59,143 nucleotides of DNA. It comes from a virus. Taxonomy: Duplodnaviria; Caudoviricetes. Of the stretch, positions 1-59,143 are shown in pieces. The translations under genes were made by a program, and so were the position numbers. The notes under the pieces are model-generated. The model saw only the letters and a program-made list of their open reading frames with translations. It made no database searches and was not told where the DNA came from. Position 1 is the first letter of the stretch, and every line of letters starts with the position of its first letter. The stretch covers positions 1 to 59,143 of IMG/VR virus record IMGVR_UViG_3300016659_000208, one strand, 5' to 3'.

Positions 1-364
1 TAATAAATTCTTCCCCTAATAAAACAGGAGTATCATTTTCAGTTCTATCTGCTAGGCTAAAGGGTACAGCGTTAAACTGCTCTTTACCAAGACTACAGTC
101 CAACTTAACAACCGGTCTGTCTTCTTTATTACCGCTACCTATATGGATAAAAACCCTATCTGCAATTGGTAAGGTTAATCTCTTTTTGTTTACTGTTGTA
201 AAGGTAACCTTGCTATCATTTTCCTTTAGATCGACCCCATGTAAGACATTATAAGCGCTATTACCAGTATCAACTTTGGCCTTTACAGTTCCAACATGTT
301 GAATAGTAATGCCTTCCGTTAGACCGAGTATTTGCTCATAAAAAAATTGTTTAAATGAAACCAT
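1..364 (-). CDS. Retropepsin-like protease (RimK-associated 'ATP-dependent Zn protease' family), 3'-truncated by the window edge; not in the ORF track
   Basis: Manual translation from ATG at 364: MVSFKQFFYEQILGLTEGITIQHVGTVKAKVDTGNSAYNVLHG...EDRPVVKLD...FSLADRTENDTPVLLGEEFI. Has AKVDTG catalytic motif plus RPVV, L.DR and P.LLG motifs. Confidence 0.75.
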   Translation of the reverse strand, partial: MVSFKQFFYEQILGLTEGITIQHVGTVKAKVDTGNSAYNVLHGVDLKENDSKVTFTTVNKKRLTLPIADRVFIHIGSGNKEDRPVVKLDCSLGKEQFNAVPFSLADRTENDTPVLLGEEFI

Positions 365-371
365 AATATGA

Positions 372-389
372 TATTTATTATAATAAATA
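372..389. promoter_or_regulatory. Back-to-back late promoters forming a perfect 18-bp palindrome
   Basis: TATTTATTATAATAAATA. TAAATA lies 6 nt before ATG 396 (+) and 7 nt before ATG 364 (-). Confidence 0.7.
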
Positions 390-395
390 ATAATA

Positions 396-917
396 ATGAG
401 TGAAAAACAAGAGGTAGTCAATCTTATTGAAGCTTATAAAAAGATAGTTGTTAATGAGATTCAGAGTATTAGTCCCGGTGAAGGCAGATCAACATCACCA
501 GCACCACAGCACAAGGAAACCATTGCTATCAAGACTGAAGATGAAATTAATCCGGTTGATGCTTTGACCGAAAAAGATACAGAAGCGGATATGGCAAAGG
601 GAGAACTTTTTAAACTAAACAAAGATTCAAAAGAACTTTACAATCTTATTTCTTCTTGTGAGAATCTTGAACCTTGGGTATTCAGTAAAATTACAGTAGC
701 TGCTAGTTATATTCAAGGTGTTAAAAATTATCTGGAATATGATAATTTTAAGAAAAAAGGTGAATTTAGTATAGACAGAAATGATCATGATAATATGATG
801 TCGTTAAAAGTAAAAGAAATGTTACAGGGTGAAAGTAGAGAGGTGTTAGAATCTGTTATCAGACAAGCAATTTTCAATTTAGAGGCGCTTCAAACAATAG
901 AAGAAACTAAGGCGTAA
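396..917 (+). CDS. Hypothetical protein, probably virion-associated
   Basis: 173 aa with late box. N-terminal LIEAYKKIVVNE; helical motif MAKGEL...LEPWVFSKITVAASYI. Confidence 0.6.
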   Translation: MSEKQEVVNLIEAYKKIVVNEIQSISPGEGRSTSPAPQHKETIAIKTEDEINPVDALTEKDTEADMAKGELFKLNKDSKELYNLISSCENLEPWVFSKITVAASYIQGVKNYLEYDNFKKKGEFSIDRNDHDNMMSLKVKEMLQGESREVLESVIRQAIFNLEALQTIEETKA

Positions 918-2232
918 TTTTTCTTGGTCCGCCAAACTGTCTGTTAATCTTGGTAAATTCAAGTCTATCAACTAATTTCACATGATTGGTACCGACAAAC
1001 AAAACAAATCCCTCGTCTTTGGTAGGGGTATATGAGCCATCAGGATTTTCTATAAACGTTTTACCGACTTTGGATTCAAGAGCAGTTAATGCTTGAAGTA
1101 AAAGATTTTTTGACCTTGACATATGATAGGTTGCAATAATAAGGTTAGTAAAATTTTCTTTATTTTTCTCTAAAAAAGAAAGAATTTGATTGGATCTCTC
1201 TTCAACTTTCTTTTTTCCTAAAGAAGTTTTTTTTGTTTCTTGTTCTTTGAGATATCGAGCAGCAATAAATTTTCTTAAACCGTCAATAAAACTATCAGTA
1301 ACAAATTCTTCACCTCTCTGTGAAGCCCCAAATATTCCCTGCGGTGCAATGTCTACTTGCTTATTAAGATATATCTTTAATAATGCTAGAACAGGGCTAG
1401 CAAGGTATGTGGCGTTAAAATCATCCTCAATATTATCAATATGTAATTTTGCTTTATTTACCTCTGCATTAATCTGCTTTAACAACGAATCGGAAATATT
1501 TACAGCAAGCTTTCCAAAATTACTACTTTGAATAAATGCAGTAGTATTATGACTTTTTTCAACTAAACTAGAAACATCTCTACCTTGCGAAACAAGTTCA
1601 ATTCCCTCTGTCTTTGTTGGTTTTCCTTTAAAAGATTCATGAACTATAATGCCGACTTGCGCGTTTTGAATTTTCTGTGATAAAGAACTTTTCTGATCTA
1701 TTGGTACTGCATAAACAATAACATTAGGTTTAAAAGTAATAAACTCTTCTTCACCTATTTTAATTCTTTTCTTATCTTTTGGTAATGCAAACAAAACATC
1801 TGCCTGATATATTTTTCCAGAATTATCATATGCAATCTTTAAGTTTAAAAGTAAGCTTTTTAATTTGTCTCTTAAATCCGGTTTTTGACCATATAGAACA
1901 TCTATATCTTTATCAGTATGCATAATTTTTGGAGCTGTCTGGCTCAGTCCTCCCTTTAGTGATATAAAGAATTGATTTTTAAATTGTGGTCTAGGATCAG
2001 TTCCAAACAAAATCATTGGACTTCCATCTATTTTTGCATTCATTTCTTGATTAGTTTCAAACCCTTTAATTTTCTTGTTAATTTCATCCATATGTTGTAA
2101 GAAATTATTAAATCCATTTTTACCATTTTCTATAGCTAAATCTTCAATGTGTGATAAATGAGTTTTCATATGAGCATCACTTTCTATTAAAACTATCTGC
2201 TCGTTTTTTAAAAATTGTACAAATGAGTTCAT
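907..2232 (-). CDS. DUF6267-like protein with ligase/covalent nucleotidyltransferase motifs
   Basis: HLSHIED, KIDGSP (motif I KxDG), YQADVLF, FKPNVIVY, GIIVH, DEGFV (motif IV), VKLVDRLEF (motif V). Confidence 0.65.
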   Translation of the reverse strand: MNSFVQFLKNEQIVLIESDAHMKTHLSHIEDLAIENGKNGFNNFLQHMDEINKKIKGFETNQEMNAKIDGSPMILFGTDPRPQFKNQFFISLKGGLSQTAPKIMHTDKDIDVLYGQKPDLRDKLKSLLLNLKIAYDNSGKIYQADVLFALPKDKKRIKIGEEEFITFKPNVIVYAVPIDQKSSLSQKIQNAQVGIIVHESFKGKPTKTEGIELVSQGRDVSSLVEKSHNTTAFIQSSNFGKLAVNISDSLLKQINAEVNKAKLHIDNIEDDFNATYLASPVLALLKIYLNKQVDIAPQGIFGASQRGEEFVTDSFIDGLRKFIAARYLKEQETKKTSLGKKKVEERSNQILSFLEKNKENFTNLIIATYHMSRSKNLLLQALTALESKVGKTFIENPDGSYTPTKDEGFVLFVGTNHVKLVDRLEFTKINRQFGGPRKITP

Positions 2233-2858
2233 TTGACTAGCTGTTTGTAGATCTTAACCATATCTTCTTTAGATATAGGCGGTAACATATTTTTAAAACT
2301 ATTGTAATCTTTCTTATCAAGGGCTTGTCTTGCCTCAGTTGCAGAGGCGAGCCTGGAGACTTCTTTTTGATTAATATCTTTAACTTTTTTACCTTTAAAG
2401 ATGGAAATGTTATTCGTCTTAAAAAAGGAACCATATCTACCTTGTGCATCCTCACTGCTAGCGTATAAGTTTATTACATAAGATTCATTATTTTTGATAA
2501 TAGATATTATTTCTTGAGCTTGTGGATGCGGGGTGGGCGATCTCGGTGTAGGCGTAAATTTACCATTGTTTAAAATATCTACAATATGATATACAACCAA
2601 TACTGGTGAACCAGACACTAAAATAAAATGAATATTTTTTGGTAAATAGGGTTTGTATGTATTCCAGACTTTAAGAGAGTCTTGTGATGTAATATTGTCT
2701 CTATCTACAGCTGATATCAAAACAAAAACAATATTGTTTTCTTGAGCTGCTCTTTTAACTGTGTCAAAATGTCCTTTATGCGGAGGCTTGAATGCACCTG
2801 GGAATACACCTATAGTAGTTTCTATAGATTCGGTTAAAAACTGTCTAAACGTTTTCAT
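2229..2858 (-). CDS. HxGH (cytidylyltransferase/NMNAT-like) nucleotidyltransferase
   Basis: GVFPGAFKPPHKGH near the N-terminus; C-terminal ASATEAR motif. Confidence 0.8.
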   Translation of the reverse strand: MKTFRQFLTESIETTIGVFPGAFKPPHKGHFDTVKRAAQENNIVFVLISAVDRDNITSQDSLKVWNTYKPYLPKNIHFILVSGSPVLVVYHIVDILNNGKFTPTPRSPTPHPQAQEIISIIKNNESYVINLYASSEDAQGRYGSFFKTNNISIFKGKKVKDINQKEVSRLASATEARQALDKKDYNSFKNMLPPISKEDMVKIYKQLVK

Positions 2859-4036
2859 TAAAGATTCTTCAACGGTTCCTTTAAACCTATCTTAGGAGCC
2901 CCGGCACTAATTTGATTTGCATAAATAAATTCGCCTAATCTTTCTTTTGGAATATATAAAAATGCATCAGAATTAACTATAAAAAGACCAGTTTCAGGAA
3001 AAGTATTAAAAATAACGTTTGTTAACGCAGTACGTATTTCTTCCAGTCCTTGAACTAAATTTAAGCTTCTTATAGTCTGTTTAAACGAATCTTGATTAGT
3101 ACATTTTTTAAACAGTCTACATTGCTTTTGTGTAATAGATCTATCTATATTTCTTGCCTCTTTTTCAAAAAAATCTTTTTCTTGTTGGTCATCTGCATTT
3201 ATTTTATAATTTTTCAATATTGTATCGTACAAATCTTTTATATTGGCGTTAGTTCCCCCGGGTACAGTTGCTGTAATAATATCATTTAGTACGTCGGTAA
3301 ACTGTTTTAACGAGAAAATTAATGCAGGTCTTTGTTTATAATGACCCAACGCTAGTTTATCACTTAATAAAATTCCTTGAGACAACTCAACATTAGATTT
3401 ACTGAGAATAGTATGTATGTATTTATCTATTGTCCAGCCCTCAAGGCGGTCTTGATATTGAGACCCAACAGCTCTTAGTGTAAGAGGGTTTTTTATTATT
3501 GCATCATTAATAGCGGCTTTGCCGCTATCATCCATAGAATCATATGCCCTTAACACTTCTTCTAAAAAACCATTTACAGCGTTTATTACTTGTGTTGCTG
3601 CTTGCTTACCATTAGTACCTGTGCGCACTGTCTTTGTTTTTTTACCTTCCTTATCAGTAACAATTTTAATTTCCTTAACCTCATAATGACTACCATCAGG
3701 AGCTAAAACGTCAAAACTAACCCCGGATCCTTGAATAATATTAAACGAATGTCTTTTAAATTCCGCAGCTCTTTGTTTCTCTAACTGCTTGAGAGCATCG
3801 TAAGAACTTACACCCCAAAGTATACAAGCAAGACTATATTCACCCCTGCCTACCCCGCCGTCTATTGTATTAAAAAGTTCTATTGGATTTTTAAGATTAA
3901 ATTCTGTCCATTTGTACTTTCTGCCAGGCTCAAATGCATTGGCTTGTTCCAGTAAAACTTGCTGTCTTGGTAGAGGTGGTACAGTTCTGAACATAACCTG
4001 TTCTGCATATAGACAGTTTAAACTCTTGTAATACAC
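2858..4036 (-). CDS. Putative PD-(D/E)xK nuclease-fold protein
   Basis: GRGE helix followed by FDV-x7-YEVKE; GTG start 4 nt after a late box. Confidence 0.45.
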   Translation of the reverse strand: MYYKSLNCLYAEQVMFRTVPPLPRQQVLLEQANAFEPGRKYKWTEFNLKNPIELFNTIDGGVGRGEYSLACILWGVSSYDALKQLEKQRAAEFKRHSFNIIQGSGVSFDVLAPDGSHYEVKEIKIVTDKEGKKTKTVRTGTNGKQAATQVINAVNGFLEEVLRAYDSMDDSGKAAINDAIIKNPLTLRAVGSQYQDRLEGWTIDKYIHTILSKSNVELSQGILLSDKLALGHYKQRPALIFSLKQFTDVLNDIITATVPGGTNANIKDLYDTILKNYKINADDQQEKDFFEKEARNIDRSITQKQCRLFKKCTNQDSFKQTIRSLNLVQGLEEIRTALTNVIFNTFPETGLFIVNSDAFLYIPKERLGEFIYANQISAGAPKIGLKEPLKNL

Positions 4037-4040
4037 AAGT

Positions 4041-4048
4041 TATTTATG
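4041..4048 (-). promoter_or_regulatory. Late promoter
   Basis: CATAAATA-N4-GTG(4036). Confidence 0.6.
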
Positions 4049-4050
4049 GT

Positions 4051-4407
4051 TTATTCTTTAGGTTCAGTATTAACATCAATAGAATTCGAATACTTCTTCA
4101 TTATATCGACAATTGAGGTAAGTACTTGCGAAGCATTCGTTTCATTAATCTCAGGCAAATCCTTTAACGCTTTTTCATCTAAATCACCAGGGTTCATGAA
4201 TAATGCTTTTTTCAACAACCTAACAAGAAATACTTCACCTTCTGCTGTCAAAGGCTTTGGGCCTTCTTGAACTTCAGGTTCAGGCACCGGTACTGGAGGC
4301 GGCGGTGCCATTGTCGGGTCTGCGGCCGGGACCCCTGGCAAAACCTCCTGAGGTACTTGTTCATTGAGCTCTATAAGTTTTTTGTTTAGAATATCTAAAA
4401 ATTTCAT
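4051..4407 (-). CDS. Hypothetical Pro-rich protein, probable head internal protein
   Basis: 118 aa; MKFLDIL...LNEQ leader. Confidence 0.55.
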   Translation of the reverse strand: MKFLDILNKKLIELNEQVPQEVLPGVPAADPTMAPPPPVPVPEPEVQEGPKPLTAEGEVFLVRLLKKALFMNPGDLDEKALKDLPEINETNASQVLTSIVDIMKKYSNSIDVNTEPKE

Positions 4408-4796
4408 TAAATGGTTTTTATTGTTGATACAGGTTGATTTACCGGTAACGTCGCAGATTTCGATGTGTCGACTTTTTTCGACAGCTCAGCGACTGCTTTA
4501 GTAATATTCTCTATGGTCTTAGTACCAGCAGCAGAAATTTGTTTTTTTGCATCAGCTACTTTTTGAGTAACATCTGTTTTAATTTTTTGAACATCTGGAT
4601 CATCTTGCAAAACGTCCATAGCTTTCATCAAGGCACTAACAACGCCACTTGCAGCATTATTTCCCACAGTGGATACAACGTTTTGCACTGCTTGAACAGG
4701 AGTTACAGCTGGTGTTGCGGTATATTCTTCTAGCCAATGGGGCTTTTCTAATTGTAATTCGCTGTATTTTGCATGTAATGAATCTAGAAACCTCAT
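4407..4796 (-). CDS. Hypothetical protein, probable head internal protein
   Basis: 129 aa; MRFLDSL...LEE leader; TAAATA at 4812-4807. Confidence 0.55.
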   Translation of the reverse strand: MRFLDSLHAKYSELQLEKPHWLEEYTATPAVTPVQAVQNVVSTVGNNAASGVVSALMKAMDVLQDDPDVQKIKTDVTQKVADAKKQISAAGTKTIENITKAVAELSKKVDTSKSATLPVNQPVSTIKTI

Positions 4797-4809
4797 GTGT
4801 ATAATATAT

Positions 4810-5328
4810 TTATGTTAAAAACAACCCTAGTTTAAGATTTATTTTATCTATACTATCAATTGATACAATATTATATTTTCTTAAAAATAATTTAAAACGT
4901 TTCAGATTTGGAAGAATCTTATATTTATTAATTGCATTCATTATACGGTATCTGACTTCTCTACCTTCACCGCTTTCGCTATTTATATAAAGCTTGAGCT
5001 TACTAATAGATGTATTATCTATGATGTAATTTAAAGATAGAAGTTTGGATAGTCTTAAAAATGCTGTATAAACAAAATTAAAATGGTCATTTATTGCTAT
5101 TAATCTGGCCGTTTTTGTAATTACAAATATTAATTTACTGTTTTTATTGCTTTCTATAACAGCAAGAATTTCATTGCAAAGACGCAATATTATAAAACTT
5201 CTAATTAATTTTGATTTATTTTCTAAGCAAAACTTCTTGTTATCACCATCAACTTGTCTGTCTACTTCTTCTATAAGTTGATCGACATAAACAATTTTAG
5301 TATTAGAATTAAATACTGACAAATACAT
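4810..5328 (-). CDS. Hypothetical protein
   Basis: 172 aa ORF with its own sigma70-type promoter. Confidence 0.55.
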   Translation of the reverse strand: MYLSVFNSNTKIVYVDQLIEEVDRQVDGDNKKFCLENKSKLIRSFIILRLCNEILAVIESNKNSKLIFVITKTARLIAINDHFNFVYTAFLRLSKLLSLNYIIDNTSISKLKLYINSESGEGREVRYRIMNAINKYKILPNLKRFKLFLRKYNIVSIDSIDKINLKLGLFLT

Positions 5329-5334
5329 TTTTTA

Positions 5335-5363
5335 ATTATAGGTGCTTTAACTATGCTTTTCAA
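5335..5363 (-). promoter_or_regulatory. Sigma70-type promoter (leaderless)
   Basis: TTGAAA-N17-TATAAT-N6-ATG(5328). Confidence 0.65.
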
Positions 5364-5769
5364 TAAAATTTCTTGGAGGTTCTCCTATACGTACGTTTAA
5401 AATACCGTTGTAAAAGTCCTCTCTTAAAATTACATCTTTTTCTATTTGCTCTTTTATTTCTCTGTATCCAAGCTCCCACTTTGAATCACAAAAATGTAAA
5501 ATTATAAATTCAAAATTATTCTTACCATACTTTTCTATGTCCGCATTTAATTCTGTTGATGAACCTGTGTACATTTTCCAGTCTGTCTGCTTTAATTCTA
5601 TTCTTCTATTTTTTTTGCCTTTAAGAGGAGGACGCTTGAGAGTAGTTATACATTGTTTCTTTCCAATATACTTTTTATCAGTTATTAAATTACGTATTTG
5701 ATATATAAACCCAAATGCATTTTCTTTTAATTCAATATTTTTAGCTAGTTGCCAATGACCTAAATCCAT
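5347..5769 (-). CDS. GIY-YIG endonuclease, T4 EndoII (DenA)-like
   Basis: FGFIYQI...KKYIGKK, W..Y.GSS, E..EQ, FYNG; single 140 aa domain. Confidence 0.8.
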   Translation of the reverse strand: MDLGHWQLAKNIELKENAFGFIYQIRNLITDKKYIGKKQCITTLKRPPLKGKKNRRIELKQTDWKMYTGSSTELNADIEKYGKNNFEFIILHFCDSKWELGYREIKEQIEKDVILREDFYNGILNVRIGEPPRNFIEKHS

Positions 5770-5772
5770 TGA

Positions 5773-5994
5773 CTATTTAATTAACGGTCGTCTTTGTACA
5801 ACTATCTTACGCTTTTTGCCGACTTTCTTTGCGCCTAATACTTTAGGAATTCTTGTATCACCTGCGGCATAAAAGTCAGAGTTACCAACGGCTCCGCCAT
5901 GATCCATAGACGGAGCTGTACCAAACACTCCACCTATACCTGCAATGTTCGTTTCGATAACAAATTGTTTAAATGTCTTACACTTGATTATCAT
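5773..5994 (-). CDS. Small Gly-rich protein with basic tail, probable internal head protein
   Basis: KTFKQFVIE leader; C-terminal KKVGKKRKIVVQRR; TAAATA at 6014-6009. Confidence 0.55.
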   Translation of the reverse strand: MIIKCKTFKQFVIETNIAGIGGVFGTAPSMDHGGAVGNSDFYAAGDTRIPKVLGAKKVGKKRKIVVQRRPLIK

Positions 5995-6011
5995 ATATAA
6001 GTCGTTATTAT
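5984..6011 (+). promoter_or_regulatory. Sigma70-type promoter (leaderless)
   Basis: TTGATT-N16-TATTAT-N6-ATG(6018). Confidence 0.65.
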
Positions 6012-6017
6012 TTATTA

Positions 6018-6413
6018 ATGGAACAACTTAGCTCATACATCAAGGAGCTAGAAGATGATGTGCGCATTGATGAGCTAAATCTCAAGGAGGCCGCGCTAAT
6101 GCTGCCAGCACGTAAGGCGAAATGGGTTTCTCGTTTAATTATAGAAAAAAATAATTTAAATGAGCTTTTTAAGAAAAAAAATAAAATTATTAATGATGTT
6201 GTAGAGACTCTCAAAAAAGAATCCGCGGTTAGATTAGCTACCCCTACGCTAGAGAAAGCTGCAGAAAGACACGCTGCGGTTGCAGAAATAACAACCGAGA
6301 TAAATCAAAAGCAAAATGTAATTGATTTTTTAGAGAGAGTTGAAAAAACAATACATAGCATTGGGTTTGATATAAAAAACTTAATTGAAGTTATTAAAAT
6401 GGAGACCTCATAG
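6018..6413 (+). CDS. uvsY: Recombination mediator UvsY-like
   Basis: 131 aa helical; D..IDE..L, P...KW, C-terminal GFDIKN.IE; adjacent to uvsW. Confidence 0.7.
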   Translation: MEQLSSYIKELEDDVRIDELNLKEAALMLPARKAKWVSRLIIEKNNLNELFKKKNKIINDVVETLKKESAVRLATPTLEKAAERHAAVAEITTEINQKQNVIDFLERVEKTIHSIGFDIKNLIEVIKMETS

Positions 6414-7891
6414 TGGTTTATTTCGATTTAGATAAGACAGGAAAGTACGGTTATATTACCGGTGATCATATTAATGATATAAGAGAGTTTTTTTCTGTAA
6501 AGAATGATGGTGCTCGGTTTGCGAGAATGAAGGGAAGGTTTATACCTTCACGTACATACGCAATAACACCAGGCGGTAGATTAGATCCTTGCTTGTTCTT
6601 TGAAGTGACAAAATTTTTATTGCAAAATAATTACTGTAATCAAGAAGATATTAAAGCTTCAAATACCTTTATAAGTTCAATTCTCCCTGCACAAGCCACC
6701 TATCATAAAAATGTTTCTTATACTAGAGAGCCATACAACAATCTTACTCTTCAATTAAGAGATTATCAAAAGGCTATTGTAACAAAATGCTTAGAGACTG
6801 GCAGAGGGGTAGTGGTTCTAGCTACTGCAGGCGGTAAAACATTAATTATGGCTTCTTTACTATCAAACTTTTTTTATCTTAAGAATAATTTTAAATGTTT
6901 GCTAGTTGTACCGGATCTTGGATTGGCTGAACAGACATACGCGGATTTTATTAGTTACGGTGTACCCTTTTCTTCAAGAAAATGGACAGGCAGTAACCCG
7001 CTTGAATCTAATAAGCCTGATGCATCTAATGTAATTATTGCAAATCTTGGTATTTTACAGTCTGAGAACTCAGATTTAACATGGCTCAAAGGTATAGATT
7101 TAATTATTGTTGATGAAGTACATAAAGTGAGACGTGGCAATAAGGTAAATAATATTCTTAAAAACATAAATACCAATTTAAGATTTGGGTTTACTGGAAC
7201 AATGCCTGAAGATAAGCTAGATCAATGGAATATTATAGGTAAGATAGGTCCTATAATATATGAAAAAAACAGCTTTCAATTACGTACAGAAAAGTTTATT
7301 TCTAAAGTCAGCGCAAATATACTAGAGATTATATACAACAAAACTCCGCTCGAAATTAAAGAACTTGTAAATCCAGCAGAAAAATATAGAAAAGAATTAG
7401 AATTTTTATTTACAAATACTTTTAGAAACAATGCATTAGCGGCTGTATGTAATAACGCCCCGAATAATGTGCTTATACTAATCGATTACATTAAACATGG
7501 TGAAGAGCTGTATAACTATCTAACAAAAGTTTGTAATAGAAAAGCTGTTTTCTTTATAAGAGGTGAGGTTGGAGTAACGGACAGAGAAAAAATAAAAGAA
7601 TTAATGGAAAAAAGCAATAATGTTGTTTGTATAGCTATAAGTAAAATATTTAGTACAGGGGTAAATATTAAGAACTTACATTTCATAGTTTTTGCTGGTG
7701 GAGGCAAAGCCAAGATCAAGACAATACAAAGTATTGGCAGAGGTCTTAGATTACACGAAAATAAAGATAAGCTTTATATCATTGACATAGCGGATCAGTT
7801 AACTTATGGTAAAAGACATCAGCTAAAGAGGCAATCTATTTATGAGCAAGAACGGATTCCTTTTACTATAAAAAAAATTACAGAAAAATAA
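6413..7891 (+). CDS. uvsW: SF2 helicase UvsW
   Basis: LRDYQ, TAGGKT, DEVH, GFTGT, STGVNI, QSIGRGLR. Confidence 0.9.
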   Translation: MVYFDLDKTGKYGYITGDHINDIREFFSVKNDGARFARMKGRFIPSRTYAITPGGRLDPCLFFEVTKFLLQNNYCNQEDIKASNTFISSILPAQATYHKNVSYTREPYNNLTLQLRDYQKAIVTKCLETGRGVVVLATAGGKTLIMASLLSNFFYLKNNFKCLLVVPDLGLAEQTYADFISYGVPFSSRKWTGSNPLESNKPDASNVIIANLGILQSENSDLTWLKGIDLIIVDEVHKVRRGNKVNNILKNINTNLRFGFTGTMPEDKLDQWNIIGKIGPIIYEKNSFQLRTEKFISKVSANILEIIYNKTPLEIKELVNPAEKYRKELEFLFTNTFRNNALAAVCNNAPNNVLILIDYIKHGEELYNYLTKVCNRKAVFFIRGEVGVTDREKIKELMEKSNNVVCIAISKIFSTGVNIKNLHFIVFAGGGKAKIKTIQSIGRGLRLHENKDKLYIIDIADQLTYGKRHQLKRQSIYEQERIPFTIKKITEK

Positions 7892-7893
7892 TT

Positions 7894-8490
7894 ATGAAAA
7901 AAAATAAAAAACAACTTAAGCAAAAGGAAGTAATAGATGCAGAGCTTCCGCCAGAACTAACGGATATTAAATCTGTTATAAGTACCATTACAGATGAAGT
8001 AACCCCTGTTACTTCTGGAAAAAGCGGAAAAAAGCTCAAGCCTTCGGAAAAACCACATTATGTTAGCAGTAAAGAATTTGAAGAAGAGTTAGCGTTGTAT
8101 TACAAAACTGACAAGATGACAGGATATTTAGCCGAGGCTATTAGAAGAATAGCCTACGGGTTATCTTTTGCGCCAAATTTTATAAATTATTCGTACAGAG
8201 ATGAGATGATAGGCGATGCAGTTGTAAAAATGTATCAAGCACTAAAATACAAAAAATTTAAGTTAAATCAAGGATTTAGTCCTTTTAGCTATTTTACTAC
8301 CATAGCATTTCATGCATTTATAAGTAGAATTAAAAAAGAAAAGAAACATCATCAATTAGTCGCGGATTATAGAGAAAGAAACTATGATAGTCTTATTAAT
8401 AAAGATGAGAATGATACAGGCATAAGGGTTTGTACTTCTGATAATTCTGGAGGACTAGATAATAGTTTCTATAATGAGAGTAATGCCTAG
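7894..8490 (+). CDS. gp55: Late-transcription sigma factor gp55
   Basis: HYVSSKEF, NFINYSYRDEMIGDA, PFSYFTTIAFHAFISRIKKEKK; upstream of gp47/46 as in T4. Confidence 0.9.
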   Translation: MKKNKKQLKQKEVIDAELPPELTDIKSVISTITDEVTPVTSGKSGKKLKPSEKPHYVSSKEFEEELALYYKTDKMTGYLAEAIRRIAYGLSFAPNFINYSYRDEMIGDAVVKMYQALKYKKFKLNQGFSPFSYFTTIAFHAFISRIKKEKKHHQLVADYRERNYDSLINKDENDTGIRVCTSDNSGGLDNSFYNESNA

Positions 8491-9523
8491 TTCGCGAGTT
8501 GCTATATTTTCAGATTTACATCTTGGTGTTCATATGAACAGTCAGGCCTGGCATGATATATCATTGCAATGGGCTAAATGGATTACTGACGAATTAAAAG
8601 CCAAAGACATTAATGAGATAGTGTTTTGCGGAGACTTTTTTCATAGTAGAAGTGAAATAACAGTAAATACACTACATCACGCAAGTATATTGCTTGAATA
8701 TTTTAAAGACTTTAAAATATATATGTTGGCCGGTAATCACGATTCATTTTATAAAAATAATTGCAGTGTTAACAGTATACGTATTTTTAACGGGCGAGAT
8801 AATATAATCATAGTAGATAAGCCTTCATTAATCCAGATTGGTGGTAAAGAATGTTTTTTTGCCCCATGGGGTACGGAGATTGAAAGACTTCAAGAAAGTG
8901 ATGTTATGTTCGGGCATTTTGAAATTGAGTCATTTAAAATGAATAGCTTTAAGCTTTGTGAGGGTGGTTTTAAATCACAAGATTTATTAAAATATTCACC
9001 TTTAGTTATATCAGGCCACTTTCATCTAAGAGAAGAAAGACGTTATGAAAAAGGTACTATTCTATATGTAGGTTGTCCGTTTGAGTTAGATTTCGGTGAC
9101 GAAGGGTCAGTAAAGGGGTATTATATTCTCGATATGAAAGACCCTTCGTACGAGTTTTTCCCTAATGATTTTTCACCTAGACATATAAAAATTAATTTAT
9201 CAGACTTAGTGAAAGTACATAATTTTGTAGAGGCCGGACAAGTGATTTTAAGGAACAATATAGTTAAAATTAGTATAGACAAGAATGTTTCCACGCAAGA
9301 TTTAGATAAATTAACGTTAAAACTTCATAATTATAAACCGCTTAATCTCGTTATTGATAGCAGCGCTAGTAATACAGCATTTGGAGCGGATTTAGAGCAA
9401 AGTATTGATTTAAGCGGGGTAGATATTACAAAGGCTATATCTGACTTTGTTGGGCTGCTTGATATAGAAAATAAAAAGGATGTTATTGAATACACAGTTT
9501 CACTATACAATCAATGTAAATGA
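8483..9523 (+). CDS. gp47: Recombination nuclease gp47 (Mre11/SbcD-like)
   Basis: DLHLG, GDFFH, GNHD, GHFH. Start at 8483 or 8474. Confidence 0.9.
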   Translation: MPSSRVAIFSDLHLGVHMNSQAWHDISLQWAKWITDELKAKDINEIVFCGDFFHSRSEITVNTLHHASILLEYFKDFKIYMLAGNHDSFYKNNCSVNSIRIFNGRDNIIIVDKPSLIQIGGKECFFAPWGTEIERLQESDVMFGHFEIESFKMNSFKLCEGGFKSQDLLKYSPLVISGHFHLREERRYEKGTILYVGCPFELDFGDEGSVKGYYILDMKDPSYEFFPNDFSPRHIKINLSDLVKVHNFVEAGQVILRNNIVKISIDKNVSTQDLDKLTLKLHNYKPLNLVIDSSASNTAFGADLEQSIDLSGVDITKAISDFVGLLDIENKKDVIEYTVSLYNQCK

Positions 9524-11322
9524 AGAAAATAATTTTTAATACTCTTACGATAAAACACTTTTTAAGTGTAGGTGAAAAACCAGTAAAAATTAATTTTAAA
9601 CCAGGTTTACACGGTATTACAGGCATCAATAGGGATCAACTAGATAGAAGAAACGGTGTTGGAAAAAGCACAATCCCTGACGCTCTTCATTTTGCTTTAT
9701 TTGGTACAACTATAAGAGAGTTAAAAAAAGAATTTATTATTAATAATATAACAGGAAAAACATGTGAAGTGTCCCTTACTTTTAGTGTAATTAAAGGTAA
9801 AGAAAAACAAAATTACGAAATAGTGCGCACTCTCGAGCCAAGTAAATGCATGTTATATCTAAACGACAGGGATATTACTAGAGATAGTATTGCTAATACC
9901 ACGGAATATGTATGTGACATAATTCAATGTACGCCCGAAATTTTTCAAAATTGCGTTGTCATGACAGCGAACAATACAATACCATTCATGGCAAAAAAGA
10001 AAATGGAAAAACGTAAATTTATTGAAGGTATTTTTAATTTAGAAATTTTTAGTAAAATGCTTTTGCAACTACGTGATGAATACAACGATGTCAAAAAAAA
10101 CTTAGATGTAGAAAATGTTCGTCAAGAGGAGGCTAATACTACAGTTAATGCTTTAACACAACAGAAAGAGAAATCACACCGTGAATATGAGAATAGAAAG
10201 CAACTACTTAATAATCGTAAGACAAATTGTGTTGATGAATTAAAAGTTATTGAAAAGAGAATTAATAACTACATTCTCATAAATGAAGAAGATATTAATA
10301 AGAATTTATTGATTTTAAATGATAAATTACAAGAATGTGATTTTAAAATACAGGACATTAGTAAGCATATTGCCTCTTTTGAGACAAAGAACGAAATGGT
10401 TGTTGCCGCACTAGCTAAAGTAGGTACGAATAAAGATACATGCCCTGTGTGCTTAAGACCTGTGAATGAATCTGATAAACAACATATTCACAATACACAG
10501 GAAAATTATAAAAACGAAATTAACAATCACGAAGCTCAAATAAAGCGATATGAATTAAAGCTTAATGAATTAAATTCCTTAAAAGGCAAAGTTGTTGAAG
10601 CTATTAAAAAGGGCCAGCATAGCATCAACAAAAGTCATCTCAATAAACAGCAGTTTGAAAATGATACCAAGCGTAAAACTCAACTACTACTGCTCACAGA
10701 AGAGATAGATCAGGATATATCTCATCTTAGTGACTCCAGCACGAATATGGACAAACTTATTCTCGAAGCTGAAAATAAACTAAAAGATATTAAGGATAAG
10801 ATAGAAAGTATTCGACGTATTATCAATTTATTAGAGACAGTTAAATTTATAGTTAGTGAGGAGGGTGTAAAGAGCTTTATTGTGAAGAAAATACTAGCAC
10901 TTTTTAATAATAAAATTGCCACATACTTAAGCAGGTTAAACTCAAACGCTAAAATTACATTTAATGAATACTTTGAAGAACTAATAATAAATGATAAAGG
11001 TAAAGAGGCAACTTACTTTAATTTTAGTGGCGCAGAAAGAAAAGTTATTGATTTAGCAATAATGTTTAGCTTTATTGATATGCTTAGCTTACAAGGTAAT
11101 ATTTTCTATAATATTCAGTTCTATGATGAGTTACTAGACACGAGTCTCGATGAAACAGGTGTAGAGCTTGTATTGAAATTGCTGGCTGAATTTGTTGAAA
11201 AAAATAAATTTGGTGTTTATATAATTTCACATAGAAAAGAATGTGCACGATTGGTAAGTGGTGAAACCATTACATTGGAAAAAAGCAACGGCATTACAAC
11301 ATTAGGTGAAATTTTTAGTTGA
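9520..11322 (+). CDS. gp46: Recombination ATPase gp46 (Rad50/SbcC-like)
   Basis: NGVGKS Walker A, coiled coil with CPVC hook, FSGAE signature, YDE Walker B, ISH. Confidence 0.92.
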   Translation: MKKIIFNTLTIKHFLSVGEKPVKINFKPGLHGITGINRDQLDRRNGVGKSTIPDALHFALFGTTIRELKKEFIINNITGKTCEVSLTFSVIKGKEKQNYEIVRTLEPSKCMLYLNDRDITRDSIANTTEYVCDIIQCTPEIFQNCVVMTANNTIPFMAKKKMEKRKFIEGIFNLEIFSKMLLQLRDEYNDVKKNLDVENVRQEEANTTVNALTQQKEKSHREYENRKQLLNNRKTNCVDELKVIEKRINNYILINEEDINKNLLILNDKLQECDFKIQDISKHIASFETKNEMVVAALAKVGTNKDTCPVCLRPVNESDKQHIHNTQENYKNEINNHEAQIKRYELKLNELNSLKGKVVEAIKKGQHSINKSHLNKQQFENDTKRKTQLLLLTEEIDQDISHLSDSSTNMDKLILEAENKLKDIKDKIESIRRIINLLETVKFIVSEEGVKSFIVKKILALFNNKIATYLSRLNSNAKITFNEYFEELIINDKGKEATYFNFSGAERKVIDLAIMFSFIDMLSLQGNIFYNIQFYDELLDTSLDETGVELVLKLLAEFVEKNKFGVYIISHRKECARLVSGETITLEKSNGITTLGEIFS

Positions 11323-11346
11323 GATAAATTAAACAAGATATATATA
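11319..11346 (+). promoter_or_regulatory. Sigma70-type promoter (leaderless)
   Basis: TTGAGA-N16-TATATA-N6-ATG(11353). Confidence 0.55.
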
Positions 11347-11352
11347 TTTAAA

Positions 11353-12564
11353 ATGTTTACATCGAACCCGTTTACACCTCCTCTCTTACAACACGTCCAA
11401 ATTCCAGAACAACGTGCTATTATTCAACCCGACAACTCACAACCGCCTGAGGTAAATCTTCCTAGAGCAGTACAATATTACGCTGATTACTCGGGTTGTG
11501 GGTTTTGGCGTATGTTGTGGCCTGAACATCTTCTTAATGCATACGGTAATATGACTGTTCACGGTAGCACTGTTATGGTATTAGACCCTCGTTGGTATGT
11601 TAATGTGAAAGCTGTAAGAATACAACGACAAGCCACTTCTTCGCAATTACAGTTTGTTAAGTTTTTAAGGGATGTTTCTAAACAGGTAGGGTTTAGAATA
11701 ATTTATGAAATTGATGATGTAGTCTTTAGCGAGGATATTCCTGATTATAATAAATTTAAGACTGCTTTTGTTGATCCGGAGATCCGCAAAAATGCTCAGG
11801 AAATAATGTCTCTATGTGATGAAATAACAGTGACAAATGATTTTATGAAAGAGTATTATGCTGAAAAGACTGGGCATAAATACGTTACAGTTATACCAAA
11901 TTATCCACCTAAATTCTGGTTAGGTAATTTTTATGATGAGAAGGCAATTAGTGCTAATTATGATACATATAAAAATAAACCAAGGATTTTATATGCGGGG
12001 TCTGGTGCCCATTTTGATGTAGAGAATAGAGTAAATCAAAATGATGATTTTGCACACGTCGTTAGAGCTATATACAACACATATCATGTTTTTCAATGGG
12101 TATTTCTCGGTGCATATCCTTTACCAATTCGTCCGTTGATTGAAGCTGGTACCGTGGAGTTTCATCCATGGGTAAATCTTTATGGTTATGGTGAAAAGCT
12201 TAAAAATTTACGAGTTAATATGATAGTAGCGCCACTACAAGATAATAATTTTAACAAAAGCAAATCCGATTTGAAATGGATTGAGGCGAATTGTTTAGGG
12301 CTACCTATTGCATGCCAGGATTTGAGTACATATAAAGATGCTGAGTTTAAATTTAAAACTGGTGAAGAAATGGTTGATATAATCAAGGACGTCTTAAGTA
12401 AGAAAGGTCGCTATATGAATATATGTGCAGCTGCGAGAAAGAATGCTGATAAGAGATGGCTTGAAAATGAAGAAAATCTTGCTTGTTACAAGGAGCTTTT
12501 TACGCTACCGTACGGCAGTCCAGAGAGGGTACGACTTAACGAAATCAATAAAATTAAAGTTTAG
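11353..12564 (+). CDS. GT-B fold glycosyltransferase
   Basis: GCGFWR..WP, YEIDD, D.ITVT, VIPN, APL.DN.FN.SKS.LK..E...G.P. Confidence 0.75.
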   Translation: MFTSNPFTPPLLQHVQIPEQRAIIQPDNSQPPEVNLPRAVQYYADYSGCGFWRMLWPEHLLNAYGNMTVHGSTVMVLDPRWYVNVKAVRIQRQATSSQLQFVKFLRDVSKQVGFRIIYEIDDVVFSEDIPDYNKFKTAFVDPEIRKNAQEIMSLCDEITVTNDFMKEYYAEKTGHKYVTVIPNYPPKFWLGNFYDEKAISANYDTYKNKPRILYAGSGAHFDVENRVNQNDDFAHVVRAIYNTYHVFQWVFLGAYPLPIRPLIEAGTVEFHPWVNLYGYGEKLKNLRVNMIVAPLQDNNFNKSKSDLKWIEANCLGLPIACQDLSTYKDAEFKFKTGEEMVDIIKDVLSKKGRYMNICAAARKNADKRWLENEENLACYKELFTLPYGSPERVRLNEINKIKV

Positions 12565-12880
12565 TAATTGTTTTAAAGACGTAGCAAATACTAGGATATA
12601 TAAGAAACGTTAGTATAGGTGTATATAAAGGAGCGTTACAAACAAAGACAAACACGGCCCCCGTTGCAAGAGAAAGCCAAAAACTCAAACATACCCAACA
12701 TGATAACAGTTTACTTAGCAATCTGTTCGTCATAAAAAGGTAATCGTCAAATTCGGTATGCATAATAAAGTTTTTCTTAAAAAATAGTTTACCTAGCGTT
12801 ATTTTTAACGGACTACCAAACCACAATAAAAGAATACTGCAGACAGCTAGCGCGCCTGCAAAAAAATCAATTATTTGCAT
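12554..12880 (-). CDS. Small membrane protein with CxxC (DUF1360-like)
   Basis: Three hydrophobic segments; LLSCWVCLSFW. Confidence 0.55.
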   Translation of the reverse strand: MQIIDFFAGALAVCSILLLWFGSPLKITLGKLFFKKNFIMHTEFDDYLFMTNRLLSKLLSCWVCLSFWLSLATGAVFVFVCNAPLYTPILTFLIYPSICYVFKTITKL

Positions 12881-13073
12881 TATTTTGCCCTATAATATTT
12901 TGTAAATTAATAATGTATGTTTGTCTAAAGTTTCTCTCAGCACATGTACCGCAGCCTCCCCGTTTCTTAACTTCCTCTAACTCGACAACATATTGATGTC
13001 TTAACGCCTCGCAGTTAGGAATTTTACCCGGGCAAGGTCTTGTAAAATCAAAAAATTGCATTATTTCATCCAT
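12867..13073 (-). CDS. Small Cys-rich protein
   Basis: 68 aa; CP..IPNC...GGCGTC; overlaps the downstream membrane gene. Confidence 0.55.
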   Translation of the reverse strand: MDEIMQFFDFTRPCPGKIPNCEALRHQYVVELEEVKKRGGCGTCAERNFRQTYIINLQNIIGQNNANN

Positions 13074-13087
13074 ATTATATTATATTA

Positions 13088-13115
13088 TTGCTTAATCTGA
13101 AAAATCAATTATAAT
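13088..13115 (+). promoter_or_regulatory. Sigma70-type promoter (leaderless)
   Basis: TTGCTT-N16-TATAAT-N6-ATG(13122). Confidence 0.7.
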
Positions 13116-13121
13116 AATCTA

Positions 13122-15710
13122 ATGTTTGGGTATAGAAACATTGCATATGATCCGAGACAAGAACTAATACGTCTCTTTACATGGGACAAGGACGGTAATA
13201 GAATTGCTATTGATTCGACTTTTCATCCTTATATATTTCTAGAGAGTAATAATGCACATGATGCTATTAGTATTTTTAATACTAAGCTAAAGAAAAAAAC
13301 TTTTAAAAATCAATTTGAAAAATCTAAATTTTTAAATGAAGCAAGCACCACACGAATATTTGAAAATCTTTCACCTAGTCAACAATTCTTAATAGATAAT
13401 TTTTGGGAAATAAACGAAACATCAAGTTTTGTACAATTTCCCCTCAAACTATTTTTTCTTGATATAGAAACATATTCTGTAGATGATTTTCCTAATATAG
13501 AAAAGGCAGATCATCCTGTTAATATTATAACAATATATGATACTTTAAAAAAGAAGTACATAACATGGGGAACAAAGCCTTATTATCAAATAATTGAAGA
13601 TCAGGTTTATTTTTTCTGTAAATCAGAAAAAGAAATGTTTGAAAAGTTTATTAAACATTTTGAGAGCGATTATCCAGATGTAGTGTTAGGATGGAACTCC
13701 GTTTTGTTTGATTTGCCTTACTTAATCAATAGAATTCGGGTATTGTTTGATGATGCAACGGTTGCGAGATTGAGCCCTATGCAAAGAGTACACTGTCGGT
13801 CTCTTAAAGGACAATTTGGCAAGGAACAAATAAGGTGGTATATTGATGGTATTTCTTGCTTGGATTATCTAGATATCTACAAACGATTTTGTATGGTTTT
13901 ACGTGAAAACTATAAACTAGATAATATTGCAAAAATCGAGCTTGGAGAACAAAAGGTAGATTACGGTGAAACTAATTTAAGCAGTCTTGCAGACAAAGAC
14001 TGGAAATTATTTGTTGAATATAATATTCAAGACGTGAGGCTTCTTGTTAAGCTAGAAGAAAAGCTTCAATATTTTCAGTTATTACGGATGCTTAGTTATA
14101 CGGGGCTAACGTCCATGGAGGCGGCAATGGGTAGTATGAGTGTTATTATTGGCGCGTGTGCTATCCGCGCTCGCCATAGAAATAAAAAAATCCCTACATT
14201 CATAAGAGGTGGAGATGATGGTAAGCAGAATGAAGGAGCCTATGTCAGCGAGCCAAAAAGAGGATTTCAAAAGAATATAGTTAGTTTTGATGCTAATAGC
14301 CTGTATCCTTCCGTGATGATAACGTTGAATTTATCTCCAGAAACCAAAATGGGCGTAATTGAGTCTCAGACAAAAGAAGAGGTTACCATACGGGACGTTA
14401 ACAATAATATTGTTACTTTACCTATACAAAAATTTGCTGCATTAGTAAAACAAGAGAAGTTGAGCTTAAGTAAAGCTAAAGTTTTATTTACACAAAAGCA
14501 TAAGGGTATTATACCAGAAATGGTAGATCAATATTACAAGTATAGGGTTCAAGTAAGAAAAGATTTAAAGAAGGCAAAAAAACAGTTAACAACAACTACA
14601 AAAAACACTGCAGATTATCAAAAGCTAAAAGATGAGATTAATGTTTTGAACATCAAGCAACATACAATTAAAATTTTTATCAACACTGTTTATGGTGCTT
14701 TGGGTAATAAAGTGTTTCCTCTGGGCGATGATGATCTTGCTAGAAGTATTACTTTAACAGGACAAGCTGTCATTAAGCAGGGCAATGCTATATTAACAAA
14801 TTATATAAAAGAAAAGGCTAGTCTAACAGATAATGAAATAAAGAGCGACACACCAATAATTTATAATGATACTGATTCAGTTTATGTATCTCTTTATTCA
14901 TTGATTGAGAGGACGGGGCTTCCTTTTTTAGATTCATATGGTAAAATAACTCCCAATTTTTATAAAGAAGTTGAAGATATAGAAGCCTATTTAAACTCTC
15001 ACATTAAAGCGTGGTGTGAAAAATCTTTGAATAGCGTTGATAGCAGGATTGTTTTTAAGCGCGAAGCTATTTGTGATGTGGGAGTCTTTTTACAGAAGAA
15101 GAGATACGTTATTCATATTTTAGATGAAGAAGGCATTTCTACAGAAAAATTTAAATATACTGGCGTAGAAATTGCTAGAACAACTATGCCTGCACCAATC
15201 AAGCCTTTAGCCAAGAAAATTGTTGAGACAATGCTACTCACCCAAGATCAACAAAAAACAGGGGAAATTATAACCGATACGTATAATTTGTTTAAAACTT
15301 TACCTGTAAGCGATATTTCCTTTGTAACGGGGTTAAAAGGTTATGAAAAATATTCTCATAGATGTGAAGGGTTTAAGACTGTTAAATCTATGCCCCTACA
15401 TGTCAAAGCTGCGTATATGCATAATCTTTTATTAGAAGTCTTTAATATTGACAAAAAGTATGAAAAGATTGGGTCTGGAGACAAGATTAGATATTTTTAC
15501 GTTAAACAGCCAAATAAATTTAATATAAGCGCTATTGCTTATAAGTACTATTATCCAGAAGAGTTTGCCAAGGTGTTTGAGCCCGATCATGAGCTAATGT
15601 TTGAAAAAATTATATATAGTGCTGTAGAACGCTTTTACGATGCGGTAAACTGGGTGCCACAAAAACCAGGTGAAGCATTACAGTGTGATTTATTTGCTTT
15701 ATTAAAATAA
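13122..15710 (+). CDS. gp43: Family B DNA polymerase gp43
   Basis: Exo motifs DIET, GWN...FD, YN..D; polymerase motifs DANSLYPS, K...N..YG, YNDTDS, KKRY. Confidence 0.95.
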   Translation: MFGYRNIAYDPRQELIRLFTWDKDGNRIAIDSTFHPYIFLESNNAHDAISIFNTKLKKKTFKNQFEKSKFLNEASTTRIFENLSPSQQFLIDNFWEINETSSFVQFPLKLFFLDIETYSVDDFPNIEKADHPVNIITIYDTLKKKYITWGTKPYYQIIEDQVYFFCKSEKEMFEKFIKHFESDYPDVVLGWNSVLFDLPYLINRIRVLFDDATVARLSPMQRVHCRSLKGQFGKEQIRWYIDGISCLDYLDIYKRFCMVLRENYKLDNIAKIELGEQKVDYGETNLSSLADKDWKLFVEYNIQDVRLLVKLEEKLQYFQLLRMLSYTGLTSMEAAMGSMSVIIGACAIRARHRNKKIPTFIRGGDDGKQNEGAYVSEPKRGFQKNIVSFDANSLYPSVMITLNLSPETKMGVIESQTKEEVTIRDVNNNIVTLPIQKFAALVKQEKLSLSKAKVLFTQKHKGIIPEMVDQYYKYRVQVRKDLKKAKKQLTTTTKNTADYQKLKDEINVLNIKQHTIKIFINTVYGALGNKVFPLGDDDLARSITLTGQAVIKQGNAILTNYIKEKASLTDNEIKSDTPIIYNDTDSVYVSLYSLIERTGLPFLDSYGKITPNFYKEVEDIEAYLNSHIKAWCEKSLNSVDSRIVFKREAICDVGVFLQKKRYVIHILDEEGISTEKFKYTGVEIARTTMPAPIKPLAKKIVETMLLTQDQQKTGEIITDTYNLFKTLPVSDISFVTGLKGYEKYSHRCEGFKTVKSMPLHVKAAYMHNLLLEVFNIDKKYEKIGSGDKIRYFYVKQPNKFNISAIAYKYYYPEEFAKVFEPDHELMFEKIIYSAVERFYDAVNWVPQKPGEALQCDLFALLK

Positions 15711-15713
15711 TAG

Positions 15714-15741
15714 TTGATTTTATTCTTATTGTATATATATT
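15714..15741 (+). promoter_or_regulatory. Sigma70-type promoter (leaderless)
   Basis: TTGATT-N16-TATATT-N6-ATG(15748). Confidence 0.6.
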
Positions 15742-15747
15742 AATTAT

Positions 15748-16098
15748 ATGAACGAAATAATTCTATTTGTAAATCATGTAGGTCAAACACTCTTAGCTGA
15801 AAAGATTGAAGATACAGCGCAACATCTTAAGGTCAAAAACCCCGCGATATTACATGTAACGCCTAATCAAAACTCTCAATTACAGGTTCAACTTATTCCT
15901 TATTTCTTTAGGGAATTTATTGATCAAGCTTCTCGTAAGAATGGCGCTGTATTTACTTTCGGTAAGGATAAGATAGTTGCAGCTGATATTAATTTAGAGG
16001 CTAAGCTTATTGATCAATATAATCGTATTTTTTCTGATGCCCCAGCAGCACAAAGTACAGGTAAAGAGCCGTCTGTTGTCAAGTTGTTCGAAGAATGA
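15748..16098 (+). CDS. Hypothetical beta-rich protein (possibly Sm-like)
   Basis: 116 aa; G..LLA, V.NP, L.PY pattern. Confidence 0.45.
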   Translation: MNEIILFVNHVGQTLLAEKIEDTAQHLKVKNPAILHVTPNQNSQLQVQLIPYFFREFIDQASRKNGAVFTFGKDKIVAADINLEAKLIDQYNRIFSDAPAAQSTGKEPSVVKLFEE

Positions 16099-17177
16099 AG
16101 CAAGACGAGCTCCTGTCAAAGGCGTTTAAGTCATTAGACGCTCTTAACCCAGAAGCAACATTTTTATCAGAAAATGCTTTATGCAATGTTGATACATGGT
16201 ATGACACTGGCTGTTTTGCATTAAATGCAATTATATCTGGTAGGCTTGTTGGTGGCGGTATCCCTAAGGGACGTATTACTATATTTGCCGGGCCTTCACA
16301 AACAGGTAAAACTTTACTTGTTAACAAAATCTTAGGATTAGCACAAAAAAAAGGCATTATTCCAGTTATTTTCGATACAGAATTTGCTATTGACAAAACG
16401 ACTACTGCAGGTATTGGTCTGGATCCAGATAAAACTAAATACGTTCCTGTCTATACAATTGAAAATGCTCGCAATCAAATTAGTACTTTTTTAGATAGTA
16501 TTGTCGAAAATAATTTGCAAGGAAAATTCATAATTAGTTTGGATAGCTTGGGAAATCTTGCAGGCAGTAAAGAGGTAACCGATGTCGAGAAAGATAAAAG
16601 CGCTGCAGATATGGGTACAAGAGCTAAAGGGTTAAAAAGCATGTTAAGGCTTTTAACTTACAAGGCCGGTCGCGCAGGGGTTCCTATTCTAATGACTAAT
16701 CATACTTATAGTGACCCGGCCTCTCTTTATCCCTCTCTAGTTCAGAATCAAAGTGGCGGGAGTGGACCGCTATATATGGCTAGTGTAATTGTTCAGCTAG
16801 CTAAGAGAAATGAAAAACAGGAAAATGAGGATGAAGCTATTTTACCAGAAGCTAAAAACTATAACGGAGTAACGTTAAGAGCTTTGACTGTTAAAAATAG
16901 GTTTGTACCTCCGTTTCTGGAGGCAAGTATTAATTTAAATTATTTAACTGGTCTCGACAAATATAGTGGGTTGCTTGAGATGGCTGTTAACCATGGTTTG
17001 ATAATTCAAACCGGTTCTACTTACACCAAACCAGACGGAACCAAGCTAGGATATGCAAAGAACTTTACAAAAGATAAAAAGTTCTATGAGGAGTTAATTC
17101 CTCTCTTAGATAAAAAGCTGGAAACCGCGTACAAGTATGGAAATGTATCTGGTGAGGATGTAAATGAAAAAACCTAA
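16095..17177 (+). CDS. uvsX: RecA-like recombinase UvsX
   Basis: DTG..ALN..ISG, GPSQTGKT, DTE, LDSLG, NH.Y, KNRF. Confidence 0.92.
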   Translation: MKQDELLSKAFKSLDALNPEATFLSENALCNVDTWYDTGCFALNAIISGRLVGGGIPKGRITIFAGPSQTGKTLLVNKILGLAQKKGIIPVIFDTEFAIDKTTTAGIGLDPDKTKYVPVYTIENARNQISTFLDSIVENNLQGKFIISLDSLGNLAGSKEVTDVEKDKSAADMGTRAKGLKSMLRLLTYKAGRAGVPILMTNHTYSDPASLYPSLVQNQSGGSGPLYMASVIVQLAKRNEKQENEDEAILPEAKNYNGVTLRALTVKNRFVPPFLEASINLNYLTGLDKYSGLLEMAVNHGLIIQTGSTYTKPDGTKLGYAKNFTKDKKFYEELIPLLDKKLETAYKYGNVSGEDVNEKT

Positions 17178-17907
17178 AATAATTGTACCTATTTCTGGCG
17201 GTATGGACAGTACTGTCATTTTATATAAGGCTGTAGAAAAGTTTGGTGCGCAAAACGTTTTTGGCTTATCTTATGATTATGGTCAACGGCATAAAAGAGA
17301 ATTAAAATTAGCTGAATATCATGTTAAAAAACTTAATATTAATAAATGGCAAATTATTGATACGAAGTTTATTAAAGCTCTAGCACCTACTAGTAGCCTG
17401 ACAAATGATAATATTGATACACCTGACATTAGACAGATTGCGGGAGAGGCTCAACCAAAATCTTATGTTCCCAACAGAAATATGATTTTTTTAAGTATTG
17501 CGGCATCTTATGCTGAAGCTTTGGGCGCAGATATAGTTTATCACGGAGCCACAAAAATTGATAGTTTAGCCGGTTACTGGGACGCTAGCCTAGAATTTTT
17601 GCCGATGATTAATAATGTTTTATCACTGAATAGAGAAACTCGCATTGTTATAGAAGCCCCTTTAATTAAAATGGATAAAGCAGATATAGTAAAAGAAGGT
17701 ATTAGATTAAGGGTAAAATTTAGTAAAACATATACTTGTTACTCTGGTAAAAATTTATGTGATCCTAACTCTCCTAGCAGTGCATTACGCATAAAAGGTT
17801 TTGCTAAAGCCGGTTATATTGATCCTATACGCTACAGTGAAGACCTATCTCACATATGGGAGAAATATAATTGTAGATTAATTGATTATGATACTTATAA
17901 TATCTAA
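17164..17907 (+). CDS. queC: QueC-like PP-loop ATPase (divergent, Zn site degenerate)
   Basis: SGGMDS, YGQRH, YVPNRNMIF, PL....K, TCY. Confidence 0.8.
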   Translation: MKKPKIIVPISGGMDSTVILYKAVEKFGAQNVFGLSYDYGQRHKRELKLAEYHVKKLNINKWQIIDTKFIKALAPTSSLTNDNIDTPDIRQIAGEAQPKSYVPNRNMIFLSIAASYAEALGADIVYHGATKIDSLAGYWDASLEFLPMINNVLSLNRETRIVIEAPLIKMDKADIVKEGIRLRVKFSKTYTCYSGKNLCDPNSPSSALRIKGFAKAGYIDPIRYSEDLSHIWEKYNCRLIDYDTYNI

Positions 17908-18582
17908 ATGTGTGGTATTTTTGGAGCAACAAAACAAGAGCAATTTTTAACTCTTTATGATTTAAATCAAAAGCGTGGTAATTTTGCTACTTCTCTTTGT
18001 TTTGTTGATAGAAAAGGTGACATGCATGTACATAGATGGTCTGGGGTAATAGATATACTACAAATTAAAAAAATTTTAGATAAAATTGATGAAAAAATTA
18101 TTTTTTATGCTGGACATACGCAGGCACCAACTTCTGTAAAAAGAAAATATTCAGTAGACACCGCTCATCCTTTTAACACACAACACTATACTATTGCCCA
18201 TAATGGTGTGCTTACAAACTTTACAGAGTTAAAAGAAATGTTTGATCCAAAATGGAAAAACCCAGTGGACAGTAGTATAATTCCTTTTATTTGTACTATG
18301 TATGAGGAAGAATACCCAGACTGTAGCAATGTTGATGCTATAGTTAACACTCTAGGTAAATTAGAAGGTACTTTTGGATTGTGGATTTATGATTCTAATC
18401 TAAACACTATGTTTTTAGCCAGATGCGGTAGTACTATTTTTGCTAATAAGCTTAGCAATACTTTTAGTAGTGTTAAATTTAGAGGATCTGAAGCGCTAGA
18501 GGAGGGTGTTTTATATCAACTAACACCAGAAGGAATAACATCTATTAGTTTATTTGATTGTGATAGTCCGTTTTTCACTTAG
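17908..18582 (+). CDS. Class II (Ntn) glutamine amidotransferase
   Basis: MCGIFG N-terminal nucleophile, RG, GHT, HPF, HNG, DS, L.G.F. Confidence 0.85.
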   Translation: MCGIFGATKQEQFLTLYDLNQKRGNFATSLCFVDRKGDMHVHRWSGVIDILQIKKILDKIDEKIIFYAGHTQAPTSVKRKYSVDTAHPFNTQHYTIAHNGVLTNFTELKEMFDPKWKNPVDSSIIPFICTMYEEEYPDCSNVDAIVNTLGKLEGTFGLWIYDSNLNTMFLARCGSTIFANKLSNTFSSVKFRGSEALEEGVLYQLTPEGITSISLFDCDSPFFT

Positions 18583-19514
18583 ACAGTACTGTATTTGTCG
18601 AACTCATCAAACCCTGTTGCTTGATCCCAAGTCCCTAAATCTTTTAGAATATCAACCGGGTCATCGTAGTCGTCAGTTTCTATTGTTGATATTTCACCAG
18701 TACCTTCGCCTTCAGTTTCTTTTCTAGAATCTGACTTAACGTATGCATTTTTATATTTTAAGCTATCTACAAAAGTTGTAACAAATTCTTTATCGCTTAA
18801 AGTCTTTACATCATAAGCTTGCATTATTGCATCGCGTAAAGCTGAGTTAAATTCTTCAGAGTCATACAAATCAGTCCCAGAGGAAACCGTAATCTCATCT
18901 GGAAGCTCAACAAATACTTTCTGAAAATCAGGAATAAATCTTGCCATACTTCTAACATAAGTCGTTTCAGTGGATGTAGTTGGTTCCGCTTGTGTTGTTG
19001 TATTTTCTGCACTCTTAACTGCAGCTTTTACTTTTTTTACACCCTTAACTGAGGTAACTACACCTTTCTCACCAGCTGCATAATCTCTATAAAAGTCACC
19101 GAGATTAGCAATTACCCTAGCCGTATATCCTCTTAAAGCATCGCTACCTGGTACTTGAAGCTCAGGGTGTTGTATCTTCAAATCTTTTAAGGCTAAGTCA
19201 ATTGCGCTTTTTATAGCCAATCTGAATTGATCTTCATTTCTCGATGGGTTTACATAGCCAACTTCTTTACCATTTATGACGCTAGGTTTTTGTTTGAAGA
19301 GGCGAGGAAAAATAGCTGCAGTCAGCTTATCTGCTGCATCTTCTATAGATATATTTAAACTTTTTGCTATTGCACCAACCAAATACCCACCCCCAGGTGC
19401 AGATTTAATTTTCTGCCTGATTGTAGGGGATGAACCACCCGCCCAATCAGTGCCTACGTCTAGCTCATTTATTAACTTGTAAGCTTCAAAAATAAGCTTA
19501 GAATCATTATCCAT
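18579..19514 (-). CDS. Hypothetical late protein, probable internal head protein
   Basis: 311 aa; LIFEAYKLINE leader; TAAATA-N7-ATG. Confidence 0.55.
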   Translation of the reverse strand: MDNDSKLIFEAYKLINELDVGTDWAGGSSPTIRQKIKSAPGGGYLVGAIAKSLNISIEDAADKLTAAIFPRLFKQKPSVINGKEVGYVNPSRNEDQFRLAIKSAIDLALKDLKIQHPELQVPGSDALRGYTARVIANLGDFYRDYAAGEKGVVTSVKGVKKVKAAVKSAENTTTQAEPTTSTETTYVRSMARFIPDFQKVFVELPDEITVSSGTDLYDSEEFNSALRDAIMQAYDVKTLSDKEFVTTFVDSLKYKNAYVKSDSRKETEGEGTGEISTIETDDYDDPVDILKDLGTWDQATGFDEFDKYSTV

Positions 19515-19516
19515 AC

Positions 19517-19544
19517 TTGATTATTTATTAGGAAGCTCTATAAT
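19517..19544 (+). promoter_or_regulatory. Sigma70-type promoter overlapping a divergent late box
   Basis: TTGATT-N16-TATAAT-N7-ATG(19552); minus-strand TAAATA at 19527-19522. Confidence 0.65.
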
Positions 19545-19551
19545 TTTATAG

Positions 19552-20202
19552 ATGATAGGTATTTTCTCTATTAGTCCACTAAACGGTAATTGTTTATTAG
19601 AAAAAACATTTCCAAAACAGAATGATATAGAGCTGAATATTACCTACAACAATTCATATTTAGGATTAAGTCAATTTTATAATAATATTATAGAAAATAC
19701 GGAAAATGATAGGTATGAAGCTGTTATATGTTGTCACCATGATGTAAATTTACGATTTGCTAATTTAACTATAGCTGCAAAAGATTCTTTATTAAATTAT
19801 GACATAGTGGGGGTTGCTGGAGGTATTCAACCTAAACTTATAGAAAAAAACTTATGGCATTGGATGATAGAACCTGATAATTACAGGGGCATAGCAGCCC
19901 ATGGGGATAAGATTGAACACATGTATGTTACTACTTTCGGACCAACTCCTGCAACCGTTGAGGTTTTAGATGGGGTTTTTTTGATGTTTAACACAAAGAA
20001 AATACGCAATACTAAAGCTAGGTTTGACGAAGCATTTATGTGGCATCACTATGACATAGATTTTAGTTTGACTTGTAAAAAATATAATATTAAGTTAGGG
20101 GTATGGCCTATTTTAATACATCACCAAAGCCCAGGACTTCGGGATGTTAATGATGAGCACTGGGGTAAGAGTAATGATTATTTTAAATTAAAATGGAAGT
20201 AA
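19552..20202 (+). CDS. GT-A (GT2-like) glycosyltransferase
   Basis: YN, HHDV, DIVGVAG, LDGVFL, FDE.F..HHYDIDF, I.H.S. Confidence 0.75.
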   Translation: MIGIFSISPLNGNCLLEKTFPKQNDIELNITYNNSYLGLSQFYNNIIENTENDRYEAVICCHHDVNLRFANLTIAAKDSLLNYDIVGVAGGIQPKLIEKNLWHWMIEPDNYRGIAAHGDKIEHMYVTTFGPTPATVEVLDGVFLMFNTKKIRNTKARFDEAFMWHHYDIDFSLTCKKYNIKLGVWPILIHHQSPGLRDVNDEHWGKSNDYFKLKWK

Positions 20203-21533
20203 AAACTACAAATAAAGTACTTGATTTAGATTTCTACGAAACCGTAGTTATATATCATTGCTTAATAGATCCGTCATATCTATCAGGAATTATTGATTCA
20301 ATTGAACCGAGATTTTTTAAAAATAAAGATATTAAAAATATTATTTCAATAATAATAAAATTTTTTAATGAACGAGGAACAGTTCCTACTCATACTGAAA
20401 TTAAAGCATATTTAACTACGGAAGATCTTAAAACAAATTTTAAAAACGTTGTAGGGCTTTTTATTGACATAGATAAAAAAATAAATAAAAATGAACTGAT
20501 AGAAAATACAGAATTATTTCTTAAGGAGAAAGCAGTATATAATGCTTTATTAGATGCTGCGGATAAACTAGATTCAAAGCAGCTTAATACGTCCGACCTA
20601 TTGACTAAAATAGAAAAAGCTGTTGGTATTAATCTTTCCCAACATTTAGGTATAGAGCTATTCACAGATATTGATATTTTTATTAAGGACTTACATAACG
20701 AAGAACCGCATATTAGATCAGGGTGGAAGTGGCTTGATGGCAAGCTTGGCGGCGGTTTTCTCGAAAACGGAAGAGCGTTGTATGTATTTGCAGGCGAAAC
20801 TAATGTTGGTAAGAGTATATTTTTAGGTAATATTGCTAGCAATATTGCTCTTAACGGTAAGACTGTTTTGTTGATTTCTCTTGAGATGAGCGAAATGATG
20901 TATGCTAGGAGGTTGTCTTCAGCTATTACAAGTATACCGCTTAGCCACTTAAAGACGGAATCTAATACTCTTAAACAGCTCATATCACAAATTGGTACAG
21001 ACAAGAAAGCAAGAATCATTATAAAAGAGTTTCCCCCATCTACGCTAACACCACACCAACTTAAATCTTACGTAAAAAAGCTAATTCAAAAAGGGTTAAA
21101 GCCCGATGCTATTGTTCTGGATTATTTAAATCTTCTTCATAGTCCGTTGGGGAATAATAGTTATGAGAGAGTGTTGTATGCCGCACAACAAGTACGGGCA
21201 CTTAGTTACGATTTAAACTGTCCAATTATTTCTGCAACACAGCTTAATAGATCTGGGTATAATATAGACAACCCAGGGCTAGAGACAATTTCTGAAAGTA
21301 TAGGGTTAGCTACAACCTCTGATGCTATTATTTCTATATGGCAAAAAGATGAAGATAAAGAACTTGGTTTAATACACATAGGAATGACCAAGAATAGATT
21401 TGGGCCTAATTTTGGCAGTATTGCATTAAAGATAGACTACAATACACTGCAAATTACAGAAGATGATACTATTAACGAAAGTGATGAAGCCAGAGAGTTT
21501 ACAAAAACATTATCAGATTTAAGTAGTACGTGA
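20193..21533 (+). CDS. gp41: Replicative helicase gp41 (DnaB-like)
   Basis: GETNVGKS, SLEM, IKEFP, DYLNL, SATQLNR, KNRFG. Confidence 0.93.
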   Translation: MEVKTTNKVLDLDFYETVVIYHCLIDPSYLSGIIDSIEPRFFKNKDIKNIISIIIKFFNERGTVPTHTEIKAYLTTEDLKTNFKNVVGLFIDIDKKINKNELIENTELFLKEKAVYNALLDAADKLDSKQLNTSDLLTKIEKAVGINLSQHLGIELFTDIDIFIKDLHNEEPHIRSGWKWLDGKLGGGFLENGRALYVFAGETNVGKSIFLGNIASNIALNGKTVLLISLEMSEMMYARRLSSAITSIPLSHLKTESNTLKQLISQIGTDKKARIIIKEFPPSTLTPHQLKSYVKKLIQKGLKPDAIVLDYLNLLHSPLGNNSYERVLYAAQQVRALSYDLNCPIISATQLNRSGYNIDNPGLETISESIGLATTSDAIISIWQKDEDKELGLIHIGMTKNRFGPNFGSIALKIDYNTLQITEDDTINESDEAREFTKTLSDLSST

Positions 21534-21570
21534 TTTCTGTCAGTTAAGATATAAATTCTTACAATTCATT

Positions 21571-21837
21571 ATGAATTGCAAGAATATTAATTACGCTGAG
21601 ACAGATCATCTATTTAGATCCTACTGCAGTTTTATTTGTATAATTTACAATAAAAAATATAATTTAGCTAATATATTGCTTTTATTTTTACAAAATAAAA
21701 ATCTTAAAGGCTTATTTAAATCTTTATTAGATGTTGAAAGTGATGTTCTAGCGGTTAAAATGTTTCTTGAGTTTGATCCTTCCTTATGTAAGAGCAAATA
21801 TATTATGAAGTATTTAAATTCACGAAAAATAAAGTGA
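21571..21837 (+). CDS. Hypothetical protein
   Basis: 88 aa ORF in the replication operon. Confidence 0.5.
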   Translation: MNCKNINYAETDHLFRSYCSFICIIYNKKYNLANILLLFLQNKNLKGLFKSLLDVESDVLAVKMFLEFDPSLCKSKYIMKYLNSRKIK

Positions 21838-22478
21838 TTTCAGAAAAAATTATTTACAATCTTTTTTTAAAAATTTCTCGCACCCATGCAGGGTTACCCT
21901 ATAGATACAGAAAGCAGTGGCATGGCTTTGAAGAAACTCCACATTATCAGCATGTTTTGAGACTAAAGAATTTTTTTCACAGAAATAAAAGTGTTGATGT
22001 TAATGAATTTTTTTCAGCACCTTATACCGTTTATCCTGGAGAAAGCGGATTTGATCTAACATTTTACTCTTCCCCCAAAGCCATAAAAATTTACACCATG
22101 GCACAAAAGAAAAAACTTTTTTTACCGCCAGATAATCAATATCATCTTAATAATATAGCCAAGGGATTAAAATATATTTTTCGATTTTGCAAAGAAAAAA
22201 ATATTTTATTATCTGAATACTTAAAATACAAAACCGGTGTGCAGCCGATTTTTATAACACATTTAAAAGAAAGACGTATTAGCATCTACAATTTATTTGC
22301 TTTTGAAAATATGGACAGGGAGTTAAGAGAAGTTGACCCGGGTATATTAAAATTTACATTAGGTGAAATTTATGATAATATTGATATGTTTAGAACAAAA
22401 TACTTTACAAGTAAAATTGCAAAGAAAGTTGCAACACTTGGCTTAAAAAAACTTTATGATAAGGAAAATAATAGTTGA
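21834..22478 (+). CDS. Hypothetical basic protein; positional candidate for gp59 helicase loader
   Basis: 214 aa, basic and aromatic, directly upstream of gp32. Confidence 0.4.
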   Translation: MISEKIIYNLFLKISRTHAGLPYRYRKQWHGFEETPHYQHVLRLKNFFHRNKSVDVNEFFSAPYTVYPGESGFDLTFYSSPKAIKIYTMAQKKKLFLPPDNQYHLNNIAKGLKYIFRFCKEKNILLSEYLKYKTGVQPIFITHLKERRISIYNLFAFENMDRELREVDPGILKFTLGEIYDNIDMFRTKYFTSKIAKKVATLGLKKLYDKENNS

Positions 22479-22502
22479 TTCTTGAAATAATGCTATTATT
22501 AT
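22475..22502 (+). promoter_or_regulatory. Sigma70-type promoter (leaderless)
   Basis: TTGATT-N16-TATTAT-N6-ATG(22509). Confidence 0.65.
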
Positions 22503-22508
22503 AAATGT

Positions 22509-23345
22509 ATGAGCGCAATTACTAAATCAATGTTCGAAAGCATCAAAAGTGCACTAACTAAAAATAATACACAACAATCTCGCAATAAAGATATTTTAAA
22601 GTGCGAAGTTGGAAATACTTACACGGTACGTTTATTGCCAAACACAAATAATCCTGAGAAGACTTTTTTTCACTATTACACATTCGGTTGGACAAGCTTT
22701 GCTACAGGGCAATATGTATCAGCAGTAAGTCCTTCTAGCTTTGGCGGCCGCGACCCTATTGCCGAATATAGATATAAAATTCTAAAGACAGGTACTGATG
22801 ATGAAAAGCAGAAAGCACGTGCTATTTTAAGGTCAGAAAAATGGCTAGTAAATGCTTATATTATTAATGATCCGGTTACCCCTGAAAATAACGGTAAGAA
22901 CATGATTGTTAGATATGGTAAGCAATTACATAAAATTATTATGGACGCTGTAGAAGGCGAGAGCGCTGAAGATCTTGGTTCGCGAATATTTGATCTTTCA
23001 GATAAAGGATGTAGCTTAAAAATTAAGGTTGAGCAGCAAGGGGACTACCCAACTTATGTTAGTAGCAAGTTTGCTCTGCCTAAAGCTATCGAAGGCCTAG
23101 ATAAGGCTAAATACGAGAGTATTTATGAAAGTATCATAGACTTAGAAACTGTATTGCCTATTAAAAGCTATGATGAGCTAAATACTCTTCTTGAAGAACA
23201 TTTCCTTGTTAACGCTACGATTGAATCAAGGTCACAGCCGGTGAAGGCCTCAAAGATTAATAACGCCGTTACAACATCCGCGGAAGATCTTCTTGAAGAT
23301 GATACTGTAAAACAGTTGTTAGCTGATATTGAAGATGCAAAATAA
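22509..23345 (+). CDS. gp32: Single-stranded DNA-binding protein gp32
   Basis: VRLLP, DP..PENNGK, YGK, FDL..G, Y..SKF, acidic C-tail. Confidence 0.85.
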   Translation: MSAITKSMFESIKSALTKNNTQQSRNKDILKCEVGNTYTVRLLPNTNNPEKTFFHYYTFGWTSFATGQYVSAVSPSSFGGRDPIAEYRYKILKTGTDDEKQKARAILRSEKWLVNAYIINDPVTPENNGKNMIVRYGKQLHKIIMDAVEGESAEDLGSRIFDLSDKGCSLKIKVEQQGDYPTYVSSKFALPKAIEGLDKAKYESIYESIIDLETVLPIKSYDELNTLLEEHFLVNATIESRSQPVKASKINNAVTTSAEDLLEDDTVKQLLADIEDAK

Positions 23346-23734
23346 TGGACGGTATAGTCAATCTTACACCAGACGATCCCCGTGCTCGCGAAGCTATAGT
23401 AAATCTTCTTGGCACTACATTATCTGAGTTAAAAGAGATTGATAAAAATGTTGTTGGTGGCTCACGCAATATATCGGCATTAAAAACAGATTTAAAAAAT
23501 GTTTTTAATTTTCAGCAACCTTCACAAATTACTTCAACTACTAATACGGTTGTTCAGCCGCCTGCACAATCGCAAGTTCAACCATCAGTATTACCATTAA
23601 TTTCGCCGCCTGAAGACCCGAACCAATTGATTTTTGATTTTAACCAGAAGATAACTCCAAATACTATTAACGATAAACTGGATAGAATTTTAGATAAACT
23701 AGATAGAATTATTTCTACTATTTGTAGCAAGTAA
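23345..23734 (+). CDS. Hypothetical protein
   Basis: 129 aa with Q/P-rich linker and C-terminal coiled coil. Confidence 0.55.
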   Translation: MDGIVNLTPDDPRAREAIVNLLGTTLSELKEIDKNVVGGSRNISALKTDLKNVFNFQQPSQITSTTNTVVQPPAQSQVQPSVLPLISPPEDPNQLIFDFNQKITPNTINDKLDRILDKLDRIISTICSK

Positions 23735-23761
23735 TTGCATTTATAGTTTTTTTACTATAAT
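23735..23761 (+). promoter_or_regulatory. Sigma70-type promoter (leaderless)
   Basis: TTGCAT-N15-TATAAT-N6-GTG(23768). Confidence 0.55.
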
Positions 23762-23767
23762 AATTAT

Positions 23768-24496
23768 GTGAATGTTTTTATACCTAACAAAAAGCTTTTT
23801 ATTAGTAGCTTTCTACAGCCAGTAAGTAAGATTAGTGATAGTTGTGTCATTTGTGTAAAAAACGATGGATTAACATGTACTGTATGTACTTCTGATTCCT
23901 CTATAGTACTTAATACACAGTATAAAATTAATCTGACGGTGGACTCTCCTATCTGTCTTAATATTGCAGATATTAAGAAAGTTATTAAAGCGTTTGAATG
24001 TGTGAGTGGCGACAGCTTTACGTTTAAAGTTGACAAAAATAATATATGTTATTCTGGACCAGAAGTGAATTTTAAATATCATTTACTTGAAAATGGTATT
24101 ATTAATCAGCCTAAACTGAATATAGAGAAATTAGATTGTATAGATTTCCCTATAACTTTTGTCATTCAATATAAAACCTTTATTGAGTTGTTACGAGGAA
24201 GTACTTTTGCAACAGAAAGTAATAAATTATACTTATATTCAAAAGATAATAAGGTTTATGGTGACTTAACCGATAGAGCCCGACATAATGTAGATAACTT
24301 TTCTTTACCTCTTGCAGAGTATACAGGCCCTACGCTTACTGACATATGCTTGAATTTTGAGACTATTAGAATAATTAGTGGTGTGAGAGTGAAGCAGTTA
24401 GAATGTAAAATAAATCCTAAGCTTGGTGTTATATTGTTTCAAATTAACGATGACACTATTAAAACAAAATATATTGCTTCTTCTCTGGTAAAATGA
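23768..24496 (+). CDS. gp45: Sliding clamp (gp45/PCNA-like)
   Basis: 242 aa; two-domain beta-alpha-beta pattern; C-terminal KYIAS. Confidence 0.65.
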   Translation: MNVFIPNKKLFISSFLQPVSKISDSCVICVKNDGLTCTVCTSDSSIVLNTQYKINLTVDSPICLNIADIKKVIKAFECVSGDSFTFKVDKNNICYSGPEVNFKYHLLENGIINQPKLNIEKLDCIDFPITFVIQYKTFIELLRGSTFATESNKLYLYSKDNKVYGDLTDRARHNVDNFSLPLAEYTGPTLTDICLNFETIRIISGVRVKQLECKINPKLGVILFQINDDTIKTKYIASSLVK

Positions 24497-24849
24497 TCAC
24501 ACCAAAAAATAAAATTAGAACTCCCAGCTACTTTATGAAGCGGCTGCGCGATAATGGGTTTATTGTTTTAAGAATTTTTGATAGGTACGGTAAACACGAC
24601 CCTCGAAGATGGACAGTTTTGGTTGACCCGGGTCTTTCTTCAGTCTTTATTACCTGTTTTTCAAACAAAGAATTTAACGGCGATTTAATGTTTGAATTAA
24701 ATGATGGAGGGCTAAGAATTAATAAAAATTTTAATATAAAAACCGATAGTATTGAAGTTATTATTACGTATCTTCTTGAAAGAGGTATTAACAATAACCC
24801 GTATAACAGCCCGTATTACATAGAAAGGCCTAAATATAATGGTGAGTAA
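24493..24849 (+). CDS. Hypothetical protein
   Basis: 118 aa; DPRRWTVLVDPG. Confidence 0.6.
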   Translation: MITPKNKIRTPSYFMKRLRDNGFIVLRIFDRYGKHDPRRWTVLVDPGLSSVFITCFSNKEFNGDLMFELNDGGLRINKNFNIKTDSIEVIITYLLERGINNNPYNSPYYIERPKYNGE

Positions 24850-25174
24850 ATTCAAACACAATAACGATGATATGAACGATAAAGTACCTAAAATTACTAG
24901 TTACGATAAAAAAGTAATTGAAGATATGTTAAAGTCAAGCTTGCAAGAATTTTTAGTTAGAAAATCTGGTTCTAACATGGAGAAAATTAAAGATGTTAAT
25001 AATTTGATTTCTCTTATTACAGAATATTTAAGTGCCTTTATAATTATTGGGTATGATGTGTCTGGCCAGCCGGTAAATATTGTTCACGCCACAAATCAAA
25101 TGGACGCTGATGCTTTAAGTGCGGCTATTAATAAATTCATTATTCATTCGATTAGTGGGTCATCAGAAAAATGA
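24839..25174 (+). CDS. Hypothetical late protein
   Basis: 111 aa; TAAATA at 24831-24836; start may be GTG 24842. Confidence 0.55.
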   Translation: MVSKFKHNNDDMNDKVPKITSYDKKVIEDMLKSSLQEFLVRKSGSNMEKIKDVNNLISLITEYLSAFIIIGYDVSGQPVNIVHATNQMDADALSAAINKFIIHSISGSSEK

Positions 25175-26034
25175 GAACAGTAGTAATTTTTGGTAAAGGA
25201 TTTATTGGACAGGGGTTAGAGAGATTTTTAACTTTACGAAATATTAAAGTGGAATGCTATAGTAAGGCACAAGTAGATTATACTGACCCAGTTGCATTAC
25301 AACAGTTTTTAAAAGACAGGTATAGAAATTATGAAATTATAATCAATTGTTCTGGGTTCACAGGTACACCTAACGTTGATGGGTGCGAAAATAATAAACC
25401 CGATTGTTGGTTTTGGAATGTAATTGTACCAAGAACTGTTGTATTGGTGTCTAATATGTTCGAGCTTCCCGTATTTCAGATTAACAGCGGTTGTATTTAT
25501 ACAGGCTATGAAAAGCACTTCACTGAATTAGATCAACCAAACTTTGGATTGTTTGATTCTGAAAGTAGTTTTTATAGCAAAACAAAGCATGCATGTGAGA
25601 CTATATTTAAAAATTGTTTAGTTTATAGTCTAAGAATTAGAATGCCGTTTGAAGGTACCCATAGTAAGAAAAACTATCTTCTTAAACTTTATAAATATGA
25701 AAATTTAATTAGCATGCCAAATAGTCTTACTAGCACTGAAGATTTGTACTCTTTTATTTTGAAATTTATAATATTAAGGAATACCTTGGTCCCTGGGCCT
25801 ATAAATGTGGTTAATGAAGGGGTAATAGATTCTAAGGAAATAGTAGAGATGTTTCGTAGACATAATATTAATAACCCTAACTGGTCTTTTATCGATATTA
25901 ATAGTCTAGATACAAAAGCAAAGCGAAGTAATTGCGTTCTTAGTACAGACAAGTTAAAGAGTATTAATCTACAATTACCTGACGTAAGGGAATCACTTGA
26001 AAGAGATATTGCAAAATTTGCATCTTTATTTTAA
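25171..26034 (+). CDS. NDP-4-keto-6-deoxyglucose 3,5-epimerase/4-reductase (RmlD/NRS-ER-like)
   Basis: G.GFIG, G.TG.PNVD.CE, SGCIY, SFYSKTK (YxxxK), LRIRMP. Confidence 0.8.
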   Translation: MRTVVIFGKGFIGQGLERFLTLRNIKVECYSKAQVDYTDPVALQQFLKDRYRNYEIIINCSGFTGTPNVDGCENNKPDCWFWNVIVPRTVVLVSNMFELPVFQINSGCIYTGYEKHFTELDQPNFGLFDSESSFYSKTKHACETIFKNCLVYSLRIRMPFEGTHSKKNYLLKLYKYENLISMPNSLTSTEDLYSFILKFIILRNTLVPGPINVVNEGVIDSKEIVEMFRRHNINNPNWSFIDINSLDTKAKRSNCVLSTDKLKSINLQLPDVRESLERDIAKFASLF

Positions 26035-26299
26035 TAAAAATTTACCCGTTAATAGAGGAATTTATGTTTCTGAAAAAGGTAAATTTGCAGGTGAATTTTT
26101 AATTTACATTAAAGCTCTTAATTCTGGTTTTTTTAGTTTTCTTGGATTACCTAAACTTATTAAAAGGGATATTGATCCTGACCTTTTTAATAGCTGCATT
26201 AAAAGCAAAGACATTGTTTTTGTCGAAAAGTTACCTAACTCTATTTTTAACGGCTGTGTAGAGCAATATAATTTTTTGATTGATAAACAAAAGAAATGA
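25997..26299 (+). CDS. Hypothetical protein
   Basis: About 100 aa; start uncertain. Confidence 0.45.
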   Translation: MKEILQNLHLYFNKNLPVNRGIYVSEKGKFAGEFLIYIKALNSGFFSFLGLPKLIKRDIDPDLFNSCIKSKDIVFVEKLPNSIFNGCVEQYNFLIDKQKK

Positions 26300-26312
26300 A
26301 TAAATATATTAT

Positions 26313-26498
26313 ATGGACTTTGTAAAACCTATCAAGATAACGAGCCCTATTAGTGGACAATCGGTTACTCCAAAAATTATTGAGCGTATATACGAGGGCA
26401 AGCTATACAAAGAAGCACATTGGATTGATCCTGCTAGCGGTACTTTTATTCGTAAAGGTATTATAAGCATAGAGGATTTAAAAGAAAAAAAAGGTTGA
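26313..26498 (+). CDS. Small late protein
   Basis: 61 aa; TAAATA(26301-26306)-N6-ATG. Confidence 0.6.
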   Translation: MDFVKPIKITSPISGQSVTPKIIERIYEGKLYKEAHWIDPASGTFIRKGIISIEDLKEKKG

Positions 26499-26522
26499 TA
26501 GTTTCTCTAAAAGAACTATAAT
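26495..26522 (+). promoter_or_regulatory. Sigma70-type promoter (leaderless)
   Basis: TTGATA-N16-TATAAT-N6-GTG(26529). Confidence 0.7.
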
Positions 26523-26528
26523 TGCTTA

Positions 26529-27557
26529 GTGCTAGCAGAAGACTATATAGTTTCAAAATTTTATCAATACGCGGGCTATCCACGTTATAATAGATTATCT
26601 AAATCATACAATGCTGGTTGCCCAACGTGCAGAGAAGGTTCTTCCTGGGGCAAGAAGAGAAGACTGTATTTTGTACCGCGGAAAAATTTAGTTTTTTGCC
26701 ATAACTGTGGGTTAAGTCTTAACCCTTGTAGATGGATTCAAAAAGTCGCGGATATGAGTTATGGTGAAGTATTGAAAGAGAATAGTCAATTTAATATTTC
26801 ACTAGATACGGTAATATCTAAAACAGTAACATTACCTGAGGTAGATACGGCTATGACCCCTACCGATTTGCCTGAAGATGCAATAAATCTATACGACAAA
26901 GATCAAGTTGAATTTTATAAAAACAATTCATATGTTAAAGCTGCACTAGATGTTATTAATAATAGAAAATTGGATATTGCTATCAATAAGCCTAAAACGC
27001 TATGGTTAAGTCTAAGTGATAAAATTCACAAAAACAGGCTTATTATACCGTTTTACGATCTTGCAGGAAAAATTATACACTATCAGACACGAACAATTAT
27101 AGAAAATAAAAAAGCTCCAAAGTATTTGTCAAAAGTTAATAGTGAAAAAAGTTTATTTGGTGTCGATCGTGTTAATGGCGATTTACCATATTTGTTTGTG
27201 ACTGAAGGTCCAATAGATGCTTTTTTTATTGAAAACGGCGTTGCTGTAGCTGGTATCAACGAAGGGAAAGGATCATTTTTTACAGACAAACAAAAGAATC
27301 AATTAAAAGCTTTTCCTTTTCACGACATAGTCTGGGTATTAGATAATCAATTTGTGGATAGTGTAAGCAAGAAAAAGAGCGCGATTCTTGCTAGAGCTGG
27401 GTATAAGCTTTTTATATGGCCAGAAAAATTTCGTGCAATGAAAGATCTTAATGAGGTTGCTATCAAATTAAATATTGAAAAAATACCTACGAAATTTATA
27501 CTTCAAAACGTTTATTCAGGTGTCAAAGCTAATATAGTGTTATCTAACTTAAATTAA
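26529..27557 (+). CDS. gp61: DNA primase gp61
   Basis: CPTC...CHNCG Zn finger, RLIIPF, KY, TOPRIM EGPIDA, DN, KDLNE. Confidence 0.9.
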   Translation: MLAEDYIVSKFYQYAGYPRYNRLSKSYNAGCPTCREGSSWGKKRRLYFVPRKNLVFCHNCGLSLNPCRWIQKVADMSYGEVLKENSQFNISLDTVISKTVTLPEVDTAMTPTDLPEDAINLYDKDQVEFYKNNSYVKAALDVINNRKLDIAINKPKTLWLSLSDKIHKNRLIIPFYDLAGKIIHYQTRTIIENKKAPKYLSKVNSEKSLFGVDRVNGDLPYLFVTEGPIDAFFIENGVAVAGINEGKGSFFTDKQKNQLKAFPFHDIVWVLDNQFVDSVSKKKSAILARAGYKLFIWPEKFRAMKDLNEVAIKLNIEKIPTKFILQNVYSGVKANIVLSNLN

Positions 27558-27964
27558 CTCTCATCACCAGATATAAGGTACCCCTTCAATGATTCATTGA
27601 GAGAGCTTAATTCCATAGCAACACGAGCAAGTCTTTTCTTTTCGCTATTAGATATTTTTTCAAACAAAGTGTCGCACCCTGCAGCTGCGAGCTGTGATTG
27701 AATGCTGTTATTATCAACACCATTTATGTAATTAATAAACTTTTCAATCTCTTGAACCCAAGTAGTTAATGTCTTTTTTTGTGCAGCATTATGTTGTCCA
27801 CGAACTTGATCTACACCTTGAGGCGGGGTATTTGGATCAAGAGCAGTCGGATCTGTCTCAGGGTCAAGCTCCCCCGCCATGGCTTCTGCTTCTGTGGGAG
27901 GCGGCTGCTGTTCTGTTTCATCCGCCTCTAATAGTGTAAGATAACGCTTTTCAAACAAATTCAT
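27554..27964 (-). CDS. Hypothetical late protein, probable internal head protein
   Basis: MNLFEKRYLTLLEA leader; TAAATA(27975-27970)-N5-ATG. Confidence 0.55.
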   Translation of the reverse strand: MNLFEKRYLTLLEADETEQQPPPTEAEAMAGELDPETDPTALDPNTPPQGVDQVRGQHNAAQKKTLTTWVQEIEKFINYINGVDNNSIQSQLAAAGCDTLFEKISNSEKKRLARVAMELSSLNESLKGYLISGDES

Positions 27965-28004
27965 ATTATTATTTATTATTTATGCAAATAGATTAAATAA
28001 TTAT

Positions 28005-28376
28005 ATGGGAAAAAAGTTTAGCGCGCTTAATGAAGATTCACAAATGCTTTACAATAAATGGGTTAGAGGTATTGCAACTAGACAGCTACAGCCTGAAATT
28101 ATAACGATTTCTGACATAATAAATAGATTTAGAAACAATAATCAAGCGCGGAAAATTCTACCTTACCCGTTAGATAGAGTAGTCGACTTTTTAGGAGATT
28201 TATTTGTAAAGTGTGCCGATTTAAGAAGAGTTTTAGCCCAAGGCGCTGGTAGCCCGTTAATTAAAGATAATGTAGATAAGATTAAAACTATACGTGAGCT
28301 TAATAATGATATTCAAGAAATTCAGGAAAAGATATTTTCTTGTACAGAAAAACTTAATAAATTACTTGAAAAATAA
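28005..28376 (+). CDS. Hypothetical late protein
   Basis: TAAATA(27994-27999)-N5-ATG; MGKKFSALNE leader. Confidence 0.55.
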   Translation: MGKKFSALNEDSQMLYNKWVRGIATRQLQPEIITISDIINRFRNNNQARKILPYPLDRVVDFLGDLFVKCADLRRVLAQGAGSPLIKDNVDKIKTIRELNNDIQEIQEKIFSCTEKLNKLLEK

Positions 28377-28394
28377 TAGGTTACAGTTTAAAAT
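28366..28394 (+). promoter_or_regulatory. Sigma70-type promoter (leaderless)
   Basis: TTGAAA-N17-TAAAAT-N6-ATG(28401). Confidence 0.6.
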
Positions 28395-28400
28395 ATATTA

Positions 28401-28814
28401 ATGCTACAAAAAACTACAGCTAGTATTTTATTAACACTTTTAGTCGCTTTTTTATTAGCTTGGCCTTTTAGTTATTTGGGCGTTAATTTTTTGAGCGGAG
28501 TTGCTTTTTTTGTTACTCTGCAATTTGTTGGGTTTTATTTTTACCGAGATTATATAGTCACAAGAGCAAAACTTGAAGAGCAAAAGTTATTATTTCAGTA
28601 TGAAGCTGAATTAAGCAAACAAGGTGCTGAAGTTGTTTGTCCGTGCGACAGACAAGTTAAATGTTTTGTGCCTATTGTTCTTAATGAGAGAAATGAGTAT
28701 AATTGTCCAGGTTGCAAAAAAGATATTAATGTTGCAGTCAAGTTAAAAACCGCACTAGTAACAACCCCTATTGTAAATACTATAGAGGAAATTATAAGTA
28801 ATAATACGCAATAA
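28401..28814 (+). CDS. Membrane protein with C-terminal Zn ribbon
   Basis: Two N-terminal TM segments; CPC...CPGC. Confidence 0.6.
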   Translation: MLQKTTASILLTLLVAFLLAWPFSYLGVNFLSGVAFFVTLQFVGFYFYRDYIVTRAKLEEQKLLFQYEAELSKQGAEVVCPCDRQVKCFVPIVLNERNEYNCPGCKKDINVAVKLKTALVTTPIVNTIEEIISNNTQ

Positions 28815-28815
28815 A

Positions 28816-29211
28816 ATGGAAATAACAACCGTTCCTTCAAGCCAGATACAGCCTGTATCCACTTTTAAAGCTATACCTTCTACACCATTAGTTAAAGCTG
28901 AAGTTGAGAATTTCTTTTTTTCAAAAGGACCTCTTGTATATAAAATTTATAAAAATGCTTACACCAGTTCGCTAGGGGACTCTATAACGTCAGATGCTTT
29001 TATTGATGACTTTTTTGTTGTGTTAGAAAATTCTATAAAGACAGAAATTAAAGCCAATAATAATCAGACCAATAACAATACAACTATCGTAAGCAATATA
29101 TTTCAGATACTAAGAAATAGTTTTACTGTTTTACGACAATCAGGAGTTAACCTAGACCCAGTTACATTTTACGCGACACTAGTTGCTTTTGTATTGAGTA
29201 AAATAAAATAA
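28816..29211 (+). CDS. Hypothetical protein
   Basis: 131 aa ORF. Confidence 0.5.
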   Translation: MEITTVPSSQIQPVSTFKAIPSTPLVKAEVENFFFSKGPLVYKIYKNAYTSSLGDSITSDAFIDDFFVVLENSIKTEIKANNNQTNNNTTIVSNIFQILRNSFTVLRQSGVNLDPVTFYATLVAFVLSKIK

Positions 29212-29218
29212 AATAAGC

Positions 29219-29247
29219 TTGCATGATAAAGAGAGAGCCTTTATTAT
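29219..29247 (+). promoter_or_regulatory. Sigma70-type promoter (leaderless)
   Basis: TTGCAT-N17-TATTAT-N6-ATG(29254). Confidence 0.6.
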
Positions 29248-29253
29248 AAAAAA

Positions 29254-29619
29254 ATGAATAATATTATTGAAGTAAAGGGTGAAAAGAAGGTTTTTAGTAT
29301 GCAGAAGATAGAGTATGCGAGATGGCTTTGTCTTATAGAGGCAATAGATTTAATAGAAAAAAAAGCTAGTGAATTAAAAGCAGATATAATTACTGATGAT
29401 TTTTGGGTTAAACCGCTAGCTTTTCAAAAATATATTGATCAGCGTTTAGAAACTATGGTTATTGATGTGGATAAAGAAGAGTTTAATATTCCAATTACCG
29501 CTTCTATAGAATTTAATAAAAATATTATTAAGAGTAATATTGAGGTTGAAGAGAAGAATACAGATTTTGAAGAAGATATAGAACCCGATGATGAAGTTCT
29601 TTCAACACTTAATTCTTAA
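29254..29619 (+). CDS. Hypothetical protein with acidic tail
   Basis: 121 aa ORF. Confidence 0.55.
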   Translation: MNNIIEVKGEKKVFSMQKIEYARWLCLIEAIDLIEKKASELKADIITDDFWVKPLAFQKYIDQRLETMVIDVDKEEFNIPITASIEFNKNIIKSNIEVEEKNTDFEEDIEPDDEVLSTLNS

Positions 29620-30368
29620 TAGTAACCGCCATATATTTCGGTGTTATTTACTGACATATCAAATATTTGTTTACTGCTAAAGCTATCTGCACTTTCTGGG
29701 TAAGCACTACCACGTGCTGTGGTGGTCTTATCATTGGGTATAGAAGTACTAATTGTCCCATATTGATTATTATCATAAACCTGATCACTACCTCTTTCTT
29801 GGGGTAGATTAGGTTCAAAGGAATAATCAAATCTCTTAGCCTTTAATAACCATACATAATGCCCCATTAACGGGTTAATCTCCGTATTCTCTTGATCTAG
29901 CCTTTCAGTAATCTCATACATTTTGCCGTCCCTCTCCCCCGGTCGAGTATTACCGTATTCTATCATTTTAAATACATCTCCAGCTTTTGGTTCTATATTC
30001 GGGGAGTAAGCGGCGTAAAACGAACTAATATGCATATATGCCATGCACATTTCGTCGCTCATGTAACCAAATTTACTCAACACTAGTGCGTTTTCAGATA
30101 ATTTTATTGCCATTACAACTATTTTTGGGTCTTCGAATCTGGACGTGGGTTGCTCTCCATAAACATTATCTGCGGATAAAAGATTATAAGTATTTCTGTA
30201 ATATTGAACAGTTTGACCGTAAAGGTCTAGCTGTTCTCGCCAATAATTGCTATAAAGCTGTCTTTCACACTCATTATTCTCCTTTTCCGTGAATCGCAAT
30301 GTACTTGTTGTGTATTTTAAAGGGTATTTTCTTATACAATTGATACCGGTGTATTTATCTACGCTCAT
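29616..30368 (-). CDS. gp14: Neck protein gp14
   Basis: E...LYG..V.Y, YGE....F, LSKFG, EPK.GD, YEI, F.YS.E match the T4 gp14 pattern. Confidence 0.8.
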   Translation of the reverse strand: MSVDKYTGINCIRKYPLKYTTSTLRFTEKENNECERQLYSNYWREQLDLYGQTVQYYRNTYNLLSADNVYGEQPTSRFEDPKIVVMAIKLSENALVLSKFGYMSDEMCMAYMHISSFYAAYSPNIEPKAGDVFKMIEYGNTRPGERDGKMYEITERLDQENTEINPLMGHYVWLLKAKRFDYSFEPNLPQERGSDQVYDNNQYGTISTSIPNDKTTTARGSAYPESADSFSSKQIFDMSVNNTEIYGGYY

Positions 30369-30748
30369 TTTTGTAGTATATACCCGTTTAATGTTGGTTC
30401 GAATTTTAAAGTTATACCTGTATTACCAAGCATTTTTGGCGTTTGTGGATTTACTCTTGTTACACCATACTGTTTACAGACTTTTTCTAGCTCGTCTTGT
30501 GATAGAACTTTTCTACCAGAATTAGATATTTTTAAATCTTGTAGTACCTGTAATGATTTTGGATCTACTTTATGCATGTCTGGTACAGTCTGAACATGCT
30601 TTCTAAACCCAGGATCTTTAATTATTTTACGGTGTCTTTGTGTTGGCTTTAAAAAATCTGACCCTACAAATACAGCTGGTAATCCTGTATTCCAAGTTGC
30701 TGCCTCTTGCAATAATATTTTATTAAAGATTTTTTCAAAAAGACTCAC
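30365..30748 (-). CDS. Hypothetical late protein
   Basis: MSLFEKIFNKILLQE leader; TATAAATA-N4-GTG. Confidence 0.55.
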   Translation of the reverse strand: MSLFEKIFNKILLQEAATWNTGLPAVFVGSDFLKPTQRHRKIIKDPGFRKHVQTVPDMHKVDPKSLQVLQDLKISNSGRKVLSQDELEKVCKQYGVTRVNPQTPKMLGNTGITLKFEPTLNGYILQK

Positions 30749-30752
30749 TCAT

Positions 30753-30760
30753 TATTTATA
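30753..30760 (-). promoter_or_regulatory. Late promoter (exact T4 consensus)
   Basis: TATAAATA-N4-GTG(30748). Confidence 0.7.
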
Positions 30761-30790
30761 AAAAAAAAGCCGTCATTAATGACGGCTTTT
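30760..30790 (-). terminator. Intrinsic terminator
   Basis: Perfect inverted repeat AAAAGCCGTCATTAATGACGGCTTTT with a U-tract on the minus strand, 20 nt after the stop of 30811..31728. Confidence 0.85.
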
Positions 30791-30810
30791 CTACATTTAT
30801 GTAAGGTTCT

Positions 30811-31395
30811 TTATTTAAAGAAGTCTCCGGCTTTATAGCCAGGGGCATTAACCTTATTGTTCTTATTTGTTAAGGTATGACCCTTGCTATCAGGAAGAGC
30901 TGTGAGCTTACCATCATTTACAGCCTTGATATCGCCAGATGCTTTTCCGCCTTTAGCATGCCCGAGTTTGCCAGCAACCTTGTTATTCTTACCTTGTAAG
31001 GATTGACCTTTGCTATCAGGAAGCTCTTCTAGTTCTGTGGCTTCGCCAGCTACTTCTTCTTGATCTTCGTCTTCTTTCTTATCTTCCTTTTTGGCCTTGC
31101 TCTGTTCGTCTTCAGCAGCAGCGGGGGCTTGTTCGTCTTCAGGCTTTTCTTCTGTGTCACCGCCGAGATCTTCTTCACCGCCGTGATCCTCTTCAGTGTC
31201 TAAAATGTCATGGAGCAAATCATGCAACTTTTGAGCAACATCACGAGGTAAAGTAACTGTGACATCTTCACTTTCGCCGCCAACGTCACTGGCTTTATCT
31301 AAGGTGTCGCCTTCGGGACCAGCTTGAATGCCAAGATCTAAAGCGTCATCTTTCATTACATCTTCATAAAGTTTATCAAATATCGATTTGCTCAT
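30811..31395 (-). CDS. Putative nested in-frame short isoform (194 aa)
   Basis: Internal CATAAATA-N5-ATG(31395) giving MSKSIFDKLYE. Confidence 0.5.
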   Translation of the reverse strand: MSKSIFDKLYEDVMKDDALDLGIQAGPEGDTLDKASDVGGESEDVTVTLPRDVAQKLHDLLHDILDTEEDHGGEEDLGGDTEEKPEDEQAPAAAEDEQSKAKKEDKKEDEDQEEVAGEATELEELPDSKGQSLQGKNNKVAGKLGHAKGGKASGDIKAVNDGKLTALPDSKGHTLTNKNNKVNAPGYKAGDFFK

Positions 31396-31728
31396 ATTAT
31401 TATTTATGTTCGCTGGTTCTTTTTTCTCGAGAGCTGTGGAAAATTTTTGTGGCTCAAAATGATTATCTTTTTTTGCTGTTTTTGGATCAACTATATCTTT
31501 ACTAAATCCTTCTGCGGCCTCTGGGCCTGTATTCTTCAATGCGAAGGCTTTCTTATCTGAACCTTTAGCAACAATTTTTTTTGTATCAATTTTTTTATCT
31601 TTTGCCTGAGGAAACGTTGGAAGTGTATTTGTTTTTTTCTCCTCTATCACTTTATTTTGTTGTTGTTTTTCAGCCAACATAGATTCATAGACTAAACCTA
31701 TATCTTTAATACTCTTTATTCTAGTCAT
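30811..31728 (-). CDS. Highly charged late protein (prohead core/internal protein-like)
   Basis: 305 aa; acidic centre; duplicated C-terminal motif LPDSKG..L..KNNKV. Confidence 0.55.
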   Translation of the reverse strand: MTRIKSIKDIGLVYESMLAEKQQQNKVIEEKKTNTLPTFPQAKDKKIDTKKIVAKGSDKKAFALKNTGPEAAEGFSKDIVDPKTAKKDNHFEPQKFSTALEKKEPANINNNMSKSIFDKLYEDVMKDDALDLGIQAGPEGDTLDKASDVGGESEDVTVTLPRDVAQKLHDLLHDILDTEEDHGGEEDLGGDTEEKPEDEQAPAAAEDEQSKAKKEDKKEDEDQEEVAGEATELEELPDSKGQSLQGKNNKVAGKLGHAKGGKASGDIKAVNDGKLTALPDSKGHTLTNKNNKVNAPGYKAGDFFK

Positions 31729-31770
31729 AATGTATATATAGTATTTATGGTTTAATGATAAATAATTTAT

Positions 31771-33492
31771 ATGGCAGACAAAGAAAAATATTATCTCGGA
31801 AATGATAAGTTGCCAACTACAGAGACAAAGTTTGAATATACATCTGAGATGATTAATGAAATCAAAAAATGCAAAAAAAATTTATTACATTTTGCAGAGA
31901 ATTACTTCTTTATTATTAATTTAGATAGAGGTAAAGAAAAAATTAAACTCTATTCTTGTCAGAAAAGAGTATTAAGAAATTTAAGAGATAATAGATTTGT
32001 TATATTATTATCATCTAGACAAAGCGGTAAAACAACTCAAATGACAATATATTGCCTGTGGAATGCATGCTTTAATGATGATCAAAGAATCCTTATTGTT
32101 GCAAACAAAGAGCAAACAGCAAAAAATATTTTTAAACGAATAAGACTAGCATACGAAATGTTACCTAATTTTTTGAAGCCCGGGGTTGTAGAATATGGGC
32201 AAACTAGCATGACTCTTACAAATGGTAGTAGCATTGGTATTAGTACAACGAGTAGTGATGCAGGCCGTGGTGATAGCTGTAATTGTTTGGTATTAGATGA
32301 GCTTGCATTTATTGATAATCATATTGTGGATAAATTTTGGGAATCTGTTTATCCCATTATTAGTAGTTCTAAAAAAAGTAAAATTTTTATTGCTAGTACC
32401 CCTAATGGTACAGATAATTTATTTTATAGACTATACAAAGGCGCTGAGGAGGGTGATAATAATTGGAAGGCAGAAAGAATAGATTGGTGGGAAATTCCTG
32501 GTAGAGACGAGAAGTGGAAAGACGATACTATAAAAACTTTAGGTAGTGTTGAAACGTTCTCTCAGGAGTTTGGAAATGAATTTTTACATGGCGGAGAAAG
32601 TAGTATTAATGAGGCACTATACAACGCATCTCTCCGTGATTGTAGGGAACCAGATTATATTTTTGACGAGGGGAAATATTTGATGTGGGAGGAGCCTCAC
32701 GAAGAAAGAATTTATACGGTAGGTGTTGATGTTAGTGAGGGTGTAAACGAATGTGCAAGTGTTGTTCAGGTTCTAGATATTACTGACCTAACAAGTATTG
32801 AGCAGGTAGCCGTATATCATACTCGTAATACCCCGCCTTATCAATTTACTGCAAAATTATTAGAAATATTAAATCAATGGGGTCGGCCACCAGTAAGTAT
32901 AGAAAGAAATAGCTGTGGTGCACAGGTAGTTGAGCAATTAAAATTTACACATGGTTATGAAAACATAGTTTCCTGGGGGGCAAAGGCAGGAGATAAAACT
33001 GAATTTAAACGTGTTGGAATTTTATCACACACTAATACCAAGTATAGAGGAATAACAAATATGAGGTATTGGGTAAATGAACTTAAGGCAATTAAGTTTA
33101 GAGACCTTAACACTTTAAAAGAATTTAAAACATTTATAAGATATCCAAACAATACATGGGGTGCGCGATCAGGAACAGACAGTTGGGATGATAGAGTGAT
33201 GGCGTTGGTTTGGGCTTTAATAATTTTAGAAAATGAAATTTGTAATAGATATTTTGATATTGTTAAGTTAGATGATTGTGATAGACCACAAATTATAAAA
33301 TTTCTTGATTATGGTGTAAAAGGTGTAATTAGTCCTCTCAGTATATATCTTAACGAAAAAGATGTTGATGCAAATTCCGCTCTTCCTACATTGTTTGATG
33401 AAAAATCTTCTTTCACAGCTGATGACCCTGATCTTAATGAGCTAAAAAAACAAGGCTGGTACCTGCCAGGCGAATCATTTTTTGATAAATAA
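31771..33492 (+). CDS. gp17: Terminase large subunit gp17
   Basis: SRQSGKT, LDELAF, STPNG, QEF...F, GVDVSEG, DDRVMAL; TAAATA(31759-31764)-N6-ATG. Confidence 0.95.
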   Translation: MADKEKYYLGNDKLPTTETKFEYTSEMINEIKKCKKNLLHFAENYFFIINLDRGKEKIKLYSCQKRVLRNLRDNRFVILLSSRQSGKTTQMTIYCLWNACFNDDQRILIVANKEQTAKNIFKRIRLAYEMLPNFLKPGVVEYGQTSMTLTNGSSIGISTTSSDAGRGDSCNCLVLDELAFIDNHIVDKFWESVYPIISSSKKSKIFIASTPNGTDNLFYRLYKGAEEGDNNWKAERIDWWEIPGRDEKWKDDTIKTLGSVETFSQEFGNEFLHGGESSINEALYNASLRDCREPDYIFDEGKYLMWEEPHEERIYTVGVDVSEGVNECASVVQVLDITDLTSIEQVAVYHTRNTPPYQFTAKLLEILNQWGRPPVSIERNSCGAQVVEQLKFTHGYENIVSWGAKAGDKTEFKRVGILSHTNTKYRGITNMRYWVNELKAIKFRDLNTLKEFKTFIRYPNNTWGARSGTDSWDDRVMALVWALIILENEICNRYFDIVKLDDCDRPQIIKFLDYGVKGVISPLSIYLNEKDVDANSALPTLFDEKSSFTADDPDLNELKKQGWYLPGESFFDK

Positions 33493-33506
33493 AACATATA
33501 TTTTAT

Positions 33507-34100
33507 ATGCCAACACCACCAAACAAACTTCCAATATTTCAGAGTCCTCTGAATAAACAGAGAAAAGATAAATTTATTTGTGTATTAACGATACCGAGAA
33601 TTCTTAGAAATGATATACAAGAAATAGCTAGAAGAAATTCTTCGGTCAATTTTGATGCATTGCAATTTAGTATTTTCGGGGCAGTGGCCCCGCCTATAGA
33701 AATACCGCCTATACAAGTACCGTATGCTGGCCAAACTCTAAAAGTAACATCTTATGCAAGGCCATCTTTTCCAACATTAAAGGTTGATTTTACTGTTGAT
33801 AATTATTTTAACAACTACTGGGTTATATACAAATGGTTAGAAGTTTTTAACGACCCAACTATAGGTATTTTTAGTCCTGCAGATAAAGATATAGACTCAC
33901 GTGCAACCGAGTACATGACAAACATAACAATATACGGACTTGATGAGTATAACAACAAGACAATACAATTTGACTATATTAGAGCATTTCCAATATCTTT
34001 GCAAGGAATTGAATATACTGATAGAGATAGCTCTGAGATGGAATGTAGCTTTAATTTTGCCTATCATCAATTAAAAGCAACATTACTTCCATTAAATTAA
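33507..34100 (+). CDS. Tail terminator / tube-fold protein (gp3-like)
   Basis: L.V.F.VD....NY..IY.W, AFP.SL, F.Y. Confidence 0.65.
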   Translation: MPTPPNKLPIFQSPLNKQRKDKFICVLTIPRILRNDIQEIARRNSSVNFDALQFSIFGAVAPPIEIPPIQVPYAGQTLKVTSYARPSFPTLKVDFTVDNYFNNYWVIYKWLEVFNDPTIGIFSPADKDIDSRATEYMTNITIYGLDEYNNKTIQFDYIRAFPISLQGIEYTDRDSSEMECSFNFAYHQLKATLLPLN

Positions 34101-34144
34101 TTTTTACAAATATTTTATTTTTTAAAAAAATCAGACTTTGGCGC

Positions 34145-34152
34145 TATAAATA
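34145..34152 (+). promoter_or_regulatory. Late promoter (exact T4 consensus)
   Basis: TATAAATA-N9-ATG(34162). Confidence 0.7.
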
Positions 34153-34161
34153 TTAACGTAT

Positions 34162-36654
34162 ATGGCAAGAACAATTCAAAGCCCAGGCGTGGAATTACGC
34201 GAAGTTGACTTAACATTAAGACCAGTAATTACCCAAGGTACTAGTGTATTTATAGCCGGGTTTGCAAATCAAGGACCTATTGATGAGATTCTACAACCTA
34301 CATCAATTAGTGAATTTGAGCAAATATATGGTATTCCTACAAATGCTGCGGAAAGATATTTTTACCATACTGTTAAAGCTACACTTCAGGGGCCTTCGCA
34401 ACTTAAGGTGACTAGACTGCCATATGGTGAAGGTAAGGGTGAAGGTTTTAACTCTTGGAGATATAGCGCACTACTGTATCCTGTGCATCCTTATGAGAGC
34501 AATATGGACGCACTTACGTCTTCAGCTGTTAATCAGCTTAGTTCTGCCAATGCATTTTATTTTTCCAAACCTACACATGTTGAACTAACACTACAGCAAT
34601 ACGAAGCTCTAGTAAACAATGAAGTTAATTGGTCAAGTCATGTTCCTTTTAACATTTTTGATAATTCTACTAATATCCAATCTGATTGGAATGATTACAA
34701 TGCAGGTACAGATGATTTTAACTTCTTTTCTTCTAAAATAAATTTAGGATTAATAATATTAAATAAATCTCAAGTTGCAAATAATAATAAATTTGAAGGT
34801 TATTATGTTGCGCTAACAGATAATGCTAACGTTAATCCAGCTACTCCCTTTGATAGTATTAATGCAGTGGACGGTATTAATAAACCTCTAGCTGTTATTA
34901 ATGAATATGCAAAAGTTCCAGAGACAAGGCTTAATTTTGCTCTTACAGCCACGAAATTTGGTGATGGTACAAGTATTAGTGAGATCATGGAAAATGCTGC
35001 AACCTTTGATATATCTACACCTAGTTTTAATGATACATTAACGCTTGGCGTTTTTAAGCTAAGGCAAAGCGTATTTTCGCCTGACGTAATTTCACTTGAT
35101 TATGTTTTAGTTGAAAAATTTGTCGGATCATTAGATTATCATAGACAAATAGCTTCTCAAAACGGGGGTGCCGCGACGCCGTTCTTTATTGAAGCTGTAA
35201 CAGAGAAATCACCTAATGTCAAGGTACTCGTTAACCCTTATATTTCACGTAGATTTGGTAATACATGGGTAAACCCAGCTGGCGGTACAGATTTAAGGAT
35301 TAGAGCTGCATCCAAGTCTAATTTTACGCCTTTAAATATCGCAGGAGCAGTTGACACGTCAAGAACGTTTTTTACGAGAATAGGAGTAACTTCAGCAGCT
35401 CAAAACCCTAATACAGCTTTAGTTACACCCTTGAAAGATGTTATTCTTAGAAAAGAAGACCCCACATGCCTTACGCCTCTTGGTATCTATACAGATACGA
35501 TTACCTCTAATACAAATATAGGTAGCTTACCACAAAAATTAGAGCGTGCTTTTGAGTTAGTAGAAAATATTGATCTATATCCAGTATCATTAATACCTGA
35601 AGCCGGTTTAGGTAGTATTTATGTTAGTGTAGCCGAGGAAGCACATCGTGCAAGTAAAGCTTTATCAGCATGCGGATCATACAATGATGCGGGGTATATT
35701 CCGACCTTGAGCAGTTTCTATACTACGAATACTGAGTTATTAAACGATGAAGGACTGAGAATACGCGGTAATTACAATGCCGTGGCAAGTATATTTGTAA
35801 ATGCCGCACAAAATCAAAGAAGAGATTGTATTGTTATCTTAGATCCATTACGTCAAATATTTGTTCAAGGTGATAGTAATAAGACTATTAACACGAAAAA
35901 GCTATACGGGCCTAACGCTGGTGCAGAATCTAATCCATATTCAAGTGGTTACAGTCCAACTAATTTCAGTCAACACATTTATTGGCCTTTAAGACATCAA
36001 TTTAGTCTTATTGATTCGAGCTATGCTTGTACGTATGGAACGGTTGCTCAGGTTATAGATCCTTCTACTAATAGACAAGTATGGGTTCCATTCTCTGGTT
36101 TTGCAGCTGGTACTATGGCGAACACAGATGCAAACTTCCAACCATGGTTTGCCCCCGCTGGCTTTACTCGTGGCGTACTTTTAGGGGTAAACGATCTCGG
36201 TATATATCCAAAGCAAAAGCAGCGTGATCAACTCTATAAGATTGGCTTGAACCCTGTACCATTTTTCCCTGTAGAAGGTTTTGTTATCTTCGGTCAAAAA
36301 ACCCTTCTTAAGAAACCTAGCGCATTTGATCGTATTAATGTACGTAGATTGTTCTTAAACCTCGAAGCTGCGACCCGTGATACAGTAAAGTTTTTCGTAT
36401 TTGAGCCCAACACATTATTTACAAGAACGCAAGTTGTAAATGTTCTCACACCTATCTTTGAAAATGCTAAAAATACTGAAGGATTATATGATTATCTAAT
36501 TATATGCGATGAGCGTAACAATACGCCTGATATTATTGATCAAAACGAGTTAAAGGTTGATATATATCTAAAGCCAGTGCGATCCTCTGAATTTATCTTA
36601 GTAAGCTTCTATGCAACACGTACTGGTCAAAATTTCCAGGAGTTGGTAGCGTAA
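34162..36654 (+). CDS. gp18: Contractile tail sheath gp18
   Basis: SPGV..REVD, PWFAPAG..RG, GQKT, FDRINVRRLF, FEPN. Confidence 0.95.
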   Translation: MARTIQSPGVELREVDLTLRPVITQGTSVFIAGFANQGPIDEILQPTSISEFEQIYGIPTNAAERYFYHTVKATLQGPSQLKVTRLPYGEGKGEGFNSWRYSALLYPVHPYESNMDALTSSAVNQLSSANAFYFSKPTHVELTLQQYEALVNNEVNWSSHVPFNIFDNSTNIQSDWNDYNAGTDDFNFFSSKINLGLIILNKSQVANNNKFEGYYVALTDNANVNPATPFDSINAVDGINKPLAVINEYAKVPETRLNFALTATKFGDGTSISEIMENAATFDISTPSFNDTLTLGVFKLRQSVFSPDVISLDYVLVEKFVGSLDYHRQIASQNGGAATPFFIEAVTEKSPNVKVLVNPYISRRFGNTWVNPAGGTDLRIRAASKSNFTPLNIAGAVDTSRTFFTRIGVTSAAQNPNTALVTPLKDVILRKEDPTCLTPLGIYTDTITSNTNIGSLPQKLERAFELVENIDLYPVSLIPEAGLGSIYVSVAEEAHRASKALSACGSYNDAGYIPTLSSFYTTNTELLNDEGLRIRGNYNAVASIFVNAAQNQRRDCIVILDPLRQIFVQGDSNKTINTKKLYGPNAGAESNPYSSGYSPTNFSQHIYWPLRHQFSLIDSSYACTYGTVAQVIDPSTNRQVWVPFSGFAAGTMANTDANFQPWFAPAGFTRGVLLGVNDLGIYPKQKQRDQLYKIGLNPVPFFPVEGFVIFGQKTLLKKPSAFDRINVRRLFLNLEAATRDTVKFFVFEPNTLFTRTQVVNVLTPIFENAKNTEGLYDYLIICDERNNTPDIIDQNELKVDIYLKPVRSSEFILVSFYATRTGQNFQELVA

Positions 36655-36679
36655 CATATGGAAAGGAATAAATAAATTT

Positions 36680-37231
36680 ATGGCAGATGTAAAACAATTA
36701 ATTGCTGATTTCTACAGAGTAGCTTCAGCTAGAGACTTTCAGCGCGATATTCAATTTCGGGTGTTAAGTATAACACCAGGCGGTACCACGACAACATTTG
36801 ATGAAAATGATCTAGTTTATGCTAAGGCAGCAACTCTTCCCTCTCGCGCAATAACAAATGCGCAAGTCAAGTATATGGGGTTAAACTTTAATTTACCTGG
36901 TACTGCTACTTATCCAAATAGCGAAGCGTACACATTAACCTTTTACAATGATGCAAGAAATAATCTTCGTCAAAAATTTGAAGATTGGTCCCGTGATACA
37001 TTTAATGATACAAGCAGTACAGGTAATTATTTTCCGCCAACTCAAGCTAGTACAATTGATTTAGTTCAGCTAGACACGCAAATGAAAAGAGTTGCTCAAT
37101 ATCAACTTGTAGGTGTCAGTATTCGTTCAGTAGGTGATATAGCATATAGCATTGGCGAGGGTACCGGTCAAATAGTAGATTTTGATGTTACTATGGCTTA
37201 TCACTATTTTATACGCAAGCAACTAACATAA
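36680..37231 (+). CDS. gp19: Tail tube gp19
   Basis: Follows the sheath; A.LP, G...Y, LTF.ND, R..FE.W; TAAATA(36669-36674)-N5-ATG. Confidence 0.85.
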   Translation: MADVKQLIADFYRVASARDFQRDIQFRVLSITPGGTTTTFDENDLVYAKAATLPSRAITNAQVKYMGLNFNLPGTATYPNSEAYTLTFYNDARNNLRQKFEDWSRDTFNDTSSTGNYFPPTQASTIDLVQLDTQMKRVAQYQLVGVSIRSVGDIAYSIGEGTGQIVDFDVTMAYHYFIRKQLT

Positions 37232-37262
37232 TCAATCTTAGTTAAAGGCCATAAATATTTGA

Positions 37263-38201
37263 ATGGCTCTGTCAAATCCGTTAATTGAAGCCTTTCAAGG
37301 CTTATTAAGTAATGCCGTTGGGGTAGGTAGAGGTACAAATCCACTAAGTCAACCACAAATAACAAGTCTACTTGGGTTCAATATACCGGGTGTACCTCTA
37401 ATTAGTACAAGAGATTACTTTCTTCTTCAATTACAGAGTTGGCTAACATCAATACCGCTACAAACACAGTGGATTGCTGTAATAGATAGTTTTCCTTACG
37501 CGCTAAGAACTGAATTATTACAATCTTTGGAACGAACCGATGGTAGTAAAAAAGGATATGATATAGACCGGGCCAGGTCACTATTAACCAGTTACCCGTT
37601 TCAAAAAGTTATTGGCTGTGTTTTTGCTCAAGGGGCTCAAATTCCAGGTGAAACCTTAGGTATAAGAGATGTTTCTGTAGATAATAATCGTGGATTTATA
37701 CCCGGTATTATTTCGGAAAATCGAATCGGGTATGCTGGAAACCCATTAAGATTAGATTTTTTAGAAACTAATACAAGCATTGTTGATTTTGTATTTAGAC
37801 CTTGGGTAATGCTCGCTAGTCATTATGGCATGGTTGCAAGACCCGGAGATATGCCTGGTACAAAAGACTTTTTCAATGTTAAGTCAAATATAACATTACT
37901 TTGCTACACAAAAAGCTATCAAAATATAAGTCAAATACCTAGAAAAATTTTTACTTTTTACAATGTAGTACCTACTTTAATAAACAATTTTAGTTTAAAC
38001 TATGAAGGGGAACCAATCGATGCTGCAGCATACAGTGTGAACTTTACGTATACTAATTATACAGTTCAAAATAGTCTTTATTTTCCATTAGCAGATATTA
38101 TTCAAACCGTAACAAACGCGGTAAATGGTAATTACAGTCCTGTAATTTCCCCTTTACAAGACTCGTCAAACTTTCCTGTAAACGCAGCTGGTTTTTTCTA
38201 A
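37263..38201 (+). CDS. Tube-fold baseplate protein (gp54-like)
   Basis: IPGE, L...FLET, F.Y tube-like pattern; TAAATA(37252-37257)-N5-ATG. Confidence 0.55.
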   Translation: MALSNPLIEAFQGLLSNAVGVGRGTNPLSQPQITSLLGFNIPGVPLISTRDYFLLQLQSWLTSIPLQTQWIAVIDSFPYALRTELLQSLERTDGSKKGYDIDRARSLLTSYPFQKVIGCVFAQGAQIPGETLGIRDVSVDNNRGFIPGIISENRIGYAGNPLRLDFLETNTSIVDFVFRPWVMLASHYGMVARPGDMPGTKDFFNVKSNITLLCYTKSYQNISQIPRKIFTFYNVVPTLINNFSLNYEGEPIDAAAYSVNFTYTNYTVQNSLYFPLADIIQTVTNAVNGNYSPVISPLQDSSNFPVNAAGFF

Positions 38202-38222
38202 TTTTTTAGTTAATTATTTTTT

Positions 38223-39044
38223 ATGGATTTTTATTTAAATTGTTGGGTACCTTCGTTGAGTGGGTTTTACAAGGTTCGTGAATTAAAAAACTGTCAATTA
38301 CTAGCTTTGTCAAAATATATTTTAAATGAAGATCACCCAGGTACTTCAGACTGCTTTGAGAAGATTATAAATGAAAATGTTGTTGATAATGATCTACAAC
38401 TTACCCGCTTCGATAAATGGTTTGTTTTGTGTTTTTTAAGAGCTGCCAACATTTCACACATTATTAATCTTCAAACAACTAACAAAGAAAATATACCGTG
38501 TAACATAGAGTTATCTCTATTTGATATCCTAAGTAGGCTGTCCGAAAGTATATCAATTCCAGTTTTAAATATAAATTTAGAAAAATTTAATTTTGAGTTA
38601 ACCCCAGCAAATTATCTTTATAGTAAAGATAATATTCTTAATGCTACAAGTAAAATAATATTCAACAAAACAAACACGATTAATTTAAAGGAAGCAGAAC
38701 TGATTTATAGAAAATTTACTAATATTAATTTATATATCTCGCAAAAAGTATTAGCCTATGATAGCGGTTCATCACATTTTATTATTAACAACACAAACCC
38801 TTCTTTAAATTTAAAAAGCTTGCCGGTTAGGCTTTTTGACAATAGTTTGTATTTTTTTGTAAGATCAATCTATCACCCTTATTGTAAAGATCTATATCAG
38901 AAGTTTTTTTATCTTATGAAATATAATGGATTTAGCTTTAATGAGGTTAGTAATTTAACCCCTATAGAAAGTGAGATATTTTTAAACTTGTACAAACAAG
39001 ACGAAAATAATAAAACCCAATCAGAGAGTATTAATATTCAATAA
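38223..39044 (+). CDS. Baseplate hub assembly protein (gp26-like with gp51-like C-terminus)
   Basis: LT.FD..F....LRA (gp26-like); YLMKY..FS..E..NLTP.E..I (gp51-like). Confidence 0.55.
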   Translation: MDFYLNCWVPSLSGFYKVRELKNCQLLALSKYILNEDHPGTSDCFEKIINENVVDNDLQLTRFDKWFVLCFLRAANISHIINLQTTNKENIPCNIELSLFDILSRLSESISIPVLNINLEKFNFELTPANYLYSKDNILNATSKIIFNKTNTINLKEAELIYRKFTNINLYISQKVLAYDSGSSHFIINNTNPSLNLKSLPVRLFDNSLYFFVRSIYHPYCKDLYQKFFYLMKYNGFSFNEVSNLTPIESEIFLNLYKQDENNKTQSESINIQ

Positions 39045-39067
39045 AATATTGGATCAATAAATATTAT

Positions 39068-41020
39068 ATGGAAAATAGTAGTTTATCGAATGTTAGTGAA
39101 GAGCTAGATACTGTTTTGTTAGAGGAAGTTAATAATGATTTAGTCAAGGCTGATGAAGTTGCGCAGAGGCTTTCAGACATTACCCTGCCTGAAGAAATAA
39201 AAGAAAATATAGCCGATTTAACACCGCAGATTACGACAGAAGAGAAAGAAGAGAAACCTTTACTTACCAGGGAGCAAAACCAGTCTGTATTAGATAGCCC
39301 TAATCAGCAGCAACCACCACAAACCATTACAAATAGCTTTGATAAAATGCCTCCTCTTACTACCACTGTTTTACCTCAAGAGAAAGCTGTTAAAATACCT
39401 TCACAGCAATCTTTACAAATACCAGAAGTCCCTATTAACATTAAAGAAAATAATAACAAGTCATTTGATCAAATATCAACAGCAATAAAAAATCCAGCTT
39501 CAAGCACCGCTCCTATTAATGATAAAATAAGTGAGAAAATACAATTTAAAGAGCAACAACCTTATGATTTTAAAGCATTAGAAGAAAAACTCGATGCAAT
39601 TGGTAAGAATCTTTCACCGACACCGTTACCTGATAATCCAACAACTCAAAATTTAACAGCAATAACTACAACTTCAACTAAACAAGAAAATAAATCACCA
39701 CAAATACAACAAGATATAGTTGCTACAAAATCGACAAAAGAACAAACAATACAATCAAATCCTAAGCAGCAATTAGTTCAATCTGCAAAACCCGTAGTAG
39801 ACAATGTACAATTAAAAGATAGCGATTCAACAGCAGCAAACAAAGAACCACAAAAAAATAATAAACCTGATATTTCTCTTAAGGCAATTCCTACTCAGTC
39901 AATCACAGAAAACAATATGACTGTTGTTAAAGAATCGAGCTCGGAAAAATTCTCCATAACAAATAATAATGTTAATAGTACGACTAAAGAAGATCAGACC
40001 CCAAAAACTGTAGTACAGGTACAACAGAAACAAATACCAGTAATGCCAGATGTCACAGATTTAGATAAAAAATTAAAAAAAGAAGTTGCGCACCTGCCTG
40101 ACCCTCCTGCAGTATTTTCTGCTGATGATTTAAAAGTAAATACTACCACAGTATTAAAGCCATTTAATGAGGCACAGCATGTTGATACAGATAAACAACA
40201 GTTTGATAGGAACGGTAATTTATTATCCTCAACTACAGTCACTGATGTAACGAACAACACACAAAATGTAAAAAATACTACTATTAATGAAAAAAATAAA
40301 GACTTACCCAGTTGGGCTACAGGCCCTATTAAAAAATCCAACGATTTTAAATCTAAGACAGTTGCAGCTCAACAAGAACAACCTACAGCTAAAAGGCAAC
40401 CTACACCTACAGATATAACATCAAAATCTTTTAGAACAATTTTTAATACAATAAATAATTTACCCCCAGAATTTGATGCGTTTAATTTAAAATCATCAAT
40501 AGAACGCGGTATCAGGGAAGTTGTTATACCTACCGATGAATCAAAAGGAATAAACGAATTGCTTAATACTTTTCCGTCTGGTAAAAAAACTATTAACCCT
40601 TCACAACAAGAGCCCTCAGCATTGAAGCCGCCTAGGCTTTCGTTTAGCAGCCCGTATCAACCTTATAGCATCACAAGTATGAAATCTCAACCCAATATAG
40701 GTAATCTTGGTGCCAGTGAAAAAGCTCTTGTGAAAGTAAATAAAAATTTAGATGTACTATCTACAAAAATACAGCAAACATATCAGTTACTGTCTACATC
40801 GATGCAAGCTCTCAACAATACAGCAACAGAAATTTTAAGAACTATGCCAAATTTGGCAGTTAGTACAGGTCAAGATTTGCAGCAGGGTAGTTTTAGACGT
40901 AAAAGTTCTTTTACTCCCACAGAGAGTAGGAGCTTAATTGGAACCTATCGTAATAATCTTAATTTGACTCCCAGGGGCTATGTAAATAATACTACATTAC
41001 CAGGTGCTGGTATTTCATAA
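39068..41020 (+). CDS. Low-complexity late protein in the tape-measure/gp29 position
   Basis: 650 aa Q/T/N/P/K-rich; TAAATA(39058-39063)-N4-ATG. Confidence 0.45.
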   Translation: MENSSLSNVSEELDTVLLEEVNNDLVKADEVAQRLSDITLPEEIKENIADLTPQITTEEKEEKPLLTREQNQSVLDSPNQQQPPQTITNSFDKMPPLTTTVLPQEKAVKIPSQQSLQIPEVPINIKENNNKSFDQISTAIKNPASSTAPINDKISEKIQFKEQQPYDFKALEEKLDAIGKNLSPTPLPDNPTTQNLTAITTTSTKQENKSPQIQQDIVATKSTKEQTIQSNPKQQLVQSAKPVVDNVQLKDSDSTAANKEPQKNNKPDISLKAIPTQSITENNMTVVKESSSEKFSITNNNVNSTTKEDQTPKTVVQVQQKQIPVMPDVTDLDKKLKKEVAHLPDPPAVFSADDLKVNTTTVLKPFNEAQHVDTDKQQFDRNGNLLSSTTVTDVTNNTQNVKNTTINEKNKDLPSWATGPIKKSNDFKSKTVAAQQEQPTAKRQPTPTDITSKSFRTIFNTINNLPPEFDAFNLKSSIERGIREVVIPTDESKGINELLNTFPSGKKTINPSQQEPSALKPPRLSFSSPYQPYSITSMKSQPNIGNLGASEKALVKVNKNLDVLSTKIQQTYQLLSTSMQALNNTATEILRTMPNLAVSTGQDLQQGSFRRKSSFTPTESRSLIGTYRNNLNLTPRGYVNNTTLPGAGIS

Positions 41021-41021
41021 T

Positions 41022-42476
41022 ATGAGCTTATATACTTTTCAGACCGTAGATCCAACAGCGTCATTAATGTATGGTGCTCCTAGACTAATACCTGCTGGTA
41101 TAATTTCTGGCCCAGGTGCAAATAATATAGCTATGGATAGTCCAAGTTTTGGAATGATTGATGTGATTAATAAATTTCAATGGACAACATCACCCCCTTC
41201 ATCGCGCCAAAGAGTACCTGCAATTCTTTTGAAAGAAAAAAGATTAAAAAATAATGCTCTTTATGCACAGGTTGCCTATTATGGTTTAGCGTTAGGTCAA
41301 TCCATTGGTGGTGGCTTAGGTGGACTAACCGCTTTACCAGAACCTATTCGTACTATAGCGCAATCCGTTGTCGGAGGATTTACAGCTACAAAAATTTTCG
41401 AGGTAGGTAGAGCCATAGCTAACGCAGTAGGGTTAGGTAGTAGCGGTGGCGGGGTAATAAGTAATTTATTTCAGAGTGCGGTGGCTTTAGGTGGTGCAAT
41501 TTACGGCGGTACACGCACAGAAGAAGAAATAAGAGCAGGGTTTAATACACTAGCAAGCTTGGGTCAAATTGCAGGTAGAGATTTACCAAGTCAGTTTAAT
41601 ATAGAGGCTTTAAATAGTAGAGTATTAGCACCTTACGAAGGTCTTTATATTACCGAAGATACAAAATTTGTTTATAATTTTCCTTATTTTAGCGATGAAC
41701 AAAACTACATTAGTAATATGTTTGGTGATTATGACGATGTTTTTGGTCTTGGAGGATTAGACCCACTTGGTGCTGCTAGCCTGGCATCTAGTACTAGAGA
41801 TGCGTCTATGTTTGTATCGGGTATAGTTAATTTTGATGCCCCAGGTATATACATCGAAAAACCCAAATTTTTTAATTTTAAAGAGCAAGGAGAACAGTTA
41901 CGGTTTAGATTTCCTTTAATTAATACTGGATGGTCTACCTTCGAGGATGTAAAACGAAATTGGCAGCTTATGTATCTGATAGCTTATCAAAATAGACCAA
42001 ATAGGAGAACTAGAAATTTAATTGACCCCGCAGTTTTATATGAAATAACAATACCAGGTGTTAGATATTATCCTTTTTCTTACATAAGTGAACTCGCTAT
42101 AAATTTTGTAGGTGCTAGAAGACGCATGGAACTTAATGTACCTGTAGTAGGTGGAAGCAGAACAATTACTACGATTGTACCGGATGCTTATATTATAGAC
42201 ATTACATTAACTACATTAGTTTCCGAATCGCAAAATTTTCTTTATGCTCTTTTGCACGATAAACAAGAAATTATTACTACTTCAACAACTAGATCTCCAT
42301 TTGATATTTTAGCTAATGAAGGGGTGAATGCACTCACTAATGCTTATCTTCAGAATTTAAATCCAACAACTCAAACTGGCGCTAATGCAGGATTATCTGA
42401 AATTAATAATCTAGTTGATAAAATATATAGAAATGCTGCTGGTGGAAGCCAAATAAACAACGGGAGCACAAGATGA
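41022..42476 (+). CDS. Baseplate tube-cap (gp48-like) protein
   Basis: Gly/Ala-rich insert, then F.FPL.N, P..Y, I......G, P tube-cap pattern; precedes gp53. Confidence 0.5.
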   Translation: MSLYTFQTVDPTASLMYGAPRLIPAGIISGPGANNIAMDSPSFGMIDVINKFQWTTSPPSSRQRVPAILLKEKRLKNNALYAQVAYYGLALGQSIGGGLGGLTALPEPIRTIAQSVVGGFTATKIFEVGRAIANAVGLGSSGGGVISNLFQSAVALGGAIYGGTRTEEEIRAGFNTLASLGQIAGRDLPSQFNIEALNSRVLAPYEGLYITEDTKFVYNFPYFSDEQNYISNMFGDYDDVFGLGGLDPLGAASLASSTRDASMFVSGIVNFDAPGIYIEKPKFFNFKEQGEQLRFRFPLINTGWSTFEDVKRNWQLMYLIAYQNRPNRRTRNLIDPAVLYEITIPGVRYYPFSYISELAINFVGARRRMELNVPVVGGSRTITTIVPDAYIIDITLTTLVSESQNFLYALLHDKQEIITTSTTRSPFDILANEGVNALTNAYLQNLNPTTQTGANAGLSEINNLVDKIYRNAAGGSQINNGSTR

Positions 42477-42865
42477 TTTCATTAAGCGGGCTAGGCGAAT
42501 TTAGAGGAAATATAAAAGTCTTAAACACTCTTCCTAATGTAAGTTATGAAAATATTTTTAGAACCTATTTTACTGAAAACACAGATTCAACGAACTTTTT
42601 TTATTATAATTTGGTGAACAGCGTGTATTTTCCGGAGAACATACCCCCATCTATCTATTATACAATTACTTTAAATAAGCGACTGCCATGGACAGCTATT
42701 AGTTATAATGAATATAGAACCATAGATCTATGGTGGTTGATAGTGCTTGCAAATAAAATTTTTAATCCTGTATATTATCCTAATCCCGGTTCAACGTTGA
42801 AAATTATTAAACCAGAATATGTAAAAATTATCTTAAGCGATATAATGTCCCAAATAAAACAGTAA
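42473..42865 (+). CDS. gp53: Baseplate wedge gp53 (LysM-like)
   Basis: ISY..Y....LWWLI.LAN.I.NP. Confidence 0.8.
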   Translation: MISLSGLGEFRGNIKVLNTLPNVSYENIFRTYFTENTDSTNFFYYNLVNSVYFPENIPPSIYYTITLNKRLPWTAISYNEYRTIDLWWLIVLANKIFNPVYYPNPGSTLKIIKPEYVKIILSDIMSQIKQ

Positions 42866-44406
42866 TGAACCCTATCATACAAAATTTATCTTTTTCGCCT
42901 CAAGGTGAGCAGGTGTCCATAGGTGATAATATATATAATTTTCATATTCAGCTTATGAATGCCGATGGTCAGAGTATTGGTATAAAATACACTAATGTTG
43001 TCGAGCTTAATATTACCGATGAGCTTGTAGATTTTGCGACTAAAGGACACATTATAATTAATAATGAATTAGATGCAATTGAGAGCGTGCAGAGTGTTTC
43101 CACCGATGTTAGAGGATTAGCACAACAAGCTTTCATCCCATATGTTTTTCGTGGCGATGGGAGGGATTTTTTATTAATTTCAATTGAACCTGGTACATCA
43201 ATTGATTCTGAAGATATGTTTAATACAACTAAAGGTGTCTCAATGACATATGTATTTTCTATTATAGATACTCAGGATATTATTACTGAACAAAGGGATG
43301 TTAAGTTAAAAAAATTAACGTTTTGTGATTATACTGTACAAATTTTAAATGAAAAAAATTCTTATTTTTCGACTAGTGACATTAATAATGCAGGAAGAAG
43401 TAATCTCGAAAGAAGTGCTTACACCGGCGATGCTATTATGGGATTATTAGCTACAACTATTTATAAGGATACTAACATTATACAAAAATTTAGTACAACT
43501 TGGGATCGTGGCAGTGAAAAGATATTTTACAGCAGCCCAGCAAACTATAAAGCTATTGACGATCTGTACTATTTACTAGACTATCACGTTAGCTCTAACG
43601 ATACTGATCACAGTCCAGCAATACTAAGAAAAGATCGTAAAGATGTGTGGACACTTACTCCGCTTTCACGAATTTTCAAGGAGGCTTATTACAGAGGCAA
43701 TTCGACACTAGGGGATACAGGTGGTAGTAGATTAATAGAGAATTTTATTTTAAATAAACCCAATTCGGGTGATTATAATGTATTTAATACAATAAGTCGA
43801 ACCCCGAACACTTCTTTCTTTGCAAATAATTTACCTGATTACAGCTATATTGAAAATTTTGAAAGTGCTGGTATTGCCGCAATTGATAATACCCATGGGG
43901 TAATTACTATTGCTGTACATAATTATGACATTGCCAAAAAACAATTTTCTATAGATCTAGAAGAAAACAATATAAATAAAGTTTTTAAAAAATACAAAAA
44001 AAACTTTGTTCAAACACAAAGAGGTGGACTCGGGGCCCCTGGTCAAAATATATTTTTGAATAAAACCAAAACCGAAAACAAATCTGTAAAAAAAGTTTTT
44101 AATCCAAACACAACTCAAATAACAAGACTTAATTCTGGTCAAAATAAAATTTTGTTAAATACGGTTTTAAACAACGCAGCTATAGGTTTTAAGGCTAGAG
44201 GAAGTGTTTTTAGAGAAGCGGGCAAATTTTTTACTATACAAAGACAAGATTTTGCAAGTGATTCTGCTTTTGATAATAAATTGCTAGGAACTTATCTTAT
44301 TACAAAAGTTGAGCACGTGTTTGAGAACGGTGAATATAGTAATTATATTGTTGGTGTAAAAACATATGTTGCAGATAAATTTAATAATTCGGATGAAGTG
44401 ATATGA
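42865..44406 (+). CDS. Baseplate hub protein (gp27/GPD-like)
   Basis: C-terminal G...R.AG...G.YLIT.V.H.F. Confidence 0.6.
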   Translation: MNPIIQNLSFSPQGEQVSIGDNIYNFHIQLMNADGQSIGIKYTNVVELNITDELVDFATKGHIIINNELDAIESVQSVSTDVRGLAQQAFIPYVFRGDGRDFLLISIEPGTSIDSEDMFNTTKGVSMTYVFSIIDTQDIITEQRDVKLKKLTFCDYTVQILNEKNSYFSTSDINNAGRSNLERSAYTGDAIMGLLATTIYKDTNIIQKFSTTWDRGSEKIFYSSPANYKAIDDLYYLLDYHVSSNDTDHSPAILRKDRKDVWTLTPLSRIFKEAYYRGNSTLGDTGGSRLIENFILNKPNSGDYNVFNTISRTPNTSFFANNLPDYSYIENFESAGIAAIDNTHGVITIAVHNYDIAKKQFSIDLEENNINKVFKKYKKNFVQTQRGGLGAPGQNIFLNKTKTENKSVKKVFNPNTTQITRLNSGQNKILLNTVLNNAAIGFKARGSVFREAGKFFTIQRQDFASDSAFDNKLLGTYLITKVEHVFENGEYSNYIVGVKTYVADKFNNSDEVI

Positions 44407-45230
44407 AGATCACTACTGATCCACAATTAACGAATATAAATCTTTTCTATAAAAAAGATTTTTATGAAAATGCTTCAAATTATATGGAAGCAATAAAAAG
44501 CTATTCAACAGAATTAGAAATTGCTATAAATTATCTTAAATCTAAAGTAGCTAATGATCCTATAACTTCTGAGAGTAATGTATTTATAGACTTAGATAAG
44601 CAAATGAAGTCTATGTCTGCACAATTTGCCGCTTTTTGGATACAAAAATACAATATAGCACATCAAAAAATTAAAAACGAGGTTAATACAAAAATTGGAA
44701 CAGGTACATTCTACAGACCGTTTAGTGATAGTATAGGTATTCTCGGTAGACAGGAAACACTATACGATGAAACGGTTTTATCCGTCGCTAATAATTCTTT
44801 TCCCGTGAGATATGGTGCATCGTTAACGAACAAAATACATCCACAGCGTCAACTTCTTTACGCAGAAAGCAGTGATAAGTTAAATAAAATCTTTAATTCG
44901 AATTTAAAAAATATTCAAGAAAAAGGTGCTAGTTCTAATAGTGCACATGGAGAGAACTTAATACCTGACAGTATACACCTTACAAGAATGCAATCTGTAA
45001 TTGCCTCTCTAAATCAACGTATTAGAGATGAGTTTAAAGAGCTTTATAACGTAATAAGACTCTATTGTGAATATAATGCTCAGAGCTCCGCTCAAAACAT
45101 ACAATTTGTACCAAATTATAACATTACTGTAAAGGTAGAAGGCACCCCTATAAATCAGGATATCCTATTTAATCAATTGCAGGATATTAAAAAGGATATT
45201 ACTACGAAGATAGTGCTGGGTGTAACGTAA
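44403..45230 (+). CDS. Hypothetical protein in the baseplate operon
   Basis: 275 aa; overlaps the upstream stop. Confidence 0.55.
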   Translation: MKITTDPQLTNINLFYKKDFYENASNYMEAIKSYSTELEIAINYLKSKVANDPITSESNVFIDLDKQMKSMSAQFAAFWIQKYNIAHQKIKNEVNTKIGTGTFYRPFSDSIGILGRQETLYDETVLSVANNSFPVRYGASLTNKIHPQRQLLYAESSDKLNKIFNSNLKNIQEKGASSNSAHGENLIPDSIHLTRMQSVIASLNQRIRDEFKELYNVIRLYCEYNAQSSAQNIQFVPNYNITVKVEGTPINQDILFNQLQDIKKDITTKIVLGVT

Positions 45231-45684
45231 TATTGACCGCTTCAGCTTGAGCCTCTATAATTTTAGCTTCATCCATAATACGCTTAAAAACTTCATCCCG
45301 GCTAAGCAACAACCTCTCTCTTCTATCATCATCTTTTAGCATTTTTCTAGATTCGATCTCCATAGCTTTTATCTCTTTAGATGTATCACCTCTAATCTGT
45401 GTGATATGTATATCTTTTATGACAGATAGTGCACTTGCAACAGCTTTCAACGCTTCTGATAAAGCTTCTACTTCCCTACTTTCCGGGTTGTTCATTACAT
45501 AATCTTTTACTCCCTCGACAATGTCTAAGCCTTGTGTAACTAATTTGCCTGTGCTATTGAGAACAAATGCTTCTAGTTTTTCTTTTGGTAATTCAAAATC
45601 ACTCATTAGCTCTTTATTTGCTTTTGTGGTTATTTTTAATTGATCTATAAGATCATTTACACTAAATTCTTTTTCGTCTTCCAT
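45202..45684 (-). CDS. Terminase small subunit (gp16-like)
   Basis: Helical; NPESREVEALSEALKAV resembles the gp16 PRAYEV motif; start revised to ATG 45684 by TAAATA-N4. Confidence 0.5.
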   Translation of the reverse strand: MEDEKEFSVNDLIDQLKITTKANKELMSDFELPKEKLEAFVLNSTGKLVTQGLDIVEGVKDYVMNNPESREVEALSEALKAVASALSVIKDIHITQIRGDTSKEIKAMEIESRKMLKDDDRRERLLLSRDEVFKRIMDEAKIIEAQAEAVNITLHPALSS

Positions 45685-45698
45685 ATTATATTTATCCC

Positions 45699-45726
45699 TT
45701 GAAAATAATATACAATGTATTATCAT
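45699..45726 (+). promoter_or_regulatory. Sigma70-type promoter (leaderless)
   Basis: TTGAAA-N16-TATCAT-N6-ATG(45733). Confidence 0.65.
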
Positions 45727-45732
45727 AGATGT

Positions 45733-46179
45733 ATGAGTATTGTATCCGCTTATGTCCCTTGTATGAAATTTGAAAAGACGCATCCGGATGCCCAATTACC
45801 TAAGAAAAACTTTGATAGTGATTCTGGTTGGGATTTAGTTGCTGTCGAACCGACTGCAATTCCACCACATGGAAGAGCCGTGGTACAGGTAGGTTTAAAA
45901 TTAGCGTATTTGGAACCAGGGTACTGGCTGAGTGTTGAATCGAGATCAGGGCTAAGCTTTAAGCAGGGAATACTTGCTCATCCAGGGATAATTGATCAAA
46001 ACTATAGAGGAGATTTAGGGGTATTATTATATAATCATAGCGATGTACAATATACAGTACAAAAAGGTGATAGAATTGCACAGCTAGTTCTCCATTATAA
46101 TATTCAAATGCAAACAGATTGGGGCACCGTACAGCAAACGGATAGAGGTGAAAAAGGGTTTGGAAGTAGCGGGAAATGA
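45733..46179 (+). CDS. dut: Trimeric dUTPase
   Basis: GWDL, RSGL, GIID.NYRG, RIAQL, RGEKGFGSSG. Confidence 0.93.
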   Translation: MSIVSAYVPCMKFEKTHPDAQLPKKNFDSDSGWDLVAVEPTAIPPHGRAVVQVGLKLAYLEPGYWLSVESRSGLSFKQGILAHPGIIDQNYRGDLGVLLYNHSDVQYTVQKGDRIAQLVLHYNIQMQTDWGTVQQTDRGEKGFGSSGK

Positions 46180-47111
46180 TTGACGTCAATAGAGTATGGA
46201 CGGAGAAATACCGCCCTACAACCTTAGAGGATATTATATTATCAGAAAAAAATAAAATTTTGCTTAAATCGTTCGTAAAAAATGACGAGATACCTAATTT
46301 GCTGTTCTGTGGTCATGCTGGTATTGGTAAAACTACTTCTGCAAAAGTATTAATTAAATTACTGGAGGCTGAATTTATATATCAGAATTGCTCTGAGGTA
46401 GGTATTGATACAGTTAGAAATGATATAACTGGCTTTAGCAGAACAAAAAGTTTTAATGGCAAGAAGAAAATAGTTTTGCTCGATGAAATTGATGGAATAG
46501 CATCTGTGGATGCTCAGCGCTCTCTACGCAATGTATTAGAGGAGTATGCAGGACATTGTAGGTTTATTCTTACTTGTAATTACAAGCACAGAGTAATAGT
46601 ACCTTTACAAAGTAGATGTCAGTCTATAGACTTAGATCCTAACATAACTGATGTTGCGAGAAGGTGTTTATCAATTTTAAAGCAAGAGTCTGTTAATATT
46701 GATGAAAATAATAAAAAAGGGTTAGTAGGGTTAATTAGAAAATATTTTCCAGATATACGTAAATGTATTAACGAGATGCAGAAATATAGCGTAAACGGGG
46801 TTCTATCTATACCCGAACTTACCGTTAATAACGAATTTGTTATTAAAATCATTAATTTAGTTACAGCAAAAAAGATTTTACAGAGCAGAAAATTAATTAT
46901 AGAAAACGAGAGTATTTTTAATGGAGATTATCCATTATTAATGAAAGAAGTATTTGATGAGGTATGCCGAGGTAATTACGGGCTAAAGGAGACACAAAAA
47001 CGTTTATGGTTAGTTACTATAGGTGAATATATATACAGGTCTACACTTGTGCTAGATCAAGAGATTAACTTTTATTGTTTATTATTAGCTTTATCCGAGA
47101 TTACTGGGTAG
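46176..47111 (+). CDS. gp44: Clamp loader large subunit gp44 (RFC-like)
   Basis: WTEKYRP, GIGKTT, LDE.D, SRC, PD.R. Confidence 0.92.
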   Translation: MIDVNRVWTEKYRPTTLEDIILSEKNKILLKSFVKNDEIPNLLFCGHAGIGKTTSAKVLIKLLEAEFIYQNCSEVGIDTVRNDITGFSRTKSFNGKKKIVLLDEIDGIASVDAQRSLRNVLEEYAGHCRFILTCNYKHRVIVPLQSRCQSIDLDPNITDVARRCLSILKQESVNIDENNKKGLVGLIRKYFPDIRKCINEMQKYSVNGVLSIPELTVNNEFVIKIINLVTAKKILQSRKLIIENESIFNGDYPLLMKEVFDEVCRGNYGLKETQKRLWLVTIGEYIYRSTLVLDQEINFYCLLLALSEITG

Positions 47112-47703
47112 GTAGATAGCGCGCGGTAGATTTGCTTACTTCAGGTGAACGTTCACCTACAGCCGGGGAACTAGGTATTTGTACATTCACATTGTTAAGT
47201 CTTCTATCGCCTTCACTATCTTTTTTATTACCCAAATCACTAGTTAATGTCTGTCGGTGCGGTAAAACCGTTGTGTTTACCGCTTTATCTAGATTCTCAA
47301 GTTTTGGATCAATATTACTATTGTTATGTCTTTTTAAACTATCTGGGACTGGTGCTAAATTAGGATATGTATGTATTGGTTCTAATATTCTCGCGGGTAC
47401 TGTAATAAATTCACGGTAAAGTCCAGGGGCAATCTCTTGTACAAGATCTATTAAGAATGATTCAGCTTCATTTTGTATATCACCTGAATGAATGGTTGGT
47501 CTTACCGCTTTTATAGCACTAACTCTTAAGTTTAAACCACCATCCGCAAAAGATTTAGCCTTTGCAACATAATTCGGACTTTGATCTTTAAAGAAATCAT
47601 CACGAAAAGCGGTTTCTGTAAATTTGACCAAATCACCTGTTAAAAACCCACCTCTAGTAAATCTTTGTATAGCAGATTCATAGAGTTTGACAAATTTACT
47701 CAT
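47101..47703 (-). CDS. Hypothetical late protein, probably virion-associated
   Basis: MSKFVKLYES leader; TATAAATA(47717-47710)-N6-ATG. Confidence 0.55.
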   Translation of the reverse strand: MSKFVKLYESAIQRFTRGGFLTGDLVKFTETAFRDDFFKDQSPNYVAKAKSFADGGLNLRVSAIKAVRPTIHSGDIQNEAESFLIDLVQEIAPGLYREFITVPARILEPIHTYPNLAPVPDSLKRHNNSNIDPKLENLDKAVNTTVLPHRQTLTSDLGNKKDSEGDRRLNNVNVQIPSSPAVGERSPEVSKSTARYLPTQ

Positions 47704-47772
47704 ACATATTATTTATACTTCAAGCATTACAAATAAATACTTTTGTAACAAATATTACCTAATAAATAAATT

Positions 47773-48240
47773 ATGGCTGCTATAGTTTTAAACTCCTTAT
47801 CCGTTCCATTATCAGGTGCTCTGTACAAGGATTTATTACTAGATTTGAAAATAGGATATACACAAAATCTAGAATTAGAGAAACGTAGAGAAATTAAGGA
47901 TTTACGGCGCTCTGATGATATAGGAGCAATAAAAAACAGTTTATTTAATTTATTTACTACTATGCCTGGACAAAAAATATTAAACCCTATTTATGGTTTA
48001 AATCTCATGCAATATTTGTTTGTACCAGTATCACCTTCGCAAGCTCAAATAATAGGAGAATCTATTTTTTCCGGGATAAGAAAATTTGAACCAAGAGTAC
48101 AGGTCCGTAACATTAATGTCGAAGCCAATATTAATGAAAACGAATATAAAATTTCTTTATTGCTAGATGTGCCTTCTCTTAACATACAAGGTGTTACTAT
48201 AAACAGTTCATTAAACGATTCTGGATATTATTTTAACTGA
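47773..48240 (+). CDS. gp25: Baseplate wedge gp25
   Basis: IKNSL.N..TT.PG....P.YG, FEPRV; TAAATA(47763-47768)-N4-ATG. Confidence 0.88.
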   Translation: MAAIVLNSLSVPLSGALYKDLLLDLKIGYTQNLELEKRREIKDLRRSDDIGAIKNSLFNLFTTMPGQKILNPIYGLNLMQYLFVPVSPSQAQIIGESIFSGIRKFEPRVQVRNINVEANINENEYKISLLLDVPSLNIQGVTINSSLNDSGYYFN

Positions 48241-48241
48241 T

Positions 48242-50119
48242 ATGACTACCAATATAACAGCAAACCCTTTCAACCTACCAATTAACGCATACGCGGCATT
48301 TGATGCTTCTAATCTAAAATCATTAATGATCCAGCGTCTAAATGAAGGAGGCGTTTTTACAGATCAAATTTATGAAGGCAGCAACTTTAATAGTTTGCTA
48401 GATGTTATTGCCTACAGTTACAATGTTTTGTTGTTTTATCTTAACAAAACTGCAAGCGAGAGCGTTTTTAGTCAAGCACAATTGTATGAAAATATGAGCC
48501 GTATAGTAAAATTACTGAATTACAATCCCTCTGGATACCAGACAAGTATTTTAACATTTGAAGCAGTTGCGCCCTCCACCCTCCCTGCAGGGGTTTACAC
48601 TATACCAAGATATTCTTATTTTACTGTCAACGGTATTTCTTATACATTTACCGAGGATGCATCCTTTACAAAAGAGACCGATCTTGAGGAGTCGCTGCCA
48701 GGATTAGCAAATACATCAGTTTTATTTCAAGGCACAATGATACCGTATCCTGTCTACATAGCTAACGGTGCACCTTACGAAGAGTTTAGTATTGTAAGTA
48801 ACAGTGATACAGGGGAGCCAGAGATTATAGATCATAGCTCTATTCATGTGTATGTTACCAATGAATTAGGTCGATATGAAAAATGGGACCAGGTAAATAG
48901 TTTATATTTGCAAACATCAAATAGCAAGACTTATGAATGCAGAATTAATGAAAATCAAAACTATATAATAAAGTTTGGAAATGATATTAATGGAAAGCAA
49001 TTATTACCAAATAGTGTAGTAAGTGTATTTTATTTAAAAAGTGACGGGGCAATTGGTCAGATAGGACCCAGGCTTTTAGATGGTAATAAATTATTTCTTT
49101 ACAATCAATCTTTATTTAATAGAATTTTCAATGATGTAAAAGGCAATGCAACATACTTAACAAGTACCGAGGCAGAATCATTAGTGTTTACAAACCCTAC
49201 ACCGAGCACGGCTTTTAAAGGCTTAGAGACGGTAAACGATATACGGCAAAATGCGCCCAATATATTTAAAACTCAATACAGGCTAGTAACTACAGATGAT
49301 TTTGAAACTTACATTAAAAATACATTCGGTAATTTTATTAATGATGTTAGCGTACTTAATAATTGGGAATACCTCGCAGAGCACGTGAGATATCTATACA
49401 ATTTAGGACTAAAGGCACCAAATAATGATAGTAGAGTATTGTTTAACCAGGTAACGTTTGCCGATAGCTGTGATTTTAATAATCTATACATATATATTGT
49501 TCCTAAAATACAAAATAATAGTATTAATAGTTCAACGATTCGCAATAATTTTTTAAACACTGGACTTAAAGATAAAATTATTACACAGCTACAAAACCTA
49601 AAAATGGCTACTAGCGAGTTAATAATTATGGACCCTGTCTATATAGCAGTGACTTTAGGAGTTGCAAGCACAACTGAAATTAATAATAAACAACTGACCA
49701 CGACTATTGGAAACGAAACATATTTAACAATAGGTAGATCACCTAATAGTAGATTATCTGAAAATGAAATAAAATCAAAAATAACTAATATATTTAAAGA
49801 ATACTTTAGTGTTGAAAATTGTAAAATTGGTCAGACTATTAGTATATCGTATCTTGCAGCATCAATACTTAGTATTGATGGTGTAACATCATTAATTACA
49901 GAAAGAGAGGTCAACGGTCAACAAATTGTAACAAGCGGGCTTAGCTTGCTGATGTTTAATCCTGTTTATTCGGAAAAAGATGAAGATATTGGCGTGTATA
50001 CGCAAAATCTTTTATTACCTAATTTTAAAATACCATACCTGTACAATGCTGATGAAATATTCTCTCACATTAAAGTGGTAACACCCGATACACAAGAAAA
50101 AAGCTTGAGGGAATATTAA
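48242..50119 (+). CDS. gp6: Baseplate wedge gp6
   Basis: FTD..YEGS....LLD..AY, ES....AQ, Y.P, FG....G, R.VT.DD. Confidence 0.85.
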   Translation: MTTNITANPFNLPINAYAAFDASNLKSLMIQRLNEGGVFTDQIYEGSNFNSLLDVIAYSYNVLLFYLNKTASESVFSQAQLYENMSRIVKLLNYNPSGYQTSILTFEAVAPSTLPAGVYTIPRYSYFTVNGISYTFTEDASFTKETDLEESLPGLANTSVLFQGTMIPYPVYIANGAPYEEFSIVSNSDTGEPEIIDHSSIHVYVTNELGRYEKWDQVNSLYLQTSNSKTYECRINENQNYIIKFGNDINGKQLLPNSVVSVFYLKSDGAIGQIGPRLLDGNKLFLYNQSLFNRIFNDVKGNATYLTSTEAESLVFTNPTPSTAFKGLETVNDIRQNAPNIFKTQYRLVTTDDFETYIKNTFGNFINDVSVLNNWEYLAEHVRYLYNLGLKAPNNDSRVLFNQVTFADSCDFNNLYIYIVPKIQNNSINSSTIRNNFLNTGLKDKIITQLQNLKMATSELIIMDPVYIAVTLGVASTTEINNKQLTTTIGNETYLTIGRSPNSRLSENEIKSKITNIFKEYFSVENCKIGQTISISYLAASILSIDGVTSLITEREVNGQQIVTSGLSLLMFNPVYSEKDEDIGVYTQNLLLPNFKIPYLYNADEIFSHIKVVTPDTQEKSLREY

Positions 50120-50120
50120 A

Positions 50121-53100
50121 ATGCCTGAGCTGGGTATAAGCATTAGTTCGACTGTTCTCGTGAATAGCACAGTACAAAATTACAAAAGCTATACACTTTC
50201 AAATACACCTTTTTATTTTAAACTGCTTTGGTCTGAGAATAGCAGCAATTACAGTCAATATAAAATAATTTGGGATTTTGATGATGGTACGATAATTGTA
50301 GGGGCTAGTGCTTCTCATTATTACAAGTTTCCTGGAGAATATCAAGTCAGAGCAACTATCTTTGATAAACAGGGTAATGCGTACCAGTTAACGAATAATC
50401 AGAAATTAAGCGTATTTAACGTAATGCCTGACACATTAGTTTTCGATAGATTACCTCCCTCTAGACTTGAAGGGTTATACTTATTGCCTGCCGGTAAAAA
50501 AAGTGAACCATTAAAAATTTTTAGATATAATAGCTGGCAGAATGATAGAAAGTTATCTGAGACTGGTTATACAATAAATTTATATGCATCAGGATCAAAT
50601 AGTACTTATTATTCACCAGAAGAGTATTACAGTGGAAAATATTCTCATTTAAGAAATTTTTTCGGGTTTGTTGAGGACACTGTTTTTGAAAATACATTAA
50701 ATACAAAAATTATAGATAAAACCACTACTACATCGGTTAGTGTGTTCGCGACACCAATTTTTGATGAGTTTGGTGAAATTACTTTTAAGATAACCACGAC
50801 TCCTGACAACACAACTGCATTTGCTGGAACCACTGGCAGTTCATTTTCTTCAAACAAAAAAATAATTTACATAGATCAGACACCATCTGGTCCTAAGAAA
50901 AACGATTTAATATTTTTATACGCACATTTCGATACAGTAGGATTTGAAGATAAATTTATTAACCGATACAATGCTAATTCATATTTAGCACCTACAGTTT
51001 ATGGATTTAACAACACTGCTTGGCAGGCCCAGTATTTAAAATCTGTTTTTAATCCTGCTAGTACTATAGCTATAACAAGCAATGGTATAACAACTGAAGG
51101 TAATAGTGATTTTATAGGGCCACTCTCTGCACAACAAATTAGCTCTTTTTGTATATATCCTGTAAAATGGACAGACTCTAATATTTCATTTTGCTGTACT
51201 TTTAAAGATAGTGATAATTATACTACTAAAAATTATCCACCTATAACTGGTTTTAGATATGATGGTCAATTACCTACAGAATTAAATTCTATTAGTTTGA
51301 GTTTAGTTAAAATTAAAACACGTCAACCTGAGCTTAGCAGCATTCAATTAAAAAACACTTCACAAAATTATGATTATGAACGTATTAGCAATGCGACTTT
51401 TGTCAAAAATAATACTGTACCGCAATTTAAAGATTCCAGTTATTTTTGTGGTTTGCTAAAGACAGATACCGCAGTGAATAAAGTTGTAATTAGTGCCTGT
51501 GCATTAATACAGGATAGTCCTATTTTAAACCTAGGAATTACCTATGGGTATGCAGGTCAGCCCGGGCTCAATAATATTAAACGTTTTAGTAAAAAAATTG
51601 CTTTTGATCATAGATATTCAGAAAGCTTGGTGTTTGATATAATAAGAACGGATGTTAGTAATATTCCAACTGAACACAACTCGAGTGTAGGTATATCTGT
51701 ATTGCCTTTTGCAAATTTTCGTAAAGGACAAAATAGAATTTATGTGACGGATGCTGATAATGATAGATTGCAGATTTATACACCAGAAAGCGATCTAGTA
51801 GGTACAATAAATTTTAGATATGCATATGTAAATACGGGGGCAAATACTCTACCCTTGACTGCTAATTTACTTGGAGATTTAGTTGGCTCAACGCCAGCAA
51901 GTATTGCTTTAGATAGCACTGGCAGTGCTTGGGTTTCTTTATACGATGCTATTTCTTGTTTTAAGTTTGATTATAATACATTAACTATTACTGCATGTGC
52001 GTGTCCTCCTTTTAAAAATGAGCTGCTCGATAGTTCTATGTATTTAGATTTGTACGGGTATACGGGCGAAAACACCTTAACACCAGCAAGTATCGATACA
52101 GACGCAGAAGATAATCTAGTAGTTGGGTATAGTCATCCACTCTCAGGATTAATTGTAAAGTATAGTAGTACAGGCAGTTATATAAGCCATAAAATATTAC
52201 CTAGATTTACATCAATTCAAGAAATATTAATAGACAGACTTAATAACATATATGTATCAGTAAAAAATTTAAAACTAAATAGGACTGATCCACATTTAAT
52301 TACTGATTATCTATATAAATTTACTTCAGATTTAGAATTAGATAGAAACTTTCCAATCTCTATAAAAAATATTGGTCGCTTAACAATTGATCTAAACCAA
52401 AATATATACGCAAATAGTACATCATCTATGTTTGTACGAGTATCGCCAACCGGCATTGTAACCACTATAAATATGACAATATATCCAGTGACTTACATGC
52501 AATATATAGGAGGTATTGCATGTGACGAAGAAGGCTTTTTATGGTTATTACACAATCAAACTGGAAAAATATATTTTTATCCAACTGAACCGTTAGTACA
52601 ATATCCATTATCGGCAATATTTTGTGGTGATTTGCCTGATATAGAAAAATCTATACCGCAAGGAGGTCAAGCTTCATATTCAGTTGTTGGTGATTGGACA
52701 GGTGTTAGATGGATAAACAAATACTCAAAAAATAATGTTGTTCCTAGATATATTTCAGGTACAAGCAATCTTTTTACTATTTTGCAAAATAAACCTGTTG
52801 TGTATAAAGTTAATGAAGATTTCGATATGAGTAATACACTTAAAAGCTATGTATTGCAAGAATCATTTTCAAATAAACCTGATCTTTTTGATAATTTTGT
52901 TGGTCAAATAGTAGGTGATGCAGATAGTCTTCCAACAGATTTGGGTAAAACTATTTATGAAAAAATAGCTAATTTTGTACTTAACAAAAGCGATATAGAT
53001 GTTTGTGATATAGATAGTTTAAAAAGCATGTTTTTAATGTATGGTAAAACGTTAGAAGATTTTAATATTAATTATCCGTCAAAATTATCTAGAGTTATGA

Positions 53101-53606
53101 ATCTTCTAAGCATAAAGCACAGTAAACTTTTTGGCTCGCCAAATTTATTTAATAGAAATTTTAGCCGCTATGATATAGAAAAAAATCTTGGGCCTGAAAT
53201 TGATGTACTGAAAGGAACTTTTATACCTGGAGAGCCTATCATTGCATTCGAGAAATTTAGTGAAAAATATAAATTAATATATACAACACTTGTTCCAACA
53301 ACAGACAGTATTACATGTGTTGAAGGTGTACCTTATCCACTTAGCGGGGTAAATTACAAATGGGGTTGGGGACTAATTACACAAAATAATAGCGACGTTG
53401 GTGTAGCAATTGGACAATTTTATAAATTCTATAAATACTTGCCATACATGCCACAAACATCAACAGGAAGCATTATAGATTTTAATAACGAACTCACAAC
53501 ACTTACTAACACTCAAAGCTCATATAACACCTGGACTGCGTACGGTGGCTCAATGGATGTTATTTTGTCACGAGCTTTACATGAAGGATTAAATTTATAT
53601 GATTAA
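50121..53606 (+). CDS. Large baseplate-associated protein with PKD domain and beta-propeller-like repeats
   Basis: WDFDDG...H.Y..PG.Y.V (PKD); NHL-like repeats (IYVTD..N.R.Q, IALD..G..WV, ID...NIY); follows gp6 (gp7 position). Confidence 0.6.
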   Translation: MPELGISISSTVLVNSTVQNYKSYTLSNTPFYFKLLWSENSSNYSQYKIIWDFDDGTIIVGASASHYYKFPGEYQVRATIFDKQGNAYQLTNNQKLSVFNVMPDTLVFDRLPPSRLEGLYLLPAGKKSEPLKIFRYNSWQNDRKLSETGYTINLYASGSNSTYYSPEEYYSGKYSHLRNFFGFVEDTVFENTLNTKIIDKTTTTSVSVFATPIFDEFGEITFKITTTPDNTTAFAGTTGSSFSSNKKIIYIDQTPSGPKKNDLIFLYAHFDTVGFEDKFINRYNANSYLAPTVYGFNNTAWQAQYLKSVFNPASTIAITSNGITTEGNSDFIGPLSAQQISSFCIYPVKWTDSNISFCCTFKDSDNYTTKNYPPITGFRYDGQLPTELNSISLSLVKIKTRQPELSSIQLKNTSQNYDYERISNATFVKNNTVPQFKDSSYFCGLLKTDTAVNKVVISACALIQDSPILNLGITYGYAGQPGLNNIKRFSKKIAFDHRYSESLVFDIIRTDVSNIPTEHNSSVGISVLPFANFRKGQNRIYVTDADNDRLQIYTPESDLVGTINFRYAYVNTGANTLPLTANLLGDLVGSTPASIALDSTGSAWVSLYDAISCFKFDYNTLTITACACPPFKNELLDSSMYLDLYGYTGENTLTPASIDTDAEDNLVVGYSHPLSGLIVKYSSTGSYISHKILPRFTSIQEILIDRLNNIYVSVKNLKLNRTDPHLITDYLYKFTSDLELDRNFPISIKNIGRLTIDLNQNIYANSTSSMFVRVSPTGIVTTINMTIYPVTYMQYIGGIACDEEGFLWLLHNQTGKIYFYPTEPLVQYPLSAIFCGDLPDIEKSIPQGGQASYSVVGDWTGVRWINKYSKNNVVPRYISGTSNLFTILQNKPVVYKVNEDFDMSNTLKSYVLQESFSNKPDLFDNFVGQIVGDADSLPTDLGKTIYEKIANFVLNKSDIDVCDIDSLKSMFLMYGKTLEDFNINYPSKLSRVMNLLSIKHSKLFGSPNLFNRNFSRYDIEKNLGPEIDVLKGTFIPGEPIIAFEKFSEKYKLIYTTLVPTTDSITCVEGVPYPLSGVNYKWGWGLITQNNSDVGVAIGQFYKFYKYLPYMPQTSTGSIIDFNNELTTLTNTQSSYNTWTAYGGSMDVILSRALHEGLNLYD

Positions 53607-56600
53607 TTCCATTTTAAATAATAATAATTTACATGCAAAAGATAATGAAGAACCGTTTTCCTTTATTGAATGGTTAAAACATAGCACTTCGACTATATCT
53701 GATATAAATCAACAATTTACTAATTATAAAAATTATATAATTAGCTGGACTGAGAAAAAATCTTTCGATAAAAAAGACCTAGAAAAAACTTTACAAGCAT
53801 CTTATGTACAGGTTTTAAGAGAGATAGTCATATCATACAGTACAGAAGAAGAAAGAAGATTTATCAATAATGTAGATTTTAATAATGCTAGTGATGTAGA
53901 GATTATATTGCCGTTTTTTATTAATAAACTCAAGCAGATTTGTCTTTTTTATACTACTGCACGGGAAAATATAAAATATACTCCCATTGAATACGCAATG
54001 AGAGGTACCAGTGCAGGTATAAAAAAGTTAGTTAAAGATCTAATTTTTACTACAGCGCAGCTTGATATTTCTTTTGATTCGGAACCTTGCTTTTTTCCAC
54101 CTATATCAGCAATTGCAAAAGATCTTGATGTGTATGTAGAAGAATTATATGATGAAACAGATAATTATTTTAATCAACCTGCTTCTTCAACTTCAACTAC
54201 ACTTCAAAACACTTCATCAACTAATTTAATTTTTAGTAATTTATATATTGATTTAAAGCAAGCATTTATTGATGCAATTAATCAATATCCTTTTTATATT
54301 AGTTCATTGAGAAATCTGTTCTCTATTAATCCATCGCTCTGTGGTACTGAATATGGGTATTTAAAAGAAAGAGATTTTATAAATTATTTTAACGATGGAG
54401 TTTCTGATAGTTTAAAGTTAAATTTACTTAAAAAATTAGCACCCAAATATTTAGCTAATAATTTTTTTTATTTAAGCACAGGTAACACTAGCACTAATTT
54501 AGTTTCTGGTCTATTATTCACTGTAGCTCCTCTAACCGGGGCACCTACTTTAAATTTTTTAAATAGACACGCGCCGACAGTTGCAACTGTGCCAAATTTA
54601 AACGATTTATATGCTGATTATGAATTAGGAAGATTTTTTTTACCGCAATATCATGGTATTTTAATACATTCAGTACCCAATAAAAAATATGTTATTGATA
54701 CAACTAAATTACAAGCAAATAAAATTTATGTATTTCCCGATCCTGACATTATTGGCAATGTTTCATACAATAGTGGTATTGAGCATAACGAACTACCATT
54801 GACTTATACTATAGATGTTACGCACACCAAAGTTAGTAGGGGCAATCAATATAAATTTGGCGACATTCTTGCAACATCTTATGATGCATTGTATTATGGA
54901 TACCAGAGTAGAGAACAAGATCTTAATTTAAATGCAACAGGTGTGTGTCGTGTTCAAGTTAATCTAGATTTTTGGACTGGAGATAAAAAAAATATCTGGA
55001 AAAATAGAGATTTATGGCCAGGTATTGATACAGTAGATGAATACCCGTTACTAGCTAGACAAGAAAGCTTGCTTGTTAATAGAGGCACACCGCTGTATTG
55101 GGGAAACGATTTGTTTGGAAATGATTATTGTGTAGTTAAAGAAATTGATAATCTTAAAACAACTGATATAGTTTTAGATGAAGGTGTTATACCTGGTTAC
55201 AATACTGTACCGGAGCAAAATACTTCTAATATAGAAGAAAGTTCTATTTTCGAGAAAAAGTATGATATTTATGGAACTCTATTTGTAAGAGATGCTTTTA
55301 CTAATATTGTTACGGTAGGCTCTTTAGCATTAAGTTCAGTTTTTGCAAGGTATCCTAGACCTATTCAACAAGAAATTATTGATGGGGTGCGTTATTTTGC
55401 TATGTACGGTAATACATTTGTGCTAGAGACTAACAAAACCGTGATAATTGATACTATTAACTATATTTACAATAAAAACCAGCTGACCCCACAATTACCG
55501 TACGGTTTATTGTTAAGTAAATTTAACTTAAGTGAAAAATTAGAACGATTTGCTGGTGAGTGGTATTCGGAAGAAGAGAATATATTGTATGTATGTATGC
55601 TTGAAGTTGATCCGGGAGGCTACAAATCAAGCTTTAGATCTCTTTATCCAAAAATATATTCAATTAATGTAGATACTCTTAAATGGAGACTTGTTTATCC
55701 AAATTTTAGCGAACAGTTTCGTTCTATTTATTCATTAAGTTCAGTAAATTCCGAACCTCCAAATTTAAATATATTTAAATTAGAAGGTATTAGTTTTGAA
55801 TTCCTACAAAAAAATAATACTTTTAATTTAGCTTATTTAGGAAAAAATTTAAATGGATTGCCACTAATAGTAAACGAGCAGCTCTATAAAGTTGAACCAT
55901 TTCTTAAAACATACCAACCTCAATTATTTCAACCCTTTTTATTTAATGTAGATACTAATTACTATACATCAACTTTATCCTATTTGACTCGGCATGTAGG
56001 GTCTACCACGGGTATTATAGGGACACACACGTACCGTGAGGGAAGATTTGCAACTTCAACTTTTACATCTAGCGGGGTAAATTATATGTTTTGCGACGGG
56101 GTAAAACCTTTACAAATTAATGAGCCGGGTAGATATGTTGTACAGTTTGACTGGGAATCTTATACAGATGTAACTGTTTTTATAGGTTGCTCCGCATTTA
56201 ATGTTCGTAATACAGATTATTTTCTTTTTTGGGATGCAGATACTAGCAGAACATCAAAATTAGAGGTAAAACAGACATATTCAATAGTCTATGAAAAAAC
56301 GTCTGCAATACGTTTTAATGTTGAGATAACGCGGTTGCAGAAGGATCCCTCACTTGTACAGATAGATGTCTTTTCTATCAACGAAAGCGCTGGACCACTT
56401 TGCATTAGTACAGAGAATATTTATAAATTAATATCAATTAAAAAAAGCGGGGAAGGTGAAGGTGTTGTTGTATCAGATCCTTTTTGTATTGATTGTAATT
56501 CAAAATGTTCAGAGTTTTTTGGGTATAATACTACAATTACATTGATTGCTAGTGCAGATTATTGGAGCGTATTTGATAGATGGATTGAGGGTCCCTGTTC

Positions 56601-58089
56601 TGATACAAATACAGATTGCATTTTTACTGTAACATCCGCATACAATATAATAGCTAAATTTAACAAAATACCTACTTTTGAGATAAAAGTTACAACCCCA
56701 GCTGGCAAAGTTTTTACCCAAGATTTAAGATTAATCGTAGATGCAGGTAACGGGGAAGATGGTGAAAAAACAAGAGCTGTGGTTTACCCTGCCTACAGAC
56801 TGGTTACTCTATCTGCTGTTACACCGATTTCTGGTTGGGTCATGTATGGATACGATGGGGGAGCATGTAACGGTGTTATTAGCGATAGATGTACTTTTTT
56901 TGCATCACAGCCCATGAAAATATATGCCAATTACATTAGATACTATGAGTATCCCCTTACAATAGCTGTAACATCATACGTTCAAGCTCAGTCATCTGTA
57001 TATAATTCTATTGATATTGGATTGGATAATGTACTTAACGGCATTCGAACAAGAACCCCTGTATATTTTTACAACTGTAATAGTTCTTGCGTATTCATGA
57101 CAACAGGTACAAATACATCACTGTATAAAAATCAAATAGCCTCTTTAAGTGCGAACCCTGGCCCTGGGAGAAGATTAAAATTTTGGATCGGGGATTTAGA
57201 TTGCAATCAAGAAGAATATACAACAAAGAAACTTTCTACAGACCCTACAGATGTTGTAAACCGAGGATTTATCTGTAATTTAGAAATGGATAGACCGCGT
57301 AGCGTTGGAGGGGTATTTGATATTGGTTATTATACGTTGACTATCATTAATTCTGGTGATGGTAGAGGTGAGGTATTTAATGTTCCTAGAAGACCTTTTG
57401 ACGGGTTATCAAACGAAGATCCAATGTTTAGAGATACTTTAGAAGGCAAATCTTCTGTAAAATATGCTGTGTTAAGCGGTACAACATTAACTGTCTATTG
57501 TACAGCGTTACGAGGCAATACGTTTTTAACCCTCTCAAGTGAATTTTGCCCAGAAGCAATTGACGGTGTAAGTGCATGCCCTGGTATCAATATGTACAAA
57601 GATATAACAGTTATAGCAACATTTTCTGCAATTGATTTCTATCCTTTGGAAATAATAAATTTAGCAACTTGCGGCGTTACAATTACAGCATTTCCCCCAG
57701 GCCGATTTAATATACGTATTGACTGTCCAGCTGGCGGGGTCTGTAGTACTTCATACCCACAAGATAAGGTAGTTGATATAGGACCAACTAATGAAACGTA
57801 TGTATATGTTGCGTCTGCAAATGCTATGTTTCCTGTATGCGATATATGGTATTTTGATGCTGATGAGGGTAGCAAATTGGAATTTGATTATCAAAATTTA
57901 GATGGTAGCTTATTGTTGCCAAAAGCTAACAAAAGATGGAAATTAAAAGACAGATTTTCTTTGGTTGATGGTAGTATAATCTTAACCCCGGGTGGTGCCC
58001 CTTACGCATCCGGTACTGGTATTATAGTATCCCCGAATGCATATGCGATAATGTCAACAAACTTAACAGTAACAGCAGTTCCAATTTAA
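53599..58089 (+). CDS. Large virion structural protein with C-terminal Cys-containing InlB-B-like repeats
   Basis: 1496 aa; about 5 repeats of G.G.V...C...TITL.A....F..W.G.C....C.......A.F. Confidence 0.6.
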   Translation: MINSILNNNNLHAKDNEEPFSFIEWLKHSTSTISDINQQFTNYKNYIISWTEKKSFDKKDLEKTLQASYVQVLREIVISYSTEEERRFINNVDFNNASDVEIILPFFINKLKQICLFYTTARENIKYTPIEYAMRGTSAGIKKLVKDLIFTTAQLDISFDSEPCFFPPISAIAKDLDVYVEELYDETDNYFNQPASSTSTTLQNTSSTNLIFSNLYIDLKQAFIDAINQYPFYISSLRNLFSINPSLCGTEYGYLKERDFINYFNDGVSDSLKLNLLKKLAPKYLANNFFYLSTGNTSTNLVSGLLFTVAPLTGAPTLNFLNRHAPTVATVPNLNDLYADYELGRFFLPQYHGILIHSVPNKKYVIDTTKLQANKIYVFPDPDIIGNVSYNSGIEHNELPLTYTIDVTHTKVSRGNQYKFGDILATSYDALYYGYQSREQDLNLNATGVCRVQVNLDFWTGDKKNIWKNRDLWPGIDTVDEYPLLARQESLLVNRGTPLYWGNDLFGNDYCVVKEIDNLKTTDIVLDEGVIPGYNTVPEQNTSNIEESSIFEKKYDIYGTLFVRDAFTNIVTVGSLALSSVFARYPRPIQQEIIDGVRYFAMYGNTFVLETNKTVIIDTINYIYNKNQLTPQLPYGLLLSKFNLSEKLERFAGEWYSEEENILYVCMLEVDPGGYKSSFRSLYPKIYSINVDTLKWRLVYPNFSEQFRSIYSLSSVNSEPPNLNIFKLEGISFEFLQKNNTFNLAYLGKNLNGLPLIVNEQLYKVEPFLKTYQPQLFQPFLFNVDTNYYTSTLSYLTRHVGSTTGIIGTHTYREGRFATSTFTSSGVNYMFCDGVKPLQINEPGRYVVQFDWESYTDVTVFIGCSAFNVRNTDYFLFWDADTSRTSKLEVKQTYSIVYEKTSAIRFNVEITRLQKDPSLVQIDVFSINESAGPLCISTENIYKLISIKKSGEGEGVVVSDPFCIDCNSKCSEFFGYNTTITLIASADYWSVFDRWIEGPCSDTNTDCIFTVTSAYNIIAKFNKIPTFEIKVTTPAGKVFTQDLRLIVDAGNGEDGEKTRAVVYPAYRLVTLSAVTPISGWVMYGYDGGACNGVISDRCTFFASQPMKIYANYIRYYEYPLTIAVTSYVQAQSSVYNSIDIGLDNVLNGIRTRTPVYFYNCNSSCVFMTTGTNTSLYKNQIASLSANPGPGRRLKFWIGDLDCNQEEYTTKKLSTDPTDVVNRGFICNLEMDRPRSVGGVFDIGYYTLTIINSGDGRGEVFNVPRRPFDGLSNEDPMFRDTLEGKSSVKYAVLSGTTLTVYCTALRGNTFLTLSSEFCPEAIDGVSACPGINMYKDITVIATFSAIDFYPLEIINLATCGVTITAFPPGRFNIRIDCPAGGVCSTSYPQDKVVDIGPTNETYVYVASANAMFPVCDIWYFDADEGSKLEFDYQNLDGSLLLPKANKRWKLKDRFSLVDGSIILTPGGAPYASGTGIIVSPNAYAIMSTNLTVTAVPI

Positions 58090-58099
58090 ATAATATTAT

Positions 58100-59143
58100 A
58101 TGAACAATGAAGTAGATATTACAGCGATATATAATGACCAGGCGCTAGATACGTGGAGCGATATTGTGGCTAGCTTTGAATATGAAAGATTTGCGTATAA
58201 TTCCATTCCCACAGGCGGTTTTGCATTAGCTTTTTTTGATAATGTTGTAAATTTACCACGAAACGGGGGGCCAGGATATAGTTTGGGATATGCTCCGAAT
58301 TATCAAAAAGATTACTGTAAACAAAACGCGTACAGTGGGTTGCAAGCCGCGTTTTTAGCTATTGGATTTGATAATAAAGGATTATTCGCCGTTGCGGCTG
58401 ATGGGCGTAATGGTATACCTTTATCCGCTGCAAATAATACCCATACAGCTACTGTAAGAGGGGGAGTCTCGGAAAATTACGAAGTTTTCGACACAATAAA
58501 TCTTACGACTTCTCTTAGCACGTATTCTAATTCTTCCACTTTTACAGTAGATCAATCTGCCATAAAAGGTCAATCTATTCCAAATAGAGCAGTAAGAGTG
58601 TTATTACAAAATCATGCGACAAAGTTAATTGTACAATTAAAAGATTCTTCTGAAAAAGAAGAGTTTGATACTATTTACGAAAAAGCGCTACCAGAAAGAG
58701 ACCGGAGAGCATTAAAAGTGGGTTTACTTAATACAAGAAATGATGAAGCAACAAAATTTAATGTAATTAGCTTTAATGTAGCAGGATTCCCTGGTATAGG
58801 CACAACGCAAAAAATAGAGGGTTGCAAGTCTGTAGTTGCTCAAGATACATATGGATTAGTAGATAGTGAGCTATGTGTCGGCAGTGAGTATATAGTAACA
58901 GGCTTACCTAATAAAGTAGTTACCTATACCACAGATACTGTAAAGTATAATTTTAAAAATAGTATATTTACTGGCTCTGGAATTCGGATCACTGGTAATT
59001 CACAGAATTATGTTGTAGGTACGTACGATAATAAACCAACGGTAGGTATATTTAGATATCTCGGAGAAAAGCTAGCTAAGTCAGTATTCATTACAATACC
59101 AAATAACGAACCAGCAAAATGGGCAGATATAGATATGAATACA
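58100..59143 (+). CDS. L-type (legume) lectin-like domain protein, truncated by the window edge; not in the ORF track
   Basis: TAAATA(58087-58092)-N7-ATG; MNNEVDITAIY...GGFALAFF...GGPGYSLGY...FLAIGFD. Confidence 0.6.
   Translation, partial: MNNEVDITAIYNDQALDTWSDIVASFEYERFAYNSIPTGGFALAFFDNVVNLPRNGGPGYSLGYAPNYQKDYCKQNAYSGLQAAFLAIGFDNKGLFAVAADGRNGIPLSAANNTHTATVRGGVSENYEVFDTINLTTSLSTYSNSSTFTVDQSAIKGQSIPNRAVRVLLQNHATKLIVQLKDSSEKEEFDTIYEKALPERDRRALKVGLLNTRNDEATKFNVISFNVAGFPGIGTTQKIEGCKSVVAQDTYGLVDSELCVGSEYIVTGLPNKVVTYTTDTVKYNFKNSIFTGSGIRITGNSQNYVVGTYDNKPTVGIFRYLGEKLAKSVFITIPNNEPAKWADIDMNT

What the first reader, a model, noticed from the sequence alone, without database searches (positions are those of the whole stretch)
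907..2232. DUF6267-like protein carries ligase-superfamily catalytic motifs
KIDG, YQAD, EGFV and VKL occur in the order of motifs I, III, IV and V of ATP-dependent RNA/DNA ligases and capping enzymes. A long helical insert lies between motifs III and IV, and no OB domain is evident. This suggests an RNA-ligase-like or protein/RNA-adenylating enzyme with an unknown substrate.
Basis: partly seen in the sequence, partly recalled or inferred. Interest (0 to 1): 0.7.

Follow-up and report, generated by a model that had tools for sequence, protein, structure and literature searches.

The report
Ligase-like enzyme paired with nucleotidyltransferase
A conserved gene of unknown function in marine T4-like phages carries the catalytic signature of RNA/DNA ligases and always travels with, or is fused to, a second nucleotide-transferring enzyme, so it may be an unrecognised ligase family, but its fold match to known ligases is only weak.

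Summary
Window 907-2232 (-) encodes a 441-aa DUF6267 protein (Pfam E 9.9e-60). KIDG, YQAD, EGFV and VKL lie at residues 67, 142, 407 and 418. In 86 diverse homologues K67, D69, G70, E407, G408 and K419 are invariant, and Q143/D145 nearly so. A confident AlphaFold model (pLDDT 94) puts every motif on a beta-strand or loop as in ligases. It shows a helical insert at 248-382 and no OB domain.

Homology to ligases is not proven. Foldseek gave no hit at E<=0.001 outside the family and all TM-scores were below 0.3, although RNA ligases dominate the sub-threshold hits. HHalign and HMMER aligned only motifs IV-V, without significance.

New here: the gene is translationally coupled to a HIGH-motif cytidylyltransferase-like gene. 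The two lie close together in 7 of 7 phage genomes examined and are fused in at least 15 of 44 long homologues.

Best reading, confidence about 0.5: a divergent lysine-nucleotidyltransferase acting on polynucleotide ends together with that partner. Substrate unknown. New variant of a known kind.

The parts
907..2232 (-). DUF6267 gene, 441 aa; candidate lysine-nucleotidyltransferase (ligase-like)
   Evidence: ORF. Pfam PF19782 E 9.9e-60. 1338 homologous clusters at E<=1e-3. AF2 model pLDDT 94.1, pTM 0.90.
2140..2160 (-). N-terminal conserved H25-x-x-H28-x-E30-D31 motif at the start of a long helix (29-55)
   Evidence: H25 84 of 86, H28 85 of 86, E30 79 of 86, D31 75 of 86. Role unknown.
2023..2034 (-). 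KIDG, residues 67-70: motif I-like; K67 is the candidate nucleotidylated lysine
   Evidence: K67, D69 and G70 are 86 of 86 and P72 is 84 of 86. The motif sits in the loop between strands 62-66 and 73-79.
1954..1971 (-). FF-V-x-T/S-K93: motif Ia-like segment
   Evidence: F88 81, F89 79 and K93 85 of 86. It follows strand 87-92. The motif Ia label is recalled, not tested.
1798..1809 (-). YQAD, residues 142-145: motif III-like (family consensus QGD)
   Evidence: Q143 81 of 86 and D145 84 of 86. On strand 140-148.
1711..1734 (-). F167-x-P-N-x-I-x-Y174: motif IIIa-like aromatic strand pair
   Evidence: F167 80, P169 83, N170 80 and Y174 86 of 86. Strands 162-167 and 172-177.
1087..1491 (-). All-helical insert, residues 248-382, holding near-invariant N290 and K375
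   Evidence: DSSP of the model. N290 82 and K375 85 of 86.
1003..1014 (-). EGFV, residues 407-410: motif IV-like
   Evidence: E407 and G408 86 of 86, V410 81 of 86. Leads into strand 409-413. hhalign pairs it with T4 Rnl1 EGYV.
973..981 (-). VKL, residues 418-420: motif V-like with a single lysine, followed by conserved V-D-R-x-x-F-S-x-x-N
   Evidence: K419 86 of 86, R423 84, F426 86 and N430 85 of 86. Strand 416-420.
2229..2858 (-). Partner gene: 209-aa HIGH-motif (cytidylyltransferase-like) nucleotidyltransferase. Its stop overlaps the DUF6267 start in ATGA.
   Evidence: Pfam CTP_transf_like E 1.4e-4, 22.5 bits against cut-off 21. NCBIfam TIGR00125 E 5.7e-8. PHROG cytidyltransferase/NMNAT families. 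Invariant P25 P26 H27 G29 H30 ... S172 R177 in 43 homologues. Overlap read. Homologous to domains fused to DUF6267 in 16 of 150 representatives.
2858..4036 (-). Upstream 392-aa gene of the same operon: possible PD-(D/E)xK nuclease-like protein (D109 ... E119-V-K121, window 3674-3712). Its stop overlaps the partner's start (TAATG).
   Evidence: Motif read from the translation. The four nearest Pfam-named Atlas clusters are restriction endonuclease families, scores 0.83-0.84, which makes this a lead only. No Pfam or PHROG hit. Overlap read.

Best explanation
The 441-aa DUF6267 protein is a highly divergent, OB-less member of the covalent (lysine) nucleotidyltransferase superfamily, the group that holds ATP/NAD-dependent ligases and capping enzymes. 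Its layout is closest to Rnl1-type RNA ligases: a beta-rich nucleotide-binding core plus an all-helical module. Proposed mechanism (inferred, not shown): K67 attacks the alpha-phosphate of a nucleotide cofactor to form a Lys-NMP intermediate. D69, D145 and E407 hold ribose and metal, and K419, K93 and R423 hold the phosphates. The NMP then passes to a 5'-phosphate polynucleotide end that is sealed or left adenylylated. The enzyme works as a unit with the HIGH-motif nucleotidyltransferase encoded immediately upstream, and probably with the nuclease-like 392-aa protein before that. Together they form a conserved nucleic-acid end-processing module of T4-like phages of marine cyanobacteria, SAR11 and methylophiles. 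Shown: motif invariance, predicted topology, and genetic coupling and fusion with the partner. Inferred: the fold assignment, the covalent intermediate and the polynucleotide substrate.
For: (1) Six of the nine invariant columns in 86 diverse homologues are the ligase motif I, IV and V residues: K67, D69, G70, E407, G408, K419. The III-, Ia- and IIIa-like positions are at least 80 of 86. (2) The AF2 model (pLDDT 94.1, pTM 0.90) places motif I in a strand-loop-strand, III and IIIa on strands, and IV-V as a hairpin 12 residues apart. (3) Foldseek against PDB, full model: rank 1 of 350,542 chains is T4 Rnl1 (E 0.02), and the highest probability row is TbREL1 (0.38). Fragment 21-245: the four highest probabilities among the listed rows are TbREL1 0.33, fungal tRNA ligase 0.30, 7lsy_Y 0.21 (a chain of an NHEJ synaptic complex; I take it to be DNA ligase IV from memory, unchecked) and T4 Rnl2 0.18. 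(4) BFVD: below the family's own members, 10 of the 28 rows ranked 23-50 are named RNA ligases or PNK/ligase, with E 0.004-0.08 and probabilities up to 0.77. (5) hhalign aligns EGFV...VKL to the T4 Rnl1 stretch 223-242, which from memory holds E227/G228 and K240 (P 0.004 for the C-terminal piece). (6) Partner link. There are 4-nt and 1-nt gene overlaps. A cytidylyltransferase-like gene is fused, adjacent or within three genes in 7 of 7 annotated phage genomes examined. It is also adjacent in the one IMG/VR relative whose ORFs were listed (L049), of four found. Pfam CTP_transf_like is present in 15 of 44 long homologues, on either side of DUF6267. (7) In HTVC008M the module also holds a Zeta/AAA_33 P-loop kinase (E 3e-13). 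Polynucleotide kinases are the usual companions of phage RNA ligases (PMC7824862, passages seen).
Against: No comparison with a known ligase is significant. Foldseek gave 0 PDB hits at E<=0.001 for the full model or the fragment, and every ligase row has TM<=0.30 and rmsd>=10 A. Neither phmmer nor a profile of A1 against PDB sequences found any ligase. Pfam ligase families matched 1 of 86 members, weakly (RNA_lig_T4_1, E 0.0037). hhalign probabilities were 1.4-7.9% against Rnl1 and below 1% against Rnl2, and motifs I and III did not align. The DUF6267 HMM against 120 Rnl1 sequences scored no better than reversed controls, 5.0 against 5.0 bits. The Rnl1 and Rnl2 alignments were narrow (at least 43% identity), so sensitivity was limited. 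Motif III has Asp rather than Glu, and motif V has one lysine. No known ligase has the helical module inserted before motif IV. No precedent was found for a HIGH-family nucleotidyltransferase working with a ligase (searches found none).
Confidence: 0.5

Rival explanations
1. It is the missing replicative DNA ligase of marine T4-like phages. DUF6267, with its partner, would seal Okazaki-fragment nicks in phages that have no gp30 homologue.
For: A review states that homologues of g30 (DNA ligase) are not found in cyanomyoviruses and that distant homologues may exist unrecognised (PMC2984593, 'Replication and Repair' passage). 0 of 5 complete DUF6267-bearing phage genomes (S-PM2, HTVC008M, P-HM1, Melnitz, S-CAM9) match PF01068, PF01653, PF09414 or PF09511. 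The searches detect PF09511 and PF09414 in T4 and PF01068 in DLP6. S-SZBM1 also lacks PF01068 and PF01653. T4, which has gp30, lacks DUF6267. The gene sits next to gp41, UvsX, MazG or the gp43 block in all contexts seen.
Against: Stenotrophomonas phage DLP6 has both a strong DUF6267 gene (E 1.4e-119) and a PF01068 DNA ligase (PMC5349666 passages). DUF6267 has no OB domain or motif VI, which all known DNA ligases carry (recalled). The structural neighbours are RNA ligases, not DNA ligases. The same review considers use of the host ligase more probable.
Confidence: 0.13
2. It is an NAD+-linked system. The partner would be an NMNAT-type adenylyltransferase that makes or recycles NAD+ (or another dinucleotide) on site. 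DUF6267 would use that as its AMP donor, as LigA does, or run the reverse reaction to rebuild NAD+ during host NAD+ depletion.
For: The partner's weak sub-family matches include NMNAT models: PHROG 3462 at E 2.5e-6 and several NCBIfam NMNAT models at 5.8e-5 and weaker. A cyanophage paper calls the cyanophage cytidyltransferase 'a homolog of NMNAT' (PMC10665884 passage). Fusion of the two domains in either order suggests substrate channelling. A conserved N-terminal H-x-x-H-x-E-D helix precedes motif I. NAD+ ligases carry their NMN-binding Ia domain in the same place (recalled).
Against: All NMNAT matches cover only the generic HxGH N-terminus, at scores far below the family cut-offs. PPAT and citrate-lyase-ligase models match equally well. 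There is no sequence similarity to the LigA Ia or adenylation domains: PF01653 did not match in any of the 8 DUF6267-bearing records searched. The idea rests on analogy.
Confidence: 0.12
3. It is not a ligase-superfamily protein at all. On this reading it is an enzyme of a different or new fold whose conserved K-x-D-G, E-G and K residues resemble ligase motifs by convergence, and it acts on a small molecule with the HIGH-family partner.
For: Every structural and profile comparison with ligases is below significance. TM-scores of 0.1-0.3 are in the range of unrelated folds. HIGH-family enzymes normally act on small phosphorylated metabolites (recalled).
Against: Four motifs fall in the canonical order, each on the expected secondary-structure element, and take six of the nine invariant positions. 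Ligases are over-represented among the sub-threshold structural hits in three separate searches. That is hard to get by chance from a library where they are rare.
Confidence: 0.22
4. It is mainly a virion-assembly or injected accessory protein. The precedent is the second, non-catalytic role of T4 Rnl1/gp63 in tail-fibre attachment.
For: The neighbouring cytidylyltransferase and the next downstream protein were detected in purified S-SZBM1 virions (S-SZBM1_140 and _139; PMC9146016 table passages; gene order). A cytidylyltransferase and two downstream proteins were detected in S-CREM2 virions (PMC10665884, Table 3 read). The module borders virion or tail-fibre genes in cyanophages and DLP6. T4 rnlA is annotated as RNA ligase and tail-fibre attachment catalyst.
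Against: The DUF6267 protein itself (S-SZBM1_141) does not occur in the main text of that paper (0 occurrences); supplements could not be seen. Invariant charged residues in a ligase-like pattern argue for catalysis.
Confidence: 0.05

Closest known systems
T4 RNA ligase 1 (Rnl1/gp63; Pfam RNA_lig_T4_1 PF09511 plus C-terminal helical domain PF20819)
   Same: OB-less. A beta-rich nucleotide-binding part plus an all-helical module. Top PDB Foldseek hit of the full model. Motif IV-V segment aligned by hhalign, EGFV..VKL to EGYV..FKIK, with 12- against 13-residue spacing. Both are T4-like phage genes.
   Different: No significant sequence or structure score. The helical module lies before motifs IV-V instead of after V. 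Motif III has Asp, not Glu. Motif V has one lysine. There is an N-terminal HxxHxED motif. There is an obligate HIGH-nucleotidyltransferase partner. T4 itself lacks DUF6267, and DUF6267 phages lack PF09511.
Rnl2/REL1-type RNA ligases (Pfam RNA_ligase PF09414)
   Same: Highest Foldseek probabilities: TbREL1 0.38 and 0.33; Fadolivirus REL/Rnl2 0.63. A language-model feature hit to a cluster where 48% of members carry PF09414, score 0.75, which is a lead only.
   Different: hhalign against a T4 Rnl2 alignment found nothing. TM-scores of 0.30 or less.
NAD+-dependent DNA ligase LigA (recalled features)
   Same: A single lysine in motif V and a conserved helical element N-terminal to motif I. The partner could supply NAD+.
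   Different: No PF01653 match. No OB, Zn-finger, HhH or BRCT domains. The similarities are recalled analogies and were not tested.
HIGH-motif nucleotidyltransferases (CTP_transf_like PF01467: NMNAT, PPAT, glycerol-3-P cytidylyltransferase, citrate lyase ligase) - for the partner gene
   Same: The P-x-H-x-G-H motif and a C-terminal S-x-T-x-x-R motif are invariant in 43 homologues. Pfam, NCBIfam and PHROG hits.
   Different: Only the N-terminal 35-45 residues match the curated models, so no sub-family can be assigned. Not known to partner with ligases.

Membership tests
Pfam DUF6267 (PF19782) | Match to the family HMM above the gathering score | tested here: met
   203.3 bits against cut-off 27, E 9.9e-60, near full length. 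86 of 86 aligned homologues also match.
Covalent nucleotidyltransferase superfamily (ligases/capping enzymes) | Motif I KxDG with the nucleotidylated lysine in a strand-loop-strand | tested here: met
   K67, D69 and G70 are 86 of 86. Located between strands 62-66 and 73-79.
Covalent nucleotidyltransferase superfamily (ligases/capping enzymes) | Motif III acidic residue on a strand (usually Glu) | tested here: inconclusive
   D145 is 84 of 86, with E in 2, on strand 140-148. Asp instead of the usual Glu. It was not aligned to ligase motif III by any tool.
Covalent nucleotidyltransferase superfamily (ligases/capping enzymes) | Motif IV (E/D)G-h-h and motif V lysine(s) as a beta-hairpin | tested here: met
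   E407, G408 and K419 are 86 of 86. Strands 409-413 and 416-420. Aligned to Rnl1 motifs IV-V by hhalign. Only one lysine in motif V.
Covalent nucleotidyltransferase superfamily (ligases/capping enzymes) | Nucleotidyltransferase fold shown by significant structural similarity | tested here: inconclusive
   0 PDB hits at E<=0.001. The best ligase rows have E 0.02-0.4, probability 0.12-0.38 and TM<=0.30. In BFVD, RNA ligases have E 0.004-0.08 and probability up to 0.77. Ligases are enriched among the hits but below threshold.
Covalent nucleotidyltransferase superfamily (ligases/capping enzymes) | Detectable profile-level sequence homology to a member family | tested here: not met
   hhalign probability is 7.9% or less. 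The A1 profile against PDB found no ligase. Pfam ligase models matched 1 of 86 members at E 0.0037. The reciprocal HMM search equalled the reversed control. The reference alignments were narrow.
Covalent nucleotidyltransferase superfamily (ligases/capping enzymes) | Formation of a covalent Lys-NMP intermediate | not testable with these tools
   Needs labelling with alpha-32P nucleotides and a K67 mutant.
ATP-dependent DNA ligases / mRNA capping enzymes | C-terminal OB domain with motif VI | tested here: not met
   Only one helix (423-433) follows motif V and the protein ends at 441. No PF01068 signal.
HIGH-motif nucleotidyltransferases (partner gene 2229-2858) | (H/T)xGH motif at the end of the first strand, and a Pfam/NCBIfam match | tested here: met
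   PPHKGH at residues 25-30, invariant in 43 sequences. PF01467 22.5 bits against cut-off 21. TIGR00125 32.8 bits against 27.7.
NMNAT sub-family (partner gene) | Score above the equivalog cut-offs for NMN/NaMN adenylyltransferases | tested here: not met
   The best NMNAT model scored 22.5 bits against a cut-off of 341. All matches cover only residues of about 14-59.

The most novel reading that the evidence does not exclude
DUF6267 and its fused or adjacent HIGH-family nucleotidyltransferase form a previously unrecognised two-enzyme ligase. It would be the long-missing nick-sealing activity of marine T4-like phages (cyanomyoviruses, pelagimyoviruses, Melnitz-type phages). The partner would synthesise or recycle the adenylyl donor (NAD+-like) on site, making phage DNA or RNA joining independent of the host NAD+ pool that defence systems deplete.
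Probability: 0.1. Interest if true: 0.85.

Novelty: new variant of a known kind. Interest (0 to 1): 0.6.

Why it matters
DUF6267 corresponds to the gene labelled 'T4-LIKE GC: 71' in the cyanophage records. It is found in 132 phage records, most of them cyanomyoviruses plus SAR11 and methylophile phages, and in 1338 protein clusters at 50% identity. These phages are among the most abundant viruses in the ocean, and reviews note that no DNA ligase has been found in them (PMC2984593 passage). If the family is a real lysine-nucleotidyltransferase, it adds a new architecture to the ligase superfamily: a helical module inserted before motifs IV-V, no OB domain, and an obligate HIGH-nucleotidyltransferase partner. 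It would also give a testable candidate for nucleic-acid joining or repair in these phages, and a possible new enzyme tool. No paper containing 'DUF6267' was found. No paper linking RNA ligase with cytidylyltransferase in phages was found either.

Tried and rejected
(1) Sequence searches against PDB with the protein and with the A1 profile found no ligase.

(2) hhalign of A1, whole and in N-terminal, helical and C-terminal blocks, against a 30-sequence Rnl1 alignment and a 17-sequence Rnl2 alignment. Only motifs IV-V aligned, and without significance. Two of 18 selected IMG/VR Rnl2 loci were dropped for internal stops.

(3) Idea that the helical insert is homologous to the Rnl1 C-terminal domain. 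An Rnl1 HMM hit the insert of several homologues at 11.4, 10.9 and 8.6 bits, against a maximum of 4.7 for reversed and 2.9 for shuffled sequences. The profile-profile score was 14.2 against 13.2 and 11.2 for the reversed controls, and the reciprocal search was negative. I keep it as an unexplained weak lead, not a finding.

(4) Complex prediction of DUF6267 with the 209-aa partner returned 'no answer'. It counts neither way.

(5) Folding the fragment 21-245 alone, to remove helical decoys, did not improve the ligase matches.

(6) Strict complementarity with gp30 is rejected, because DLP6 has both genes.

(7) Promoter, terminator and TATAAATA scans were uninformative in this AT-rich DNA: 35 promoter-like sites against 27.9 expected, and 13 TATAAATA against 16.8 expected.

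(8) The 'longer' homologue search added only 4 fused forms.

(9) The upstream 392-aa protein shows no BLAST similarity to the upstream genes of P-HM1 or HTVC008M.

Full report
WHAT IS THERE. Window 907-2232 on the minus strand is an ATG-started ORF of 441 aa. It matches Pfam DUF6267 almost end to end (E 9.9e-60, 203 bits) and PHROG 455, 'unknown function'. The window is an IMG/VR virus record estimated 28% complete. It belongs to a T4-like myovirus: gp43-type DNA polymerase, UvsX, DnaB/gp41-like helicase, SbcC/gp46-like nuclease, large terminase and tail sheath all match PHROGs at E 1e-55 to 1e-190. The gene is the last of a tight minus-strand operon. The 392-aa gene (2858-4036) ends in TAATG with the start of a 209-aa gene (2229-2858), and that gene ends in ATGA with the DUF6267 start.

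THE OBSERVATION. KIDG, YQAD, EGFV and VKL occur once each, at residues 67, 142, 407 and 418. An ordered pattern built from them after the fact appears in 2 of 20,000 shuffles of the protein, and in 1 of 44 long six-frame ORFs of the window, the target itself. Conservation says more. An exhaustive phmmer search found 1338 clusters at E<=1e-3. I aligned 86 stand-alone-length sequences, the query plus 85 taken from the 150 best listed representatives (A1, 25-58% identity to the query). In that alignment nine columns are invariant, and six of them are K67, D69, G70, E407, G408 and K419. Counts per position: D145 84 of 86, Q143 81, K93 85, F167 80, P169 83, N170 80, Y174 86, H198 84, N290 82, K375 85, R423 84, F426 86. 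An N-terminal H25-x-x-H28-x-E30-D31 motif is 84, 85, 79 and 75 of 86.

FOLD. AlphaFold2 with A1 gave a confident model (mean pLDDT 94.1, pTM 0.90). K67 lies in the loop between strands 62-66 and 73-79. Q143/D145 lie on strand 140-148, and F167..Y174 on strands 162-167 and 172-177. Helices fill 248-382. E407/G408 lead into strand 409-413, which pairs with strand 416-420 carrying K419. One helix (423-433) ends the protein. The helical insert and the lack of an OB domain are therefore confirmed. The placement of each motif is what the ligase nucleotidyltransferase domain would require; that requirement is recalled knowledge, not a tool result.

IS IT A LIGASE FOLD? Foldseek of the full model against PDB gave no hit at E<=0.001. 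Rank 1 was T4 Rnl1 (2c5u, E 0.02, probability 0.14). The highest probability in the list was TbREL1 (0.38), and two more Rnl1 entries appeared. TM-scores were 0.1-0.3. Against BFVD the first 22 rows are the family itself, several named 'Cytidyltransferase-like domain-containing protein'. Of the 28 rows ranked 23-50, ten are named RNA ligase or PNK/ligase. They come from an iridovirus, Tupanvirus, RM378, CcrBL9, ASFV, Catovirus, Acinetobacter phage 133 RnlA, Atu_ph07, Fadolivirus REL/Rnl2 and Edafosvirus, with E 0.004-0.08 and probability up to 0.77. To remove helical decoys I folded residues 21-245 alone (pLDDT 94.5) and searched PDB again. There was again no significant hit. The four highest probabilities were TbREL1 0.33, fungal tRNA ligase 0.30, chain 7lsy_Y of an NHEJ synaptic complex 0.21 (DNA ligase IV by my recollection, unchecked) and T4 Rnl2 0.18. 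T4 Rnl1 was at rank 5 and a capping enzyme was also listed. All TM-scores were 0.28 or less.

Sequence methods did not help. phmmer and the A1 profile against PDB found no ligase. Pfam at E<=1 found RNA_lig_T4_1 in 1 of 86 members (E 0.0037). hhalign against a 30-sequence Rnl1 alignment aligned only EGFV..VKL to Rnl1 223-242, at probability 1.4-7.9% and P 0.004 for the C-terminal block. Against Rnl2 it found nothing. The DUF6267 HMM against 120 Rnl1 proteins equalled the reversed control. My reference alignments were narrow (at least 43% identity), so these negatives are weak.

Net judgement: membership of the covalent nucleotidyltransferase superfamily is likely, about two in three. It rests on the motif pattern, the topology and a consistent enrichment of ligases among weak structural hits, not on any significant score.

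THE PARTNER. The 209-aa upstream gene is a HIGH-motif nucleotidyltransferase: Pfam CTP_transf_like at 22.5 bits against cut-off 21; NCBIfam TIGR00125 at E 5.7e-8; PHROG cytidyltransferase and NMNAT families. In 43 homologues PPH-x-GH, S172 and R177 are invariant. Only the first 35-45 residues or so match the curated models, so no sub-family (NMNAT, PPAT, GCT, CitC) can be assigned.

The link to DUF6267 is strong. In S-PM2 the two are one protein. In P-HM1, S-CAM9 and S-SZBM1 the transferase is the next gene. In Melnitz and DLP6 it is the second gene downstream, and in HTVC008M the third. That makes 7 of 7 annotated genomes examined. The S-SZBM1 assignment rests on the record's annotation only. 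The same 392-211-441 aa order is seen in the one IMG/VR relative whose ORFs I listed (L049); four relatives at 71-76% identity were found. Among the 44 long representatives (514-1559 aa), 15 carry Pfam CTP_transf_like, and it is the only recurrent extra domain. It lies N-terminal in some and C-terminal in others. The window's own 209-aa protein hits 16 of the 150 representatives outside their DUF6267 part.

The upstream gene of the module is also found fused. HTVC008M/Melnitz-type upstream proteins match P0133, and the P-HM1 type matches P0124. These upstream proteins fall into several unrelated-looking families. They share a D...(E/S)-x-K pattern: the window has D109...E119-V-K121, and the pattern is read from the sequences. 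The four nearest Pfam-named Atlas clusters for the window's protein are all restriction-endonuclease families (scores 0.83-0.84, leads only). HTVC008M adds a Zeta/AAA_33 P-loop kinase (E 3e-13).

DISTRIBUTION AND LIGASE CENSUS. tblastn found the family in 93 phage records at E<=1e-5 and 132 at E<=1e-3, all below 60% identity (35% or less in the rows listed). They are mostly Synechococcus and Prochlorococcus myophages, plus Pelagibacter HTVC008M, Methylophilales Melnitz, one Pseudoalteromonas phage and one Stenotrophomonas phage. The cyanophage records label it 'T4-LIKE GC: 71', beside gp41, UvsX and MazG. None of five complete genomes (S-PM2, HTVC008M, P-HM1, Melnitz, S-CAM9) matches PF01068, PF01653, PF09414 or PF09511. 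T4 serves as positive control for PF09511 and PF09414 and lacks DUF6267. S-SZBM1 and two partial records also lack PF01068 and PF01653. This fits the review statement that g30 homologues are not found in cyanomyoviruses (PMC2984593, passage read). But DLP6 has both DUF6267 (E 1.4e-119) and a PF01068 ligase (PMC5349666 passages). DUF6267 is therefore not simply a gp30 substitute.

VIRION DATA. [quoted passage not shown] The DUF6267 gene (_141) is not mentioned in the main text. In S-CREM2 a cytidylyltransferase and two downstream proteins were detected, and the authors call the enzyme an NMNAT homologue that may be injected (PMC10665884, Table 3 and passages read). I did not check whether S-CREM2 has DUF6267. 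The supplements of both papers were closed.

MECHANISM. Most likely (0.5): a divergent OB-less lysine-nucleotidyltransferase that forms K67-NMP and transfers it to a 5'-phosphate polynucleotide end. It would work as a unit with the HIGH-family transferase and probably with the nuclease-like protein. Rivals: the missing DNA ligase (0.13), an NAD+-coupled system (0.12), convergent motifs on another fold (0.22), and a mainly virion or assembly role (0.05). The first two are special cases of the best explanation, so the five confidences overlap and are not meant to add up to one. The role of the partner is the main open point. I found no precedent for a HIGH-family enzyme working with a ligase (searches; the jumbo-phage review names Pol-beta RlaP nucleotidyltransferases, kinases and phosphoesterases as ligase partners, passages read).

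VERDICT. This is a new variant of a known kind if the fold assignment holds. Interest 0.6.

Noticed in passing
window 5347-5769 (-): SegE-type GIY-YIG homing endonuclease (Pfam SegE_GIY-YIG E 1.1e-27) in the same minus-strand gene string, four genes upstream of the 392-aa gene.
   Followed up: no
window 6413-21533 and 31771-36654 (+): T4-like replication/recombination and morphogenesis genes: helicase, SbcC/gp46-like nuclease, glycosyltransferase (11353-12564), gp43-type polymerase, UvsX, DnaB/gp41-like helicase, large terminase, tail sheath. Two large ORFs (39068-41020, 41004-42476) have no PHROG match.
   Followed up: partly
L049 7586-8242 (-), 9904-10542 (+), 10543-11286 (-): In a 75%-identical relative contig, the DNA beyond the DUF6267 gene (lost off the window's left end) encodes GTP cyclohydrolase I, a PTPS/QueD-like enzyme and PhoH. 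The first two suggest 7-deazaguanine/queuosine precursor synthesis. A 418-aa protein between them has no Pfam match.
   Followed up: no
window 2-421 (-) and L049 6868-7272 (+): The truncated ORF at the window's left edge occupies the same position as a 134-aa ORF in L049 that matches Pfam Zn_protease (retropepsin-like, E 1.1e-9). The correspondence is judged by gene order and size only; the two were not aligned, and the window copy itself was not scanned.
   Followed up: no
L002 6712-7374 (HTVC008M), L002 7371-9161, L006 6583-8535: In HTVC008M a Zeta_toxin/AAA_33 P-loop kinase sits inside the module. The large downstream transferases of HTVC008M and Melnitz combine CTP_transf_like with DUF5824 (E 1e-18 and 2e-18).
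   Followed up: partly
DUF6267 residues 248-382 (window 1087-1491): An Rnl1 HMM weakly hits the helical insert of several homologues with its C-terminal helical domain: 11.4, 10.9 and 8.6 bits against 4.7 or less in reversed controls. Profile-profile and reciprocal tests do not support it. Unexplained.
   Followed up: yes
window 396-917 (+): A 173-aa ORF converges on the DUF6267 gene and overlaps its 3' end by 11 nt. It is conserved in position in L049 (172 aa). No Pfam or PHROG match.
   Followed up: no
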